Positions 1 to 64,000 of a DNA stretch of 64,000 nucleotides are shown in pieces. The stretch spans positions 928,001-992,000 of the forward strand of contig OZ242005.1 in assembly GCA_965204725.1 (NCBI GenBank), read 5' to 3'. Source of the DNA: Candidatus Latescibacterota bacterium. GTDB taxonomy: Bacteria > Latescibacterota > UBA2968 > UBA8231. Within the stretch, counting starts at the first letter, position 1. The number at the start of each line of letters is the position of its first letter. The notes beneath the pieces were generated by a model that worked only from the letters and a program-made list of their open reading frames with translations, had not been told where the DNA came from and searched no databases. A program made the position numbers and the translations under genes.

Positions 1-1491
1 GATGTGGTCGTCGCGCTTCCACTTGCCCACGTCGTGCAAGAGTACGGCAAAGAACAGCAGGTCGCGGCGCGTGCATTGGGCGAAGATCGCCGACATACCG
101 CCCTCCTGCTGACCGAGGGCTTCCAAGTTTTCCAGCGCGACCAGCGTGTGCTCATCGACCGTGTAGATGTGGTAGATGTCGTATTGGACCAAACAGGTCA
201 GCCGCCCGAACTCGGGCAAGTACGCGCCCAAGACTCCTAAGTCGTGCATGCGCCGGAGGGTGTGCGCTGTGCGGTATTTGCGCTTGAGTATCTTGAAGAA
301 CAGGTCGCGGGCCGCGGGCCGACGCCTGAATTCGTCGTCTATTAGCGGCAGACTAGCGCGTACCGCGCCCTGCGCCTGATCGCTCAACGCCAAGTTTTTG
401 GTCTGAGCCGTGAGGAAAATTTTTAGCAGGCGCAGGGGATCGGCGGCAAAATACGCCTCGCCGTCGGCGAGGACGAGCTCCCCCTCTACCGCAGCCATGC
501 CGCGCTCTAGATACATGCTGCGGCTGCTGTTGCGCGGCTTGTACGTCAGCCGCTGGAAGGCCCGTTCTACTAGGTGGTACACGGTGCGCGCATGGAGGTA
601 GTAATCGCGCATGAAGCATTCGGCCGCCAGCTCTTGGCCTTGGTCCGCATAGCCCAAGGAGGCCGCGATTTGCGGCTTGAGATCGTGCTCTAGCACATCG
701 CGCTTGCGGCCCACCGCGAAGTGGAGCGCGTGCCGCACCCGCCAGAGAAAGGCGCGGCTGCGGGCGAGGCTAGCGCCGCTCCCATCGAGATACCGGTCGA
801 ACAAATCGCCCCATTCGGGTGCTTTGACCTTGGCTTTGAGTGCCCACTCGAACATCTGCATCTCGCGCAGGCCCCCGGGGCTTTCCTTGACATTCGGCTC
901 TAAAAGCTGGACGGATTGCCGCGCTTGGATGCGCTGCCGGCGCAGCCGATTTAGCTCGGTGACCGTGCGCTTAGGCACGCGCTTGTAGAGCCGCTTTTGG
1001 AACTGGGCGAAAAGCGCGGCGTCGCCGGCCAGCAAGCGGCCATCCATCATCGCGGTGCGAGACTCCAGATCTTCGCGCACCGCTCGGACCACATCGTCCA
1101 ACGTGCGACTGCTGTGCCCCACCTCAAAGCCCAAGTCCCAGAGCGGATTGAATACGCCCGCGACGGTTTCGGGAACCTTGTCCTCGCTCTTGACGAACAG
1201 GAAGAGCAAGTCAACATCGGAATGCGGGGCCATTTCGCAGCGGCCGTATCCGCCCAGTGCCACCAGCGCGTGGGGGCCGGCTGTCGGGGGCATGGCGCGC
1301 TGGTAGATAGACAGCACCACCGCGTCCATGGCCTCGGCGATCCGCCGGGCCACGGCCTGCCCGTCGGCCCCGGCTTGGTGCTCGGCTTCAATCTGCGCGA
1401 GGGCATCGCGCCACAGCGGCCGCAGGGACTCGCCCAGCGATGTCCGGGGCCGCTCTTTTAGCGCGTCGGCAAATGTTTGTACAAATCCCAT
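1..1491 (-). CDS. glnD: [protein-PII] uridylyltransferase, 3' part runs off the window
   Basis: Not in the ORF track (open at the edge). Manual minus-strand translation from ATG 1491 gives MGFVQTF...ALVALGGYGRCEMAPHSDVDLLFLF (nucleotidyltransferase signature). An HD motif LLHDVGK lies near positions 20-50. Confidence 0.9.
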   Translation of the reverse strand, partial: MGFVQTFADALKERPRTSLGESLRPLWRDALAQIEAEHQAGADGQAVARRIAEAMDAVVLSIYQRAMPPTAGPHALVALGGYGRCEMAPHSDVDLLFLFVKSEDKVPETVAGVFNPLWDLGFEVGHSSRTLDDVVRAVREDLESRTAMMDGRLLAGDAALFAQFQKRLYKRVPKRTVTELNRLRRQRIQARQSVQLLEPNVKESPGGLREMQMFEWALKAKVKAPEWGDLFDRYLDGSGASLARSRAFLWRVRHALHFAVGRKRDVLEHDLKPQIAASLGYADQGQELAAECFMRDYYLHARTVYHLVERAFQRLTYKPRNSSRSMYLERGMAAVEGELVLADGEAYFAADPLRLLKIFLTAQTKNLALSDQAQGAVRASLPLIDDEFRRRPAARDLFFKILKRKYRTAHTLRRMHDLGVLGAYLPEFGRLTCLVQYDIYHIYTVDEHTLVALENLEALGQQEGGMSAIFAQCTRRDLLFFAVLLHDVGKWKRDDHI

Positions 1492-1760
1492 GAGGGTGTC
1501 CAATCCAAATTCAATAAATATACGGAGAATGAGCCGTCGCGTGTAAAAGAGCCTTCCGCGTTGCGGGCCAAGTGCCCGACGATGGCTCGACGCAAGCGAA
1601 TATCCGGCGGCTCGAATTGGCGGAATTGGCGCGGCCGGGCGGCACCGGACTATTTGCCCCAGCCTTGGCGATTGGGTAGATTATAAAACCCCATCGGCGT
1701 AGGGAAGTGAGCTACAACATGCGTAGCATTGGCTATTAGGATCGTCGAGGAAAGCACAGC

Positions 1761-2888
1761 ATGGCTCAGATACAAGCAGCGATTATGACCGGCCCCGGCC
1801 AGATCGCCGTGCGTTCGTATCCCAAACCCCAGATCAAAGACGACGAAGTCCTATTGCAGGTCGAGCGTACGGGTATCTGCGGCAGCGACAAGCACCTGTT
1901 CGCCGGCCACATGGCCGTGTCGTTTCCCGTGGTCCCCGGCCACGAATTGGTGGGAACCATCGAGGAGATAGGCCCGGCCGCAGCCGATAGCTTGGCCATA
2001 GTGGGCGGCCCGGTTGCGGTGGGCGACCGCGTCACCACGACGCCTTCGTCGCGGGCCTGTGGACGGTGCTATTACTGCCTGCACATACCCCAGCGGCCCA
2101 CGCTGTGCGCCAATCGCTTTGTGTACGGATTTGTGTCCGCTGATCTCGCGCCCATGCCGCGCGGCGGCTTTGCCGAATGCCTGCATTTGACGGGCCATTC
2201 GTGGCTCTTCAAGATCCCCGACGACCTGCCCTCAGACCGGGCCGTGCTCACCGAGCCAGCGGCCGTGGCCACCCGGGCGGTAGAGCGCGCCTTGGGGCCG
2301 GGCATCCCGCACATCGGCGAGGGGTTGGGCCTCGACAAGTCCGTGCTGGTCCTCGGAGCGGGCCCCATCGGCCAGCTCGTAGTGGCGGTGCTGAGCCACA
2401 TCGGCACGGATCTGATTATCGCCGGCGACCTGAGCGCGGGCCGGTTGGAACTCGCCCGCGCCATGGGTGCTCACCAAGTGCTCGCAATGGGAGAAGGCAG
2501 CCCCGAGCAGCGGCAGCAGGCCCTCTATGACATGACCGCAGGCGTGGGGGCCGACATCGTCATTGAAACAGCCGGCGTACCCGTAGCCTTCAAGGAATCG
2601 CTTGACTTGGTGCGCCGGGGCGGGATCGTCGTGGAGGTGGGGCACTTCACGGATCCGGGGGGCGTGGAGATCCACCCACATATCGTCTGTTTTAAGGATT
2701 TGGACATTCGCGGCATGTGGGCGTACCCTTCCATGCAGTTCAAGACCGCGCTATCTTTCTTGCGCCGCACTACCGCGCCCTTGGATCGTTTTATTACGCA
2801 CCGGCTGCCGCTGTCCCACATCCGCGAGGGCCTCGACCTTACCGGCAGCGAAGAGGCCATGAAGGTAGTGGTAGAGCCGGGAAATTAA
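1761..2888 (+). CDS. Zn-dependent alcohol dehydrogenase (MDR family)
   Basis: GICGSD, PGHE, CGRCYYC..C structural Zn site, GAGPIG Rossmann motif. Confidence 0.88.
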   Translation: MAQIQAAIMTGPGQIAVRSYPKPQIKDDEVLLQVERTGICGSDKHLFAGHMAVSFPVVPGHELVGTIEEIGPAAADSLAIVGGPVAVGDRVTTTPSSRACGRCYYCLHIPQRPTLCANRFVYGFVSADLAPMPRGGFAECLHLTGHSWLFKIPDDLPSDRAVLTEPAAVATRAVERALGPGIPHIGEGLGLDKSVLVLGAGPIGQLVVAVLSHIGTDLIIAGDLSAGRLELARAMGAHQVLAMGEGSPEQRQQALYDMTAGVGADIVIETAGVPVAFKESLDLVRRGGIVVEVGHFTDPGGVEIHPHIVCFKDLDIRGMWAYPSMQFKTALSFLRRTTAPLDRFITHRLPLSHIREGLDLTGSEEAMKVVVEPGN

Positions 2889-2930
2889 CCATTTGACAGC
2901 CGCGTTAGGCTAAACCAACTTGGAAGGAAA

Positions 2931-4100
2931 ATGGCTACCTTACGACCCAAGATTCTCGTCGTTGATGACGAGCCAGATTTAGAGCATCTAGTAAGGCAAC
3001 GCATGCGCCGCGAAATTCGCTCGGGCCAGTACAGCTTTATGTTCGCCCACAACGGCGTTGAGGCCCTAGAGGTGCTAAACGAAGAGCAAGACATCGACAT
3101 GGTGCTCTCGGATATCAACATGCCCCGGATGGACGGGCTCACCTTGCTAGAGCAGATCCCCAAGGTGGACCCCAACATCCGCTCGGTCATCGTCTCGGCT
3201 TATGGCGACATGAAGAACATCCGCACGGCCATGAACCGCGGTGCGTTTGACTTCATCACCAAGCCCATTGACTTCGAGGACATGAAGGTGACCATCCAGC
3301 GGACCTTGCGCCATCTAGAGCTGTGGCGCGAGGCGCTCGAATCGCGCGATAAGTTGGTCGCCCTGCAAAACGAACTCAGCGTGGCCAACAAGATGCAGCA
3401 GTCCATCTTGCCCACCTGTTTTCCCAAGGGCCCGGGCTTTGAAATTTTCGGCAGCATGAAGCCCGCCAAAGACGTCGGCGGCGATTTCTTCGACGTCTTG
3501 GCCCTTGAAGACGGGCGCATCGGCCTCGTCGTCGCCGATGTCTCAGACAAGGGCGTACCCGCGGCCCTGTTTATGATGTCGAGCCGGACCCTACTAAAGG
3601 GCGCGGCCATCGGCCACGATGCGCCGGGCAAGGTATTGACCGAAGTAAATCAACTGCTGCAAGAAGAAAACGACGCCGCCATGTTCGTAACCGTCTTTTA
3701 CGCGGCCTTCGACCCGGCAAACGGCGAGTTTGCCTATGCCAATGGCGGGCACAATACGCCCCTTATAGTCCACGCCGATGGCAGCTCGACTTTGCTGCCG
3801 ACGACCGGCGGGGTGGCACTCGGCGTGGTGCCAGAGTTCACCTTTGAAGAAACCTCGGTGACCCTACGGCCCGGTGACCGCGTCATCTTGTACACCGACG
3901 GCGTCCCCGAAGCCGAGAACAACCAAGGCGACCAGTTCGGGTTAGAGCGCCTGTGCGACGTTTGTACCAAAGGCCCCTCCCAAGATGTCCGCGCCACCAA
4001 CGCGGCCGTTTTTGAGGCGGTCGAAGCCTTTGCCGGCGAGGCTCCTCAATTTGACGACGTCACTTGCCTGACGCTTTGCTGCAGCGAGACCGAACGATGA
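2931..4100 (+). CDS. Receiver domain fused to a PP2C/SpoIIE phosphatase (RsbU-like)
   Basis: N-terminal REC (VVDDE, SDINMP, KP); C-terminal GGDFFD, ADVSDKG, YTDG, DDVT. Confidence 0.9.
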   Translation: MATLRPKILVVDDEPDLEHLVRQRMRREIRSGQYSFMFAHNGVEALEVLNEEQDIDMVLSDINMPRMDGLTLLEQIPKVDPNIRSVIVSAYGDMKNIRTAMNRGAFDFITKPIDFEDMKVTIQRTLRHLELWREALESRDKLVALQNELSVANKMQQSILPTCFPKGPGFEIFGSMKPAKDVGGDFFDVLALEDGRIGLVVADVSDKGVPAALFMMSSRTLLKGAAIGHDAPGKVLTEVNQLLQEENDAAMFVTVFYAAFDPANGEFAYANGGHNTPLIVHADGSSTLLPTTGGVALGVVPEFTFEETSVTLRPGDRVILYTDGVPEAENNQGDQFGLERLCDVCTKGPSQDVRATNAAVFEAVEAFAGEAPQFDDVTCLTLCCSETER

Positions 4101-4519
4101 GTGCTCAGAGATCACTGCGCATGGCGACCGATTTAGACGAGCTACGCAAGGTCAACGCCGCTATTGAGGAGATTGCAGAGGAAGAAAACTGGCCTCCAGA
4201 CGTCACCTTTCAGATCGGGCTGGCCATTGAGGAATTGGGGGTCAACATCGTCGAGTACGGGCACGACGACGGCAAAGTCCACGAAATCAAGATCGTCATC
4301 ACCTCCGAGGACGAGGTGATCACAATCGAGATCGAGGACGATGGCCGGGCCTTCAATCCGCTCAGCGACGCTCCAGAGCCGGACTTGGAAGCCGCCGTTG
4401 AAGACCGCACTGTGGGCGGCCTCGGCGTCCACCTCGTGCGCACCATGATGGACGAGGTCCACTACCAGCGACAGCAGGACAAAAACTGCCTGACCTTGGT
4501 CAAGCGGAGGGCTAGTTGA
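4097..4519 (+). CDS. Anti-sigma factor Ser/Thr kinase (RsbW/SpoIIAB-like HATPase)
   Basis: EELGVNIVEYG N-box, DDGRAF, GGLGVHLV; ATG 4097 overlaps the upstream stop (ATGA). Confidence 0.87.
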   Translation: MSAQRSLRMATDLDELRKVNAAIEEIAEEENWPPDVTFQIGLAIEELGVNIVEYGHDDGKVHEIKIVITSEDEVITIEIEDDGRAFNPLSDAPEPDLEAAVEDRTVGGLGVHLVRTMMDEVHYQRQQDKNCLTLVKRRAS

Positions 4520-5685
4520 ACCGCGTGCTTGCTTTGTGCGCGGCCGCGCTGCTGGTTGCGGGTGCTGTGCTTGGCGAGGAACAACCCGGCGTTTCCGACC
4601 GGAGTATCCTCTTTGGCCAATCCGCCGCCTTTAGTGGGCCAGCCCAAGAGTTGGGCCGGAACATGCGGCTCGGGATGCAGGCGGCCTTCTGGGAGGTGAA
4701 TGAGCAGGGCGGGGTCCACGGGCGTCGGCTCGAATTGGTATCGTTTGACGACGGGTACGAACCAAAATCCGCCATTGACAACACCCGCCAGTTGATCGGG
4801 GGCGAGCAGGTTTTCGCGCTGATCGGTGCCGTTGGTACCCCAACCTCGCTCGCCGCCGTTCCCATTGCCGAAGACGCGGGCGTTCCCTACATCGCTCCCT
4901 TCACGGGCAGTAGTTTTCTCCGCGACCCCAAGTGGCAGGGCGTGGTCAACATGCGCGCCTCCTACTTTCAGGAAACCGAAGAAATCGTCGCCCGTCTGAC
5001 CGACAGCTTAGGAGTCAAGCGCATTGCCATAATGTACCAAGACGACTCCTTCGGCCGAGAGGGGTTTCGCGGTGTGCGGCGAGCGCTAGAGCGTCGCGAG
5101 CTATCCCTCGTGTCAGTCGGCGTGTATCCGCGCAATACCACGGCCGTAAAAACCGCCTTACTCGACCTGCGCGGCGGCCAGCCCCAGGCCGTGATCTTGG
5201 TCGGGACCTATGAGCCGGTCGCAACCTTAATCGCCTGGGCCCAAGCGACGGGTTTCAACCCCATCTTTGCGACCATCTCATTCGTGGGCAGTAAAGCATT
5301 GGCGCGGGAGCTCGGCCCCGCCGGCACGGGGGTTTTGGTCTCGCAGGTCGTGCCCTTCCCAACAGCCACCGATCCGGCCATCGTCGGCTCGTACCGCAGC
5401 GCCCTCACAGCCTACGCTCCCAAGGCCGAGCCTAGCTTTGTCTCATTCGAGGGCTACCTCGCCGGTCGCTTAGCCATCGCCGCCCTCACCGGCTGCGGGC
5501 GGGAGGTCAGCCGCGCCTGCCTATTAGAAAACTTGCGCCGCGCCGATGTCATCAATCTAGAGGGGTTCAAGCTGCGCTATGGGGATGGCGATAATCAGGG
5601 GTCGGACGCAGTATTCCTCACCGCGATCGACCGCGATGGCGAATATCGCCCCATCCAATCCTTGGAGAGCGCGACGAAGCCATGA
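4516..5685 (+). CDS. Periplasmic ligand-binding protein (LIV-like type I fold)
   Basis: Signal peptide; GQSAAFSGP, NEQGGVHGR, DDGYEP, GAVGTPT, RASY. Confidence 0.85.
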   Translation: MNRVLALCAAALLVAGAVLGEEQPGVSDRSILFGQSAAFSGPAQELGRNMRLGMQAAFWEVNEQGGVHGRRLELVSFDDGYEPKSAIDNTRQLIGGEQVFALIGAVGTPTSLAAVPIAEDAGVPYIAPFTGSSFLRDPKWQGVVNMRASYFQETEEIVARLTDSLGVKRIAIMYQDDSFGREGFRGVRRALERRELSLVSVGVYPRNTTAVKTALLDLRGGQPQAVILVGTYEPVATLIAWAQATGFNPIFATISFVGSKALARELGPAGTGVLVSQVVPFPTATDPAIVGSYRSALTAYAPKAEPSFVSFEGYLAGRLAIAALTGCGREVSRACLLENLRRADVINLEGFKLRYGDGDNQGSDAVFLTAIDRDGEYRPIQSLESATKP

Positions 5686-7862
5686 TCGCTTTCCTGAAAC
5701 GCCTGCTCGTAGCCCGGCACCGCATTGCCTTTCAGCTCTACATGGGTATCGGCACGGCCGTGGCTCTCACCATGGTCGCGAGTTTGGTGGCTTGGTTTTC
5801 CTTCGACCAAGTCGGCGAGGCCCAAAGGCAGGTAAACGAGCGGGCTGTCCCAGAGATAGCCACTGCTTTTGCGGTCGCCCAACAAAGCGGCTCTCTCGCA
5901 GCGGCCGCCCCGCGCTTGGTAGCGACCGAGACGCCGATGGCATTTGCCGAGGTTGCCGCCAAGGTCGTCTCCGAGCGGGACGACTTTAAGAAACAATTGG
6001 CGGCCCTGACCCAGCAGGGCGCAGCCGAGGAACGCTTTGCGCGGATTCGCGCCCGCGGCGACACCCTCATCGCCAACATCAAGATCATTGAGGAATCAGT
6101 GGCCAAGCGCTTTGAGCTCAACGCGCGCAGCCGCGGGTTGCACAAGAACTTGGAGACCCTGCAAAACGATTTGAACGGCATCTTGATTCCGGCCATTGAC
6201 GATCAGCTATTCTACGCAATGACCGGCTACCACACCCTCAGCGAACCGCCAGCGCCCCGCGTTCAGCACCTTTCAGAGGCCGAACTTTCTCGCTATCGCG
6301 CTCTGGCCGAGTTGCAGGAAGGGGCTGCTACGGCCATGCGGCTGCTCGCTGATACCTTCAACTTGTCGGACGCGCGCCTGCTGGGGACTTTACGAGAGCG
6401 TTTCGAATCCACAGTCGAAGGGATTGAGCGAAAACTAGCCACATTGGGCGAAGGGCCTTTGCACAGCGCACTCAGCCAGAACTTTGACCGCCTGTTCGAC
6501 TTGGGCCGCGGGGAGGAGAAAATCTTCGCCCTCCGTGCCTCGGAACTCGAGATCGTTGAACAGCAACGGATAGTGCTCGACCGCAACCGCAACTTGTCCG
6601 TTGAACTAGTCGCCGAGGTTGAAAGCCTAGTGGATGCATCCCGCACGAGCGCCCAAGAGGCCACGCAAACCTCCACCCAAGCCATCTTCAACGGCCGCAG
6701 GATCTTGCTCGTTCTTAACGCGATCAGCATCGCCGGAGCAGCCCTGATCGCTTGGCTGTTCGTCGGTCGGGTGCTGCTGCGCCGCCTCGCATTTTTGTCG
6801 AACCGAATGCGCCGCATGGCGGAAGGCGAACTAGAGGCCAAGATCGAGATGCCCGGACGCGACGAGGTCGCAGACATGGCCGCGGCGCTCGAAATTTTTC
6901 GCCGCAACTCTTTGGAGGCTCAGCGGCTCAACTTGGTAGAAAAGCTGGCCGCCGACTTGGAAGAGAAAAATTCCACGCTCGAAAAGGTGCTCGAAGATCT
7001 GGAGCAAGCGCAGGATCAGATCGTCATGCGCGAAAAACTAGCCGCATTGGGCGAGCTCACCGCGGGCGTGGCACACGAAATCCAGAACCCCTTGAACTTC
7101 GTGAAGAACTTCGCGGAAGTCTCGGAGGAACTGTTAGAGGAATTGCAAGAGGTTATAGAGCAAGACGGCCAGAAACTAGACGAAGAGCAGCGCGATCTAA
7201 TCAACGAGATCAACGGCGACTTGACCGATAATCTCGGGCGCATCCGCGAACACGGAGATCGCGCCAACCGCATTGTCCGCGACATGCTGCAGATGGGTCG
7301 CGGATCGGGTGATGCCCAATTCGCAGAGATCAACGCCCTGCTCGACGAGCACACCCGCCTCGCTTTCCACAGCGCCCGAGCGACCAATGAAGATTTTCAG
7401 CTCGACATCAAAGAGGATTTAGACGAGGAGGTCGGGGAGTTGGAAGTGGTCCCGCAGGACTTGGCCCGCGTCTTTTTGAATATGGTGAGCAATGCCTGCT
7501 ACGCCACCAACGAAAAGCGCCACGCTCCAGATACGGCATCCGACTACGTACCCACGCTCTGGATCAACACGCGGCGCACACCCGACCAAGTCGAAGTCCG
7601 CATCCGCGACAATGGGAACGGAATCCCACCGGATGTCGTCGATAAGATCTTCAACCCGTTCTTCACGACTAAGCCGACCGATCAGGGAACCGGGCTTGGG
7701 CTCGCGCTGTCCAACGACATCGTGCGCGAACACGGGGGCACCATCAAGGTTCACTCCGAGCCTGGAGAATTTACCGAGATGACGATTGAGCTGCCCACGG
7801 TGCGGCCGACGGCTTTGCAATCGGCCGCAACCGATTCAGACGCAGACGAGGCGTCCTCTTAG
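5682..7862 (+). CDS. Membrane sensor histidine kinase (periplasmic helical sensor, HAMP, HisKA, HATPase)
   Basis: Two TM segments, HAMP (GRDEVADMA), H-box AHEIQNPLN, DNGNG, FFTTK, GTGLGL. Confidence 0.9.
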   Translation: MIAFLKRLLVARHRIAFQLYMGIGTAVALTMVASLVAWFSFDQVGEAQRQVNERAVPEIATAFAVAQQSGSLAAAAPRLVATETPMAFAEVAAKVVSERDDFKKQLAALTQQGAAEERFARIRARGDTLIANIKIIEESVAKRFELNARSRGLHKNLETLQNDLNGILIPAIDDQLFYAMTGYHTLSEPPAPRVQHLSEAELSRYRALAELQEGAATAMRLLADTFNLSDARLLGTLRERFESTVEGIERKLATLGEGPLHSALSQNFDRLFDLGRGEEKIFALRASELEIVEQQRIVLDRNRNLSVELVAEVESLVDASRTSAQEATQTSTQAIFNGRRILLVLNAISIAGAALIAWLFVGRVLLRRLAFLSNRMRRMAEGELEAKIEMPGRDEVADMAAALEIFRRNSLEAQRLNLVEKLAADLEEKNSTLEKVLEDLEQAQDQIVMREKLAALGELTAGVAHEIQNPLNFVKNFAEVSEELLEELQEVIEQDGQKLDEEQRDLINEINGDLTDNLGRIREHGDRANRIVRDMLQMGRGSGDAQFAEINALLDEHTRLAFHSARATNEDFQLDIKEDLDEEVGELEVVPQDLARVFLNMVSNACYATNEKRHAPDTASDYVPTLWINTRRTPDQVEVRIRDNGNGIPPDVVDKIFNPFFTTKPTDQGTGLGLALSNDIVREHGGTIKVHSEPGEFTEMTIELPTVRPTALQSAATDSDADEASS

Positions 7863-7863
7863 T

Positions 7864-8193
7864 TTACGACAGGGTGGCGAGGGCCTCTTCCTCGGAGGCG
7901 TGGATCGCAATAATCTTGTCAAAACCGCTGATTTCAAAGATTTCCCGTATCGGATCCGAAAGCGAGCACAGCGCGAACTGAGCACTGCGCTGTTGGAGGT
8001 TTTTGGCAATCAGCAGAAACGTCCGCAGGCCCGCACTGCTGATGTAGTTGATGGCCGCCAAATCGACGAGCACCGCGCCGCTTTCCGTGCCGATCGCCTT
8101 GGTTAAGGCGTCGTGAAAGTCGCGGGCATTGACCCCGTCAATGCGGCCTTCGGGCTTGGCGATTAATACGCCATCCTTCTGTTCGGTGTTCAC
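7864..8193 (-). CDS. STAS-domain anti-anti-sigma factor (RsbV-like)
   Basis: GRID, VDLAAINYISSAGL phosphorylatable Ser motif, IFEISGF. Confidence 0.9.
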   Translation of the reverse strand: MNTEQKDGVLIAKPEGRIDGVNARDFHDALTKAIGTESGAVLVDLAAINYISSAGLRTFLLIAKNLQQRSAQFALCSLSDPIREIFEISGFDKIIAIHASEEEALATLS

Positions 8194-8243
8194 TGGATCT
8201 CCTACCTTTCTAAATTAAATGGTGTGTACCGGTTTTTGGCCGG

Positions 8244-9647
8244 TTATGAATTGTTCCGAATTTGGTCAACGTCATCCTGATCGGGCATGAGCATAAACTC
8301 AGAATACGCTTCGATTCCGAGTTCTGCGGTATCTTGGCCGAGCTCTTCAACGCTCTGCGACACCCGCACGCCGATTATCTTGCCCAGAACCAGCCACGTG
8401 AGCCACGAAGCTACAAACGCGAACACGCCCACCGCTAGCACCCCGATGAGCTGGACGCCGAAATTGCCACCGGCTGCAATGCAGACCGCCAGGGTGCCCC
8501 AGATGCCGGCGAACAAGTGGACCGGAATCGCCCCTACTATGTCGTCCAACTTGACGATCTCTAAGAACCGTATCCCGGCGACGCACAACACGCTGCCTAC
8601 AGCACCGATTATGAGTGCCCAGTAGTGATCGACGATATCTGGCCCGGCCGTAATGGAGACGAGACCGGCGAGTGCGCCGTTGAGAACGGCGACCAGATCG
8701 ATGCGGCCTAAGAGGGGCCGCGACAAGAAGAGAGCAGCCATGGCGCCGGCCGCCGCGGCAAGGTTGGTATTCACGAGGACATGGCTCATGGCGACAGCAT
8801 CGGTCGCGCTCGACAGCGCGAGCTGCGAGCCGCCGTTGAAGCCGAACCACCCCAGCCACAAAATGAAGACTCCCAAAGTCACGGCGGGGACATTGGAAGG
8901 CGGCGTGTTCTTGACGCTGCCATCGGGGCGAAATTTTCCGTACCGCGCTCCGACGACGATTGCCCCGGCGAGTGCTGCCCAACCCCCGGTCGAATGCACG
9001 ATGGTTGAGCCGGCGAAATCCTGAAACCCCATTTCACTGAGCCAGCCGCCGCCCCAAGTCCAAGCTCCGATGACGGGATAGATGATCATCGTCAACACAG
9101 CCGTAAAAATAAAAAACGCCCACAGATTCACCCGCTCGGCCAGCGTACCCGATACAATGGAAGCGGTCGTCGCCACGAAGACCATCTGAAAAAACCAGTC
9201 CGACATGGTGGCATAGGACTGGCCCTTTATCAGGGCTGCGGTCGCCGTTGCTTTGGCTGCATCGGTCGCTGCATCCAACAGCTTGAGCTCTTCGCCCGAA
9301 GGCCCGTATAAAAACTTGAGAGAGCCAATCCAGCCTCCCCCCACATCGACGTACATGAGGTTGTAGCCAATCAAGTAATAGGTGATCCCGGCAATCGAAT
9401 AAAGCCCGACGTTCTTGAGGCAGATCATAGAGGCATTCTTGGTGCGCACGGAGCCGGCTTCGAGCATGGTAAAGCCCGCGCACATCCACATTACGAGCGC
9501 GCCCCAGATAAGAAACGAGAAGGTGTTGAAGACGAATTGCAGGTCTTCGCCGCTTGCGGCATAGACCCCGGTCGCTCCCATTAGGATGCCGCTGGCCGCG
9601 ATAAATCCGCCCACCCGCAATGCATCGCCACTAGACTTTCTAATCAT
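8244..9647 (-). CDS. amt: Ammonium transporter (Amt family)
   Basis: FFQMVF, DFAGSTIVH, WFGFNGGS, DDIVGAIPVH; twin His and Phe gate present. Confidence 0.93.
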   Translation of the reverse strand: MIRKSSGDALRVGGFIAASGILMGATGVYAASGEDLQFVFNTFSFLIWGALVMWMCAGFTMLEAGSVRTKNASMICLKNVGLYSIAGITYYLIGYNLMYVDVGGGWIGSLKFLYGPSGEELKLLDAATDAAKATATAALIKGQSYATMSDWFFQMVFVATTASIVSGTLAERVNLWAFFIFTAVLTMIIYPVIGAWTWGGGWLSEMGFQDFAGSTIVHSTGGWAALAGAIVVGARYGKFRPDGSVKNTPPSNVPAVTLGVFILWLGWFGFNGGSQLALSSATDAVAMSHVLVNTNLAAAAGAMAALFLSRPLLGRIDLVAVLNGALAGLVSITAGPDIVDHYWALIIGAVGSVLCVAGIRFLEIVKLDDIVGAIPVHLFAGIWGTLAVCIAAGGNFGVQLIGVLAVGVFAFVASWLTWLVLGKIIGVRVSQSVEELGQDTAELGIEAYSEFMLMPDQDDVDQIRNNS

Positions 9648-9793
9648 GCCAATTTCCTCCCTTTGGTCGTTTTGGCTGAGTAGATGCTACTCTTGCTCAT
9701 TCTATTAGGTCTATACAATAGCCAATAGCCAATCCTCGCGCAATTACCACGTCACTTTCGAGCCACCAAGCAACAGGTTCTGAATAGCGCGAT

Positions 9794-11530
9794 CTAGTCT
9801 GCGGCCGGCGTCGCGCACTCCGCGACCCGCACGATCGCGTCCAGTTTCTCGCTAATCTCGGGATCAATTTCGCTATCGGGGATGTGCTCGGCCAACTCGT
9901 AGAAATTTTTCTTGGCCATTAGGTTGGGTAGGCCGAGCGTCTTGAAGTAGGACTTGAAGAGCGGGATGAGAAAATCATCGCTGGCTTTGATGTCGGCACT
10001 CCAAGGAGACCCCTTGCCAAGCGTCTTTAGGGCCGATTCTACGTCCTCAATGGCTTGGCTCATCGCATTTTGACGCTTCCCCTGTTCAGCCGACGTAAAC
10101 AGCGATCCCGGCGCAGCATCCGCCGCCGTCGCCCCCGCGTATGCTTTGAGTGTGGCCCGCGAGCAAATGTAGTTTTCGATCTCCCGGCGCTCCCAGATTA
10201 GGTATTCAACCGGGGACAAATCGAGAGGCTCCGATTCAAGGCGATCGAACAGGGCGACTCCACCAAGCGCGGGGAGAGCCTCCCGCAAGCCGTGGTAGTG
10301 ATTCTGAACCGCCGGGAGCTGGTTCCCTACGTATTTGACGAATGGCCGCTCAAGCACCTCAATCGCGCGGTCGTGTCGTAGCCGTCTAGCAAAAGCCTGC
10401 ATTATCGCTAAATCCGTTGAACCCTCTAGGTAGAGTACCCAGCCGGTTTGTTTCGCTTGGTAGTACTGCTCAAACCCGATCTCCCTGAGTGCTTTCAAGA
10501 CCTGACTGCCGCGGTCGTCAATGCGGTGCGGTTGGCCGACGAAAGCAACGACCAAGTCCCGGTCCGCGGCTTCGTTGAGCAGCACTTCAGAGTGACTGGC
10601 GGCGATGATCTGGCTGGTGCTGGCGCCCGCCACATCGGTGAGCAGGCGGTAGATCTGGCGCTGGCGAAGTATCTCTAGATGCGCGTCAGGCTCGTCTAGG
10701 AGCAAGACGGCACCGGGGTTGGCGTACATATATGCGAGGAGCAGCAGCGTCTGTTGCAGCCCCCGCCCGGCGGACGACAAATCGAGCTCAGCACCCTGCT
10801 CGCGATAGGTCATTGCGATCTCGCCGCGCTCGGCAATGTAGCGCGGCGGACGGAGTTTTGAGCCAAACAGGCTCTCAATCTGCTCGACGAGTTCGTCCCA
10901 CTTCGCTTCATCTTCGTCGCGAATCCGAAAACAGAGGTTGCGCAACACTTCGGCGGTGCGTCCCTCGCCGATCCGAACATTGATGGCACCGGCATCAAGG
11001 CGCGTTTCTGTAGCGGTAAGCCCCGACATGGGCGGTAGGAAGGCGGTCTGGACGCTGCGAGCGGCGGCCGGCACCGACATGCGATCGGCGACCGTGTCGT
11101 CAGACAGCCGGAGCGGCCGGCAGTAGAACGATTCGTCATTGGCGTAGTCGAACTCCAGCCCACACGTCCAGCCTTGGCCGTTGGTCACCCCTTCTACGAT
11201 GATGTCGATGCGGATATTGCTGGTGCGCTGCTGGCCCTCGACTCGGCGCACGTCTCGCACGTGTAGCCCACGCCACAGGAGGTTCGCGTCTGGAATCGGA
11301 ATGGCCACTAGGTCGCGGCGGTTGACGGTGACGCCGGGGCGCTTCTCGGGCGTGCTCTTCCCGGATCGCTTCTCGTTCCAGCGCTTGAGGCCGATGTCCC
11401 ATAAGGCGAGTGCCTGCATGGCCGAGGTCTTCCCAGAGTTGTTGGGACCGATAAAGACCACCGGACTCCCGAGTTCGATCTCAACTTCGTCAAAGCGTTT
11501 GAAGTTGTGGATGGTGAGCTTGGTAAGCAT
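9794..11530 (-). CDS. ABC-type ATPase with C-terminal TOPRIM-like domain (OLD-like ATP-dependent nuclease)
   Basis: IHNFKRF, Walker A GPNNSGKT, LSSAGRG, Walker B LLDEPDAHL, ASHS; YLEGSTD...LFDR...EIENY. Confidence 0.75.
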   Translation of the reverse strand: MLTKLTIHNFKRFDEVEIELGSPVVFIGPNNSGKTSAMQALALWDIGLKRWNEKRSGKSTPEKRPGVTVNRRDLVAIPIPDANLLWRGLHVRDVRRVEGQQRTSNIRIDIIVEGVTNGQGWTCGLEFDYANDESFYCRPLRLSDDTVADRMSVPAAARSVQTAFLPPMSGLTATETRLDAGAINVRIGEGRTAEVLRNLCFRIRDEDEAKWDELVEQIESLFGSKLRPPRYIAERGEIAMTYREQGAELDLSSAGRGLQQTLLLLAYMYANPGAVLLLDEPDAHLEILRQRQIYRLLTDVAGASTSQIIAASHSEVLLNEAADRDLVVAFVGQPHRIDDRGSQVLKALREIGFEQYYQAKQTGWVLYLEGSTDLAIMQAFARRLRHDRAIEVLERPFVKYVGNQLPAVQNHYHGLREALPALGGVALFDRLESEPLDLSPVEYLIWERREIENYICSRATLKAYAGATAADAAPGSLFTSAEQGKRQNAMSQAIEDVESALKTLGKGSPWSADIKASDDFLIPLFKSYFKTLGLPNLMAKKNFYELAEHIPDSEIDPEISEKLDAIVRVAECATPAAD

Positions 11531-11571
11531 CTGTCAGAGGCGCAGAGGCGGCTGGCCATTCAAACCGCCGG

Positions 11572-12255
11572 CTAGCCCGCCATCTCAGCGCGGATTTCCC
11601 GAATCCAATCGACGCTCTGGCGGACTTTGTCGGCTAAGCCATCCCAGTCTTGGGCGGCGACGAGTTCCTTCGTGATTAGCTTGGAGCCGGCCCCGACAGC
11701 GGCTACTCCGGCCTCGAACCACGCGGCAAGGCTTTCGCGGGTGGCATCGACGCCGCCGGTGGGCATGATGCGGGTCCAAGGACAGGGGCCGAGCACGGAT
11801 TTGACGAAGGCCGGGCCGCCGACTTCGCTGCCCGGGAATACCTTGACGATCTCGACGCCCAGCTCCTCGGCTTGGCCGATCTCGCTGACCGAGCCGCAGC
11901 CGGGCGAATAGGCAATTTTGCGGCGATTGCACAGGCGGGCGACCTCTTCGTTGAGCAGGGGGCCGACGACGAAGTTCGCGCCGTTGGCAATATAGAGGGC
12001 CGCAGTGGGCGCGTCGCATATCGAGCCAACGCCCATGATGATGTCGATTTTTTCGGCCATTACGTGGCGCACGGTCGCGGTGAAGACGTGGTAGGCCAAG
12101 TCGCCGCGATTGGTGAACTCAGCGCAGCGAGCACCTCCTCGGGCGCAGGCTTCGACAATGCGAATGGTGGTTTCCGGGTCTTCGTTATAAAAGACCGGAA
12201 CGATACCTGTGTCGTATATGGCGTTGAGGACGGCCATCCGGTCGTACTGGGCCAT
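11572..12255 (-). CDS. eda: KDPG/KHG aldolase
   Basis: EFTNR, GVGS, VKVFP Schiff-base Lys, MPTGGV. Confidence 0.88.
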   Translation of the reverse strand: MAQYDRMAVLNAIYDTGIVPVFYNEDPETTIRIVEACARGGARCAEFTNRGDLAYHVFTATVRHVMAEKIDIIMGVGSICDAPTAALYIANGANFVVGPLLNEEVARLCNRRKIAYSPGCGSVSEIGQAEELGVEIVKVFPGSEVGGPAFVKSVLGPCPWTRIMPTGGVDATRESLAAWFEAGVAAVGAGSKLITKELVAAQDWDGLADKVRQSVDWIREIRAEMAG

Positions 12256-12299
12256 TGGGTCTCCTTTTGCGTTTTATGGGTATGGCGGGGCGGGGCTGA

Positions 12300-13061
12300 T
12301 TATTGAGAAGCAAGGGCAAAGGGCATGGGTTGCTCGGGAAAGTTGCCGTAGCGATCCTCGCCGCGCACCAAGATGGTCGGATACTTGGTGCCCAGCGAGT
12401 TGAGCTCGACCTGCTCGACGTGTGGGGCTACGTAGCGCAGCGTTAGCCCGCAGCGGCGGCGATTGGAGGCATTGGGGTTGCTGGCGTGGAATAGTTGGCC
12501 GTCGTGAATGGATATCTGGCCCGGCGCGAGCACTAAATCGACGGCATGGCTGTCATCGACGAGCTCGTCGGGGATTTCCTGATTAATGCTGAGCAGGTTG
12601 CCGGCTCTAGCCGACTCGCCGTGGGTGGCAAGGCCGTTTTTGTGCGAGCCGGGGATGACCCGCATACAACCGTTTTCCACATCGCTGGCATCCACGGCCA
12701 CCCAAGCGGTGTGGGCCTCGGGCGGCTGCAAGCCCCAATAGGTGACGTCTTGATGCCAAGCCACAAAGTGCTTGGCCTCCGGGTCGGGATATTTGCAGAA
12801 AAAGTGCGTCGATAGCAGCATGATGTCCGCGCCCATGACCTCCTGCATGGCGTTGAGGACGCGCGGGTCCGTGGCCATCTGCCATATAAATTCTTCGTTG
12901 AGGTGGCGAGCCTGAAGCCCGATCTGGCACTTTTCTCGGCCTTCGCGCGCTTCCAACTCGTCGAAGCAAGCCCGGAAGTGATGGATCTCGCTAGGGCTGA
13001 ACAGGTCAATGCCCGTGAGAAAGCCCTGCTCGGCGTACGTCTGGGCGGCGGTTTGGGTCAT
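12300..13061 (-). CDS. Phytanoyl-CoA dioxygenase (PhyH) family 2OG-Fe(II) oxygenase
   Basis: WHQD, NGCMRVIPGSH, HASNPN..RR; start placed at MTQTAA after a GGAG RBS. Confidence 0.87.
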   Translation of the reverse strand: MTQTAAQTYAEQGFLTGIDLFSPSEIHHFRACFDELEAREGREKCQIGLQARHLNEEFIWQMATDPRVLNAMQEVMGADIMLLSTHFFCKYPDPEAKHFVAWHQDVTYWGLQPPEAHTAWVAVDASDVENGCMRVIPGSHKNGLATHGESARAGNLLSINQEIPDELVDDSHAVDLVLAPGQISIHDGQLFHASNPNASNRRRCGLTLRYVAPHVEQVELNSLGTKYPTILVRGEDRYGNFPEQPMPFALASQ

Positions 13062-13164
13062 GGTGGCTCCGTTTTTGTAGGGCGGCGGTTTCGTGTATAT
13101 ATTGCACAAATCCCCCGTGCGAAACAAGGCTTGGTTCGCCGCATCAACCTAGAGGAAGGCCGCG

Positions 13165-14397
13165 ATGGGCAGGGTGCAGATCAACGAGGAATTGCTATCT
13201 AGCAGCGCCTATTTTGCCGCAGAAAATCGGCGGGCCGCGCTGGCCGCGCTGTTTGAATTCCGCGACCGGCGGGTCGTATTCGGGGCGGGTGCCCTAGCGC
13301 AGCTAGCGGCCGAGTGCGTCCGCCTCGGCGCGGGCCGGGTGTTGCTAATCCACGATCCGGGCATTACCCCACTCGTCGCCCTAGTCCGCCAAGCCCTCGG
13401 CCGCCTAGACGTGGTGGGCACGTATAGCGAGATCGCACCCAATCCCTCGGTCCTCAGCGTCGATTCCTGCGCCCGCACGCTGGCGGCCGCGGATTTCGAT
13501 GTGGCCGTCGCCTTGGGCGGGGGCAGCACGATGGACACGGCCAAGGCCGCGCTCTGCACCGCTGCTGCTGGCGGCTCCGTGGCCGATTACTTTGGCTTCG
13601 ACCGCTACGAAAATCCGCCGCTGGCTCCGCTCGTCGGCATCCCGACTACTGCGGGCACGGGCAGCGAAGTCAGCCGGGTGGCAGTAATCGCCGACGCAAC
13701 CGGCAAGAAGGCCGTGTACAGCCGCTATTTACAGCCCAAGGCCGCGCTGATAGACCCGCGTTTGCACCAAAACATGCCGCCGGTATTGACCGCAATCACG
13801 GGCTTAGATGCCCTCGGCCACGCCCTCGAATGCACGGCCTCCACCAAGAGCAATGCCACGGGCGACGCCGTGGCGCGGGCCGCCCTGACTGCGGGGTGCC
13901 CGGCCTACGTGCAAGCCGTAGTCCGCGGCGATCCAGACGCTCGCCATCAAATGGCGCGTTGCGCCCTGCTGGCCGGGCTGCTGTTGAGCCCAATCAACAC
14001 CGGGGCCGGTCACGCCCTCGGCTACGGAATCGAAAAGGTCTCCTTTGAGCGCGGCGCACCCGTGCCGCACGGCGCGGCCGTAGCTCTCGTCTTGCCGGGC
14101 GTGATGCGGCACAACGCCCCGGCCGTGGCCGACAAATACTACTTTGCCGCTGGCGCGGCCGGGCTGCCCTTGGGCGGCAAGAGCCGCGAGGCGGGCGTTG
14201 AGCTGGCGGCGGCGTGGATCGACGGACTGCGGCGGCAGCACACCCCATACGGCTCGCTGGGCGCGGCCGGGATAAGCGCGGCCGACATTCCGCAAATGGT
14301 CGAAAGTGCCCTGAGCGTCCAGCGCTTGCTCGAACCCAACCCGGTCGCCGTGGAAGCAGACGATGCGGCCCGCATCTATCAGAACGCACTACATTAA
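13165..14397 (+). CDS. Iron-containing alcohol dehydrogenase
   Basis: GGGSTMD, PTTAGTGSE, DALGHALE, GHALG, PHG. Confidence 0.88.
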   Translation: MGRVQINEELLSSSAYFAAENRRAALAALFEFRDRRVVFGAGALAQLAAECVRLGAGRVLLIHDPGITPLVALVRQALGRLDVVGTYSEIAPNPSVLSVDSCARTLAAADFDVAVALGGGSTMDTAKAALCTAAAGGSVADYFGFDRYENPPLAPLVGIPTTAGTGSEVSRVAVIADATGKKAVYSRYLQPKAALIDPRLHQNMPPVLTAITGLDALGHALECTASTKSNATGDAVARAALTAGCPAYVQAVVRGDPDARHQMARCALLAGLLLSPINTGAGHALGYGIEKVSFERGAPVPHGAAVALVLPGVMRHNAPAVADKYYFAAGAAGLPLGGKSREAGVELAAAWIDGLRRQHTPYGSLGAAGISAADIPQMVESALSVQRLLEPNPVAVEADDAARIYQNALH

Positions 14398-14416
14398 CGG
14401 CGAAAGGAACCGCGCG

Positions 14417-14890
14417 ATGGCGTTTGATCCCCTGCTTCAGCGACAAATTATGGGCCGCTTTGCCACGGGCGTCACCGTGGTGACCACCCGCTCGGACGGC
14501 CAGCTTTGGGGCATGACGGCCAACGCGGTCATGTCCCTGTCCCTGTCGCCCCCGCTGGTGGTGGTCTCGGTTGACAAAAGCGCGTCCATGCACGGCCTCT
14601 TGCAAAAAGCTGAGGGCTTTGCCATCAACATCCTCAAGCGAGAGCAGGAGGACCTCTCCGTGCGCTTTGCCCAGCGCGGCCCCAAGGACTTTGCGGATCT
14701 AGCGACGAAAGTGGCCCAGACAGGTGCGCCGATTTTGGCCGACGCCTTGGCCTACGTGGACTGCAAGCTGGTACAAATCGCCGCTGCGGGCGACCACGAC
14801 ATGTTCATCGGCCAATGCCTAGCCGGCGAGGGGGGCGATGGCGCGCCGCTGATCTTTTTTGGCGGTCGGTACGCCGAATTGGCCAATTAG
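14417..14890 (+). CDS. Flavin reductase-like protein
   Basis: [23 protein letters not shown]. Confidence 0.88.
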
Positions 14891-14919
14891 GGCGGACCCC
14901 AAGAGAAAGGAATGCTGCG

Positions 14920-15333
14920 ATGAAGAAAAAGATCGTCAAAAGCGATGCCGAGTGGCGGCGGGAACTGACCCAAGAGCAATACGACATAACGCGGCAGAAG
15001 GGCACGGAACGAGCGTTTACCGGCGCGCTCTGCGACAACAAGGAGTCCGGGGTCTATCGCTGCGTCTGCTGCGGCAGCGAGTTGTTCAGCTCGGCAACCA
15101 AGTACGATTCGCGGTCCGGTTGGCCTAGTTTTTGGCAGCCCATCGCCGCGACCCAGGTCGCCGAGGAGCGCGACACGAGCCACGGCATGGTGCGCACCGA
15201 GGTCCTGTGTAGCCAATGCGACGCCCATCTCGGCCACGTCTTCAACGACGGCCCCCAGCCGACCGGCCTACGCTACTGCGTGAACTCAGCGGCACTCCAG
15301 TTCGAGCGCGAGCAGGAAGGCGAAACCCCTTGA
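14920..15333 (+). CDS. msrB: Peptide-methionine (R)-S-oxide reductase
   Basis: [34 protein letters not shown]. Confidence 0.95.
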
Positions 15334-16136
15334 ACGACGAGAGATACTTGCGGATTGTGCTCGAATGCCTTCGAGTATCCGCAGAGTATAGGCCAAAGTT
15401 CGGTCGGGGAAGTAGAGACAAGGGCCTGTCGTTGGACGAGTTTCAAGTGCTTTATGGCAGCGATCCCTTCTATTCTTGGTTTGGCCTTGACAATCCGTTG
15501 ATGTACGCCGCCCATAAGGCCGCGGGCGGCATGACAAGCGTTTACAGGCAGATCGGGAGCGGATGCGAAGAGTTGGTTCGCACCATCTTGCAGGATTGCC
15601 TAGGGCTTTCCGCAGAAGACGCGAACTGGTCTTATGAACTCCCAAGGCCCGATGGCAAGACGAGGAGGCTCCACCTCGACGGGCGAGTAATTTTGGACAA
15701 GATCGGCGACGAAGCCTCTCGTAGGCGTTTTCGCCAATGGATGCAGGCTTCGGCAAGCCTTGTAAACGTGGATTCTGGCGTATCTGCAACCTTAAAGGGC
15801 ACTGTCTTTGAGATTCGCCAAGGCTACAAAAGCAAGGACTCCAAGAGGCAAAACGCCGATATCGCCAACGCTGCGAACGCCTACGCACAAGCCTACTTGC
15901 CTTGCGCCTTAATCCTGTCCACGCAGATCGACTCGGAGGTCCAGTTGCGATACAGGGCGCAGAAGTGGTCCATCCTCACCGGTGTAACCGGGGTATCAGA
16001 TCCTTTGGCATCCACCTACGATTTTCTGCAGGAGGTCGTAGGTTATGACTTAGCGGGATTTTTTAGCCGGAATCAGGATGCCCTGAAAAGTGAAATCGAC
16101 TCGATTCTCGGCAAACTGCTGGAGCCGTCGCCATGA
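15330..16136 (+). CDS. Putative type II restriction endonuclease (PD-(D/E)xK-like)
   Basis: TTG start overlaps the msrB stop; its own stop overlaps the methyltransferase ATG; candidate catalytic residues LHLDGRV...FEIRQGYK; lower GC than flanks. Confidence 0.65.
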
Positions 16137-17374
16137 CCGAGATGCTTCGACGTTCGCTCGCGCAAAGGGCAGATTACACCCACAAGCACAACGCCGAATC
16201 CGGGCGGCACGGTTGGCTGCGCCTGACTCCTGCGTACTCGCTCAAAATTGTCGATGAAGTTCTGCGGGCTTACGAAGGAATCGCCGAAATCAATGTTTTC
16301 GATCCTTTTTGCGGGACCGGGACCACTGCTCTTTGTGCGGGGTATCGCGGGCACACCGCAGTCACCGTGGAAATCAATCCCTTTCTGGTCTGGTTTAGTC
16401 GCACCAAGACCGACTCTTATTCCACACAGGTGATTTCCGAACTGAATCAGGTTGGCCATGCGGTGTCTGACGACATCCGCCACGGCAGGGCACCGGGCGC
16501 ACCAGCACCGCGCATGTACAACATTGAACGGTGGTGGAACGCCACCGCACTCGATTTCCTCTGCGCCCTGAAGGGTGCCATAGATTCCAAGTTTGCCGAA
16601 GAGAGCAAGCAACGTTCTTTGCTTTTGGTCGCGTTCTGTAGGACGTTGATTCACCTTTCCAATGCCGCCTTTAATCACCAGTCCATGTCCTTTAAGTTGG
16701 GCGTTCAAACAACCTTTGATTTCGATACCGACTTGTGCGGAATTTTTATTAAAAACCTGAACTTCGTTCTAGGGGGAGCGAGGCAGAATCCAGCCGGCCG
16801 GGTATGCGTCCACCGCGCCGACTCTCGCCGGCTGGCAAAAAGAGATGCCGACTCCGTCGATTGCGTCATTACTTCGCCTCCGTACGCGAACCGGATGTCG
16901 TACATTCGCGAGCTTCGCCCATACATGTACTGGCTCGGCTATCTCGTGGATGGCCGCGATGCCGGGGAAATGGATTGGGAAGCCATTGGAGGGACTTGGG
17001 GGATTGCTACCAGCAGACTAGAAAAATGGTCGGCTCCAGCGCACGGGTACCAATCTAGACTACTGAGCGATGCCGTGAAAAGAATTAGGAAGGCAGAAAA
17101 CAGAAATGGCCGGCTTTTGGCCAACTACGTTTCAAAGTACTTCAGCGATATGTGGAGTCATTTTCAATCGCTGATCGGCGTACTCAACCATGGAGCGACG
17201 ATTCACTACATCGTAGGCAATTCAACGTTCTATGGAGTCTTGGTCCCGGTTGAGCAGATCTATGCGGATATGTTGTCCCGGCTCGGGTTTTCCAACGTGG
17301 AGTGCGTTCCCATCCGAAAGCGCAATTCCAAAAAGGAGCTGATCGAGTTTGACGTACGGGCGCGCTGGAAATAA
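16133..17374 (+). CDS. DNA amino-methyltransferase, probably N4-cytosine
   Basis: Motif I DPFCGTGTT precedes motif IV TSPPY. Confidence 0.85.
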   Translation: MTEMLRRSLAQRADYTHKHNAESGRHGWLRLTPAYSLKIVDEVLRAYEGIAEINVFDPFCGTGTTALCAGYRGHTAVTVEINPFLVWFSRTKTDSYSTQVISELNQVGHAVSDDIRHGRAPGAPAPRMYNIERWWNATALDFLCALKGAIDSKFAEESKQRSLLLVAFCRTLIHLSNAAFNHQSMSFKLGVQTTFDFDTDLCGIFIKNLNFVLGGARQNPAGRVCVHRADSRRLAKRDADSVDCVITSPPYANRMSYIRELRPYMYWLGYLVDGRDAGEMDWEAIGGTWGIATSRLEKWSAPAHGYQSRLLSDAVKRIRKAENRNGRLLANYVSKYFSDMWSHFQSLIGVLNHGATIHYIVGNSTFYGVLVPVEQIYADMLSRLGFSNVECVPIRKRNSKKELIEFDVRARWK

Positions 17375-17390
17375 TCCGCAATCCCTATCC

Positions 17391-18629
17391 CTACGCCCGC
17401 TCCAGCACGACCCCCTCGCGCTCAATCCGATCGAACATCGCTCGGTACTCCTCCGTTCCGTCGTCGTCCCAATAGTCGGTTTCAATGGGCGCGGCATAGC
17501 TCATGGGCATCAGGCGGTTGCGGTCGGGCCGCACCATGAAAAGCGAGTGGGCCGGGTCGGCGATATTGTACATGCGGGTGCCGTTTTTGAAGCGCGATTT
17601 GATGATCCACTTGTCTTGCGCCGGCAGCTTTTGCGCTTTCAGCCGCTCCAACTCCCTCCGATCTAAGGTCAGCCCAAGCCCCGGTTTTTCCGGGACCCGC
17701 ACCAAGCCATTGATCGGGTCCAGCCGCTCTTCCACTACGTCGCTTTGCCAGACTTCGCAATCGTTGTGGCAGTGAAAGGTGCCCGTGGGCGAGGCCGCCA
17801 TTATATGGACGACCATGGCGCGGGTGATGGCTCCGCCGACGTTTTGCAGCATAAAGGGCTTGCCCGCAGCGGCAAACAAGCCGGCGCGGCGCATGGCGTC
17901 GCCAATTTTTGCATGCCCGAGCATGTAGATATCGGCCGGCCCCATCAGCACCTCATAAGTGGCCCCCAGCGGGTAGTGGTGCAAGACGATGGGCCGCTTG
18001 GCCCGCTTGCGTAGGTCGATGTAGCCCTCAATATCCCCGGGCGGCAATGGGTCCTCAAAGCAACCGGCAATCGGATAGGCGGCTAGTTTTTCCACCAGCT
18101 CGGGTATGTGGTCGTCCGTGCCGTGCATGGTGAAGTCGTAGTGGATTTTGAAGCCGGGCGGCGCGACCGCCTGCATGGCCTCGGTCTGGTCAAAGACGTT
18201 TTCAAAGGGCGAGAGGTGGTACTTTAGCCAAGTGTAGCCCTGCTCCGCATAGCGGGTTACGGCCTCGGCCATCCGCTGGGGATGGGTCGATACCGTCCAA
18301 GCCCCCACGGGTACAAACGACCGATACTTCTGGCCGAAGAGCTTATAGACGGGGACGCCCGCGGCCTGCCCCATCAGGTCGTACATGGCCGTGCCCAACC
18401 CCAGCGAGGTCTCGTCGCCGACCCAGTCAAAGGGGTTGCTGCCGATGTACTGGTCTAGGGTCTCCTGCGGCTCAGGATGGCCGCTCTCGCCGAGGCCAAT
18501 CCGGCCGTCGTCGGTGTGGGCGATGTACACCGTGCGGCTCGCCGGGCCGTAGTAGTGGTTGAGCGGATAGGCGATCCAGTCGCGATAGGCCAGCGCGATC
18601 TCGTGGACTTCGATTTGGGTCACTTGCAT
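17391..18629 (-). CDS. Mandelate racemase/muconate lactonizing enzyme (enolase superfamily)
   Basis: AMYDLMGQAAGVPVYKLFG, WLKYH, FEDP, PEKPGLG. Confidence 0.8.
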   Translation of the reverse strand: MQVTQIEVHEIALAYRDWIAYPLNHYYGPASRTVYIAHTDDGRIGLGESGHPEPQETLDQYIGSNPFDWVGDETSLGLGTAMYDLMGQAAGVPVYKLFGQKYRSFVPVGAWTVSTHPQRMAEAVTRYAEQGYTWLKYHLSPFENVFDQTEAMQAVAPPGFKIHYDFTMHGTDDHIPELVEKLAAYPIAGCFEDPLPPGDIEGYIDLRKRAKRPIVLHHYPLGATYEVLMGPADIYMLGHAKIGDAMRRAGLFAAAGKPFMLQNVGGAITRAMVVHIMAASPTGTFHCHNDCEVWQSDVVEERLDPINGLVRVPEKPGLGLTLDRRELERLKAQKLPAQDKWIIKSRFKNGTRMYNIADPAHSLFMVRPDRNRLMPMSYAAPIETDYWDDDGTEEYRAMFDRIEREGVVLERA

Positions 18630-18636
18630 CTCAGAA

Positions 18637-19620
18637 TCAGGGGAATTTGAGCACGACCTTCAGGGCTTGGTGCGGCTCGGGATCGTCAAAGGCCATGGCA
18701 AAGGCTTGCTGGATCGCGGCAAAGGGCAGGACGTGGCTGACAATCGGAGCGACGTCGATGCGCCCTTGGACGATCCAGTCGAGCGCGGGCCGGTAGTCGC
18801 GGTCGGGGTTGGGGCCAATGGAAAAAACCAAGCGCAGCTCTTGGCGCAACAAATCCAACATCTTGACGGACATCAAGCCCTCGGCGTCTTCTTTGTCCGG
18901 GACGCCAAAGCAGATCACCTCGGCATTGCGCTGGCAGAGGGCCGGCACGAGGCCGAGGCTCGCGGCCACGCCCACGGCCTCAACTGCGAGACCGGCCATG
19001 GCCCCGCCCGTGATCTCGGCGACCGCCGCGACCGGGTCTTGGGATGCCGAGCAAATCGCGTGCGTGGCCCCCATCCGCCGGCCCACTGCCAAGCGATAGG
19101 GCAGCCGATCGATCGCCACGATGCGGCGGGCGCCGAGGTTGCGCAACACCGCGTTGAACAGCAGTCCCACCGGACCTTGGCCCAGCACGACCACATCGCG
19201 GTTGATGATGTTGCCCAGCTTGTAGAAGCTGTGAATCACCGTGCCCAAAAGCTGGCTCATCAGCACCTTTTCTGCGGGCAGATCGCCGGGCAGCCGGATG
19301 CAGCGGCCATCGTCTTGGGCGAGGACGTATTCTTGAAAAAGCCCGCGGTCAAATCCCCACAACAACACCCGCTCGCCCTCCCGATAGCGCCCCGAAGAAC
19401 AGGCTTCGACCACGCCCAGCCCTTCGTGCCCCGTGGCCCCGGGCGGCTGCGGATAGTGCTTGTGGACGCCGCAAAATGGCGGCTTGTCGCTGCCGCAGAT
19501 CGCGACCCGCTCCATTTTTACGAGCATCTGGTCGGCGGTCGGCTGGGGTTTGGCTGTCTCGATGAGTTCCCACTGACGCGGGGCGACTAATTGGGCCGCA
19601 CGCATGCCTTTCCTTTCCAT
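18637..19620 (-). CDS. Zn-binding dehydrogenase (MDR family)
   Basis: ICGSD, GHEG, GQGPVG. Confidence 0.85.
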   Translation of the reverse strand: MERKGMRAAQLVAPRQWELIETAKPQPTADQMLVKMERVAICGSDKPPFCGVHKHYPQPPGATGHEGLGVVEACSSGRYREGERVLLWGFDRGLFQEYVLAQDDGRCIRLPGDLPAEKVLMSQLLGTVIHSFYKLGNIINRDVVVLGQGPVGLLFNAVLRNLGARRIVAIDRLPYRLAVGRRMGATHAICSASQDPVAAVAEITGGAMAGLAVEAVGVAASLGLVPALCQRNAEVICFGVPDKEDAEGLMSVKMLDLLRQELRLVFSIGPNPDRDYRPALDWIVQGRIDVAPIVSHVLPFAAIQQAFAMAFDDPEPHQALKVVLKFP

Positions 19621-19628
19621 CTAAAGTT

Positions 19629-20846
19629 CTATGCGTCGAAAAAGTCGGCGTCTTCCGCGCGCAGATAGTGCCGCGCTTCTTCGGCAATTAGATCGACGCC
19701 CATCCCGGGCGCGTCCCAAACGGCGATGTGGCTATCGACCACAATCGGGTCGGGCAAGCCCTCGACGATGTCGTACCACCACTCGGGCTGGCCGGTCGGA
19801 TATTCAAACGCGAGGTAGTTCTGCGGCAGAGTCGCCGCCACTTGCACCAAGGCCGCCAAGCCCAACAGGCCGTCCCCCGTGCCGTGCGGGGCCATGAGAA
19901 TGCCGTGCATATCGGCGTATTCGGCCACCCACTTGAGCTCGGCGATCCCGCCGATGTCGCAGGGATCCGGGCCGATGATATCCACGGCTCGCTTCTCGAT
20001 CAGCTCCTGAAAGTTGTGCCGCAAGTAGATCTGCTCGCCGGTGTGGATCGGGGTCGAGGTGCTCTGGGTGACCTCTCGGTAGTGATCGGCCGAGACGTAG
20101 GGGACGTAATCGCCGGTGAGCATGTCCTCCAGCCAAGCCACGTTGAGGTCTTCGACGGCCCGAGCCAAGCGCAGCGCGTCGGGCACGAGCAAGCCCGGCC
20201 CCAAGTCGAGTGCTAGGCCGATCGCGTCGCCGCAGACTTCCTTCATCGCCCGGATGCAATCGACGATGTGGTTGAGGCCGCGTTCGCTCAAAGGGCCGCG
20301 ATTGGCGTGGAACGGGCCGGCTTGGTGAGTGCCGTAGAAATGCTTGGGCACCTCGGTGATCCGCCCGCCGTGGAAGGCAAGCCCTTGCTTGATGATGCTG
20401 AATTTCTGCGGCGCGTCTATCATGCGCTGCATGTTGGCCGCGTAGTCCGAGGGCGGTCGGCCGCCGGCCTCGGGCGGACGAGCGTCCGCCATGGGAAAGC
20501 GCACTGCGCCGTTGTACACCCGCACTTGGTCGCGGATTTTGCCGCCGAGCAGCTTGTACACCGGCGCTCCTACGGCCTTGCCGGCAATGTCCCACAGCGC
20601 CATTTCAATCGCGCTGACGGCACTGCCCCAAGGCTTGAAGCTGCCCAAGCGCCGGATATTGAGCATCACTCGCTCGACATCGGTCGGGTCCTGGCCGAGG
20701 ATGAGGTCCTTATAGAACAGCACGTGGGGCTTGAGATAGGGCTTGCTCGCCTCGACTTGCCCGAGGCCGTAGATGCCCTCGTCGGTATTGATGCGCACGA
20801 CCGGGTTGTTGCCGATGACCGCGCATTTGAGATCCGTGATTTTCAT
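19629..20846 (-). CDS. Enolase-superfamily sugar-acid dehydratase
   Basis: AIEMALWDIAGK, WLED, TGEQ, GGIAE, APH, PGMG. Confidence 0.85.
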   Translation of the reverse strand: MKITDLKCAVIGNNPVVRINTDEGIYGLGQVEASKPYLKPHVLFYKDLILGQDPTDVERVMLNIRRLGSFKPWGSAVSAIEMALWDIAGKAVGAPVYKLLGGKIRDQVRVYNGAVRFPMADARPPEAGGRPPSDYAANMQRMIDAPQKFSIIKQGLAFHGGRITEVPKHFYGTHQAGPFHANRGPLSERGLNHIVDCIRAMKEVCGDAIGLALDLGPGLLVPDALRLARAVEDLNVAWLEDMLTGDYVPYVSADHYREVTQSTSTPIHTGEQIYLRHNFQELIEKRAVDIIGPDPCDIGGIAELKWVAEYADMHGILMAPHGTGDGLLGLAALVQVAATLPQNYLAFEYPTGQPEWWYDIVEGLPDPIVVDSHIAVWDAPGMGVDLIAEEARHYLRAEDADFFDA

Positions 20847-20904
20847 CTGCTGCCTTTCAAATGGGAGTTGAGAATTGGGGGTTCATGGGTATTCAATGGA
20901 TTAG

Positions 20905-21258
20905 TTATCCTTCATCCCTTGCCAAGAGTATTTCGGCTTTCTGTAAAATCGCATCTACGGTCTCCGCGGGCAAAGGACATATTAAGGTCGCATTTCTCGC
21001 CCACCAATCCATGCTTTTGACCTGATCAGCCAGAATAACACCTATCACCGCCAGCCCCGCGGGAATGGCAATCTCAAAGGGATACCCCTTCACTTGATTG
21101 GTGATTGGGCAGAGAATCGCCAAACGGGTCTTGCGGTTATAGGTTCCCGGTGAAAGCACAACGGCGGGCCGACGACCGGCTTGCTCGTGTCCCGCTTGCG
21201 GATTGAAGTCAATCCACACTACATCGCCGCGCTGTGGGACGTACTCGGTTGAATTCAC
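20905..21258 (-). CDS. mazF: MazF/PemK endoribonuclease toxin
   Basis: RGDVVWIDFNPQAGHEQAGRRPAVVLS, CPIT, DQVKSMDW. Confidence 0.93.
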   Translation of the reverse strand: MNSTEYVPQRGDVVWIDFNPQAGHEQAGRRPAVVLSPGTYNRKTRLAILCPITNQVKGYPFEIAIPAGLAVIGVILADQVKSMDWWARNATLICPLPAETVDAILQKAEILLARDEG

Positions 21259-21497
21259 TATGCTTCACCACCCACCGCCTGTCCGGTATCTACTTCGCCG
21301 TGCAAGTTGTCTGCGGTCACTTGGGCTAAAAGGTCGTCCAATTTCAAACTGGGCGTACTCACAGGCGCAACGACCAATTCCGCACCGCGAAGCGACAATT
21401 CGACTGGCGAATTGGGTTCAATCCCAATCTGGGTAGCGAGCGATTGAGGAATACGCAGGGCCAAACTATTGCCCCATTTCTGTATAAGAGCTTCCAT
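21258..21497 (-). CDS. mazE: AbrB/MazE antitoxin
   Basis: QKWGNSLALRIP, LDDLL, VDTGQAVGGE; overlaps the mazF start. Confidence 0.92.
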   Translation of the reverse strand: MEALIQKWGNSLALRIPQSLATQIGIEPNSPVELSLRGAELVVAPVSTPSLKLDDLLAQVTADNLHGEVDTGQAVGGEA

Positions 21498-21600
21498 AAT
21501 TTTCCTCCTTCCTACAGAACTCCTGAAATTCGTCGGGTGTATTGTTAATGGTAACAATTCCCTTGAATCGCGCTATGCGAGGCGCGTCCGCTTGCATAGA

Positions 21601-21719
21601 TATAGCAATCCTACATCCTTCAAGACTGGATTCCCGCTTTCGCGGGAATGACGCCTCATAGACAAAAGAGACCGGGCCGATCAACATTCCATGCTTTCGA
21701 GTCATTTAGGACTGCTATA
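21601..21719. mobile_element. MITE/REP-like element, family A, copy 1
   Basis: Terminal inverted repeats TATAGCAATCCTA ... TAGGACTGCTATA; internal palindrome GATTCCCGCTTTCGCGGGAATGAC; second copy at 55607. Confidence 0.75.
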
Positions 21720-21721
21720 GG

Positions 21722-24700
21722 TCAAAGCTCCTGTCCTCGGCTCGCCAACTCCTCCAAATTCCACGCGACTGGGATGCGCATCCGGCCCTCGTTTTTGCGG
21801 TCGAAGAGCAGGTAGTTTTCGCGCAGCCCAAAGTAGAACAGGTCGCGGGTCAGCTCTACGTCCTTTTGGCAATAGTCGGCAATCAAGTCCAGCCGCCCCT
21901 GTTTGAACCACCTAAGCGCGTCGAGCCCGTCGGCGCTCTTGGGCGCGTTGAGCGTGGCCCGGCCTAGTGAGTCGAGACTCACTCGGTAGCGTAGCTGCTG
22001 GTGGACCTCGCGCAGAATATCGAGCGTGTTGAGCTGGCGGAAGTCGAATGGGCTATACCCGCGCAAGACCGAATAGTCAAAGCCAAGGATGTTGAAGCCG
22101 ACGATCAAATCGGCCGCCTGTAAGTGCTCTAAGAGCCGGTCGATGTCTTTCTCAAGATACGTGGTGCAACCCTGCTCGTGGCTGTCCCACACCACGCCGA
22201 CCGACAGGCCCATCAGATGGGCTTTGTTCCAGCCGCCAACTTCGGCGGCCGAGCGCTGGGTTTCGAGGTCGAACACGACCACGCGCGGGCCTTGCTCGGG
22301 CCGCTCGTCGGCTGCGCTTTCTTCTTCTTGTTCCCACTCGGCGAAAATCGGCGGAGCGTCTGCGACCTCGGCTGTAGATGGAGTGCGCTCAATGGCCCGA
22401 TGGCCGGTGAGTACGCCGAGCAGGTGGATCGCGCCGGCCTTGTCGAGGGGGACGTTGCCCGCGCCGCATGTGGGAAAGTGGATACAAGAGGGGCAGCCGA
22501 TCAGGCAATCGCAGGTTTCGACCATGGTCCGCGTCAGGTCCAAGAGGCGGTCGAGTTGGGCAAAGCCCTTTTCGGCGAGGCCAATGCCGCCGGGGTGATA
22601 GTCGTACACGAAAATCGCTCCTTTGCCGAGTTGTGGGTGCTGGGGATAGCATATTCCGCCGACATCCGTGCGGTCGCACAAGGCCAGCAGGGGGAAGAGC
22701 GACTTCACGGCGTGTTCAATGGCGTGGATCGAGCCCATGTAGTGGTGCTGGTGGCGGCTGAGGTCGGCCTTGAAGTGGGCGTCGAGCTCAATCCAGAAGC
22801 CTATGGTCTCAACGTGCTCCACCGGCGATTCGAGGGGGTGTTTGCTGAGGACGACTTGGTCGCCGACGCGGATCTTTTCGTAGCCCACCACCTGCGAGCT
22901 GACCTTGAGCCGGCCCAGCCGCGCCATAAAGCCCTGCAACGGCCGCGAGCGCAATTCCTCTAATATCTCGGTATCCTTTTCCGTGCGGGCGCGGGTAAAG
23001 TACGCCACGTGTACTTCCTCGGCGTAGATCTGGCCCTGCTGGGGATTGCGGTCGCCGATCTCGTACTGGCGGCCGCGATGCAAGTAAATCGCGCCTTTGT
23101 AGCACTCGCCATGCACTTGGCCGCCGCTGACCGTGCCGATTGGGTTGTGGTCGCGGTCGACGATGCGATACGACTCGCCGATGGTGCGCATGTTGACCAA
23201 GCGGTGCGGCTGCTTGCGGGCGGCAAACCAAGCGTCGCCCTCGGCATTCTGCAGCAGCGCCCCCTCCTCAGTCAGCGCGTCAAGGGTCGCCCGATAGTTG
23301 GGCAGCGCGTACTCGGGTTCGCCGGCCGCGAGGGGGAGCTCGCGCGCCGCACACGCGAGGTGGTTTTTGAGGATGTACTGATTAGTCGGGTCCACTACGG
23401 CGTCCTCCAAATCGCGAGTAAAAAACTCCTTGGGGTGCCGCATAAAATACTGATCGAGCGCGTCGGGAGACGCGATGAGGAGGATTAGGGACTCGCGGCC
23501 AGCGCGGCCCACGCGGCCGGCACGCTGCCAAGTGTTGATGATAGAACCCGGATACCCCACCAACACGCAAATATCCAAGCCGCCGATGTCAATGCCCAAC
23601 TCCAAGGCCGACGTGGCGACCACGCCCATGAGTTGGCCGGCGTTGAGTGCCTGCTCAATCTGGCGGCGCTCGCTGGGCAAATAGCCCGCGCGATACGAGG
23701 AAATCCGCGCCTGCAAGTCGGGGCGGCTCTGGGTGGCCCAGCGGTACACGAGCTCGGTGGTGATGCGGGCGCGGGTAAAGACAATCGTGCGATAGTCCTT
23801 GAGTACGCTGGCGCGCAGCACGTGCGCCGCGAGGGTGTTGGGGCTTTCGCTCGGGTTGACAAACACAAAGTGGCGCGTCGCGGCCGGCGCGCCATGGTCC
23901 TCAATCGCGCAAAAGGAGCGGTTGAGCAACTCGCCCGCTAGCTCGCGGGGGTTGCCCATCGTCGCCGAGCTGGTGATGTACACCGGATCGGCCCCGTAGT
24001 GCGCACAGATGCGGTTCAAGCGGCGAAAGAGGTGCAGCACGTGGGAGCCAAAGACGCCGCTGTACGCGTGCAATTCGTCGATGACCACGTAGCGCAGGCG
24101 AGCGAAAAAGCCGGCCCAAGCCTCGTGGAAGGCGAGGATGCCCGAATGCAGCATGTCCGGCGTGGTGAAAAGCACCTGCGGCGGCGTGGTGCGAATTTGC
24201 CGGCGGCGGTGGGCCGGGGTGTCGCCGTCGTAAATAGCCGCTTTCAGGGTGCCTCCCAAGCCCAGCATCAAGCCGTTTAACTCGTCGAACTGATCCTGCT
24301 CTAGGGCCTTGAGCGGGAAGATGTAGAGCGCGTGCGCGTCCGGGTCGTTGAGCAGCGTGGCCAGTACGGGTGCGTTGTACACTAAGGTCTTGCCCGAAGC
24401 CGTGGGCGTGGCTAGGGCCAAGTGCTGGCCTGCCAACACTTTTTGGATGCCCTCGGCTTGGTGCGTATAGAGCGCGGGAATGCGGGCGATTTTGAGGATG
24501 CGGGCCAAGGCCGGAGGCAGGCCCGATACGTCGCGGACTAGGCGCGCCGGGCGCGCCGGCAAGGTCTGGTGATGGACGACCTCGTTGCCCAAGATGCGGC
24601 GTTTGAGAAAGCGGATGTGCTCGGCGAGCCCCTCGGCGTCGCAGATCAAGGCTTGGTTTCCTGAAACAGGGTGGCGAAAACGAGCGGGGCGGAGAGTGAG

Positions 24701-24754
24701 AATAGCGAAGCCGTTGGAATGGGGCAAGGCGGGCGGCAGCAAACCCCTTCGCAT
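21722..24754 (-). CDS. MrfA/YprA/SftH-like DExH helicase with DUF1998 Zn domain, fused to a C-terminal DEDD (RNase_H_2/YprB-like) exonuclease
   Basis: TPTASGKT, DELH, SAT, TSALELGIDIG, QRAGRVGR, CDC..GCPSC; then FDLET, GFNILGFD, YCQKD. True start is probably downstream of 24754. Confidence 0.85.
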   Translation of the reverse strand: MRRGLLPPALPHSNGFAILTLRPARFRHPVSGNQALICDAEGLAEHIRFLKRRILGNEVVHHQTLPARPARLVRDVSGLPPALARILKIARIPALYTHQAEGIQKVLAGQHLALATPTASGKTLVYNAPVLATLLNDPDAHALYIFPLKALEQDQFDELNGLMLGLGGTLKAAIYDGDTPAHRRRQIRTTPPQVLFTTPDMLHSGILAFHEAWAGFFARLRYVVIDELHAYSGVFGSHVLHLFRRLNRICAHYGADPVYITSSATMGNPRELAGELLNRSFCAIEDHGAPAATRHFVFVNPSESPNTLAAHVLRASVLKDYRTIVFTRARITTELVYRWATQSRPDLQARISSYRAGYLPSERRQIEQALNAGQLMGVVATSALELGIDIGGLDICVLVGYPGSIINTWQRAGRVGRAGRESLILLIASPDALDQYFMRHPKEFFTRDLEDAVVDPTNQYILKNHLACAARELPLAAGEPEYALPNYRATLDALTEEGALLQNAEGDAWFAARKQPHRLVNMRTIGESYRIVDRDHNPIGTVSGGQVHGECYKGAIYLHRGRQYEIGDRNPQQGQIYAEEVHVAYFTRARTEKDTEILEELRSRPLQGFMARLGRLKVSSQVVGYEKIRVGDQVVLSKHPLESPVEHVETIGFWIELDAHFKADLSRHQHHYMGSIHAIEHAVKSLFPLLALCDRTDVGGICYPQHPQLGKGAIFVYDYHPGGIGLAEKGFAQLDRLLDLTRTMVETCDCLIGCPSCIHFPTCGAGNVPLDKAGAIHLLGVLTGHRAIERTPSTAEVADAPPIFAEWEQEEESAADERPEQGPRVVVFDLETQRSAAEVGGWNKAHLMGLSVGVVWDSHEQGCTTYLEKDIDRLLEHLQAADLIVGFNILGFDYSVLRGYSPFDFRQLNTLDILREVHQQLRYRVSLDSLGRATLNAPKSADGLDALRWFKQGRLDLIADYCQKDVELTRDLFYFGLRENYLLFDRKNEGRMRIPVAWNLEELASRGQEL

Positions 24755-24768
24755 CTCAGGACAGCAGT

Positions 24769-25941
24769 TTATCGAAAAATGTGCCCCACGTCGGTAAAAT
24801 GCCGCACGCTGGCATGGGACAGTTCCGGGGTGAGATGGCCGGCGTAGATGACGTAGCCTTTCTGGGTGGAGGCCGCGATCTGCTGGAACTGCGCGATCCC
24901 TTTGGCAAACTCTGGATGAAACGTCATGGCCGATTTGATTTCAATGGGGATTAACTGCCTGTTTTGCCGGAACAACAAATCGACTTCGTGGCCTTTGTTG
25001 TCGCGGTAAAAGTAGAGTTCAGGTTCTTTTCCCGCGTTGAGTCTGGCTTTCAAGGCTTCGATGACGATCATGTTTTCAAAGAGATTGCCGATCAGTGGAT
25101 CCCGGGCCGCCAGCGCGGGCGATTCAATGCCGAGCAAGTAGGACGCGAGCCCGACCTCGGTAAAATAGATTTTGGGCGATTTGACGATGCGTTTGCCAAA
25201 GTTTTCAAAATAGGGCTTCAACCTGAAAACGGTGTGCGATGCTTCGAGTACCGAGAGCCATTCTTTGAGCGTGGTGCTCGACACCCCCACGTCGTTGGCC
25301 AGCGAACTCAGATTCAAAACTTGGCCGACGCGGCCGGCGAGCAGGCGCGTGAAATGCTCAAAATCGGTCAGGCTCCTCAGATGGATCATTTGCCTAACGT
25401 CGCGCTCGATATAGGTTTGACAGTAATTTCGGTACAGGCGAGTCGGATTGACTTTTTCGCTGTACAGGCGGGGCATAAAGCCCTGATAGATCCATTCGTC
25501 GCGCGTGTGTTTGATGCGGGTCGCTTTGAGTTCGGCTATCGACAAGGGGAGCAGGCGCAAGAGGGCCGTGCGTCCGGCGAGGGATTGAGCAACGGTTTCT
25601 TGCAGACGCAACTGGTGGTGGCCGGTGAGAATGTATTGCCCGCGTTGCTGGCTGCTGTCCGCGAGGACTTGGATGGTTGAGAGCAGTTCGGGTACGCGCT
25701 GAATTTCGTCGATAATAACGGGCGGGGGAAATTGCGAGAAGAACGCGTGGGGATCGCTCATCGCCAGCCGGCGCACATCAGGTGCTTCGAGGTTTGCATA
25801 AGCGTAATTTGGAAACTGCATCCGCGCCAACGTGGTTTTTCCCGCTTGCCGTGGACCGATGATGGTCACCACGGGAAATTCGCTTGCCGTCGCGACCAAT
25901 TCTCTGGCAATTTGTCGCAAAATCACGGTTTTAAGCTCCAT
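24769..25941 (-). CDS. AAA+ ATPase (AAA_14) with C-terminal DUF4143/PD-(D/E)xK domain
   Basis: GPRQAGKTT, IIDEIQRVP, KSPKIYF, FEN, EVDLL..PIEIKS. Confidence 0.85.
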   Translation of the reverse strand: MELKTVILRQIARELVATASEFPVVTIIGPRQAGKTTLARMQFPNYAYANLEAPDVRRLAMSDPHAFFSQFPPPVIIDEIQRVPELLSTIQVLADSSQQRGQYILTGHHQLRLQETVAQSLAGRTALLRLLPLSIAELKATRIKHTRDEWIYQGFMPRLYSEKVNPTRLYRNYCQTYIERDVRQMIHLRSLTDFEHFTRLLAGRVGQVLNLSSLANDVGVSSTTLKEWLSVLEASHTVFRLKPYFENFGKRIVKSPKIYFTEVGLASYLLGIESPALAARDPLIGNLFENMIVIEALKARLNAGKEPELYFYRDNKGHEVDLLFRQNRQLIPIEIKSAMTFHPEFAKGIAQFQQIAASTQKGYVIYAGHLTPELSHASVRHFTDVGHIFR

Positions 25942-26073
25942 TCGCGTTGATGCTACGCGAGGAGAAAATAAAAGGATCGGTACAGATCTCAAGTTACACT
26001 TGAAATTTGTACCGATTTTCAGGCATACCAGTTGCCGCGCAACTTGGAAGTTGATGGCCGCGAACCCGTCGTT

Positions 26074-26111
26074 TGCTTGACAAATAAAGCAAATGCTCTA
26101 CATTCTAAGCA
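26074..26111 (+). promoter_or_regulatory. sigma70-like promoter overlapped by two tandem palindromic operators
   Basis: TTGACA 26077-26082, 16-bp spacer, TACATT 26099-26104; TGCT-N10-AGCA at 26074-26091 and 26094-26111. Confidence 0.65.
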
Positions 26112-26142
26112 TATTAGTTGAAAGGCCGGAGGTCATGTGAGC

Positions 26143-26487
26143 ATGAGTCACGAAGAGCAACTCGGTTCCTACCTCAAACGCGCTCGGAATACTGCGGGTC
26201 TGACGCTGCGGGCGGTTGAAGGGGAGACCGGTATATCTAACGGATACCTTAGCCAACTCGAGAGTGGCCAAGTGCGGCGTCCATCGCCGATGAACTTGCA
26301 CAAGCTGAGCGAACTCTATCGGCTACCCTATGCTGAAGTGATGGAAGCAGCAGGGTATCCTATACCTTCGACTCAATACAGCAACGAAGAACAGCGGTTC
26401 TTCGCGAGGCTTGGGGAGACTTCTAATGAAGAGAAAGAGGCACTGCTGGAGTATTTGGAGTTCATGCGAACTCGGAGAAAGCGGTAA
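26143..26487 (+). CDS. XRE-family HTH transcriptional regulator
   Basis: LKRARNTAGLTLRAVEGETGISNGYLSQLESG..PS; GGAGG RBS; start is GTG 26137 or ATG 26143. Confidence 0.9.
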   Translation: MSHEEQLGSYLKRARNTAGLTLRAVEGETGISNGYLSQLESGQVRRPSPMNLHKLSELYRLPYAEVMEAAGYPIPSTQYSNEEQRFFARLGETSNEEKEALLEYLEFMRTRRKR

Positions 26488-26493
26488 CACATA

Positions 26494-27435
26494 ATGAGGT
26501 GGTCAGTGTCGAAGGCAAAGCAGTTCCAACGTTGTCAACGCCAGTGGTACTACAAGGAGATCGTCGGACGCCACTCTGCACCGGCGGGCAGTACTCGGCG
26601 TGAAGTCTATCTCCTCGGATTGCTGAAAAGTATCAGCCAGTGGCGCGGAGATATAGTCGATAACGTCCTCACTAGGGCCTTTCTCACTTGGCACAAGCAC
26701 CAGGTACGGCTCGATCCCGAAAAGATAATCTTCAATGCACGACGACAGTTTGATGAGCAGCTTGCCGTTGCAAGAGAGCATCACCTGCACAAGCCGGGTC
26801 TCACTCCATCGAAGTGGGAAAATTTCGTCGCATTCAGATGCATGGAATACGACAAGTCCATCCCGCAAGATGAACTGGATGCGGCTTGGCAAGAGATCGA
26901 ACAGGCGATCCGGAATCTATTCGAGATGCGCCCCGTTGCTGAGGCTATGCAGGGTACCAATGCGCTGGTAGCGCAACGCTCGTTGCAGTTCCAGCACTCG
27001 GACATGAACGTAGTAGCCAAGCCCGATTTGGTGGTCTTCTCCAAAGAAAGGCCACCCGTGATCATCGACTGGAAGGTGCATGCTTTCGGTGTTCAAGAGG
27101 CTTGGTTACAGCTTGGCATCTATGCCCTTGCTCTTTCACGTGCGAAACCGCACAAGGATTTTCCCCAAGATTGCTGCTCGTGGGCACCTACCGACGTTAA
27201 ACTCCTCGAAGTGCAATTGCTCAAGCAGGATTTAAGGGAATACCAGCTTTCCAAGAGGGATGTTACCCGTCTGGAAAACCATATCGCCACGACAGCGTAT
27301 GAGATGCTGTCTGCTGTCGGAACCGTGCGACCGAAATATGAGGACTTGATCCCCGAAGACTTCACTGTGACGCGCTATCCGACTACGTGCCAACAGTGTT
27401 CATACAAACGCGTTTGCTGGGAGGGAGAGGCATGA
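26494..27435 (+). CDS. Cas4/AddB-like PD-(D/E)xK nuclease with putative Fe-S cluster
   Basis: WSVS..FQRCQRQWYY (one N-terminal Cys), KPDLV...IIDWK, QLGIY, C-terminal CQQCSYKRVC. Confidence 0.85.
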   Translation: MRWSVSKAKQFQRCQRQWYYKEIVGRHSAPAGSTRREVYLLGLLKSISQWRGDIVDNVLTRAFLTWHKHQVRLDPEKIIFNARRQFDEQLAVAREHHLHKPGLTPSKWENFVAFRCMEYDKSIPQDELDAAWQEIEQAIRNLFEMRPVAEAMQGTNALVAQRSLQFQHSDMNVVAKPDLVVFSKERPPVIIDWKVHAFGVQEAWLQLGIYALALSRAKPHKDFPQDCCSWAPTDVKLLEVQLLKQDLREYQLSKRDVTRLENHIATTAYEMLSAVGTVRPKYEDLIPEDFTVTRYPTTCQQCSYKRVCWEGEA

Positions 27436-29813
27436 GCATGCTCGAAACCAACATCTTCGCCATCGAGAATCTGGATGCGCTGAAAACGGACTACGTTCTT
27501 TACAGAATTCGAGGTCTAACGAGGGGAGACAACGAGTATTTCCAGAACAAGGACGAGATCGCGAGAAAGCTAAGCTATGACCTCCAGAGGCCGGCACTCG
27601 TGATCGAAAGAAACGGCCACCCGTACCTCGTACTGCCCGCTGACACGCCTCCCCCGCCGCAGCCATTCTCACTTGTACGTGTGCAGGTGTACCTCGACAA
27701 ACAGAAGGAGTCGCTCACACTCGACTATGCGAAGCGGAATCATGAGACCGACGATATCTGCCTTCGCTTTCTCAACTTCTTCGCAGTCCAAGGCAGGTAT
27801 CGCAATGACAAGCGTTTGTGGCAACCGCGGTCCGGTCAGCCCTTCTTTGAGTACAAACCAGTCAAGACGATCAGAGGAATCGATGTCTTCCAGGGTTTCT
27901 CCGCCCGAGCGGTCATCACGCCCGACAATGGGATTGGCATTTGCCTCGATCTGCGCACGAAGTTTGTCGCGAGCAAGCCCCTTGACGCTAGACTGAAGCG
28001 TGACGGGTTCAGGCCATATCGCGGACAGCACTTCATCTATCGGTTCAAGGGCTGGTATGGGGTGCAGCTACAGGACTACTGCGATCTGAACGCCTCTGAA
28101 GCTCACATCGATACCGGAAACTGCTCAGTTTACAAGTACCTCAGACGCGAGTCCCCCAAGCCGCTACCTCAGCAGCTTGCCAATCTCCCTCGGGACGCAG
28201 CACTCGCCTACTACCAGACAAACCGCGGAAACCGTGTATACGCGAGTGTGGGCCTTTGCCATCTCATCTATGACACGCGGCATCCTGAGGTTCAGCGCCG
28301 GCAGGGGATGATGACCCCACAGCCCCACGAACGGGATCGCAAGATCCAAGAATATGCAGCCAAGTATCTACAAGGATTGCAGCTCGGACGCACTCGGCTT
28401 GAAGTGTCGCGTACGCCCATAACGGCACCCCGCAAGGTGTTCCAAGCACCAGATATCGAGTTTGGGGGTGAACACGTGCTCTCCGTCCGCCGGACGGCGG
28501 GTGCTCACATAGCGACTATGGATACACTGGGAAAAAAGAAGCAGCGGTTGCTTATGCGTGAGGACGCAGGCTTCTTCGTCAAGCGTCTCCTTGGTCCGCA
28601 GTACCTGATTATGCCTGAGAGCGTTTACAAGACATGGGGGAAACAGTATATCAAAAATTTAAAGCAGACGGTTGAACGGCTCTACGGTCCAGCCGAGCGA
28701 GACGAAGTACTGCCAGACGTACCCGTGTACGACCCGAAGGTAATCACCTACAACGACTGTGACTCAGGTCATACGTATGTCGAGCAGGGACGGGCAATCT
28801 TGGATGCCGCCGAGAAACATCGAGTGCGTGGTGGATACGGGTTGATAATGATTCATGACGCCTCGGACCGCGAGGTCAGGCAGGAGGACCAACTCGCCGC
28901 TATGCTCTCCCAGCAGTTTTGGGAGCAGCGTGATATGCGCATTACCGTAAACCATACGAAGACCGGGAGCGAATGCTACAGTCCGGTGAATGGTCAACAT
29001 GGGGCGTACGTTGTGAACCCGAAAAAGCGGGGCAAGCTCAATGGCTACCTACGCAATGTGGCGTTAAGTAAGATCCTTCTGAACAATGAAATGTGGCCGT
29101 TTGTCCTAGCCACCCCACTGCATGCGGACGTGACGATCGGCCTCGATGTGAAGCGCAACACAGTGGGCCTGACAGTCGTGAGCGATGGCGGACGCAGCAT
29201 CGCGACCTTATGTCGCAGGTCCAGTCAAAAGGAGAAGCTGACCCGCCGTCAGATCGAGACGCTCCTGACCGAACTGTTGCGCCATACAGCCGAGAAGCAG
29301 GCCGTCAAGGAGATTAAGGAGATCGTCATTCACCGCGACGGGCGGAGCTTCCAGTCCGAGATTGACGGTGCAATCAACGCGAAGAAGACCCTCCAAGCGG
29401 AGGGCCTCCTTCCTTCTGACGTGCGCATCACGATCTTGGACGTAAGCAAGACAGCCATGACTCAAGTGCGCCTATTCGACGTGAAGCGCACAAACGGTCG
29501 CTTACTACGGGTAGAGAACCCACAGAACGGCACGTACGTCTTTCTAGGAAATCAGGATGCGTACTTATGCTCAACAGGGCGAGAGTTCGGGCACTCCGGC
29601 ACCACCCAGATGTTGCATGTGCGGTATGAACTGCCTGGGCTGCCGTTTGAGCAGGCACTTGAAGACCTGTACTACCTAACGACGCTGACGTGGAGCAAAC
29701 CTGACGACTGCTCGCGCTACCCAGTGACGATGAAGCTGACCGACAGGTGGTTGTGGCAGGATGCAACGGAGTACAACCAAGACGTGCTCGTATATGGCGT
29801 CGAGGAGGGTTGA
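27432..29813 (+). CDS. Long prokaryotic Argonaute (793 aa), predicted catalytically active
   Basis: PIWI motifs IGLDV, QKEKL, IVIHRDG, ENPQNGT, LYYLTTLTWS, YPVTMKLTD; MID/PIWI junction YLRNVALSKILL..WPFVL; ATG overlaps the nuclease TGA. Confidence 0.9.
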   Translation: MSMLETNIFAIENLDALKTDYVLYRIRGLTRGDNEYFQNKDEIARKLSYDLQRPALVIERNGHPYLVLPADTPPPPQPFSLVRVQVYLDKQKESLTLDYAKRNHETDDICLRFLNFFAVQGRYRNDKRLWQPRSGQPFFEYKPVKTIRGIDVFQGFSARAVITPDNGIGICLDLRTKFVASKPLDARLKRDGFRPYRGQHFIYRFKGWYGVQLQDYCDLNASEAHIDTGNCSVYKYLRRESPKPLPQQLANLPRDAALAYYQTNRGNRVYASVGLCHLIYDTRHPEVQRRQGMMTPQPHERDRKIQEYAAKYLQGLQLGRTRLEVSRTPITAPRKVFQAPDIEFGGEHVLSVRRTAGAHIATMDTLGKKKQRLLMREDAGFFVKRLLGPQYLIMPESVYKTWGKQYIKNLKQTVERLYGPAERDEVLPDVPVYDPKVITYNDCDSGHTYVEQGRAILDAAEKHRVRGGYGLIMIHDASDREVRQEDQLAAMLSQQFWEQRDMRITVNHTKTGSECYSPVNGQHGAYVVNPKKRGKLNGYLRNVALSKILLNNEMWPFVLATPLHADVTIGLDVKRNTVGLTVVSDGGRSIATLCRRSSQKEKLTRRQIETLLTELLRHTAEKQAVKEIKEIVIHRDGRSFQSEIDGAINAKKTLQAEGLLPSDVRITILDVSKTAMTQVRLFDVKRTNGRLLRVENPQNGTYVFLGNQDAYLCSTGREFGHSGTTQMLHVRYELPGLPFEQALEDLYYLTTLTWSKPDDCSRYPVTMKLTDRWLWQDATEYNQDVLVYGVEEG

Positions 29814-29817
29814 AATC

Positions 29818-30177
29818 ATGAGCGACCGGAGTTTACAATCAGGCTACTACAACACGATCAGCTACCTCGCCGAGCTTCTAGATGAGGCCTTGATGCAGAT
29901 CAAGCTCGCACGGGGCGGCGCACCCTCGTCAGAGGTCGAAAAGGTCTCCAAGATGTTGGAAGTAGCGGCTAGCGAGGAGTGCCGCGATCTCTCGACAGCA
30001 TTCCTGCGCTTGATCCTTCGAGATGAGCTAGGAGAGCAACAGCAGGCTTGGCAAGAACTAAGCGTACGACTTGGGCAGGGAGTGTGCGACGAGCATGACG
30101 TAGAGATGATGGAGCGGATTGCTGAAGTCGTGGACACCGAGCGGGCGTCGGCGTTTCGCAAAATGAGAGGGTTCTAG
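29818..30177 (+). CDS. Hypothetical alpha-helical protein (119 aa) in the pAgo operon
   Basis: ATG 4 nt after the pAgo stop with a GAGGAGG RBS; its TAG abuts the next GTG; no family recognised. Confidence 0.7.
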   Translation: MSDRSLQSGYYNTISYLAELLDEALMQIKLARGGAPSSEVEKVSKMLEVAASEECRDLSTAFLRLILRDELGEQQQAWQELSVRLGQGVCDEHDVEMMERIAEVVDTERASAFRKMRGF

Positions 30178-31308
30178 GTGTTTGAGGAGTATATCAATGG
30201 AACTCTCGGCGAGTTGGAACGACGGGCACGAGTACTGCGGGCAAAAATTCCGCGAGACCTGCCAACCTACTATGCAACGCTCGTGAAGTCGTGCAACGAA
30301 CGGCTTAAAGAACTATTGTTTGCCCTCCGCGACCTGCGCGATAATCCTGCGTGGCAGGATGAGAAATTTCGCCCAGAGCGCCAGCGGCGTCTGCGCAGGA
30401 TCGTGACGGCTCTCGACAGGCTGGAGTCTGGCGGCATCACGGCCCTCTGTCGTGCGAACGAGGACGACCATTACTTCAACGGTCTGCTCGAACGCCTTCG
30501 ACGGGAAATCAAGTATCCGGGAGAACTGCCCACGGTCTCCTCGCTCTCGCAGCGTTACTTCTATGTCGATACGGATCTCAACCTCATGAGTGTACCGTTG
30601 GCCGAGCGACATTTTCTTCTCCATTTGCCGGATCTTTACCATGAACTAGCGCACCCACTCTTGGTAGCACGCGACGATTCGGTCATCGAGCCCCTACAGG
30701 ATAGGATGTTGGAGTCGGCGGCGGTGGCGATGGAGCACTTTCACACGATAGCACACGAAAGGGAAGGTGGGCGCACTCCAGAGCAGGAACGGAATCGGCT
30801 GCGGACATGGGAGTTCTACTGGGGCAAGTACTGGATCTTCGAGTTCTACTGCGACCTGTTCGCCACCTACACCCTAGGACCAGCCTTCGCGTGGTCACAC
30901 GTGCATCTGAGTGCCAAGCGGGGCGTGAACCCGTACGACTATTTGATGGAGCAGCATCCGGCCGACGCTGCGAGGATGTCCGTGCTCCTCATCGGCCTGC
31001 GCGAGATAGACTATGATGAAGAGGCGGAGGCAATCGCTAGGGTGTGGCAGTCGGTGATCGGCTCGTCGAGCTATAAGCCCCCGTCCGATTTCAGGACGTG
31101 CTATCCCCAAGATATGCTCGAAAAAATAGCCAAGCAGGGCCTTGAAGGAGTTAAAGCGATCGGATGCCGCATCGCACACGCTAAGTGCGATGACGAAATC
31201 CACACGCTCCTGAACGAGGCTTGGCAACGGTTCTGGGATAACCCGAGCGAGTACGCCGCTTGGGAGGATCAGAGGACGAGGAAGTTATCTAAATCGCGTC
31301 TGGCTTAG
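30178..31308 (+). CDS. Putative soluble Zn metallopeptidase (HExxH, gluzincin/M48-like motif order)
   Basis: YHELAHP, downstream EFYCD, then QHPADAAR; no signal peptide or TM stretch seen. Confidence 0.62.
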   Translation: MFEEYINGTLGELERRARVLRAKIPRDLPTYYATLVKSCNERLKELLFALRDLRDNPAWQDEKFRPERQRRLRRIVTALDRLESGGITALCRANEDDHYFNGLLERLRREIKYPGELPTVSSLSQRYFYVDTDLNLMSVPLAERHFLLHLPDLYHELAHPLLVARDDSVIEPLQDRMLESAAVAMEHFHTIAHEREGGRTPEQERNRLRTWEFYWGKYWIFEFYCDLFATYTLGPAFAWSHVHLSAKRGVNPYDYLMEQHPADAARMSVLLIGLREIDYDEEAEAIARVWQSVIGSSSYKPPSDFRTCYPQDMLEKIAKQGLEGVKAIGCRIAHAKCDDEIHTLLNEAWQRFWDNPSEYAAWEDQRTRKLSKSRLA

Positions 31309-31362
31309 ACTGGATCCCATACTTTTCAACTATATAGGAGCCTTTAGGGGCGGCGGTTGACT

Positions 31363-34300
31363 ATGCTTCAAATAGATTACAGCGATCCAAGATACGAGAA
31401 TGCGGCGGCGGCGATTCTGCAACGGCACGACAATAATGAACCCGAGGCTAATATCACTAGTGCGGTGCGGGACTTTTTGCTCTGCACGGGATTGGTTGAT
31501 GCCAATGAAGTCGCCGAGGAAGTGGCACCGTCGGGGCACTCGGTGCGGGCTGTGGATTTGAAGGCGTCAAACACGTTTATCGAAATCAAGAAGCGCGTCA
31601 GCACGACCGGCGGCTTTAATCCCAATGAAATCTATGTGAAGCAGTTGGATAAATACTTGGCGGAATCCATGACGTACGAGCGGAAAGCGCGGATGGGCGT
31701 TCTCACAGACGGGCGGTACTGGCTCCTGCGCTGGCCGAATGCCGGCGAGGTCAAAACGACTAAGCCCTATGCTTTTACCCTAGAATCGACGGCTGACTGG
31801 CTGCTTTTGTACGAGTGGCTGCGCGACGAGGTCATCGGTACGCAGGATGACATTCCGGCTCGGCGCACTGAGGTCGAGCAGAATTTTGGGCCTAACAGCC
31901 CGTTGTATCGGCGGGATATTGACGCCCTAAACTTGCTCTACCAAGGAGCGAAGGACCGCGAAACCGTCCGCGTCAAGTGCCGGCTGTGGGAAACCTTGTT
32001 GCGAGCGGCGTTGGGCGAGATTGCGCAGACGCCCGACGAGCTAGACGATCTGTTTGTCCGGCACACGTACCTAAGCATGGTCATCGGCATGGTGGTACAG
32101 GCGTACTTTGGCATGGATATTCGGCAACGGGCCGCTAATGATCCAACGGATTTGCTCTACGGACGGCAGTTCCGCGATGACACCGGCCTACAAGACATTA
32201 TTGAGTCCGATTTTTTTGCGTGGCCGGCCGAAGTGGGTGGGGAGCCGCTCATTGCGAGGATGGCTGAGCACGTAGCCCGCTTTAACTGGAAGGAAGCCCC
32301 CGCCGACATCGCCGCAACTTTATATGAAGCGATTATTCCGCCAGATGAACGCCGCCAGTTGGGTGAGTATTATACCCCAGAATGGCTGGCGCAGGCGATG
32401 GTGCAGGAGGTCGTAACGGACCCGCTCGGCCAGCGGGTTCTCGACCCGTCTTGTGGCTCCGGCACGTTTATCGCCGTTGCGGTGCGCCACTTTGTCGAAG
32501 CGGCCACACAAGAGATGATGGATCCCAAAGAGGCGTTGAAGCGGCTGCGAGAGGCGGTGATGGGTATTGACGTGCATCCGGTGGCGGTACGGCTGGCTCG
32601 CACGGCTTGGGTAATGGCAGCGCGGCCCCTCCTCGAAGCGGCCACCAACGCTGGGTATGCGGGAAACGTAGCGATACCTGTGTATTTGGGGGACGCCTTG
32701 CAGTTGCACTACCAAACTGGCGACTTGTTTATCAGCGGCGATATAGGCATTGAGGTGGAGGGCGATGAGTTCGACAAAAGGCTAATTTTCCCGATTCGTT
32801 TGGTGGAACAAGCCGACACGTTTGATCGGCTGATGAGCGACATTGCCGATGCGATTGAGCGCGGCCACGATCCGCTCGTTGCGCTGGACGATCACGGGAT
32901 TACGGACCCGAACCAGCGACAGACGCTGGCGACGACGATCGGGATCATGCAGGAGCTACACGCCGAAGGGCGCAATCATATATGGGCGTATTACACGCGC
33001 AACTTGGTCCGTCCGGTGGCGTTGAGCCGGCGCAAGGTCGATGTGATTGTCGGCAACCCGCCGTGGCTGAACTATCGCAATACCGCTAGCGTGTTGCGCG
33101 ACAAGCTGGTGCAGCAGAGCAAGGAGCTATATCACATCTGGCAGGGGGGCCGCTATGCAACGCATCAAGATGTCGCCGGACTTTTCTTTGCCCGTAGCGT
33201 CGCGCTCTACCTGAGAACTGGCGGCATCATCGCCATGGTGTTGCCGCACAGTGCGCTGCAAACTGGGCAGTACGCCAAGTGGCGCACGGGACAATGGGGC
33301 GATTTGGCGGTGAATTTCGGCTACAAACCGGCGTGGGATCTGGAAAAACTTGAACCGAACACGTTCTTTCCGGTTGCATCGTGTGTCGCGTTTGCCGAGT
33401 GGATGGGTGAAAATGCCAAAGCGACGCCCTTGAGCGACGAGGTTGAGCAATGGCAGGGGACGACTGGGGCGGAGGATGTGCGGCGGGAGCGGATGGCTAT
33501 TACGGATACGTCGGTTGGTGGAACATCGCCATACGCGGATCGCTTTCGGCAGGGTGCTTCCATTGTGCCGCGCTGTCTTTTCTTTGTCCATGAGGTCGAG
33601 GGCACCACCCTTGTTCGCGCCGCGCAAACCGTTAAGGTGGAGCCGCGCCGAGGCAGCAACGACAAAGCACCGTGGAAGACGCTCGATCTTACTGTTATCA
33701 CCGAGCAGACGATAGAGAAAACGCACTTGTTTGACGTTCACTTAGGAGAGACGGTGGTGCCCTACGCGACGTTGACTCCGCTGAAAGCTCTTTTGCCCTT
33801 AAAACGAAACGACGCTGAACTGCCTGTGGATGCTAATGGAACGGGAAGCATTCATCTCGGTGGGTTGGAACAGCGGATGCGGGGGCGGTGGCAGAAAGTT
33901 AGTACGCTATGGGAGCAGAATAAGGGGGCTAATACCTCTGAGAACTTGCTACAGTGGTTGGACTATCATGGCAAACTCTCGGCGCAACTCGAATGGCGAA
34001 AGAATGACAAGAATGCTCCCATTCGCGTGGTGTACACCGCTTCAGGGCAACCTACGGCGGCGATTATCGAGGCCCATGATACTATAGTTGACTACACGTT
34101 ATTCTGGACACTTTGCAGGGACAATCAAGAGGCCCATTACGTACTCGCCATCATCAATAGTCGCGCCCTGTATGAAACGGCGAAACCATTGATGGCCAAG
34201 GGACAATTCGGGGCGCGCCATTTACAAAAGCACCTGTGGAAATTGTCGATACCGGAATACGATACAACGAACCGTTTGCATCAGAAGATAGCGACCGCCG

Positions 34301-34464
34301 GCCAAGCGGCGGCAAGCGGTGCGGCGCAGCAGTTGAATGCACTACGCCAAGAGCGTGGCGCAGCGGTCAGCACGACCATTGCCCGCCGCGAATTGCGTAG
34401 GTGGCTCGCCCAATCGGACGAAGGCAAGCAAGTAGAGACGTTGGTAAAGCAGCTATTGGCGTAA
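31363..34464 (+). CDS. Type IIG-like restriction-modification fusion (endonuclease, N6-adenine MTase, TRD)
   Basis: VDLK..FIEIKK, LTDG, LGEYYTP, LDPSCGSGTF, VGNPPW. Confidence 0.85.
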   Translation: MLQIDYSDPRYENAAAAILQRHDNNEPEANITSAVRDFLLCTGLVDANEVAEEVAPSGHSVRAVDLKASNTFIEIKKRVSTTGGFNPNEIYVKQLDKYLAESMTYERKARMGVLTDGRYWLLRWPNAGEVKTTKPYAFTLESTADWLLLYEWLRDEVIGTQDDIPARRTEVEQNFGPNSPLYRRDIDALNLLYQGAKDRETVRVKCRLWETLLRAALGEIAQTPDELDDLFVRHTYLSMVIGMVVQAYFGMDIRQRAANDPTDLLYGRQFRDDTGLQDIIESDFFAWPAEVGGEPLIARMAEHVARFNWKEAPADIAATLYEAIIPPDERRQLGEYYTPEWLAQAMVQEVVTDPLGQRVLDPSCGSGTFIAVAVRHFVEAATQEMMDPKEALKRLREAVMGIDVHPVAVRLARTAWVMAARPLLEAATNAGYAGNVAIPVYLGDALQLHYQTGDLFISGDIGIEVEGDEFDKRLIFPIRLVEQADTFDRLMSDIADAIERGHDPLVALDDHGITDPNQRQTLATTIGIMQELHAEGRNHIWAYYTRNLVRPVALSRRKVDVIVGNPPWLNYRNTASVLRDKLVQQSKELYHIWQGGRYATHQDVAGLFFARSVALYLRTGGIIAMVLPHSALQTGQYAKWRTGQWGDLAVNFGYKPAWDLEKLEPNTFFPVASCVAFAEWMGENAKATPLSDEVEQWQGTTGAEDVRRERMAITDTSVGGTSPYADRFRQGASIVPRCLFFVHEVEGTTLVRAAQTVKVEPRRGSNDKAPWKTLDLTVITEQTIEKTHLFDVHLGETVVPYATLTPLKALLPLKRNDAELPVDANGTGSIHLGGLEQRMRGRWQKVSTLWEQNKGANTSENLLQWLDYHGKLSAQLEWRKNDKNAPIRVVYTASGQPTAAIIEAHDTIVDYTLFWTLCRDNQEAHYVLAIINSRALYETAKPLMAKGQFGARHLQKHLWKLSIPEYDTTNRLHQKIATAGQAAASGAAQQLNALRQERGAAVSTTIARRELRRWLAQSDEGKQVETLVKQLLA

Positions 34465-34487
34465 TCCGCTCCACAGAATAGTACTGT

Positions 34488-34596
34488 CTAAGTACGCGAC
34501 ATTTCCGCTGTGCCTGGGATCGAGGGCGTCCCGCCCTCGACGAGGGCAAGATGCCCTCGATCCCGAGAGGGTTGGCCGCGGGTGTCGTGTAGTAAG
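34488..34596. mobile_element. MITE/REP-like element, family B
   Basis: Ends CTAAGTACGCGAC ... GTCGTGTAGTAAG; core GGATCGAGGGCGTCCCGCCCTCGACGAGGGCAAGATGCCCTCGATCC. Confidence 0.72.
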
Positions 34597-34628
34597 GTGC
34601 TGGATCGTAGATTTGCAAAAGGAACCCC

Positions 34629-36305
34629 ATGTCCCCCACTGGAATCGACCGCAACCTAACGCACTACGCCGACCCAGGGTTTAGCCGCTACTTGCGTCGC
34701 GCTTTTCTCGCTTCGGCTGGCTACGACGAGGCGGACTTAGATCGGCCCGTCGTCGGCATTGCCGATACCTCGTCCGACTACACCACCTGCCATCGCGCCA
34801 TGCCCCAACTCGTGGACGCGGTCAAACGGGGTGTGCTGGAAGCAGGCGGGCTGCCCTTGGTCTTTCCGACCCTTTCCCTCGGCGAAATCTTCCTGTCGCC
34901 AACCGCCATGCTCTACCGCAACCTCATGGCCATGGCGACCGAGGAAATGATCGCCGCCCAGCCCATGGACTCAGTAGTGCTGCTCGGCGGCTGCGACAAA
35001 ACCCTGCCGGCCCAACTCATGGCCTCCGCTTCCGCGCCCGTGCCTGCCATCCACCTCGTCGCCGGGCCGATGCTGGCCGGGGACTGGCGGGGCGAGCGGT
35101 TGGGCGCGTGTACGGATTGCCGCCGCTACTGGGCGCAGCACCGGGCCGGCGCACTCAACGCCGCGGAAATCGCCGCGGTTGAGCAGAGCCTGTGCCCAAC
35201 GGCCGGGACCTGCATGGTCATGGGCACGGCCTCAACCATGGCCTGTGTGGCCGAAACCCTCGGGCTGATGCTGCCGGGCGCGGCCACCCCCCCGGCGGTC
35301 TCAAGCCAGCGCTTGCGGCTTGGGGTGGCCACGGGTCGCCGGGCCGTAGCCTTAGCCACTGAGGGCCGCTCGGCGCGGGACATCCTAACGCCAGCGGCCT
35401 TTGCCAACGCGCTCAAGGTGCTGGCCGCACTGAGCGGCTCGACGAATGCGGTCGTGCATCTGCTCGCCATTGCGCGTCGGGTCGGCGTAGGCTTGTCGCT
35501 AGACGACTTTCACGCGGCCGCCCAACAAGTCCCCCTGCTCGTCGATTGCAAGCCAGCGGGCACTGGGTACATGGAGGATTTTGACAAGGCCGGCGGCGTA
35601 CCCGTCCTACTCAAGGCACTGGCGCCGATGCTCGACCTCAATGCGGTGGGAGTCACCGGGCAAACGCTCGGCGCACTTTTGCAGGAGGTGGCCGCGCTCG
35701 GCGCGTGGCAGACTGCTATTCGCACCTTGGACGCGCCGCTGGGGCCAGCGTCCTCCCTCGTGGTGCTAAAAGGCTCGCTCGCGCCCGATGGAGCGGTCTT
35801 AAAAAAGGCCACCTCGTCCCCCCACCTGCACAAGCACCGAGGGCCGGCCGTCGTGTTCGACGGACCGGACGCCGCGGCGGGCGTTGACGACCCCGCGTTG
35901 GGCATTACGCCGGAGCACGTGCTGGTGTTGCGCGGGGCCGGGCCGGTGGCCCTCGGCATGCCCGAAGTCGGCTCCATGCCCTTGCCCAAGCACCTCGCCG
36001 CCCAAGGGGTCGAGGACATGGTGCGGGTCTCCGATGGGCGAATGAGCGGCACGGCGTATGGGACAGTCGCTTTGCACGTGGCACCGGAAGCGGTCATTGG
36101 GGGGCCGCTGGCGCTGGTCCGCAACGGCGATCTGATTGAGTTGGACGTAGAAGCCGGACGCTTGGATTTGCTCGTCCCGGAGGAAACCCTCGCTCGCCGG
36201 CGGGCCGAATGGACCGCGCCCTCCGCGCCCGCCCGTGGGTGGCCGCGGCTGTACGCCGAGCGCGTATTGCAGGCGAACTTGGGGGCGGATTTGGATTTCT
36301 GCTAA
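34629..36305 (+). CDS. IlvD/Edd-family dehydratase
   Basis: GGCDKT, GTCMVMGTASTM, GSTNAVVH, PEVG, SDGRMSGT. Confidence 0.9.
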   Translation: MSPTGIDRNLTHYADPGFSRYLRRAFLASAGYDEADLDRPVVGIADTSSDYTTCHRAMPQLVDAVKRGVLEAGGLPLVFPTLSLGEIFLSPTAMLYRNLMAMATEEMIAAQPMDSVVLLGGCDKTLPAQLMASASAPVPAIHLVAGPMLAGDWRGERLGACTDCRRYWAQHRAGALNAAEIAAVEQSLCPTAGTCMVMGTASTMACVAETLGLMLPGAATPPAVSSQRLRLGVATGRRAVALATEGRSARDILTPAAFANALKVLAALSGSTNAVVHLLAIARRVGVGLSLDDFHAAAQQVPLLVDCKPAGTGYMEDFDKAGGVPVLLKALAPMLDLNAVGVTGQTLGALLQEVAALGAWQTAIRTLDAPLGPASSLVVLKGSLAPDGAVLKKATSSPHLHKHRGPAVVFDGPDAAAGVDDPALGITPEHVLVLRGAGPVALGMPEVGSMPLPKHLAAQGVEDMVRVSDGRMSGTAYGTVALHVAPEAVIGGPLALVRNGDLIELDVEAGRLDLLVPEETLARRRAEWTAPSAPARGWPRLYAERVLQANLGADLDFC

Positions 36306-36324
36306 ACAACGCAAGGAGGAATAC

Positions 36325-37677
36325 ATGCTTAGCGCATTGCTCGCCGACCGCGAGCGGCAAGGCAAACCGATCCGCGTCGGCATCATCGGCGCGGGAAAAT
36401 TCGGCGGGGGGCTGGTCGCGCAGATTGCCCAAATGCAGGGCATGGTCGTCGCGGCCATTGCCGACATTGACTTGGCCCGTGCTCGCTACGCATACGCGGC
36501 GGGGTATGGAAATGTTGCAGTGGAAACGGCCGACAGCCCGCGGGCGGTGGCCGAGGCCATTGGCGCGGGGAAATTTACCGCTGTTGAAGACGGGCTGTTG
36601 GTCGCACAGGCCGCAGACTTAGACGTGGTGGTGGAAGCGACGGGATCGATCTCGGTCGGAGCCAGCATGGCCAGCGCGGCCATTGCCAGCGGCAACCACC
36701 TCGTGATGGTCAACGTCGAAACCGATGTGACGATCGGGACGCTGCTCAAGCACAAGGCCGACCGGGCGGGTGTGGTGTACTCGCTCGTCGATGGCGATCA
36801 GCCCGGGGTGGTCATGAACATGATCGAATGGGCGCGGTCCCTCGGCTTGGAGGTCGTGGCTGCGGGCCGCGGCACCGTGCTCTTGGCCGACGATCCCCAA
36901 GGCACCCCGGACGACACGGCGGCGCGGTTTGGCTTTGACGCAGAAACCCTGCAACGGCGCAACATCAGCTTGAAGATGTACAACTCCTTCCGCGACGGGA
37001 CCAAGGCCCAGGTCGAAGCCACGGCCATCGCCAACATGGCCGGGCTAGTGCCCGACATAAGGGGCATGCACGAGCCGTCGTGCAATTTGGTGGACATCCC
37101 ACAAAAATTCAGCTTGGTTGAAGAAGGGGGGCTGCTGAGCCAACGCGGGGTCGTTGAGCTCGCCAACAGCGTCGCCGAGGACGGCAAGACCCTGCTCGCC
37201 GACCCGCTGCGGATGGGCGTCTTTGTCGTCGTCCGCAGCGAGCACCCCTTTACCATAGAAGACCTCGCCGCCTATCACCTGCATCCGGGCGGCGACGGCA
37301 AAAACTTCCTCCTCTACCGCCCCTACCACTTGGTGGCGGTTGAGGCCCCGATCACCCTCGCCAAAGTCGCGCTCTACGGCCTGCCAACCGGCGCCCCGCG
37401 CCCCGTGCCTACCGCCGATGTGATCGCCGTAGCCAAGCGGGCACTCCGAGCCGGAGAGACGCTCGACGGCGGGGGCGGCTACACCGTGTTGGGACAGAGC
37501 GAAAAGGCGACTGTGGCGCGCCAAGAGGGGCTGTTGCCGTTGGGATTGTCGGATGGAGCCGTGCTCAAGCAAGACGTGCGGCAAGGCGACGCCATAGGCT
37601 ACGCCATGGTCAATTTGCCGGATTCGCTCGCATTGCAACTACGGCGCGAGCAGGACGCGATGTGCGAACAAACTTGA
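36325..37677 (+). CDS. NAD(P)-dependent oxidoreductase with C-terminal SAF domain
   Basis: GIIGAGKFG, EATG, GDQPG, RPYHL, AKRALRAGETLDGGGG; AGGAGG RBS. Confidence 0.85.
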   Translation: MLSALLADRERQGKPIRVGIIGAGKFGGGLVAQIAQMQGMVVAAIADIDLARARYAYAAGYGNVAVETADSPRAVAEAIGAGKFTAVEDGLLVAQAADLDVVVEATGSISVGASMASAAIASGNHLVMVNVETDVTIGTLLKHKADRAGVVYSLVDGDQPGVVMNMIEWARSLGLEVVAAGRGTVLLADDPQGTPDDTAARFGFDAETLQRRNISLKMYNSFRDGTKAQVEATAIANMAGLVPDIRGMHEPSCNLVDIPQKFSLVEEGGLLSQRGVVELANSVAEDGKTLLADPLRMGVFVVVRSEHPFTIEDLAAYHLHPGGDGKNFLLYRPYHLVAVEAPITLAKVALYGLPTGAPRPVPTADVIAVAKRALRAGETLDGGGGYTVLGQSEKATVARQEGLLPLGLSDGAVLKQDVRQGDAIGYAMVNLPDSLALQLRREQDAMCEQT

Positions 37678-37719
37678 AGTGTTTGTTGCAGAGTTATCGA
37701 GGGTGCTCGGAGTAAAAAT

Positions 37720-37756
37720 AAAAAAAGGGGAAGGGCCGTGCGGCCCCTCCCCTTTT
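37720..37756. terminator. Probable bidirectional intrinsic terminator
   Basis: AAAAGGGGAAGGGCC-GTGC-GGCCCCTCCCCTTTT between convergent genes. Confidence 0.75.
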
Positions 37757-37773
37757 GCGCGTCTCAAGGCTGG

Positions 37774-38235
37774 CTAGCCGGCCTTGACTTGGACCTGTCG
37801 GACGACCTTTTTGGCCTCCTCCTTTTTGGGGAGGTGGATGGCCAAGACGCCGTTTTTGAACTGGGCTTCGATCTTGTCGGCCTCCACGCCATCGGGCAGG
37901 TGGAAGGCGCGCTCGAAGCGGCCGTAGGTGCGCTCTTGGCGGAAGAACTGGCCTTCCTTCGCCTCGTGGTCGCTGCTCTTTTCACCCCGCAACACGAGGG
38001 TCCCCTCGGCGATGGACAGTTCGAGGTCCTTGTCCTCCAGCCCCGGCAGTTCGGCCGAGATTTCGTAGGAGTCGTCTTCCTCCCGGACGTCGATGCGAGG
38101 GGTGAACGCCGCGTTGCCGGACAAAACGGGCAAGCGCGAGTCGTCGCCAAAGAAGGCGTCGAAGAGGTGATCGAACGGGCTGCGCCACGGGCGATTGCTG
38201 ACGCGCACGCTGGGTAGTAAGGTTTTGACGGCCAT
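37774..38235 (-). CDS. Small heat-shock protein (Hsp20/alpha-crystallin)
   Basis: DVRE..AELPGL, ERTYGRFERAF.LP, A.FKNGVL. Confidence 0.93.
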   Translation of the reverse strand: MAVKTLLPSVRVSNRPWRSPFDHLFDAFFGDDSRLPVLSGNAAFTPRIDVREEDDSYEISAELPGLEDKDLELSIAEGTLVLRGEKSSDHEAKEGQFFRQERTYGRFERAFHLPDGVEADKIEAQFKNGVLAIHLPKKEEAKKVVRQVQVKAG

Positions 38236-38291
38236 GATGGTTTCTCCTTTTGTTGAGTGGTGGTTGGTTTGTATGGCCTTTGCCCATTGTA

Positions 38292-38307
38292 TGCAAAAGC
38301 CGTGCCA
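38292..38307 (-). promoter_or_regulatory. sigma54 -24/-12 promoter of hsp20
   Basis: Minus strand TGGCAC-GGCTT-TTGCA matches TGGCAC-N5-TTGC exactly, about 55 bp upstream of the ATG. Confidence 0.72.
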
Positions 38308-38488
38308 ACACTTTTAGAATGTTCCATATCTCGTTGTTATACATAGAGTTGAGAATTTTTGACGCAAAGAGGCCTCGGTCCGTATTGTCAGCGCGGCTTG
38401 GAAAAATTGGCAGGCGTTGTGCATAATTGGCCGAAGTCCGTGCCGTTATTGCACGGAAGCCCTTGTCCCCTACTAGAAAGGAATTGTT

Positions 38489-39826
38489 GTGATCGACTGG
38501 GAAGCTGTGTGCGCCGAGGTGACCGGGCATTTGCAGGCTCTCATCCGCCTCGACACCACCAACCCCCCGGGCAACGAAAGCAAGGCCGCGCGCTATCTCG
38601 AAGGCGTGCTGCGGCGGGAGGGCTTTGAGCCGGTCTTCGTCGAGTCCGCGCCCGGACGGGGCAATGTCCTCGCGCGGCTAGCCGGGGGCGACGAGCCGCC
38701 GCTGATGCTATTGGGACATACAGACGTGGTGGCCGCCGAGCCGGAGCACTGGACCCACCCGCCTTTTTCTGGGGTGCTAGCCGACGGCTGCGTGTGGGGA
38801 CGGGGTGCGTTGGATATGAAGAACATGGTCGCAACGAATCTGATGGTGTTGCTCTTGTTGCAGCGAGAAGGCGTCCGGCTCAACCGCGACATCGTCTTTG
38901 CCGCCACAGCCGACGAGGAAGCGGGCAAAGGGAATCACGGGCCGGGGTGGATTATCGACCATCGGCCCGAGCTGTGGGACGCGCCCCTGATCATCACCGA
39001 GGGCGGCGGCAGCGACTTCGCAGTCGGCGAGCAGCGGTTTTACACTTGCCAGACCGGGCAAAAGGGGTTGTGTCGGCTGCGCCTGATCGCCCGCGGAACG
39101 CCCGGGCACGGGTCCATGCCGCAGGGCGACAGCGCGATTGTCAAGCTGGCGAGCGCACTGGCTGGCTTGGAAGGAGCCGCGTTCCCCGCGCATGTATCCG
39201 CGAGTGTGCGCCGCTTTGTCGAGGGGATTGCCAGCCGCTGTCCCGCCGCCGAGGCCGCCCGGTGGCAACAAGTGCTTGACGAAGCGACAGCCGATGCCGC
39301 GCTGCGCGCACTGCCCATCGGCCATACCTTGCGCCGCGAGTTGAGCGCGGTGCTGCACAACACGGCCTCAGCGACCATGGTGCAGGCTGGCTCCAAAATC
39401 AACGTGATTCCGGGCGAGGCGACCGCTTGGATCGATGGGCGCTTAGTGCCCGGGCAAACGGCCGAGAGTTTCGCGGTCGAGCTGCGCACGTTTGTCGGCG
39501 ATGAGGTCGCCATTGAGATCGATCAGTACACGCCGCCGTTGGAGGCGAGCGCGGATACGGCCCTCTTCCGCACGATCGCAGCCGTGATGCAGGAACGCGA
39601 GCCGGACGCCCCAGTACTCCCGTATCTGATGCCAGCCGGCACCGACGCCAAGCACATTGTGCCGCGCCGTCCCGAAACCCAGATCTACGGCTTTATGCCC
39701 TATCGGCAGCAGCCGGGCGAGGAGGAGCTGGAATTGATCCACGGCCACGACGAGCGCACCGCGGTGGCAGAGCTGCTCTTTGCAACGCAGGTGCTCTACG
39801 AAATCGTCTGTCGCTTCGGGAGGTAG
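38489..39826 (+). CDS. M20/M25/M40 family metallo-hydrolase
   Basis: GHTDVV, GRGALDMK, ADEE, GTDAK, HGHDE. Confidence 0.9.
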   Translation: MIDWEAVCAEVTGHLQALIRLDTTNPPGNESKAARYLEGVLRREGFEPVFVESAPGRGNVLARLAGGDEPPLMLLGHTDVVAAEPEHWTHPPFSGVLADGCVWGRGALDMKNMVATNLMVLLLLQREGVRLNRDIVFAATADEEAGKGNHGPGWIIDHRPELWDAPLIITEGGGSDFAVGEQRFYTCQTGQKGLCRLRLIARGTPGHGSMPQGDSAIVKLASALAGLEGAAFPAHVSASVRRFVEGIASRCPAAEAARWQQVLDEATADAALRALPIGHTLRRELSAVLHNTASATMVQAGSKINVIPGEATAWIDGRLVPGQTAESFAVELRTFVGDEVAIEIDQYTPPLEASADTALFRTIAAVMQEREPDAPVLPYLMPAGTDAKHIVPRRPETQIYGFMPYRQQPGEEELELIHGHDERTAVAELLFATQVLYEIVCRFGR

Positions 39827-39834
39827 AGCGGCAC

Positions 39835-39950
39835 CTAAGTCCGCGACCCTTGCTTTGAGTCCGCCTTTTCTGGTGTTCCCGTTGCGTCCGGGATCGAGGG
39901 CGTCCCGCCCTCGATCCTTGGAAGGCGGAGGGCTGATGTCGTGTAGTAAA
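39835..39950. mobile_element. MITE/REP-like element, family B (single-hairpin variant)
   Basis: CTAAGTCCGCGAC ... GTCGTGTAGTAAA with one CGAGGGCGTCCCGCCCTCG hairpin. Confidence 0.7.
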
Positions 39951-39958
39951 GAGCGGCA

Positions 39959-40459
39959 CTAGCTCGGATCGACGACCGCGACTCCGTCGTCGATTTCGAG
40001 GACCAAGACCCGGTCGCCGGGGTTGAGCGGGCCTTGAGCGTCGGCCCGGCGCGCCAACAGTTCGATGGTGCGGCCTTGGACGATAGCGGAAATTTTGCCG
40101 GTGCTGCCCCGGGCGATGGGGACCGTGACTTCGGCTTCGAGGCCGATTAAGTCGTCCCCCTCCAGCGAACTATCGGCGCTCGACCCGCTCAACCGATTCA
40201 GAACCCAGTCGCCCAAGAAGGAACAGACCGCGCCGGTCCCCAGTGCTGTGAACAACGCAGCACCCGCGCCCATCAGCAGGCTGCCGAGCACCCCGGCCAG
40301 TCCGAAGAAGAAGGCAAAAAAGAACAGCAACCGCAGCCGCAAAACGGCCAGTGCCCGCAGGCCGTCGCCCAAGCCCTCGCCATCCCCGCCAACCAGCGAG
40401 GCCCCAACGGCGATTCCCCCGACTATTAAGCCGCTCCAGTACAGATACGAGAAATCCAC
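39959..40459 (-). CDS. NfeD-like membrane protein (flotillin partner)
   Basis: Hydrophobic N-terminus, C-terminal LIGLEAEVTVPI..G.RVLV OB-fold; GTG start just after the flotillin stop. Confidence 0.78.
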   Translation of the reverse strand: MDFSYLYWSGLIVGGIAVGASLVGGDGEGLGDGLRALAVLRLRLLFFFAFFFGLAGVLGSLLMGAGAALFTALGTGAVCSFLGDWVLNRLSGSSADSSLEGDDLIGLEAEVTVPIARGSTGKISAIVQGRTIELLARRADAQGPLNPGDRVLVLEIDDGVAVVDPS

Positions 40460-40460
40460 G

Positions 40461-41747
40461 CTACGCTTCCGCTTCCCGCGCTGGGACTGGGCCGGCGGTC
40501 GCGTCGCCGATGACAGCGGCCAGATCGACGCCGGTAGTGGCCTTGATGCTTGCAAAGAGGGCCGGAGCCAGCGAGCCGATCTGGCTGACGACCGCTGGCA
40601 GCCCGCTTTGACCGCCGTTGCCGGAATCGACGACCGCGAGATGGTCAATTTGGATGTCCTTGGCCATGGCGGTGATTTGCTCGACCAAGTTCGGCAGCAT
40701 CTGGATCAACAATAGTTCCTTGCCATTGGGGCCGGCGATGGTCCAGACCTCGTTTTTCTGCTTGAGGACCTCGATCTCGGCGAGGCCGTTTTCGAGGATG
40801 TTGGCCGCCGCGCCCTTGGCGCGCAATTCGGCCGCGTCGCGGTCGGCGCGGGCCGGCTCAATGACCTCGATCTCTAGCTGGCGCTTCTGCAGGGCCAAGC
40901 GTTCCTGCTCGACCTCCTGCTCGGCTTGGACTTCGGCTTTGCGGGCTACTTGCGCGGCGCGTTTCTCAGCGGCCGAGCCCTCGCCTTCCAACTCGGCCTT
41001 GCGAACTCGGAGCGTGTTTTGGGCATCGACGATCTGGACTTGGGCTTCGGCGTCGGCGACCTCGCCGCGGCGGCGGGCCTCGGCGGATTTCTCCTGTGAT
41101 TCAGCGCGGTTTTCGGCCTCGGCGATTTCGGCTTCCTTGAGGACGGCCGCCGTGCTCTTGCGGCCGATGGCGTCGAGATAGCCCACCTCGTCGGAGACGT
41201 TCTGGATTTTGAGCGTGTCGAGCACCAAGCCCAGCTTCTGTAGATCGACGTCCGCCTCGCCAATGAGCGATTGGGCAAATTTGAGGCGGTCTTCGTTGAC
41301 CTCTTCGGGAGTTAGGGTGGCGAGGACGCCGCGCAGGTTGCCTTCGAGGGTGTCCTTGGCAATGTCTTGGACTTGGGTGAGCTCTTTGCCCAAGAACCGC
41401 TCTAGCGCGTTGCCGAGCAGGGGCTCGTCACCGGCGATCTTGATGTTGGCGATGCCTTGCACCGACAGCGGGATCCCGCCTTTGGAGTACGCGTTGGTGA
41501 TCGCTACTTCGAGGGGGATGGTGCGCAAGTCGAGGCGATCGACCTTTTCGAGGAGCGGGATGCGGAAGGCGCGGCCTCCCTTGATGACGCGATAGCCCAC
41601 CGTGCGGCCATCGGCCGTCTGGCGTTTGCGGCCCGAGAAGATGATGACTTCGTTGGGCTGGCAGATAAAGAGATTCGTCGTGACGATGATGATGACCACG
41701 ACGAGCAACGCCGCAAAAACTAAGGCGAAGGTCAGGAGCATTTCCAT
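40461..41747 (-). CDS. Flotillin/SPFH-domain protein
   Basis: N-terminal TM, PNEVIIFSG, LEGNLRGVL, AE-rich coiled coil. Confidence 0.9.
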   Translation of the reverse strand: MEMLLTFALVFAALLVVVIIIVTTNLFICQPNEVIIFSGRKRQTADGRTVGYRVIKGGRAFRIPLLEKVDRLDLRTIPLEVAITNAYSKGGIPLSVQGIANIKIAGDEPLLGNALERFLGKELTQVQDIAKDTLEGNLRGVLATLTPEEVNEDRLKFAQSLIGEADVDLQKLGLVLDTLKIQNVSDEVGYLDAIGRKSTAAVLKEAEIAEAENRAESQEKSAEARRRGEVADAEAQVQIVDAQNTLRVRKAELEGEGSAAEKRAAQVARKAEVQAEQEVEQERLALQKRQLEIEVIEPARADRDAAELRAKGAAANILENGLAEIEVLKQKNEVWTIAGPNGKELLLIQMLPNLVEQITAMAKDIQIDHLAVVDSGNGGQSGLPAVVSQIGSLAPALFASIKATTGVDLAAVIGDATAGPVPAREAEA

Positions 41748-41798
41748 CGGGAGCCTCCTACGGTGCTTGGGGTTCTCTACGAGCGTTTCCCCGACAAT

Positions 41799-43259
41799 TT
41801 AATACGCGCCCTTAATCCGCCCAAACCACCCGCGCAATGGGTCGCCCAAGTCCTCCATGTAGCGGTCCATCCGCCCCATCAGGTCTTGCCGCACGGCCTC
41901 GTACGCTGGATCGCCATACACGTTGTCGAGCTGATAGGGGTCGCGTTGCAAGTCGTACAGCTCGCCCGGATCGCCCGAATTAAAGGTGAACTGATGGGTG
42001 CGGGTGCGGACCATGCGCTGGTTGACGACCGTAAAATGGCGGTCGAACACGCAATAGACTTCTTCGCGGCCGTTCGCAAACGGGCGGCCCTCTATGGCCG
42101 GAAGGAAGGACGCGCCGTCGAGGCTGGTGGGCACGTTGAGGCCGGCCGCGTCGAGGGACGAGAGCATGATTTCGTGCAAATAGACGAATTCGTCGCAGGC
42201 CGTGCCGGGGGCTTGGCAGTCGGGATGGGCGATGACGAGCGGGATGCGGTAGATCTCGTCGTACATGAACTCGCCCTTCTCGATCAGCTTGTGCGCGCCG
42301 AGGCAGTCGCCGTGATCCGAGGTATAGACGATTATGGTGTCGTCGAGGACGCCTAGTTGTTCCAAGTGAGCGACCACGCGACCGACCATGTCGTCAATCA
42401 AGGTGCAATGCCCAAAGTAGCGGGCGGCAATTTCCTGAAAGCCCGCCCAACCGTACTCGCCCAATCCCCACAGCCGCTCGATCAGTTGCTGGCGATAGGG
42501 CTTTTTCGCAAAGGTCTCGGCGTACCCAGGGTGTTGGGGAATGGCCTTGGGGTCGTACATGGAAAAGTACGGCTCTGGAACCAGCGAGGGGCTGTGCGGC
42601 CCCCAAAAGTTGGCCCACAAGAAAAAGGGCTGCTCCGCGGTAGCCACTTCGGCGAGGACGCGGTTGGCCTCTTCGGCGACGAAGTACTCAATGCACGACT
42701 CGACCGGCCCTTCGTGCAATGCAAACATCTCCTGAGCTTGGTTGGAGGGGTTGGTGCCGACAAAGCGGTGCGAGACCGAGGGCGGCGGGTCAAAACCGCG
42801 CTCTTTGAGATAATCGGCGTAGGGGTTGTGCCCCCTCGGCGCGGCCCCGAATTGCAGGCCGGGGAGCAAGCCGGCCCCCGGAAAGGCGTAGCCCATAAAG
42901 TCTTGGCCGGTGAACCCGTAGCCGGTCGGGCCGGTCTGCTCATCCACGTGCCACTTGCCGGCGTAGCCGCAGCGATAGCCCGCCTCGGCCAGATAGTGAT
43001 TTAGCCCGCGCACCCCCGCACGCAGGCACTGGCCGTTGGCGGTTACGCCGTGTTTGTGCGGGTAGAGGCCCGTGTAAAAGGAGGCGCGGGCCGGCGAGCA
43101 GATTGCGGTCGGCGTGAAGGCCGAGTCGAAGCGGACGCCGCGCGCGGCCAAGGAGTCGATGTGGGGCGTCTGGCAGACCTCGTTTTGCCCGTAGCAACTC
43201 ACCGTATCGAGCCGCTGCTGGTCGGACATCAGGACGACGATGTTGGGACGCTTAGGCAT
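41799..43259 (-). CDS. Formylglycine-dependent sulfatase
   Basis: PNIVVLMSDQ, CSPARAS..TG, GKWH, TSDHG; start at MPKRPN. Confidence 0.92.
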   Translation of the reverse strand: MPKRPNIVVLMSDQQRLDTVSCYGQNEVCQTPHIDSLAARGVRFDSAFTPTAICSPARASFYTGLYPHKHGVTANGQCLRAGVRGLNHYLAEAGYRCGYAGKWHVDEQTGPTGYGFTGQDFMGYAFPGAGLLPGLQFGAAPRGHNPYADYLKERGFDPPPSVSHRFVGTNPSNQAQEMFALHEGPVESCIEYFVAEEANRVLAEVATAEQPFFLWANFWGPHSPSLVPEPYFSMYDPKAIPQHPGYAETFAKKPYRQQLIERLWGLGEYGWAGFQEIAARYFGHCTLIDDMVGRVVAHLEQLGVLDDTIIVYTSDHGDCLGAHKLIEKGEFMYDEIYRIPLVIAHPDCQAPGTACDEFVYLHEIMLSSLDAAGLNVPTSLDGASFLPAIEGRPFANGREEVYCVFDRHFTVVNQRMVRTRTHQFTFNSGDPGELYDLQRDPYQLDNVYGDPAYEAVRQDLMGRMDRYMEDLGDPLRGWFGRIKGAY

Positions 43260-44227
43260 TAGCGCTCCTCCTGCCGCAAATCCAGCCACGCCATTTCCGC
43301 CGCGGTGAGCGGGTCGTCGAGGGCTTGCTCGTTGGCCGCGAGCTCCGCGCCGCTCATGCTGCGGACTAGCGCGTAGATGTTGAGCGGGTAGCTGAGCACA
43401 TAAGACAAGGCGATCTGCGGCACCGACCGCCCCTTTTCCTCGGCCAGTGCCCACGCTCGGTCGAGCCGCTTGAAGTTGTCTTCGCAGTAGTAGGACTTGG
43501 CCATGGAGCCATCGAATTGGTCGCGGACTTGCTCGGCGTTGGCGCGGGTGATTTTGCCCGAGAAGAAGCCGCGGCCCACGCTCGACCAAGTAAAGAGCGG
43601 CATGTCGCACTCCGCGTACCACGTGCGGGCGGCGGCTTGGCCCGGGCCGGCAATCGACAGGCAATCCTTCCACGGCTCGGCGATTTGATCCGCCAAGCTG
43701 AAGTTCGGGCTGGAGGCCGCAAAAGGCACGAGCCCGCGGCGGTCTGCGTATTCGTTGGCCTCGGCCAAGCGTTCCGGCGTCCAATTCGAGCCGCCAAAGG
43801 CGTGGATGCGGCCGGCCGCGCGATGCTCGTTGAGCGCCTCGACGATGGGGCCGACCGGGACCGCCGGGTCGTCGCGGTGCAGCAGGTAGAGGTCGATATA
43901 GTCGGAGCGCAGGCGCGCCAACGAGTCTGCTAGGTCCGCGGCAATATCGTACGGGGTGACGCGATTGCGGTCTTGGTTGTGGTGGGCGCCCTTGCCAATG
44001 ATGACGACTTCATCGCGGTTGCCCCGTTCCTCCATCCACAGCCCGAGTGTGCGATCGACTTCACCGCCGCCGTAGCCGTGAGCCGTGTCGTAGGCCGTGA
44101 TGCCGGCCTGCCGAGTGGCGTCGAGCAGGGCAAAGCCCTCTTCCTTGCGGCTGCGGGTGAGCATGATGCAGCCTTGCACTAAGCGCGAGATCTTTTTTGC
44201 GCTGCCTGATACGGTGCCGTATTGCAC
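43259..44227 (-). CDS. Aldo/keto reductase
   Basis: DTAHGYG, IDLYLLHRDD, GGSNW. Confidence 0.9.
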   Translation of the reverse strand: MQYGTVSGSAKKISRLVQGCIMLTRSRKEEGFALLDATRQAGITAYDTAHGYGGGEVDRTLGLWMEERGNRDEVVIIGKGAHHNQDRNRVTPYDIAADLADSLARLRSDYIDLYLLHRDDPAVPVGPIVEALNEHRAAGRIHAFGGSNWTPERLAEANEYADRRGLVPFAASSPNFSLADQIAEPWKDCLSIAGPGQAAARTWYAECDMPLFTWSSVGRGFFSGKITRANAEQVRDQFDGSMAKSYYCEDNFKRLDRAWALAEEKGRSVPQIALSYVLSYPLNIYALVRSMSGAELAANEQALDDPLTAAEMAWLDLRQEER

Positions 44228-44240
44228 GAGTGCTTTCCTT

Positions 44241-45224
44241 TCATTCCATGGGATATTTTAGGCCGATCTGGGCGCGGATTTCGTCGAGGATCCGCATCAG
44301 GGCCACGGTTTCGTCGAGCGGCATGACCGCGCTCTCGGTCCGCCCTGTGCCGAGACAGCGGGCGACTTCTTGCGCCTCGTAGTTGTAGCCATTGCCCGTC
44401 AGGGGCAATCGGACGTGTTCTGTGCGCCCCTCGGCTCTGAGCGTGGCGCTTTCGCCCTTCCACCACGAAGGGTCAATGGCAATCGTCCCCTCGCTGCCGA
44501 CGATGCGGGCCTCGTGTGGGGTCGTGGCGCGGATGGCGCAGGAGAGGTTGGCGATGGCGCCGCCGCTATAGCGGAGCACGATGCCGGTCCGCTCGTCAAC
44601 GCCGGTTGCGCCGAGGTGTGCGGTCGCGGCGATTTGGGCTGGTTGCGCCCCGAGGACCATCGCCGCAAAGGAGACGACGTAGATGCCAATGTCGAGCAGG
44701 GCACCGCCGCCCAAAGCGGGGTTGAAGAGCCGGCCGGTGGGATTGACGCCGGCGCGAAAACCAAAGTCGGCGCTGACCATGAGCGGCTCGCCGATCGCAC
44801 CGGCGGCGAGCCACCGGCGCACTTGGACCATAATGGGCAGGTAGCGGGTCCAGATGGCCTCCATCAGCAAGACGCCGTGGGCGCGGGCACAGGCGACGAC
44901 GGCGGCGGCCTCGGACGCGTTGATGGTAAACGGCTTCTCGCACAGCACGGCCTTGCCGGCTTGGAGGCCGAGGATCGAGTGGTCTTTGTGAAAGGGATGG
45001 GGAGTGGCCACGTACACCGCGTCGATGTCGGGATCAGCGCAGAGGGCTTCGTACGAGGCGTGGCGGTTGGGGGCACCGTACTGGTCGGCAAAGGCGTCGG
45101 CGCGCTGCCGGTCGCGCGAGCCAACGGCGACGAGGGCTCCTTCGGGAATGGCTTGGAGGCCAACGGCGAATTTGTGGGCAATGCTGCCCGGGCCGAGGAT
45201 CCCCCAGCGGATGGGTTTGGTCAT
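44241..45224 (-). CDS. Gfo/Idh/MocA oxidoreductase
   Basis: WGILGPGSIA, CEKP, GGGALLDIGIY. Confidence 0.92.
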   Translation of the reverse strand: MTKPIRWGILGPGSIAHKFAVGLQAIPEGALVAVGSRDRQRADAFADQYGAPNRHASYEALCADPDIDAVYVATPHPFHKDHSILGLQAGKAVLCEKPFTINASEAAAVVACARAHGVLLMEAIWTRYLPIMVQVRRWLAAGAIGEPLMVSADFGFRAGVNPTGRLFNPALGGGALLDIGIYVVSFAAMVLGAQPAQIAATAHLGATGVDERTGIVLRYSGGAIANLSCAIRATTPHEARIVGSEGTIAIDPSWWKGESATLRAEGRTEHVRLPLTGNGYNYEAQEVARCLGTGRTESAVMPLDETVALMRILDEIRAQIGLKYPME

Positions 45225-45530
45225 GGACGCTCCTAGCGTGGGCTGAGGTGGAAGATGGGTTGAGATATAGTTTGCCCGTAGGTAGATCGGGCGTCAAGGA
45301 CGTCCGCGGCCAAACGCGCTAAAACGTGCAGTTTTTCTTGACAAGTCGTTTTTAATTTGCGTGTATTGTAAGCCCTTTTTGGGCGGCGAATTTGGTGCCG
45401 CCGGTTAGCGGACGGATGAGACATCATGGTTGATCATTCCATATCAGACGGGGGCCTTGCTGCGAGCGCCGAGCCTCGTTGGGTGCTCGTCGATTTAATG
45501 TTTCATAAGTCATTGAAAAACAACGACTTA

Positions 45531-45546
45531 CCCCCCCCCCCCCCCC
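45531..45546 (+). repeat. C16 homopolymer tract
   Basis: 16 consecutive C directly after the palindrome TAAGTC-N13-GACTTA. Confidence 0.8.
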
Positions 45547-45700
45547 ACAAATTCTTCTAGATCACTAAGCACTAAACTCTCTGCTTCTCAGCATCGGCCT
45601 ACCGATCGCACGAGGCCGTTTGGCGTAGCGAGGGGCTTGCCGCACAGCCCCAAGGCCCTCGCAGTGCCAAGCGGCCTTCGTCATGTACGCCGAGTGCTGT

Positions 45701-45821
45701 CTAAGGCTAGCCCCACCTCTTCCCCTGGGATCGAGGGCATCTTGCCCTCGGCGAGGGCGGGACGCCCTCGATCCCGGCAATACCCTCGATCCCGGACGCA
45801 ACGGAAGGGTCGCGTACTAAG
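45701..45821 (-). mobile_element. MITE/REP-like element, family B, inverted and degenerate
   Basis: Reverse complement of the family B core; ends GTCGCGTACTAAG; left boundary uncertain. Confidence 0.6.
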
Positions 45822-45854
45822 CCCTTCCCCTACCCTTCGTACAAGGAGCAAAAA

Positions 45855-47084
45855 ATGCCGTCGTTGAAACAGGTAAAAATCAAGTTCGTGTTCGTCCTTT
45901 TGGGCATCGTCAGTGCTTGGATTGGCTGCTCCGACGCCCCGCCGGTAGCTCCTCGTCCTGCGGGCAAAGCCACCTGTGCCTTGTGCGATTTCTTGGGCGA
46001 CGAGAGATACACCATTGCCGACGGGCAGAGCATCCCCGAAAGCCCCGACAGCACCCAGACTGAAGCTGAAACCGATAGCACCCAGACCGAAGCCGATAGC
46101 ACCCAATCGGCCACCGTTTCGTTCGCCGACGCCAATCTGGAGCGTGCGGTGCGGGAGGCACTAAATCGCCCGCAAGGAACCCTGACCGTGGCGGATCTGG
46201 ATACACTGACCGTGCTCGACGCGAGCGATAGAAACATTCAGAGCTTGGCTGGCCTCGAACACGCGACGGCACTGCAAACGCTATATCTGCTGCGCAACGA
46301 AATTACGGATGTGAGTCCGCTGGCCGGCCTGACCAACCTGCAATCGCTGTCGTTGTGGGGGAATGAGATTGCGGACGTGCAGCCGTTGGCTAGCCTGACC
46401 AATCTGCGAAAGCTGTCGCTATGGGGTAACGAGATTACGGACATCCAGCCGTTAGCCAGCCTAACCAAACTGCAATGGCTTCAGCTAGGGAACAACGACA
46501 TTGCGGACATGCGGCCGTTAGCCAGCCTAACGAACCTCTATTGGCTGGGCGTGTTGGACAATGCCCTCAGCGGACACGCCATCAACCAACAACTCGCCGC
46601 CTTGCTAGAAAGGGGCGTCCGCATCCAAGCGGTAATAGACCGCATCCAATCCCCAGTGGAAGAAGTGGAAGAAGAGGAAGAAGAAGCAACGGAAGTCCGT
46701 TTGTTCGCCGACGCCAATCTGGAACGTGAAGTGCGAGCGGCACTGAGTCGCCCGCAGGGGACGCTTATCGCGGCGGATCTGGCTTCCCTGACCGTGCTCG
46801 AAGCGCGCAGTAAAAACATTCAGAGCTTGGCCGGCCTCCAACACGCGACAGCTCTGCAAACGCTGGACCTATACAACAACCAAATTACGGACTTGAGTCC
46901 GTTGGCCAGCCTGACCAGCTTGCAAGTGATATTTCTGCACAGCAACCAAGTTGCGGATGCGAGTCCGTTGGTCGGCCTGACCGCCCTGCAAACGCTGAAT
47001 CTGCAAAACAATCCCCTCAGCACAGCATCAATCAACACACACATCCCCGCCATACAAACAAACGGTGCCGTGGTAACCCATTGA
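45855..47084 (+). CDS. Internalin-like leucine-rich repeat lipoprotein
   Basis: Lipobox-like WIGC; 22-aa LRRs (LxxLxLxxNxIxDxxPL); duplicated cap FADANLERxVRxAL; DSTQTEA repeats. Confidence 0.88.
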   Translation: MPSLKQVKIKFVFVLLGIVSAWIGCSDAPPVAPRPAGKATCALCDFLGDERYTIADGQSIPESPDSTQTEAETDSTQTEADSTQSATVSFADANLERAVREALNRPQGTLTVADLDTLTVLDASDRNIQSLAGLEHATALQTLYLLRNEITDVSPLAGLTNLQSLSLWGNEIADVQPLASLTNLRKLSLWGNEITDIQPLASLTKLQWLQLGNNDIADMRPLASLTNLYWLGVLDNALSGHAINQQLAALLERGVRIQAVIDRIQSPVEEVEEEEEEATEVRLFADANLEREVRAALSRPQGTLIAADLASLTVLEARSKNIQSLAGLQHATALQTLDLYNNQITDLSPLASLTSLQVIFLHSNQVADASPLVGLTALQTLNLQNNPLSTASINTHIPAIQTNGAVVTH

Positions 47085-47165
47085 GGACAGCGATTCGCTT
47101 CGCAAGGTTTTTAGTTTATCCGAGCTCTCATCGGCTTGGTATAGGACGGGAACTGAAGTAATTAC

Positions 47166-47301
47166 CTAAGTACGCGACACTTGCGTTGAGTCCGCCTTTT
47201 CTGGCGTTGCCGCTGCGCCCGGGATCGAGGGCGTCCCGCCCTCGACGAGGGCAAGATGCCCTCGATCCTTGGAAGGTTGACCGCGGGTGTCGTGTAGTAA
47301 G
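47166..47301. mobile_element. MITE/REP-like element, family B (longest copy)
   Basis: CTAAGTACGCGAC ... GTCGTGTAGTAAG with the double-hairpin core. Confidence 0.72.
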
Positions 47302-47493
47302 AGTAATTACTCAGTACTTTGTATCGATCCATTGGGCATACCTGCCCTGACAGGGATAGCCGTTCTCGTCGTTGTGTCTATTGAGAGCAGTCGTCTGCTT
47401 TCTCCGCTTAAAGTGCTTTCCGCAGAACGAACATTCATAAACATAGGTTGGGCCGCTCGGAGACGATATGGCATAGAGGCTCTCCTTTGCTAG

Positions 47494-50400
47494 TCAGCTT
47501 GCAGCGGCAAAATCGCGGGCGTTTTGGAAGAGCTTGAGCCACGGGCCTGCTTCGCCGGTCCACTCGGCCGGACGCCAAGACAGTTGCACATTGCGGAAGA
47601 CGCGCTCGGGATGCGGCATCATGATGGTGGCGCGGCCATCGGCGCTGGTGAAGGCGGTCAGTCCTGCGGGCGACCCATTCGGATTGGACGGATAGCACTC
47701 GGCCGGGTGGCCGTAGTTATCTACGTAGCGCAGGCAGAGTTGATTTTGCCCTCGCGCCTGTTCCAAGGCTCGCTCATGGTCAAATTGGACGCGGCCCTCG
47801 CCGTGGGCTACCGCAATGGGCAGGCGCGACCCTTCCATGCCGCGCAAGAGCACCGAGCGGCTCTCCAGCACCTCTACGGTCGCCAGCCGCGCCTCAAACT
47901 GCTCGGAGCGGTTGGGGCCAAATCGCGGCCAGTTGGCCGCGCCCGGAATCAGCTCCTTGAGATGCGACAGCATCTGGCAGCCATTGCACACGCCCAAGGA
48001 AAAGGTATCCGGCCGCGCGAAGAAGGCGGCGAATTGCGCGCGCAGACGGTCGTGGAAGAGGATCGAGCGCGCCCAGCCGGCCCCGGCCCCTAACACATCG
48101 CCGTAGCTGAAGCCGCCGCAGGCCGCCAGTCCGTGGAACCCACTCAACTCGGCGCGGCCGGCCAACAAGTCGGTCATGGTCACGTCTATCGCCTCGCAGG
48201 CGGCCGCGTCAAAAGCGGCGGCCATTTCCACTTGGCCGTTGATGCCCTGCTCTCTCAGCACGGCTACGCGAGGCCGCGCCTTGCCCCTTATCGTCGGGGC
48301 GCCGTCGTGCGCCAAGTGGAAGTTCAGGCCCGGGTCTTGGCGGTCGCCGAGGGCCTCGTACTCTTCGCGGGCGCAGTCTGGGTCGTCGCGGTGGGCCTGC
48401 ATCCGATACGTCAGCTCAGCCCACGCTGCTTGGAGGTCGAGCAGGGGGGCCGCATAGACGAGCTCGCCGCTGCTGCAAACGCGCAGGTGCAAGGCGTCAA
48501 CGGGCTGGCCCACGTCGTGGACCAAATCGGCCAAGCCGTGGTCCGCAAAGACCTGATACACGGCGTGCTCATCCTCGGCGCGGTATTGAATCACGACGCC
48601 CACTTCCTCGCAAAAAAGGGCGGCGAGCGGATCGCGGCCCAGCGCGGCAATCTCCAACTCCACGCCGCAGCGGCCGGCAAAGGCCATCTCGGCCACGGCC
48701 GTGAAGAGGCCGCCGTCGGAGCGGTCGTGGTACGCGAGCACGAGCTCTTGGGCGAGCAAAGTCTGCACGGCCTCGTACAAGGAGCGAACCTCGTGCGCTT
48801 CCACATCCGGGACCTCGCAGCCGATTTGGTTGTACACTTGGGCGAGACAAGAGCCGCCAAGGCGGTTTTGTCCCCGGCCCAAGTCAACGAGCAGGAGCCG
48901 GGTGTCGCCGCGCTTTAGGTCGGGCGTGGCGTGGCGGTGGACATCTTCTACGGGCGCGAAGGCCGAGACGACCAAGCTCAAGGGAGCGACCACCTTGTGC
49001 GCTGTGCCCGCGGCGTCTTCCCACACGGCCCGCATGGACAGGGAGTCTTTGCCCACCGGGATGGATACCCCCAAGGCCGGGCAAAACTCCAACCCCACCG
49101 CACGCACGGTGTCGTACAGGGCCGCGTCCTCGCCCTCTTCGCCGCAGGCGCACATCCAGTTGCCCGACAGCTTGATGCGGTGAATCGAGCCGATGGACGC
49201 CGCGGCGATGTTGGTGATGGCCTCGGCTATGGCCACGCGCCCGGACGCCGGCGCATCAACTAAGGCGAGGGGGGTGCGCTCGCCCATGGCCATGGCCGAT
49301 CCGGTGGCTCCCTGAAAGGAGTGGCAGGTCAGGGCCAGATCGGCGACCGGCACCTGATGGGGGCCGACCATCTGATCGCGGGCGACCAAGCCGGTGACCG
49401 TGCGGTCGGCGATGGTGATGAGGAAGGTCTTGGCCGCTACGGCTGGGAAGCGGAGGACGCGCGCGGCCGCCTCGGCCACGGAGGGCGGCACCAAGGCGAG
49501 GGGCTGCAACACGGGCTGGCTGCGCGTTGCTCGGCGCAGCATCTTGGGCGGCTTGCCCAAAATGACCGCTAGGTCGAGGCGGTCAATGGGCTTGCCGCCG
49601 AGGAGCGAGTCGTCGAGGGAGAGCAGGCCATCGCCCGTGATCTCGCCGATGACCGCAAACAGGCAACGCTCGCGTGCGGCCAACTCGGCAAAGCGAGCCA
49701 AATCAGCGCGGCCCACCACCAGCACGTAGCGCTCTTGCGCCTCGTTGCTCCAAATCTGCATCGGACTCATGCCCGGGTCGTCGTTGTGAATGGCGCGCAA
49801 GTCAAAGCGCGCGCCCACGTCTGCGACCAGCTCCGGGCAGGCGTTGGACAGGCCGCCGGCCCCCACGTCGTGGATGCTGAGGATGGGGTTTTCCGCGCCG
49901 AGTGCTATGCAGCGGCTGATTAGCTCTTGGCAGCGGCGCTGCATCTCGGGGTTGTCGCGCTGCACCGAGGCAAAATCGAGGTCCTCGCTGTTGGCGCCGG
50001 TGTCCATGCTAGAGGCCGCGCCGCCGCCGAGGCCAATGAGCATGGCCGGTCCCCCGAGCTGAATGACGCAATCGCCCGCGGCCGGGGTTTTCTTGGCTAC
50101 GTGGGCGGCGTCGATGAGCCCCACGCCGCCCGCGACCATGATCGGCTTGTGATAGCCGCGCCACACTCCGGTGCTGTCGTCCTCTAAGGTGCGGAACACC
50201 CCCAAGATGTTGGGCCGGCCGAATTCATTGCCAAAGGCCGCGCCGCCGATCGGCCCTTCGGTCATAATGGCGAGCGGGGAAGCCAAGCGGTCTGGGCAGG
50301 CGGCTCGCTTGTTTTCCCACGGCTGAGCAAACCGAGGCAGGCGCAGATGCGAGGTGAAAAAGGCGCACAGGCCGGCCTGCGACCAGCCGCCCGTGCCGGC

Positions 50401-51327
50401 CGCCCCTTCGTCGCGGATCTCCCCGCCGACTCCGGTAGAGGCACCGGGATAGGGCGCGATGGCGGTGGGATGGTTGTGGGTCTCGACCTTGATCAAGACG
50501 TGGGTCTGGCGCGGGCGGTATCCATAGCGAAAGCCCTCGTCCGGGCCGAAGACCGGCACGGCAAAGCCCTCGATTACGCCGGCGTTGTCGGAATACGCCT
50601 TAACCGTGCCTTGGGGGTGGGCGGTGTGCGTGTGGCGAACCATGTCGAAGAGCGAGTGCGCTTGGTGCTGGCCGTTGATGACCCAATCGGCGTTGAAAAT
50701 TTTATGGCGGCAGTGCTCGGAGTTGACCACCGCAAACATCATCAGCTCCACGTCCGTCGGATCGCGGCCGGCAAAGGCGTGTAGCGCGTAGTCGATTTCC
50801 TCGTCTGACAGGGCCAAGCCCATCGTGCGATTGGCGGTCACGAGCGCCCGCCGCCCCTCGGCCTGCACCGGAATGTGGACTAGCGGTTTGGGTTCCACGC
50901 GGCGAAAGAGGGACGCTAAGGAATGGAGCGGCGCCTCGGTCATGCGGTCGTAGAGCAACGGCAAGACCGCGCTGGGCAAGGTATCGGCGGCCAAGGCATA
51001 GCGCGTGCCGCGCTCGACTCGGCGCACGAATTCAAGGCCGCAGTTTTTGAGGATGTCGGTGGCCTTGCTCGACCACGGGGACGTCGTGCCCGGGCGCGGG
51101 CCAATGGTGACCTCGTTGCGCGTGCGCGCTGGCAGGGCCGCATCTACGTCGAGAAGGCGCATGAGCCGTGCCCGCTCGTCGTCTGCTAGGGCGCGTGTGC
51201 ATTGCACGGCATAGAAATACGTGGCGTGCAGGTCTTCAATCTCGGGGGCGCACCGCTGGCAGTCCGCTAAAAGCGACCGACGGCGCAGGGACGACAGGGC
51301 CGGGGGGCCGACAAAGGCGAGTAGCAT
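47494..51327 (-). CDS. purL: Phosphoribosylformylglycinamidine synthase (large single-chain form)
   Basis: [47 protein letters not shown]. Confidence 0.97.
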
Positions 51328-51473
51328 GGGATACTTTCTAAAGGGAAAAGTGCGATAAATGTAGGAGTTGCCGCGAAAACGCTCAAGCATTGAGGCGGCT
51401 CGCCGCTCGCGTTTTGCCTCTGCGTACATACATGGCTATTTTTCCAACCCCTAGCCCATGAGTTGGAGGTTCT

Positions 51474-54281
51474 ATGTCATTTGCTACGCACAGTGAAAAC
51501 GCCGAGTACGTCGAGGGCCTTTACGCCCAGTACCAGCGCGACCCCAGTACGCTCCCAGAAGAGTGGCAGCACTTCTTCCGCGGCTTTGAATTTGGCTTCG
51601 CGCGCTCTGAGGCCGATGGCGAAGCAGCAGAAGCAGTAGAAGCCTTGCCGCAGCAGTCCCAAATAGAGGCTTTTGAGGGCCTTTTGGCTCTCGAAGGCGT
51701 CCGTGCCCTCGTGCAGGCCTATCGGCAAATGGGGCACTTCGTCGCCCGGCTCGACCCGCTGGGGGACGACCGCGAGAGCCTGCCGCTGTTGGATCTAATG
51801 GAATTTGGCCTCGCCGAAGAGGACCTCGAAAGGGCCGTGGGCAACGGCGGATTCCTCGGGCGCACGGACGGAACCTTAAAGGGGCTGTTGAGCAAGCTCA
51901 AAACCACGTATTGCCGCTCCATTGGCGTCGAATACATGGACATCCCCGACAAGGATCAGCGCGACTGGCTGCAAGAGCGGATAGAGCCTTGCCTCAACAA
52001 CCCCAATTTGTCCGCAGAAGCGGCGCGCCGCGTGCTCGCCCGGCTCATCGCCGCCGAGGAGTTTGAGCAGTTTTTGCACACGCGCTACGTCGGGCAAAAG
52101 CGCTTCTCGCTCGAAGGGGGCGAGTCCTTGGTGCCGCTCTTGGACGAGTTGGTCAACACCGGCTCCAAGCTAGGCGTCGAAGAGGTGGTCCTCGGCATGG
52201 CCCATCGCGGCCGGCTCAACGTGCTGGCGCATCTTTTGCACAAGCCCTACGAAGAGATCCTCGCCGAGTTCGAGGGCACCGACCGCACGGACCGCGACGA
52301 CGACGAGGGCGACGTCAAATACCACAAGGGCTATTCCTGCGACCACGTCACCGACGAGGGGCGCAAGGTCCACCTCTCGCTCAGTTTTAACCCCAGCCAC
52401 TTAGAGCTGGTGGATCCGGTCATCGAGGGCATCGTCTATGCCAAGCAGGCGTACTTGCGCGACGCCGAAGGGGCGCGGGTGGTGCCGGTGCTCATCCACG
52501 GCGAGGCCGCCTTTACCGGCCAAGGGATCGTCTCGGAGACGCTCAATCTCTCCGAATTGCCCGGCTACCGCACCGGCGGCACCGTCCACATCATCATCAA
52601 CAACCAACTCGGCTACACCGCTCAAGCCAACGAGACGCGCTTTACTCCCTATCCGACCGACGTAGCCAAGGAGATTCAGGCACCGGTCTTCCACGTCAAC
52701 GCCGACGATCCCGAAGCCGTAATCCAAACCGCGCAAGTGGCGATGGAGTTCCGGCACCGCTTCAAGGTGGATGTGATCATCGATTTGTGGTGTTATCGCC
52801 GCTACGGGCACAACGAGGCCGACGACCCGACCCTAACCCAACCGCTGATGTACAAGAAGATCGCCGAGCACCCGACGATCCTCCATCTGTATTCCTTCCA
52901 ACTCATGGCCCAAAACAAAATATCCCAAGAGGAAGCCGACGATATCCGCTCGCGGGTCCGCACCCGGCTCGAAGAGGCCCAGCAAATCGCCCGACGCTTA
53001 CAAGTCCAGCCCCACACGGCGTCTTTCGGGGGCGTCTGGCAGGGCCTGACTTGGGCGCCCAACGACTGGAGTGCCCACACGGCTGTCGATGCCAAGATCC
53101 TGCGGCAGATCGTCGAGCGGGCGACCCAAGTGCCCGACGGGTTCTCCCTGCACCGCACAATCCAGCGGATGGTCGAGGCGCGTCGCGCCATGGCCGCCGG
53201 TCAGACGCCCATCGATTGGGGCTGCGGCGAGGTCATGGCCTTTGGCTCGTTGCTGCGGGAGGGGGTGCCGGTGCGCCTGACCGGCCAAGACAGCCAGCGC
53301 GGCACCTTTGCCCACCGCCACGCCGTCTGGCACGACACCGAAACGGGTGCCAAGCACATCCCTTTGCAGTGCTTGGAGCGAGATCAAGCCGAGTTTGTGG
53401 TCATCAATACCATGCTATCGGAGCTGGCAGTGGTCGGTTTTGAATACGGGATCAGCTCGGCGGACCCGCGGCGCTTGGTCTTGTGGGAGGCCCAGTTCGG
53501 CGACTTCGTCAACGGCGCGCAGATGATCATTGACCAATTCCTCTCCAGCGGCGAAGCCAAGTGGCAGCGAATGAGCGGATTGGTCCTGCTGTTGCCACAC
53601 GGGTACGAAGGCATGGGGCCAGAGCACTCCAGTGCGCGGCTGGAGCGCTTTTTGCAACTATGCGCCAAAAACAACATGCAGGTGGCCTATCCGACCACGC
53701 CAGCGCAACTGTTTCACATCTTGCGGCGACAGGTCCACCGCAACTTCCGCAAGCCGCTGGTGCTCATGACCCCCAAGAGCCTCCTGCGGCACAAGCAATG
53801 CGTCTCCGATCTAGCAGAATTTTCCGCGGGGACGTTCCAGCAGGTCATCGACGACTCGGTCATCGACGATCCAGCCGCCGTCAGCCGGGTAGTGCTATGC
53901 ACCGGCAAAATTTACTACGACTTGGTAGCTGCTCGCAGCCAAGGGAAAGACGGCAATGGGGTGGCACTGCTGCGCGTTGAGGAGCTTTATCCGTTCCCAA
54001 CCGCCGAGCTCCAAGCTGCGTTCAATCGCTACCCCGCCGCTAAGCAGTTCTACTGGGTGCAGGAAGAGTCCCAGAACATGGGCGCGTGGTTTTTTGTCCA
54101 GCCGTACATAGATAAGCTGTTGCCCGCGCACTGCGAGTTGAACTACGTGGGCCGCGACGAAGCGGCCAGTCCGGCCACGGGTTCGGGACTCCTCCACCAA
54201 ACCGAGCAACGAGAAATCGTCGAGCAGGCATTAGGCCGAAGCCGCAAAATAGTGCTGCATCAGCAGCGGCAATCTGGTTAG
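51474..54281 (+). CDS. sucA: 2-oxoglutarate dehydrogenase E1
   Basis: [44 protein letters not shown]. Confidence 0.96.
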
Positions 54282-54292
54282 GAGCAGGTACA

Positions 54293-55549
54293 ATGTCAGT
54301 ACAAGTCGAAATACCGAGCATGGGCGAATCAGTCAACGAGGTCATTCTCCTCGAATGGCTCAAGGGCGATGGCGAGCGCGTTGAGCAGGACGAGCCGCTC
54401 TGCGTACTAGAGACCGACAAGGCCAACGTCGATCTGCCGTCCCCAGCCAGCGGTGCGCTCAAGCACCTACAACCTATTGAAACCACTTTGGCAATAGGAT
54501 CGATAGTCGCGGAAATAGCGGAAATAGCGGAGGGCGAAGAACCGGCCGCGCCGGCCCCGGCGTCCCAACCTTCGGCGAGTTCAGCCGAGCCGTCGAAGCC
54601 CGAACCCGTCCTAAGTCCAGCCGTGCGCCGCTTAGTCGAAGAGCACGAGCTGGACCCGGCCGCCATAGAGGGCACGGGCAAGGATGGGCGTCTAACAAAA
54701 AAGGATGTGCTCGCCCACCTAGAGGCTCTATCCGCGCCCGCCGAACCTACGCCGCCGCCGCCTACGCCTGAACCTGCACCGCCTCCACCACCTGAACCCG
54801 CTCCTCCACCTACGCCTGCGTCCCCTCCACCCCCTCCGCCCGCCGGTCCCGACCCCATTCGTCGCGAGCCGATGAGCCGGCTTCGCCAGCGCATTGCCGA
54901 GCACTTGGTCGCCGCCCAGCACAACGCGGCCATGCTGACGACCTTCAACGAAATCGACATGAGCGCGGTGATGCAGCTTCGGGCCAAGTACAAGGAGCGC
55001 TTTGCCCAAGTTCACGGCACGTCGCTGGGATTGATGTCCTTTTTCTCGCGCGCCACCGTCCTCGCCCTTGGCGAGTTTCCGGCGATCAACGCGCAAATTG
55101 ACGGCACCCACATTGTGTATCACGACTTCGTCAATTTGGGGATCGCGGTGAGCACCGAGCGCGGGCTCGTCGTGCCGGTCTTGCGCCGCGCCGATCAGAT
55201 GTCCATCGCCCAACTCGAAAGCAACATCAAGCGACTCGCGCTGAGTGCCCGCGACAACAAGCTGGCCATGGACGAGCTAAGCGGCGGCACCTTTACCATC
55301 ACCAACGGCGGAGTTTTCGGCTCGCTGCTTTCCACGCCGATTCTAAACGCGCCGCAAAGTGGAATTCTGGGGATGCACGCGATCCAAGAGCGGCCCGTGG
55401 CCGTGGAGGGCCAAGTGGCGATCAGGCCGATGATGTACACAGCCCTGTCCTACGACCATCGGCTCGTCGATGGCCAACAGTCGGTTTCGTTTTTAGTGCG
55501 AATAAAGGAACTGTTGGAAGATCCGGCGCGCCTGATACTAGAGGTATAG
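54293..55549 (+). CDS. sucB: Dihydrolipoamide succinyltransferase E2
   Basis: Lipoyl [26 protein letters not shown]. Confidence 0.96.
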
Positions 55550-55606
55550 CGGGCGGCTGTCGCCGGTCCCAGCGGATAAACGCCGATGCCCAATTTTGTT
55601 TGGCGA

Positions 55607-55752
55607 TATAGCCATCCTACATCTTTCAAGACTGGATTCCCGCCCCGTGTCGAGGCACGGGGTGACGTTCTTTCGCGGGAATGACGCCTCAGAGGCAAAA
55701 AAGACCGTGCCGATCTACATTCCATGCTTTCAAATTATTTAGGACTGCGACA
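55607..55752. mobile_element. MITE/REP-like element, family A, copy 2 with 27-bp hairpin insert
   Basis: Aligns to 21601-21719; extra CCCGTGTCGAGGCACGGGGTGACGTTC inside the central palindrome; right TIR degenerate. Confidence 0.72.
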
Positions 55753-55805
55753 TTTGGAAGTCTGTCTGACGAGAGCCAACTGCTAATCACGCAAAGAGGA
55801 AAATC

Positions 55806-57188
55806 GTGAGCGACACTGCATTCGACTTAGTAGTCATCGGCGCTGGGCCGGGCGGCTACGTAGCCGCAAGCAAGGCGGCGCAACTCGGTATGAAGGTGGC
55901 CTGCATCGACAAAAGCTACCTCGGCGGCACCTGCCTCAACGTCGGCTGCATCCCCAGCAAGGCCCTGCTGGAATCGAGTGCTTTGTTCTACAGGGTCAAG
56001 AAGGGGTTGGGGCACCACGGAATCGGGCAGGGCGAAGTGGGCTTGGACCTGCGGGCCATGATGGCGCGGAAAGAGAAAATCGTCCAGACCATGACCCAAG
56101 GCATTGAGGGGTTGTTCAAGGGCCGAGGGGTGACGCATTTCGTCGGTGCGGGCCGAGTTCTCGCCCCGGGCAGCGTGTCGGTGCAGGGTGCCGATGGAGA
56201 GCAGGTGCTGGCTACCAAGCACATTTTGCTGGCCACCGGGAGTACGCCCGTGGAACTGCCGAACCTGCCCTTTGACGGAGAGCACGTAATCAGTTCGACC
56301 GAGGCCCTAACCCTAGAAAAGGTCCCTGAGCAGCTCGTCGTCATTGGCGGCGGTGCCATTGGGCTAGAGTTGGGGTCCGTGTGGTCGCGGCTAGGTGCCC
56401 AAGTGCTCGTAGTCGAGGCCATGGAGCAGATTTTGCCGGGGATGGACCGAGAGATGGCCCAGCAGCTAGAGCGGCCGCTCAAGCGACAGGGGCTACAGTT
56501 CCTGCTCGGGGCCAAGGCTCAAGCCGCCGCGATCGCCGAGGGCCAAATTACCCTGACCATAGTGACCGGCGATCAGGAGCGCGTCGAGACGTGCGATCTG
56601 GTGCTGGTGGCCGTGGGGCGCAAACCATGCAGCGCGGGCTTGGGGCTGGAAGAGGTGGGCGTGGAGATCAACGAGCGGGGACAGGTCTTGGTTGACGCGC
56701 AGGGGCGCACCCATGTCGAGGGCATCTGGGCTATCGGCGACCTCGTGCCCGGGGCGATGTTGGCCCACAAGGCCGAGGCCGAAGGAATCGCGGTCGCCGA
56801 GCGGATGGCCGGGCGGGCGGGGCAAGTCAACCACGAGGCCATACCCGCGGTCGTGTACACCCATCCAGAACTGGCTTCTGTCGGCGCGAGCGAGGAAGAA
56901 GCCACCGCAGCCGGCCGCGAGGTCGCGGTCGGCAAGTACCCATTTCGCGGCAATGCCCGCGCCCACTGCATGGACGACACAGATGGCCTAGTCAAGGTCG
57001 TCGCCGATGCACACACCGACCAACTCTTGGGGCTGCACATCCTAGGGCCGCAGGCTTCGCACTTGATTGCCGAGGGCGTCTTGGCCCTAGAGTTCGGTGC
57101 CAGTGCCGAGGATGTGGCCCGCACTGTCCACGCACATCCGGCTTTGTCAGAGGTCGTGGGCGAGGCGGCGCGGTCGGTGGGGGAATAG
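55806..57188 (+). CDS. lpdA: Dihydrolipoyl dehydrogenase E3
   Basis: [35 protein letters not shown]. Confidence 0.96.
   Translation: MSDTAFDLVVIGAGPGGYVAASKAAQLGMKVACIDKSYLGGTCLNVGCIPSKALLESSALFYRVKKGLGHHGIGQGEVGLDLRAMMARKEKIVQTMTQGIEGLFKGRGVTHFVGAGRVLAPGSVSVQGADGEQVLATKHILLATGSTPVELPNLPFDGEHVISSTEALTLEKVPEQLVVIGGGAIGLELGSVWSRLGAQVLVVEAMEQILPGMDREMAQQLERPLKRQGLQFLLGAKAQAAAIAEGQITLTIVTGDQERVETCDLVLVAVGRKPCSAGLGLEEVGVEINERGQVLVDAQGRTHVEGIWAIGDLVPGAMLAHKAEAEGIAVAERMAGRAGQVNHEAIPAVVYTHPELASVGASEEEATAAGREVAVGKYPFRGNARAHCMDDTDGLVKVVADAHTDQLLGLHILGPQASHLIAEGVLALEFGASAEDVARTVHAHPALSEVVGEAARSVGE
57076..57173 (+). repeat. 98-bp direct repeat, copy 1 (current lpdA 3' end)
   Basis: Near-identical to 58224-58321. 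Confidence 0.88.
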
Positions 57189-57193
57189 ATCGC

Positions 57194-57352
57194 TTATTTT
57201 TTTGGCGATTGGCCGGACGAAGAGGCTGGTTTGGTTGAGAGGGATTTAGGCGCGGGTGGGCGCGTTTTGATTTTAGATGGGGCCGAATTACGGCCGCCCT
57301 TTCGGACATAGCCCTCGGTCAAGGGGGGGGTCCTACGTTGAGCGTTGGGCAT
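57194..57352 (-). CDS. Small basic Pro/Ser/Lys-rich peptide (52 aa), absent from the ORF track
   Basis: MPNAQRRTPPLTEGYVRKGGRNSAPSKIKTRPPAPKSLSTKPASSSGQSPKK; AGGAG RBS; start overlaps the 3' end of the upstream membrane-protein gene. Confidence 0.5.
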   Translation of the reverse strand: MPNAQRRTPPLTEGYVRKGGRNSAPSKIKTRPPAPKSLSTKPASSSGQSPKK

Positions 57353-57986
57353 CGTGCTGCTCCTGTTCTACTCCCCTATATGGGAACTCGATGTGGATGT
57401 CATCTACCTTGCGGGCGAGGTATAACAATGGGATCTCAACTTCATTCCCCTCACTGTCATAGATACAGACTTCTCTAAGTAAAAGTTCTCGCAGCTTTCC
57501 CGTTTCCGAAAACGAATCCACCCATCCGGCATAGGTGATGTTCTTTTCAAAATCCCGCAAGTGAATATACTCAACTTCGGCTCGAGAGGAGTTGAAGGTG
57601 AAGTCCCAGACATCTTCGTCTCCGTACTTTTGGGTTACTCGAATGAACTGTAGGAAGCGAGTTAGCCATTTGTAGGTGCTACCAGCGATCCAAATTATTG
57701 CTAGAAAAAACGAAACTGGTAATGACCATAAAACCTCATCGACAAAATCTCCAATCGACAGCGTTTTAGGGTCAGCTTGGCTAATCCACAGAGTCGAAAA
57801 CTCTTTTCCCAGACACGCATAGACGATATAGACTGCCGCGTATGTCATAAGACCGAATATAAAAGCTCTGATGAGAAATTCGGCTTGGCTTGGTTTGGCT
57901 TTTTGGGCATAGCGCATATCGAGCTGAGCCCAGATCAGGCCCGGCAGAAACACAATTGCAAGCTGAACAAGTAAGATATTCATCAA
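57333..57986 (-). CDS. Hypothetical multi-TM membrane protein (DUF6338-like)
   Basis: IVFLPG, three hydrophobic helices, DVWD, Y.GW...S, beta-rich C-terminus; AT-rich relative to flanks. Confidence 0.65.
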   Translation of the reverse strand: MMNILLVQLAIVFLPGLIWAQLDMRYAQKAKPSQAEFLIRAFIFGLMTYAAVYIVYACLGKEFSTLWISQADPKTLSIGDFVDEVLWSLPVSFFLAIIWIAGSTYKWLTRFLQFIRVTQKYGDEDVWDFTFNSSRAEVEYIHLRDFEKNITYAGWVDSFSETGKLRELLLREVCIYDSEGNEVEIPLLYLARKVDDIHIEFPYRGVEQEQHDAQRST

Positions 57987-58223
57987 TCGTCTCCCGGCGT
58001 TTCAGGCCATCCATTCGGCGCATCCCTCCCATAAAGACCGGCAGTTCCTGTGCGAATATAGCAAACGTTGGGTGTGGCGCAACGTCGTCAGGATAAGCCC
58101 GCTAGGACGAGCAGAGAAGCGGAAATCGCCTTTTGCCCTATATTTTATACGTCCCCTCTACGACGAAAGGGCCATACATGTCCAAACGAGAGAACATGAC
58201 GCACGAGGAGAGCGAAAAGGGCC

Positions 58224-58336
58224 GCGTCTTGGCCCTAGAATTCGGTGCCAGCGCCGAGGATGTCGCTCGCACCGTCCACGCACACCCGGCACTGTCAGAG
58301 GTCGTGGGCGAGGCGGCGCGGGCCGCAGTGCCATGA
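58224..58336 (+). pseudogene. Displaced lpdA 3' fragment (direct repeat copy 2)
   Basis: Encodes [36 protein letters not shown]; TGA overlaps the SDR ATG. Confidence 0.8.
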
Positions 58337-59106
58337 GGCTCGCCGACAAAGTCGTCCTCATCACCGGCGCGGGATCGGGGATTGGCCGCCAAACCGCGCT
58401 GCACTGCGCCCGTGAAGGCGCGCACGTTGCGGCCGTTGACCTCAACGCGACCACAGCGGAGCAAACGGCCGACGCCATCGCGGCCGACAACGGGCAGGCC
58501 ATGGCCATCGCGGCCGACGTGTCCCGCGCGGCCGACTGCGAGCGCATGGTGCAGCAAGCCGAAGCCGCTTATGGACGCCTCGACGTGCTGTTCAACAACG
58601 CCGGTATCTCGCACCACGCCGACGCCGACGCCATCGACACCGAAGAAGAGGTTTGGGACCTGACTATGGCGGTCAATCTCAAGGGCGTCTTTTTGGGCTG
58701 CAAATACGGCATTCCGGCCCTGCGCCGCGCCGGCCGCGGCGCGATCATCAACACCGCCTCTTTTGTCGCCTTGCTCGGAGCGGCCACGCCTCAACTGGCC
58801 TATACCGCCAGCAAGGGCGGGGTCCTCGCGCTGACGCGCGAGCTAGCCGTGGTCCACGCGCACGAAAACATCCGCGTCAACGCGCTCTGCCCCGGCCCCT
58901 TGCACACCGAGTTGCTGATGCAATATCTCGACAGCGAAGAGAAGCGCCAGCGCCGCCTGGTTCACATCCCCATGGGCCGCTTCGGCGAGGCGGAGGAAAT
59001 CGCCCGCACGGTCGTCTTCTTGGCCTCGGACGACGCCTCCTTCATCACCGGCGCGACCTTTGTCGTCGATGGGGGCATCACCGCCGCTTACGTCACCCCA
59101 GAGTGA
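58333..59106 (+). CDS. Short-chain dehydrogenase/reductase
   Basis: [22 protein letters not shown]. Confidence 0.92.
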
Positions 59107-59207
59107 GGCCGCTCATGCGCTTTGCGGTCGCAATAACGCCGCGCTCGCCGAGCCGTTGGACTTATTGAACTTCCTGTAACCACCGCACAACTCAGAAAGG
59201 GCAAACC

Positions 59208-60521
59208 ATGAGCGAGTTTTTTAAGGGCATTGAAAAAATTGCGTACGAAGGCCCAGATTCCAAAAACCCCCTAGCCTTCAAGCACTACGACGCCAAGGCG
59301 ATGGTCGGCGACAAAACCATGGCCGAGCACCTGCGCTTCTCCGTGGCCTTTTGGCACAGCTTTAAGGGCGGGGGCATCGATCCCTTCGGCCCAACTTCGG
59401 TGTACGACCGGCCTTGGGACCGCGCCGCCGACCCCATGCAGCGCGCCGAGGACACCCTGCGCGCGGCCTTTGAGTTCATTGCCAAGTTAGGCGCGCCATT
59501 CTACTGCTGGCACGACCGCGACATCGCGCCCGAAGGCGAGACCCTCAAAGAGACCAACGACCGCCTCGACCACGTCGTGGGGCTGGCCGAGCAATTGCAA
59601 GCCGACACAGGCGTCCGCTTGCTGTGGGGCACATCCAACTGTTTCTCGCACATGCGTTTTACCCACGGGGCCGCCACCAACCCCGACGCCCACATCTTCG
59701 CTTGGGCCGCGGCTCAGATCAAGAAGGCCATGGAATGTACCCATCGGCTCGGGGGGGCCAACTACGTGTTTTGGGGGGGACGCGAGGGGTACTCCAGCTT
59801 GCTCAATACCAATATGGCCCACGAGCAGGACCAACTCGCACGCCTCTTGCGGATGGCGGTCGAACACAAAAAGGCGATTGGCTTTACCGGCACTCTGCTC
59901 GTGGAGCCCAAACCCAAAGAGCCGACCAAGCACCAATACGACTACGACGCCGCGGCCGTCTTGAGCTTTCTCCGCAAATACGACCTGTTGGACGAGTTCA
60001 AGCTCAACGTCGAAGCCAACCACGCGACCTTGGCCGGCCACACCTTTGAACACGACCTCCAACTCGCCTCGGCCGAGGGCAAACTGGGCAGCATAGACGC
60101 CAACCGCGGCGATTACCTGCTCGGCTGGGACACCGACCAATTTCCCACCGACCTCTACTCCACCACCCACGCCATGCTGGTGATTCTCAAACAGGGCGGC
60201 ATCGGCCCCGGCGGCGTCAACTTCGACGCCAAGGTGCGGCGCGGCTCCTGCGACTTGGACGATCTCTTTCACGCCCACATCGGCGGCATGGACTCGTTTG
60301 CCCGCGGGCTAACGCTGGCCCAGCGCATCCTCGACGACGGCGCGCTCGACGCTTTTGTGGAGGCGCGCTACGCCTCGTACCGCAGCGGCATCGGCGAGAA
60401 AATCATGCGCGGCGAGACCAACTTTGCCGAGCTAGAGGAATACGTTCACCTGCACGGCGAGCCGGAACGGCGCAGCGGCCGCGAGGAAATGCTGGAAAAC
60501 ATCGTCAATAGCTATTTGTGA
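59208..60521 (+). CDS. xylA: Xylose isomerase (class II)
   Basis: FWH, WHDRD, WGGREG, EPKPKEP, EANH, GWDTDQF, NFD. Confidence 0.96.
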   Translation: MSEFFKGIEKIAYEGPDSKNPLAFKHYDAKAMVGDKTMAEHLRFSVAFWHSFKGGGIDPFGPTSVYDRPWDRAADPMQRAEDTLRAAFEFIAKLGAPFYCWHDRDIAPEGETLKETNDRLDHVVGLAEQLQADTGVRLLWGTSNCFSHMRFTHGAATNPDAHIFAWAAAQIKKAMECTHRLGGANYVFWGGREGYSSLLNTNMAHEQDQLARLLRMAVEHKKAIGFTGTLLVEPKPKEPTKHQYDYDAAAVLSFLRKYDLLDEFKLNVEANHATLAGHTFEHDLQLASAEGKLGSIDANRGDYLLGWDTDQFPTDLYSTTHAMLVILKQGGIGPGGVNFDAKVRRGSCDLDDLFHAHIGGMDSFARGLTLAQRILDDGALDAFVEARYASYRSGIGEKIMRGETNFAELEEYVHLHGEPERRSGREEMLENIVNSYL

Positions 60522-60551
60522 GGGGCATAAGGAAGGAATAAATCGCGGTAG

Positions 60552-60594
60552 CTAACGTCAGCAGTAGCGCATTGGCCGGTATTGCTGACGTTAG
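60552..60594. terminator. Hairpin between convergent xylA and nadA
   Basis: CTAACGTCAGCA ... TGCTGACGTTAG followed by TTTGTT. Confidence 0.55.
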
Positions 60595-60752
60595 TTTGTT
60601 CAATAGAAGCGACCGATTGCTGCGGCTGATCGTTCAAGCTATTTCGTTCCCAAAAGAATCTCGATCTCTTCGTTATCACAAGTGAGTGTTCTGTTCCTCG
60701 GTGCTCTTTTCTTCATACTGTTTGCTCGGCCGCGCAGCCGGATACTCTTCGC

Positions 60753-61739
60753 TCAATTGTCCCGCGGCACGGCCATCATCCGCTCCAACGCCCGCCGCGC
60801 CCCCGCAATCACCTCGTCGTCCAGCTTGATTTCGTAGCGCTCGTAGAGCAGGGAAAAGTACACGTCTTGCAGGTCGGTGATCTTCATGTAAGGGCAGTGT
60901 AGCCGGCAGCCAATGCAGCCATCGGCCGCTACGAACTCTTGGTGTGGGAAGCGCTGGCGGAGCTGGTGCAACATGCCGTTTTCTGTGGCGATGATGAAGC
61001 TCTTGGCCGCGGGGTACTTTTCTACGGCCTTGAGCATCCCCGTGGTCGAGCACACTTCGTGCGCTATTTCGACTACGTCCTCGCGGCATTCTGGGTGTGC
61101 GATGATGACGGCCTCGGGATACTCGGTGCGGGTGCGCTCGACGCTGGCGGAGCGCAGCACATCGTGCGTTGGGCAAGCACCGTCGTACACGACGATTTCT
61201 TTTTCCGGCACCTGCTCGGCCACCCAGCGGCCCAAGTTGCGATCGGGCGTAAAGAGGATCTTGTCGCTGTCGAGGCTGCGCACCACCGAGACGGCGTTGG
61301 CCGAGGTGCAGCAGATGTCGGACTCGGCCTTCACCTCGGCCGTGGAGTTGACATACGTCACCACCGCGTGATCGGGATAGTCGGCTTTCCAATCGTCGAG
61401 GCTTTCGGGGGTGATGGAGTCGGCCAGCGAACAGCCCGCGCCCAAATGGGGCAAGAACACTTGCTTGTCGGGGCTGAGGATTTTGGCCGACTCGGCCATG
61501 AAATGCACGCCGCAAAAGACGATGCGCTCGGCGTCTGCCTTGGCCGCTTCTACGGACAGCCCGAGTGAATCACCCGTGAAGTCGGCCAAGTCTTGGATCG
61601 GCGGAATCTGGTAGTTGTGCGCGAGGATGACCGCGTTTTGCTCGCGGCGCAAGCGGTCGATCTGGGCGATGAGCTCCTCGGCCGGCAGGTCGCTGTGGTA
61701 CTGCCCGGCGGCTGGGGCGAGCGTCTGTGCGTAGGTCAT
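60753..61739 (-). CDS. nadA: Quinolinate synthase
   Basis: ILAHNYQ, GDS, FCGVHFMAE, AGCSLA, YVNS, HPEC, CPYMK. Confidence 0.95.
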   Translation of the reverse strand: MTYAQTLAPAAGQYHSDLPAEELIAQIDRLRREQNAVILAHNYQIPPIQDLADFTGDSLGLSVEAAKADAERIVFCGVHFMAESAKILSPDKQVFLPHLGAGCSLADSITPESLDDWKADYPDHAVVTYVNSTAEVKAESDICCTSANAVSVVRSLDSDKILFTPDRNLGRWVAEQVPEKEIVVYDGACPTHDVLRSASVERTRTEYPEAVIIAHPECREDVVEIAHEVCSTTGMLKAVEKYPAAKSFIIATENGMLHQLRQRFPHQEFVAADGCIGCRLHCPYMKITDLQDVYFSLLYERYEIKLDDEVIAGARRALERMMAVPRDN

Positions 61740-61945
61740 GGCTTGACTTGCGCTCCTTCGTCGGGGGGGATGGTCTCGGTGCCGTTGGGAAAAACGCGCC
61801 AAAACTCCTTGCGAATGAGGCCGGCGATCATGGCGCTTTTGCTGCTGCCGTGATAGCGGGCAATCGCGTCGAGCATTTCGTGATCGCGGTCGGGTGCTGA
61901 AAAGGTCCGCACCTTTGCCCGGCGGCTCTGATCTTTGGCTGGCAT
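61736..61945 (-). CDS. Ribbon-helix-helix (CopG-like) DNA-binding protein
   Basis: RTFSA beta-ribbon, helix MLDAIARYHG, SKSAMI helix; stop overlaps the nadA ATG. Confidence 0.65.
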   Translation of the reverse strand: MPAKDQSRRAKVRTFSAPDRDHEMLDAIARYHGSSKSAMIAGLIRKEFWRVFPNGTETIPPDEGAQVKP

Positions 61946-62071
61946 GAAACTATTTATTTTTTATATAAATTTTAATTAACATGTATGTAATCTAACGAAT
62001 CGCCAGCGACCCGTCAATAAATATGTAACCATTTTTTAACGAAATTTTCGCAAGGGAAGGGGGACTCGGGC

Positions 62072-63298
62072 TTAGAGCTGGCTAATCCGCTCCATGGCTG
62101 CTTCGATCCGGTCGCGGTGATTGAAGGCCGACAGGCGCAAGTACCCCTCGCCAGCCGCGCCAAAACCCGCCCCCGGCGTCCCGACGATGTGGGCCTTGTC
62201 GAGCAAGTAGTCGAAATAGGCCCAACTGTCCTGCCCGTCGGGCGTGGCTACCCACAAATAGGGAGCGTGCTCGCCCCCATGCACGGTAAGCCCAGCCGCG
62301 CCCAACCGCTGGCGCATGATCGCGGCATTTTCCATGTAGAATGCAACGCGCTCGGCAATGCCCTGCTGGCCGGCCGGCGAGTACGCGGCCGCCGCACCGC
62401 GCTGCACCGGGTACGCCACGCCGTTGAACTTGGTCGAATGACGCCGCGCCCACAGCCGATGCAGGTCTAATTCCTCGCCCGAGCCCGCGCGGCCCGTAAG
62501 CTCCTTTGGCACCACAGTGTACCCACAGCGCAGGCCGGTAAAGCCGGCATTCTTGGAAAAACTGCGGAACTCGATGGCGACCTCTCGACCGCCTTCGACC
62601 TCGTAGATGGAGTGCGGGATGGACGGGTCTGTGATGTAGCTCTCGTAGGCCGCGTCGAATAGAATGACCGCCTGTTCCCGCCGAGCGTATTCGACCCAGC
62701 GGGCCAAGGAGTCGCGGGTCATGGCCGCGCCCGTGGGATTGTTGGGCGAGCACAAGTAGATCAGATCGACGTGTTCGGTGGGCAGGTCCGGGATGAAGCC
62801 GTTTGCGGCCGTACACGGCATGTAGATCAAACCGGCGTACGAACCGTGCGTGTCGGCCGGGCCGGTGCGGCCTGCCATGACATTGGAATCGCAGTACACG
62901 GGATAGACCGGATCGGTCAACGCGACCACGCAATCGCCGGCGAAAATCTCTTGCACGTTGGCCGAGTCGCACTTGGACCCGTCGGAAACAAAAATTTCGT
63001 CGCAGTGAACCGATACGCCGCGGGCGTCAAAGTCGTGCTCGGCAATGGCCGCACGCAAAAATTCTTGGCCTTGATCGGGCGGATAGCCCTGTAAGGTATC
63101 GTCGTGGGCCATTTCTTCGACGGCCTCTTTCATGGCATCGACGATGGGCCGCGGGATGCCTTTGACCACATCGCCGATCCCCAGGCGAAGCACATCGGCC
63201 TGCGGGTGCGCGGCCGCAAACGCATCGACCCGGCGGGCGATTTCTGGAAAGAGGTAACCGGCTTTGAGCTTGAGGTAGTGGTCGTTGATATGCACCAT
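62072..63298 (-). CDS. dapL: LL-diaminopimelate aminotransferase
   Basis: [47 protein letters not shown]. Confidence 0.94.
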
Positions 63299-63377
63299 GA
63301 CATTGCTTTCTTTGTTTGAGAAGGGAGTAAAAAACTTAACCATAAAACCCGCGATTTCAAGCGGAGGAGAAAAGCTC

Positions 63378-64000
63378 GTGGACCTAAGTTTTATGACCAG
63401 CACCGGCGGCGCGAACCATTGGAGCCTCGACGAATGCGCTCGTTGGGCGCGAGAGCACGATTTTGACTGCGTACGATTGAACGACTCCGGCGCGCTCGAC
63501 TCGGATCACATTCTAGCGGTCGGCCCGGATGCGGTGTTGGCGACCTTGCGCCAGCACGGCCTGTATCTCGCCGCCCTCACCGCGCACTACAACCTGCTCG
63601 ACGACGACCACACCCAAGCCCGCGCCGCCCAAGCCAAGCTGCTCAAGGCCATTGCATCGGCCCGCGCCCTCAACTGCCCAGTCGTCGTCACCAGCAGCGG
63701 CGCACCCGTGCGCAACGGCCAGTTCTACGGCATGTTCTCCTCCGAGCCGGGCAACCCCAGCGACCGTTCCGACGAATTAGTGGACCGCTTCCAAGCCATG
63801 TTTGAACCCGTGGTGCAAGCGGCCGAAGACAGCGGCGTCCGGCTCGCCCTCGACGTGGCCGTGCGCATGGGCCAGATCGGCTGCAACCCGGAGATGTGGG
63901 AAAAAATTCTCGCGGCCGTGCCCTCGAAAAACCTCGGCCTGTCCTGCGACCCTTCGCACTGGCTGTGGATGCACATCCTGCCAGTCGAAGACGTCATCCG
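63378..64000 (+). CDS. Sugar phosphate isomerase/epimerase (TIM barrel), partial
   Basis: GTG after a GGAGGAG RBS; open to the window end; [11 protein letters not shown] motif. Confidence 0.72.

Follow-up and report, generated by a model that had tools for sequence, protein, structure and literature searches.

A conserved, mobile five-gene cassette of PliAgo-group Argonautes ends in a small-protein/HExxH-protein pair of unnamed families

The members of the PliAgo group of long prokaryotic Argonautes (pAgos) studied to date take DNA guides and cut RNA, not DNA (PMC9360449). PliAgo is functional by itself in vitro, and the discussion of the same paper leaves the natural role of DNA-guided RNA-cutting Argonautes open (PMC9360449). 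In PliAgo/RslAgo-group operons a PD-(D/E)XK nuclease precedes the pAgo and an HTH regulator accompanies it; these two are the only partners named in the passages of Lisitskaya et al. 2022 considered here (PMC9360449). In a literature search, which covered texts rather than figures and supplements, no paper was found that pairs a pAgo with a metalloprotease or an HExxH protein; genes for a small protein and an HExxH protein may be drawn, without labels, in Figure 1b and Supplementary Figure 1 of PMC9360449. In APACE1, a cyanobacterial system of long-A pAgo plus ACE1 (Mol Cell 2025, PMC12094033), a DEDX pAgo is co-encoded with a Cas4-family nuclease that has a D-DxK motif, one cysteine at its N-terminal end and three at its C-terminal end. 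The related ACE2 clade, of mean length 313 aa, is left uncharacterised in that report (PMC12094033).

Two other kinds of immune system are relevant. In the CapH-CapP, DdrO-IrrE and ImmR-ImmA pairs an operon encoding an HExxH protein is controlled by an XRE-type repressor whose C-terminal helix is of the oligomerisation type; CapP and IrrE, which are encoded beside the repressor, belong to the M78-like peptidases and contain a GAF domain (bioRxiv 10.1101/2022.04.27.489752). In type III-E Craspase and CalpL-CalpT-CalpS the genes of an RNA-targeting immune effector are accompanied by those of a protease, of small proteins and of a transcription factor. CRISPR complexes or cyclic nucleotides activate the proteases of these systems, which are CHAT-type or Lon-type enzymes.

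Here we describe a pAgo locus that shares features with each of these systems. It lies in a 64,000-nt window (the whole stretch of DNA analysed) from a Candidatus Latescibacterota bacterium, and all features given below are on the forward strand.

Gene content and control of the cassette

The five-gene layout proposed in an initial annotation was exact in the list of open reading frames. An XRE-family regulator, a Cas4-family nuclease, a pAgo, a 119-aa protein and a 376-aa HExxH protein follow one another with gaps of 6, -4, 4 and 0 nt, the pAgo ATG at 27432 overlapping the nuclease TGA (ATGA). The G+C content, said to be lower than that of the flanks, is indeed 0.52-0.57 at about 25.5 to 31.5 kb, compared with 0.61-0.64 upstream and 0.67-0.70 downstream. 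Island marks (tRNA genes and flanking direct repeats) were sought around the cassette and none were found.

The promoter and two operator-like dyads occupy 26072..26110; position 26074, originally given as the start of the operon, is promoter sequence and no codon lies there. A promoter scan placed the -35 box (TTGACA, 26077-26082) and the -10 box (TACATT, 26099-26104) 16 nt apart, with 10 of 12 matches over 26077-26104. As the scan by itself was no better than chance (4 sites versus 5.0 expected), the promoter call rests on conservation: of 124 distinct regions upstream of homologous cassettes, 108 contain GCTTGAC, the mean for shuffled sequences being 1.0. The dyads, GCT-N10-AGC at 26075-26090 and 26095-26110, are also conserved. 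At least one such dyad was found in 116 of the 124 regions (shuffled mean 3.45, maximum 10) and at least two in 47 of them, usually spaced by 18-20 nt. A second promoter-like site internal to the cassette (29810-29839) was taken as a chance match because it falls inside the start of the small gene.

The first gene (26143..26487) encodes an XRE-family repressor in which a variable linker joins an HTH to a conserved helix at the C-terminus. The protein is 114 aa long if read from the ATG at 26143 and 116 aa if read from the GTG at 26137; the ATG is the likelier start, because it stands 9 nt after a GGAGG. The protein matches Pfam HTH_31 at 7e-13 and PADLOC capH at 2e-8 (over 6-100 of 103 positions). 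All 37 XRE homologues tested also match capH (best 3e-14), with modest scores that generic HTH models nearly equal. The sequence relatives of known structure include DdrO, ImmR, ClgR and SinR. From the conserved promoter, we infer that the protein represses the operon at the two dyads, which overlap the -35 and -10 boxes. The regulator had been taken for an addition absent from characterised pAgo systems; that view must be abandoned, as an HTH regulator and a PD-(D/E)XK nuclease were already noted in PliAgo-group operons (PMC9360449).

The second gene (26494..27435) encodes a 313-aa PD-(D/E)XK nuclease of the Cas4 family, as first annotated, with matches to Pfam PDDEXK_1 (PF12705) at 3e-18 and to PADLOC Aga_Cas4-like_Nuc at 2.8e-108. 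Cysteines C14, C299, C302 and C308 form a 1+3 pattern, and the D...DxK motif is represented in the translation by D178 and D192-W-K194. By length and cysteine pattern, the nuclease appears ACE2-like. The parallel originally drawn with the cyanobacterial ACE systems stands insofar as a Cas4-like nuclease lies beside a pAgo, but the cyanobacterial work concerns ACE1 whereas the nuclease here resembles ACE2 (PMC12094033). The systems also differ in that the APACE1 pAgos cut DNA and that APACE1, as described in that report, has no XRE, small-protein or HExxH partner (PMC12094033). By analogy with ACE1, the nuclease may supply DNA guides out of invading DNA.

The third gene (27432..29813) encodes a 793-aa long pAgo of the PliAgo group. 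It matches PADLOC pAgo_II at 6e-260 and aligns end to end with PliAgo (PMC9360449), residues 3-787 falling on chain residues 3-780 of PDB 7R8F/H/K with phmmer E values of 6e-130 to 2e-128. Residues D572, E601, D636 and D771 align with the PliAgo DEDD tetrad D563, E592, D626 and D762, whereas H508 and Y539 align with H498 and Y530 of the non-canonical MID pocket; all six are invariant in 26 of 26 sequences, so that the catalytic tetrad is intact, as had been claimed. Moreover, K574 and K768 align with the group-specific lysines K565 and K759, the roles of which, like those of the pocket His and Tyr, are treated in PMC9360449. The same study places tetrad, pocket and both lysines among the features of the group. 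The protein was first read as a guided DNA nuclease. This is probably wrong, given its place among DNA-guided RNA cutters (PMC9360449), and by homology the pAgo should load short DNA guides and slice complementary RNA.

Distribution of the cassette and of its terminal pair

A search of public genomes with the HExxH protein gave 80 loci carrying at least 13 phylum labels, 76 of which had enough upstream DNA to be assessed. The small gene is present and the HExxH motif intact in all 80, and a pAgo adjoins the HExxH gene in 70 of the 76. The cassette is compact and colinear in 60 of the 80 loci, and 10 more contain insertions or have the nuclease gene moved, which excludes chance adjacency. Loci in which the nuclease gene has been relocated to the 3' end still contain all five gene families. 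No sixth conserved gene was found; the relocated nuclease, in five loci of Dehalococcoidia, was the sole recurrent neighbour. RslAgo of Runella, an enzyme already studied biochemically, is encoded in the identical five-gene order on plasmid pRUNSL03. Metagenomes were searched from the other side with the pAgo as query, and the resulting 56 loci with enough downstream DNA contained a full HExxH gene in 55 cases and a partial one in the remaining case, with none lacking it. These data show that the five genes constitute one conserved, horizontally mobile cassette of PliAgo-group Argonautes. The suggestion that they make up a single multi-component pAgo system is thereby upheld, since the same gene order recurs across genomes, and the conserved-neighbourhood check proposed with it identifies the two downstream genes as constant pAgo partners. 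That homologues of these genes might never occur beside a pAgo elsewhere, a possibility raised in the initial annotation, is contradicted by the locus counts.

The small/HExxH pair also occurs without pAgo. This is the case in six of the 76 assessable genome loci, five of which keep the XRE gene as well. Of 151 genomes sampled from the phylum, 11 carry a full HExxH gene; among these the pAgo is intact in five, split by insertions in one, reduced to remnants in three and without a match in two. The converse arrangement, a PliAgo-type pAgo without the HExxH gene, was found in none of the 151. The pAgo deletion junctions differ among genomes, and the XRE, small and HExxH genes survive repeated Cas4-pAgo deletions. 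In one decayed locus the HExxH gene is broken and the small gene intact, the order expected of toxin-first decay, seen in this locus only. The dN/dS values among pAgo-less copies are 0.11-0.23. We considered whether these values reflect purifying selection after pAgo loss, but the losses cannot be dated: the junctions of one pair of genomes (G136 and G058) differ, and another pair (G104 and G096) differ by a dS of 0.02. Retention of the pair after pAgo loss could reflect recent deletions.

A distant paralogue pair in the genome to which the window belongs lies beside a type IIG gene with neither pAgo nor XRE, and that of another genome, again without either, lies beside an IS-split NTPase gene. 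On two plasmids the small/HExxH pair closes sigma-70-regulated operons of MbpAgo-like pAgos, the second group of RNA-targeting pAgos; in these operons a sigma-70 factor and an unrelated protein of 180 aa take the place of the XRE. A motif shared by XRE and the 180-aa protein was entertained and dropped (hhalign probability under 1%). The pair is thus tied to RNA-targeting pAgos of both groups, not to XRE, and behaves as an autonomous unit. Viral contigs yielded 51 pattern matches, with no relative among them.

The HExxH protein and its predicted partner

The last gene (30178..31308, GTG start) encodes a 376-aa putative metallohydrolase of an unnamed family, in which H155-E156-x-x-H159 lies within LYHELAHP. 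No Pfam, NCBIfam or PADLOC family matched the protein, and Pfam gave none for 30 of 30 members. The family is large, with more than 683 clusters at 90% identity and 1250 representatives at 50% identity with E<=1e-3, 316 of which reach 1e-30. The HExxH motif is invariant in 30/30 and 41/41 aligned sequences and present in 80/80 loci, and the invariant positions are HLPDLYHELxHP, E222, C225, D226, H241, H243 and H260, of which E222, D226, H241, H243 and H260 are candidates for the third metal ligand. In an AF2 model (pLDDT 92, pTM 0.91) most of the protein is helical, including a long bundle at the N-terminus, and the motif is predicted on helix 151-163 right behind a three-stranded sheet. Foldseek searches of the PDB with the full model (best E 0.44, helical repeat proteins) and with a 172-residue core model (pLDDT 81, best E 1.4) gave no peptidase among the matches. 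The best E against BFVD was 0.32, and a PDB profile search found nothing below E 0.2. The ESM Atlas returned unnamed clusters only, with Peptidase_U49 and M48 at 0.78 as a lead. Peptidase U49 (Lit) was rejected, as PF10463 has no match in the genome and hhalign against four family members gave a probability of 3.2%, with only the HExxH motif aligned. The original assignment as a metallopeptidase therefore keeps its motif, to which a predicted cleft can be added, but lacks a matching peptidase family or fold. In two representatives of the family the C-terminal part matches CHAT, in one case above the cut-off set by Pfam.

The preceding gene (29818..30177) encodes a 119-aa helical protein, also of an unnamed family. 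Pfam, NCBIfam and PADLOC contain no family for it (Pfam gave scattered single matches only) and the ESM Atlas gave no usable match. In all 80 genome loci a homologous ORF of 117-127 aa occupies the same slot, and in most cases it runs 1-11 nt into the following gene. In an alignment of the small proteins (A2) M1 is invariant and S2, Y11, D22, L98 and A102 are at least 90% conserved. As at least 90% of members have Ser directly after the initiator Met, Ser is probably the first residue of the mature protein.

A complex model of the small and HExxH proteins, predicted from alignments made for this analysis, scored 0.73 versus 0.10 for the best of three controls. Of solved complexes, 58 of 80 attain this mark, as do two of 110 mismatched pairs. 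The runs agreed in at least 89% of contacts, and the partner pLDDT was at least 81. Small-protein residues 2-13 are predicted to contact HExxH-protein residues 127-133, 156, 159, 162-163, 222, 225 and 259-260, the N-terminal strand of the partner being laid along 127-133. Thus, modelling supports a complex of the two proteins in which the conserved N-terminus of the small protein (Met-Ser-Asp...) would sit in a cleft with H155/E156/H159, E222 and H260.

A plugged latent enzyme weighed against its rivals

In the reading that we tentatively favour, the two proteins form a metallohydrolase (most likely a peptidase) that a cognate plug inhibitor keeps latent; this module, of the toxin-antitoxin type, would provide a second, proteolytic output of an RNA-targeting pAgo system. 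The small protein would insert its conserved N-terminus into the metal cleft and keep the enzyme latent. Upon infection the plug would be lost or displaced, and the freed enzyme would then act alongside RNA slicing by the pAgo. Serralysin inhibitors and TIMPs are N-terminal plug inhibitors of zinc proteases, which the modelled position of the small-protein N-terminus resembles; the small protein has no sequence relation to the known inhibitors. The overlap of a small upstream gene with a larger downstream gene is also seen in type II toxin-antitoxin pairs. The step from pAgo activity to plug release is a proposal. A link of the cassette to proteolysis, as originally suggested, is plausible.

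The main rival, which we consider unlikely, is a derepression switch like CapH/CapP, DdrO/IrrE and ImmR/ImmA. On a signal, the HExxH enzyme would cleave the XRE between the HTH and the C-terminal helix and thereby induce the operon, with the small protein as gatekeeper; in the sigma-type operons the protein removed would be the partner of the sigma factor. The XRE belongs to a repressor class that is cleaved by partner peptidases, a fact that fits this rival and tells against the plugged enzyme: DdrO and ImmR, both such substrates, are among its nearest solved relatives, and the capH matches of its 37 homologues run nearly full length, the C-terminal part included. Its layout is similar to that of CapH, which is cut in the C-terminal domain (bioRxiv 10.1101/2022.04.27.489752). 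The XRE remains beside the pair in five of the six pAgo-less genome loci, and the conservation of the operators speaks for a tight repression from which some mechanism must release the operon. However, the HExxH protein is unlike CapP and IrrE. It belongs to an unrelated family (no PADLOC or Pfam match, no detected GAF domain), has a small partner of its own and gave no PDB fold match even though IrrE structures exist (PDB 3DTI, bioRxiv 10.1101/2022.04.27.489752). It is encoded by the last gene, at the far end of the very operon whose induction it would have to bring about. Moreover, the pair stays when a sigma-70 factor and an unrelated protein take the place of the XRE, and the paralogue pairs have no adjoining XRE.

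A direct coupling of the kind found in Craspase or CalpL-CalpT-CalpS seems rather improbable. Here the guide-loaded pAgo on its target RNA would activate the HExxH enzyme, and either the small protein would be a tethered substrate rather than an inhibitor or another target would be cut, giving a transcriptional or growth-arrest response. The almost absolute tie of the pair to both RNA-targeting pAgo groups, the dedicated transcription factor in both operon types and the existence of HExxH-CHAT fusions favour such coupling, as does the substrate-like placement in the modelled cleft of the most conserved part of the small protein. However, the pAgo is a complete nuclease in its own right, PliAgo needs no partner in vitro (PMC9360449) and intact pairs persist without any pAgo. 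The last objection applies equally to the proposal that the HExxH protein is no peptidase and that the pair is a metal-binding or structural accessory that helps to make or load guide DNA, or has nucleic acids or small molecules as its targets, since pAgo-less pairs would have no guide pathway to serve. This proposal, which we regard as doubtful, draws on the absence of a peptidase family or fold match, on the mostly helical protein with its long N-terminal bundle and on the retention of the five gene families with the nuclease at the 3' end, which suggests a joint biochemical pathway. Against it, the HExxH motif and several further His, Glu and Asp residues are invariant. The model sets a three-stranded sheet directly before the HExxH helix, with the partner strand along 127-133 in the manner in which zincins usually bind peptides.

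A further view, to which we assign a small chance, is that RNA-targeting pAgos own a protease signalling arm, the counterpart of Craspase or CalpL. Guided recognition of RNA from an invader would free the HExxH enzyme from its plug, and the enzyme would destroy the transcription regulator of the operon (the XRE or the sigma partner) or a host target, so that a nucleic-acid match would act as a proteolytic switch leading to induction or growth arrest.

DNA-guided RNA-cutting Argonautes have so far been studied alone, as tools. The comparative data show that in nature they hardly ever stand by themselves: under at least 13 phylum labels, and on conjugative plasmids, they are accompanied by a Cas4-type nuclease, a dedicated transcription factor and an unnamed module of two proteins. 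The question of what the module does is directly testable, as RslAgo and PliAgo are already in hand biochemically. If the favoured reading is true, two protein families, the HExxH family of about 1250 representatives at 50% identity and the nameless family of small proteins, would gain a function. Should the module prove to be a plugged protease, proteolysis would serve to control or to kill in pAgo immunity too, as it does in CBASS, type III CRISPR and Avs systems.

Gene content of the cassette and its surroundings

The ORF list contains the five same-direction genes claimed in the initial annotation, with the same intergenic gaps of 6, -4, 4 and 0 nt and with a G+C content (0.52-0.57) below that on either side (0.61-0.70). 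The proposed operon start at 26074 falls in the promoter region and is not a start codon. The XRE gene was listed at 26137-26487 counted from a GTG, but the ATG at 26143, 9 nt after a GGAGG, is the likelier start. It is followed, also on the forward strand, by a PD-(D/E)XK nuclease gene (26494-27435, 313 aa), the pAgo gene (27432-29813, 793 aa), the ATG of which shares ATGA with the nuclease stop codon, a small ORF (29818-30177, 119 aa) and the HExxH ORF (30178-31308, 376 aa), which has a GTG start and carries HELAH at residues 155-159.

The pAgo was matched by the PADLOC pAgo_II model (6e-260) and, among solved structures, aligned end to end with PliAgo (7R8F/H/K, E ~1e-129). According to passages of PMC9360449, PliAgo-group enzymes cut RNA with DNA guides and hardly touch DNA, and they have a DEDD tetrad (D563/E592/D626/D762 in PliAgo), an unusual MID pocket with absolutely conserved H498 and Y530, and two group-specific lysines, K565 and K759. 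Alignment to PliAgo gave the window equivalents D572, E601, D636, D771, H508, Y539, K574 and K768, the first six of which are invariant across 26 homologues. Because the PliAgo match is accompanied by all of the DEDD, H/Y and K positions, the window pAgo is, judged by its sequence, an active-looking member of this RNA-targeting group. Its earlier description as a long-A pAgo acting as a guided DNA nuclease is probably wrong, as the sequence is not of the DNA-cutting CbAgo/TtAgo type. The nuclease (PDDEXK_1, 3e-18; PADLOC Aga_Cas4-like_Nuc, 2.8e-108) has C14, C299, C302, C308 and D192-W-K194, in agreement with the one-plus-three cysteine and D-DxK pattern that passages of PMC12094033 give for pAgo-associated Cas4 enzymes. 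Its 313 residues equal the mean length that these passages give for the uncharacterised ACE2 clade, a likeness in length.

A type IIG restriction-methylase-like gene (31357-34464, forward strand, 1035 aa, NPPW motif; PADLOC REase_MTase_IIG 5e-67, Pfam N6_Mtase and Eco57I) begins 48 nt past the cassette end. Other loci do not keep it next to the cassette, L060 alone having a weak MTase match several kb off, and it is a separate defence gene within the low-GC island of the cassette. On the minus strand, divergent from the cassette, lies an AAA_14 plus DUF4143 ATPase gene (24769-25992; PADLOC candidate system PDC-S01, 2e-96) that is syntenic in close relatives (86% identity at locus L002 of genome G149; a fragment in G055). 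The neighboring DECH-box helicase gene (21722-24754, minus strand, 1010 aa; TIGR03817 1e-204, under that model's cut-off) encodes a C-terminal extension missing from the model and is syntenic in loci L001 and L002 at 89% identity.

Linkage of the small and HExxH genes to pAgo

The two downstream genes had been proposed as pAgo partners, and searches begun from either end clearly found their homologues beside pAgo elsewhere. The HExxH family comprises more than 683 clusters at 90% identity, every one unnamed. A scan with the HExxH alignment, one genome per species, gave 107 relatives. The labels carried by the best 80 of these include Latescibacterota, Gemmatimonadaceae, Planctomycetota, Alpha-, Beta- and Gammaproteobacteria, Acidobacteriota, Chloroflexota, Cyanobacteria, Binatia, KSB1, Verrucomicrobiota, Poribacteria, Nitrospirales, Clostridia and Bacteroidota. 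Gene arrangement at these 80 loci was read by tblastn with the window's proteins. The order XRE, nuclease, pAgo, slot (the place between pAgo and the HExxH gene) and HExxH fitted into ~4.1 kb at 60 loci, was complete but stretched by insertions at three (L044, L047, L055), was interrupted by ~5 kb at one (L069) and lacked an XRE match at one (L029). Five Dehalococcoidia loci lacked the upstream nuclease, five others (L001, L002, L018, L065, L066) had XRE immediately 5' of the small gene with nuclease and pAgo lost or reduced to remnants, one (L057) had the small and HExxH genes alone, and at four a contig end was too near. In all 80 the HExxH gene was intact and the slot held an ORF of 117-127 aa starting MS(D/E), mostly overlapping the HExxH start by 1, 4, 8 or 11 nt. 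The Dehalococcoidia loci (L032, L037, L040, L049, L062; all MAGs) read XRE, pAgo, small, HExxH and then a 336-aa ORF. The one scanned, from L032, is a PD-(D/E)XK protein (PF12705, 27.9 bits, cut-off 22) that BLAST does not match to the nuclease of the window; thus all five families are kept there in permuted order. Insertions of 1.3-5 kb interrupt the nuclease and pAgo genes, or separate the two, in L169 (G039, 1958-9841), L168 (G125) and L069, where the small and HExxH genes are intact.

A metagenome scan with the pAgo alignment gave 228 relatives, of which the best 80 were used. With at least 1600 nt past pAgo (56 loci), the HExxH gene was full in 55, partial in one (L123) and absent from none. 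With 500-1599 nt (17 loci), its start was visible in 12 and no match was found in five, four of which had just 515-769 nt downstream; the fifth, L155, had a truncated small gene and then unrelated DNA. The seven loci with less than 500 nt were too short to judge. Nuclease and XRE genes were both upstream of pAgo in 59 of 62 assessable loci. A pattern search recognized the small ORF in 57 of the 68 loci where HExxH had matched. Eight of the 11 misses were inspected and all eight had the ORF, starting MSY, MSW or MSA; the remaining three (L144-L146) have the layout of L143. Each set consists of the 80 top scorers from a larger one, so more remote homologues may differ in behavior, and many loci are mutually related, so that the counts are not independent events.

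The closest relatives in a sample of the window's phylum (151 genomes) were MAGs labelled Latescibacterota. Eleven genomes had a full-length HExxH gene: pAgo was intact and adjacent in five, nuclease and pAgo were each split by insertions in one (G039), only pAgo remnants were left in three (G149, G136, G058) and only the first 60 nuclease codons in two (G104, G096). Among the genomes searched no PliAgo-type pAgo was found without an HExxH gene, the sole other pAgo match being weak and partial (G025, E 7e-6). The deletion junctions of G136 and G058 are unlike, as are those of L001 and L002, indicating that nuclease and pAgo were lost several times while the XRE, small and HExxH genes stayed open. 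The opposite decay was seen at one locus, G055, with a fragmented HExxH gene and an intact small gene.

A distant paralogue pair is present in the window's own genome at C1 about 3,106,280-3,107,850 (L177 4282-5850, corresponding to about 3106283-3107851). Its 371-aa HExxH protein (HEYGH) aligned to the family by hhalign (probability 98.7%, residues 115-375). The abutting upstream partner of 150 aa had no detectable relation to the 119-aa family. This pair lies directly behind a 1186-aa type IIG restriction-methylase gene, without pAgo or XRE, and a near-identical pair in G028 (L175 3873-5450, minus strand) lies behind an IS-interrupted NTPase gene.

All five genes are present on the Runella slithyformis plasmid pRUNSL03, the locus of RslAgo (named in PMC13346755), where RefSeq calls three of them hypothetical. 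Emticicia and Spirosoma plasmids encode a sigma-70 factor, a 180-aa protein, a PD-(D/E)XK nuclease, pAgo, a small protein and an HExxH protein (L180 790-6948 and L181 946-7101, respectively). The Emticicia pAgo, the one tested of the two, is MbpAgo-like (E 4e-140 to 9WMD) and so belongs to the second RNA-targeting group. The sigma-type small protein gave a weak end-to-end alignment to the 119-aa family (probability 46%, E 2e-4). Hence, the pair stays with RNA-targeting pAgos across a change of regulator. The unnamed 180-aa protein has an HTH-like stretch and might be the sigma factor's antagonist. Genes for a multiubiquitin domain protein, a ThiF-family adenylyltransferase and DUF6527 adjoin the Runella cassette (L178 7441-9620), and a multiubiquitin-domain gene adjoins that of Spirosoma (L181 1-554); these look like a ubiquitin-like conjugation defence system in the cassette's island.

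The HExxH protein and its predicted partner

Neither the HExxH protein nor the small protein had a match in Pfam, NCBIfam or PADLOC domain searches. The HExxH family alignment has an invariant FLLHLPDLYHELxHP segment plus E222, C225, D226, H241, H243 and H260. An AlphaFold2 model built with 30 sequences (pLDDT 92, pTM 0.91) has four long N-terminal helices, a three-stranded sheet (119-140), the HExxH helix (151-163) and further long helices that bear the other invariant residues. Neither the full model nor its 172-residue core resembled solved or viral structures, and profile searches of PDB sequences and Pfam were empty. Peptidase_U49, hinted at by Atlas, scored only 3% in direct profile comparison. 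As these comparisons all failed, "metallopeptidase" is a putative label drawn from motif and topology, not a family assignment. Three longer forms occur among the family representatives (P0162, P0175, P0180). Two representatives have a C-terminal CHAT match (PF12770; 36.7 bits with a cut-off of 24, and 21.1 bits, below it) and another, of 799 aa, has a second HExxH stretch; the longer forms may be genuine fusions or result from gene calls that read through.

The predicted small-HExxH complex scored 0.73 versus 0.10 for the best of three controls. Of 80 solved complexes 58 reach the mark for this score, as do 2 of 110 mismatched pairs; these counts are only roughly valid here, our own alignments having been used. 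Model runs shared at least 89% of contacts with partner pLDDT of at least 81, and the modeling supports binding of the small protein to the HExxH protein. In the model small-protein helices pack against residues 63-84 of the N-terminal bundle, whereas residues 2-13 follow HExxH-protein residues 127-133 and contact 156, 159, 162-163, 222, 225 and 259-260, the HExxH site and its conserved neighbors. In the alignment the small protein is most conserved at its N-terminus (M1 without exception, S2 and Y11 in 90% or more). Serine behind the initiator methionine promotes methionine removal, and in several protein inhibitors of zinc proteases the free N-terminus blocks the metal.

Regulation and possible modes of action

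The promoter scan placed TTGACA-16-TACATT at 26077-26104. In a set of 124 distinct XRE upstream regions, GCTTGAC was present in 108, at least one GCT-N10-AGC dyad in 116 (shuffles: mean 3.45, maximum 10) and two dyads, typically spaced 18-20 nt, in 47. The window's dyads, at 26075 and 26095, cover the -35 and -10 boxes, a layout expected for an autorepressor, from which we infer operator binding. In many homologous cassettes only a few bases separate the second dyad and -10-like box from the XRE ATG, a sign that their transcripts may be leaderless or have very short leaders; unlike these, the copy in the window has ~30 nt there, with GGAGG.

The XRE protein matched HTH_31 (7e-13) and, as its top defence model, PADLOC capH (2e-8), which matched all 37 homologues scanned (best 3e-14). 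The homologues share a conserved HTH ending AGYP(V/I)P and, past a linker of ~10 residues that varies among them, the conserved C-terminal segment AR-G--T--EE-AL-EYL-FLRSR. Solved structures are available for sequence relatives such as DdrO, ImmR, ClgR and SinR, and both DdrO and ImmR are cut by partner peptidases. A passage of bioRxiv 10.1101/2022.04.27.489752 places the CapP cut within the C-terminal dimerisation domain of CapH.

Our leading reading, held tentatively, is a latent enzyme that is autonomous and toxin-antitoxin-like. The larger gene is preceded and overlapped by the small one, the model has the cleft plugged, the pair outlasts pAgo loss and is independent of regulator type, a paralogue pair sits elsewhere in defence-type surroundings, and in one decay case the large gene went first. 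A CapH/CapP-like switch is doubtful but a serious competitor to the latent enzyme: the XRE belongs to a repressor class cut by partner peptidases, its domain layout agrees and it is kept beside the pair. A non-proteolytic role seems improbable, and about as improbable is direct coupling to target recognition, as the initial annotation envisaged, for which the tight association and the analogy with type III CRISPR proteases are the sole support. A small share of the probability is assigned to none of these readings.

This operon family was noticed in 2022, when PMC9360449 remarked on "the same gene composition" and named a nuclease and an HTH or sigma factor; the window's locus is thus a further member. 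In the main text of the literature searched, several features appear undescribed: the two extra families and how nearly absolute their linkage to both groups of RNA-targeting pAgo is, the predicted complex with its plug, the operator conservation and the repeated loss of pAgo with the pair kept. Common to all readings would be a repressed mobile cassette in which pAgo probably slices RNA via DNA guides and a metal-site protein has its cleft filled, as predicted, by a dedicated small partner.
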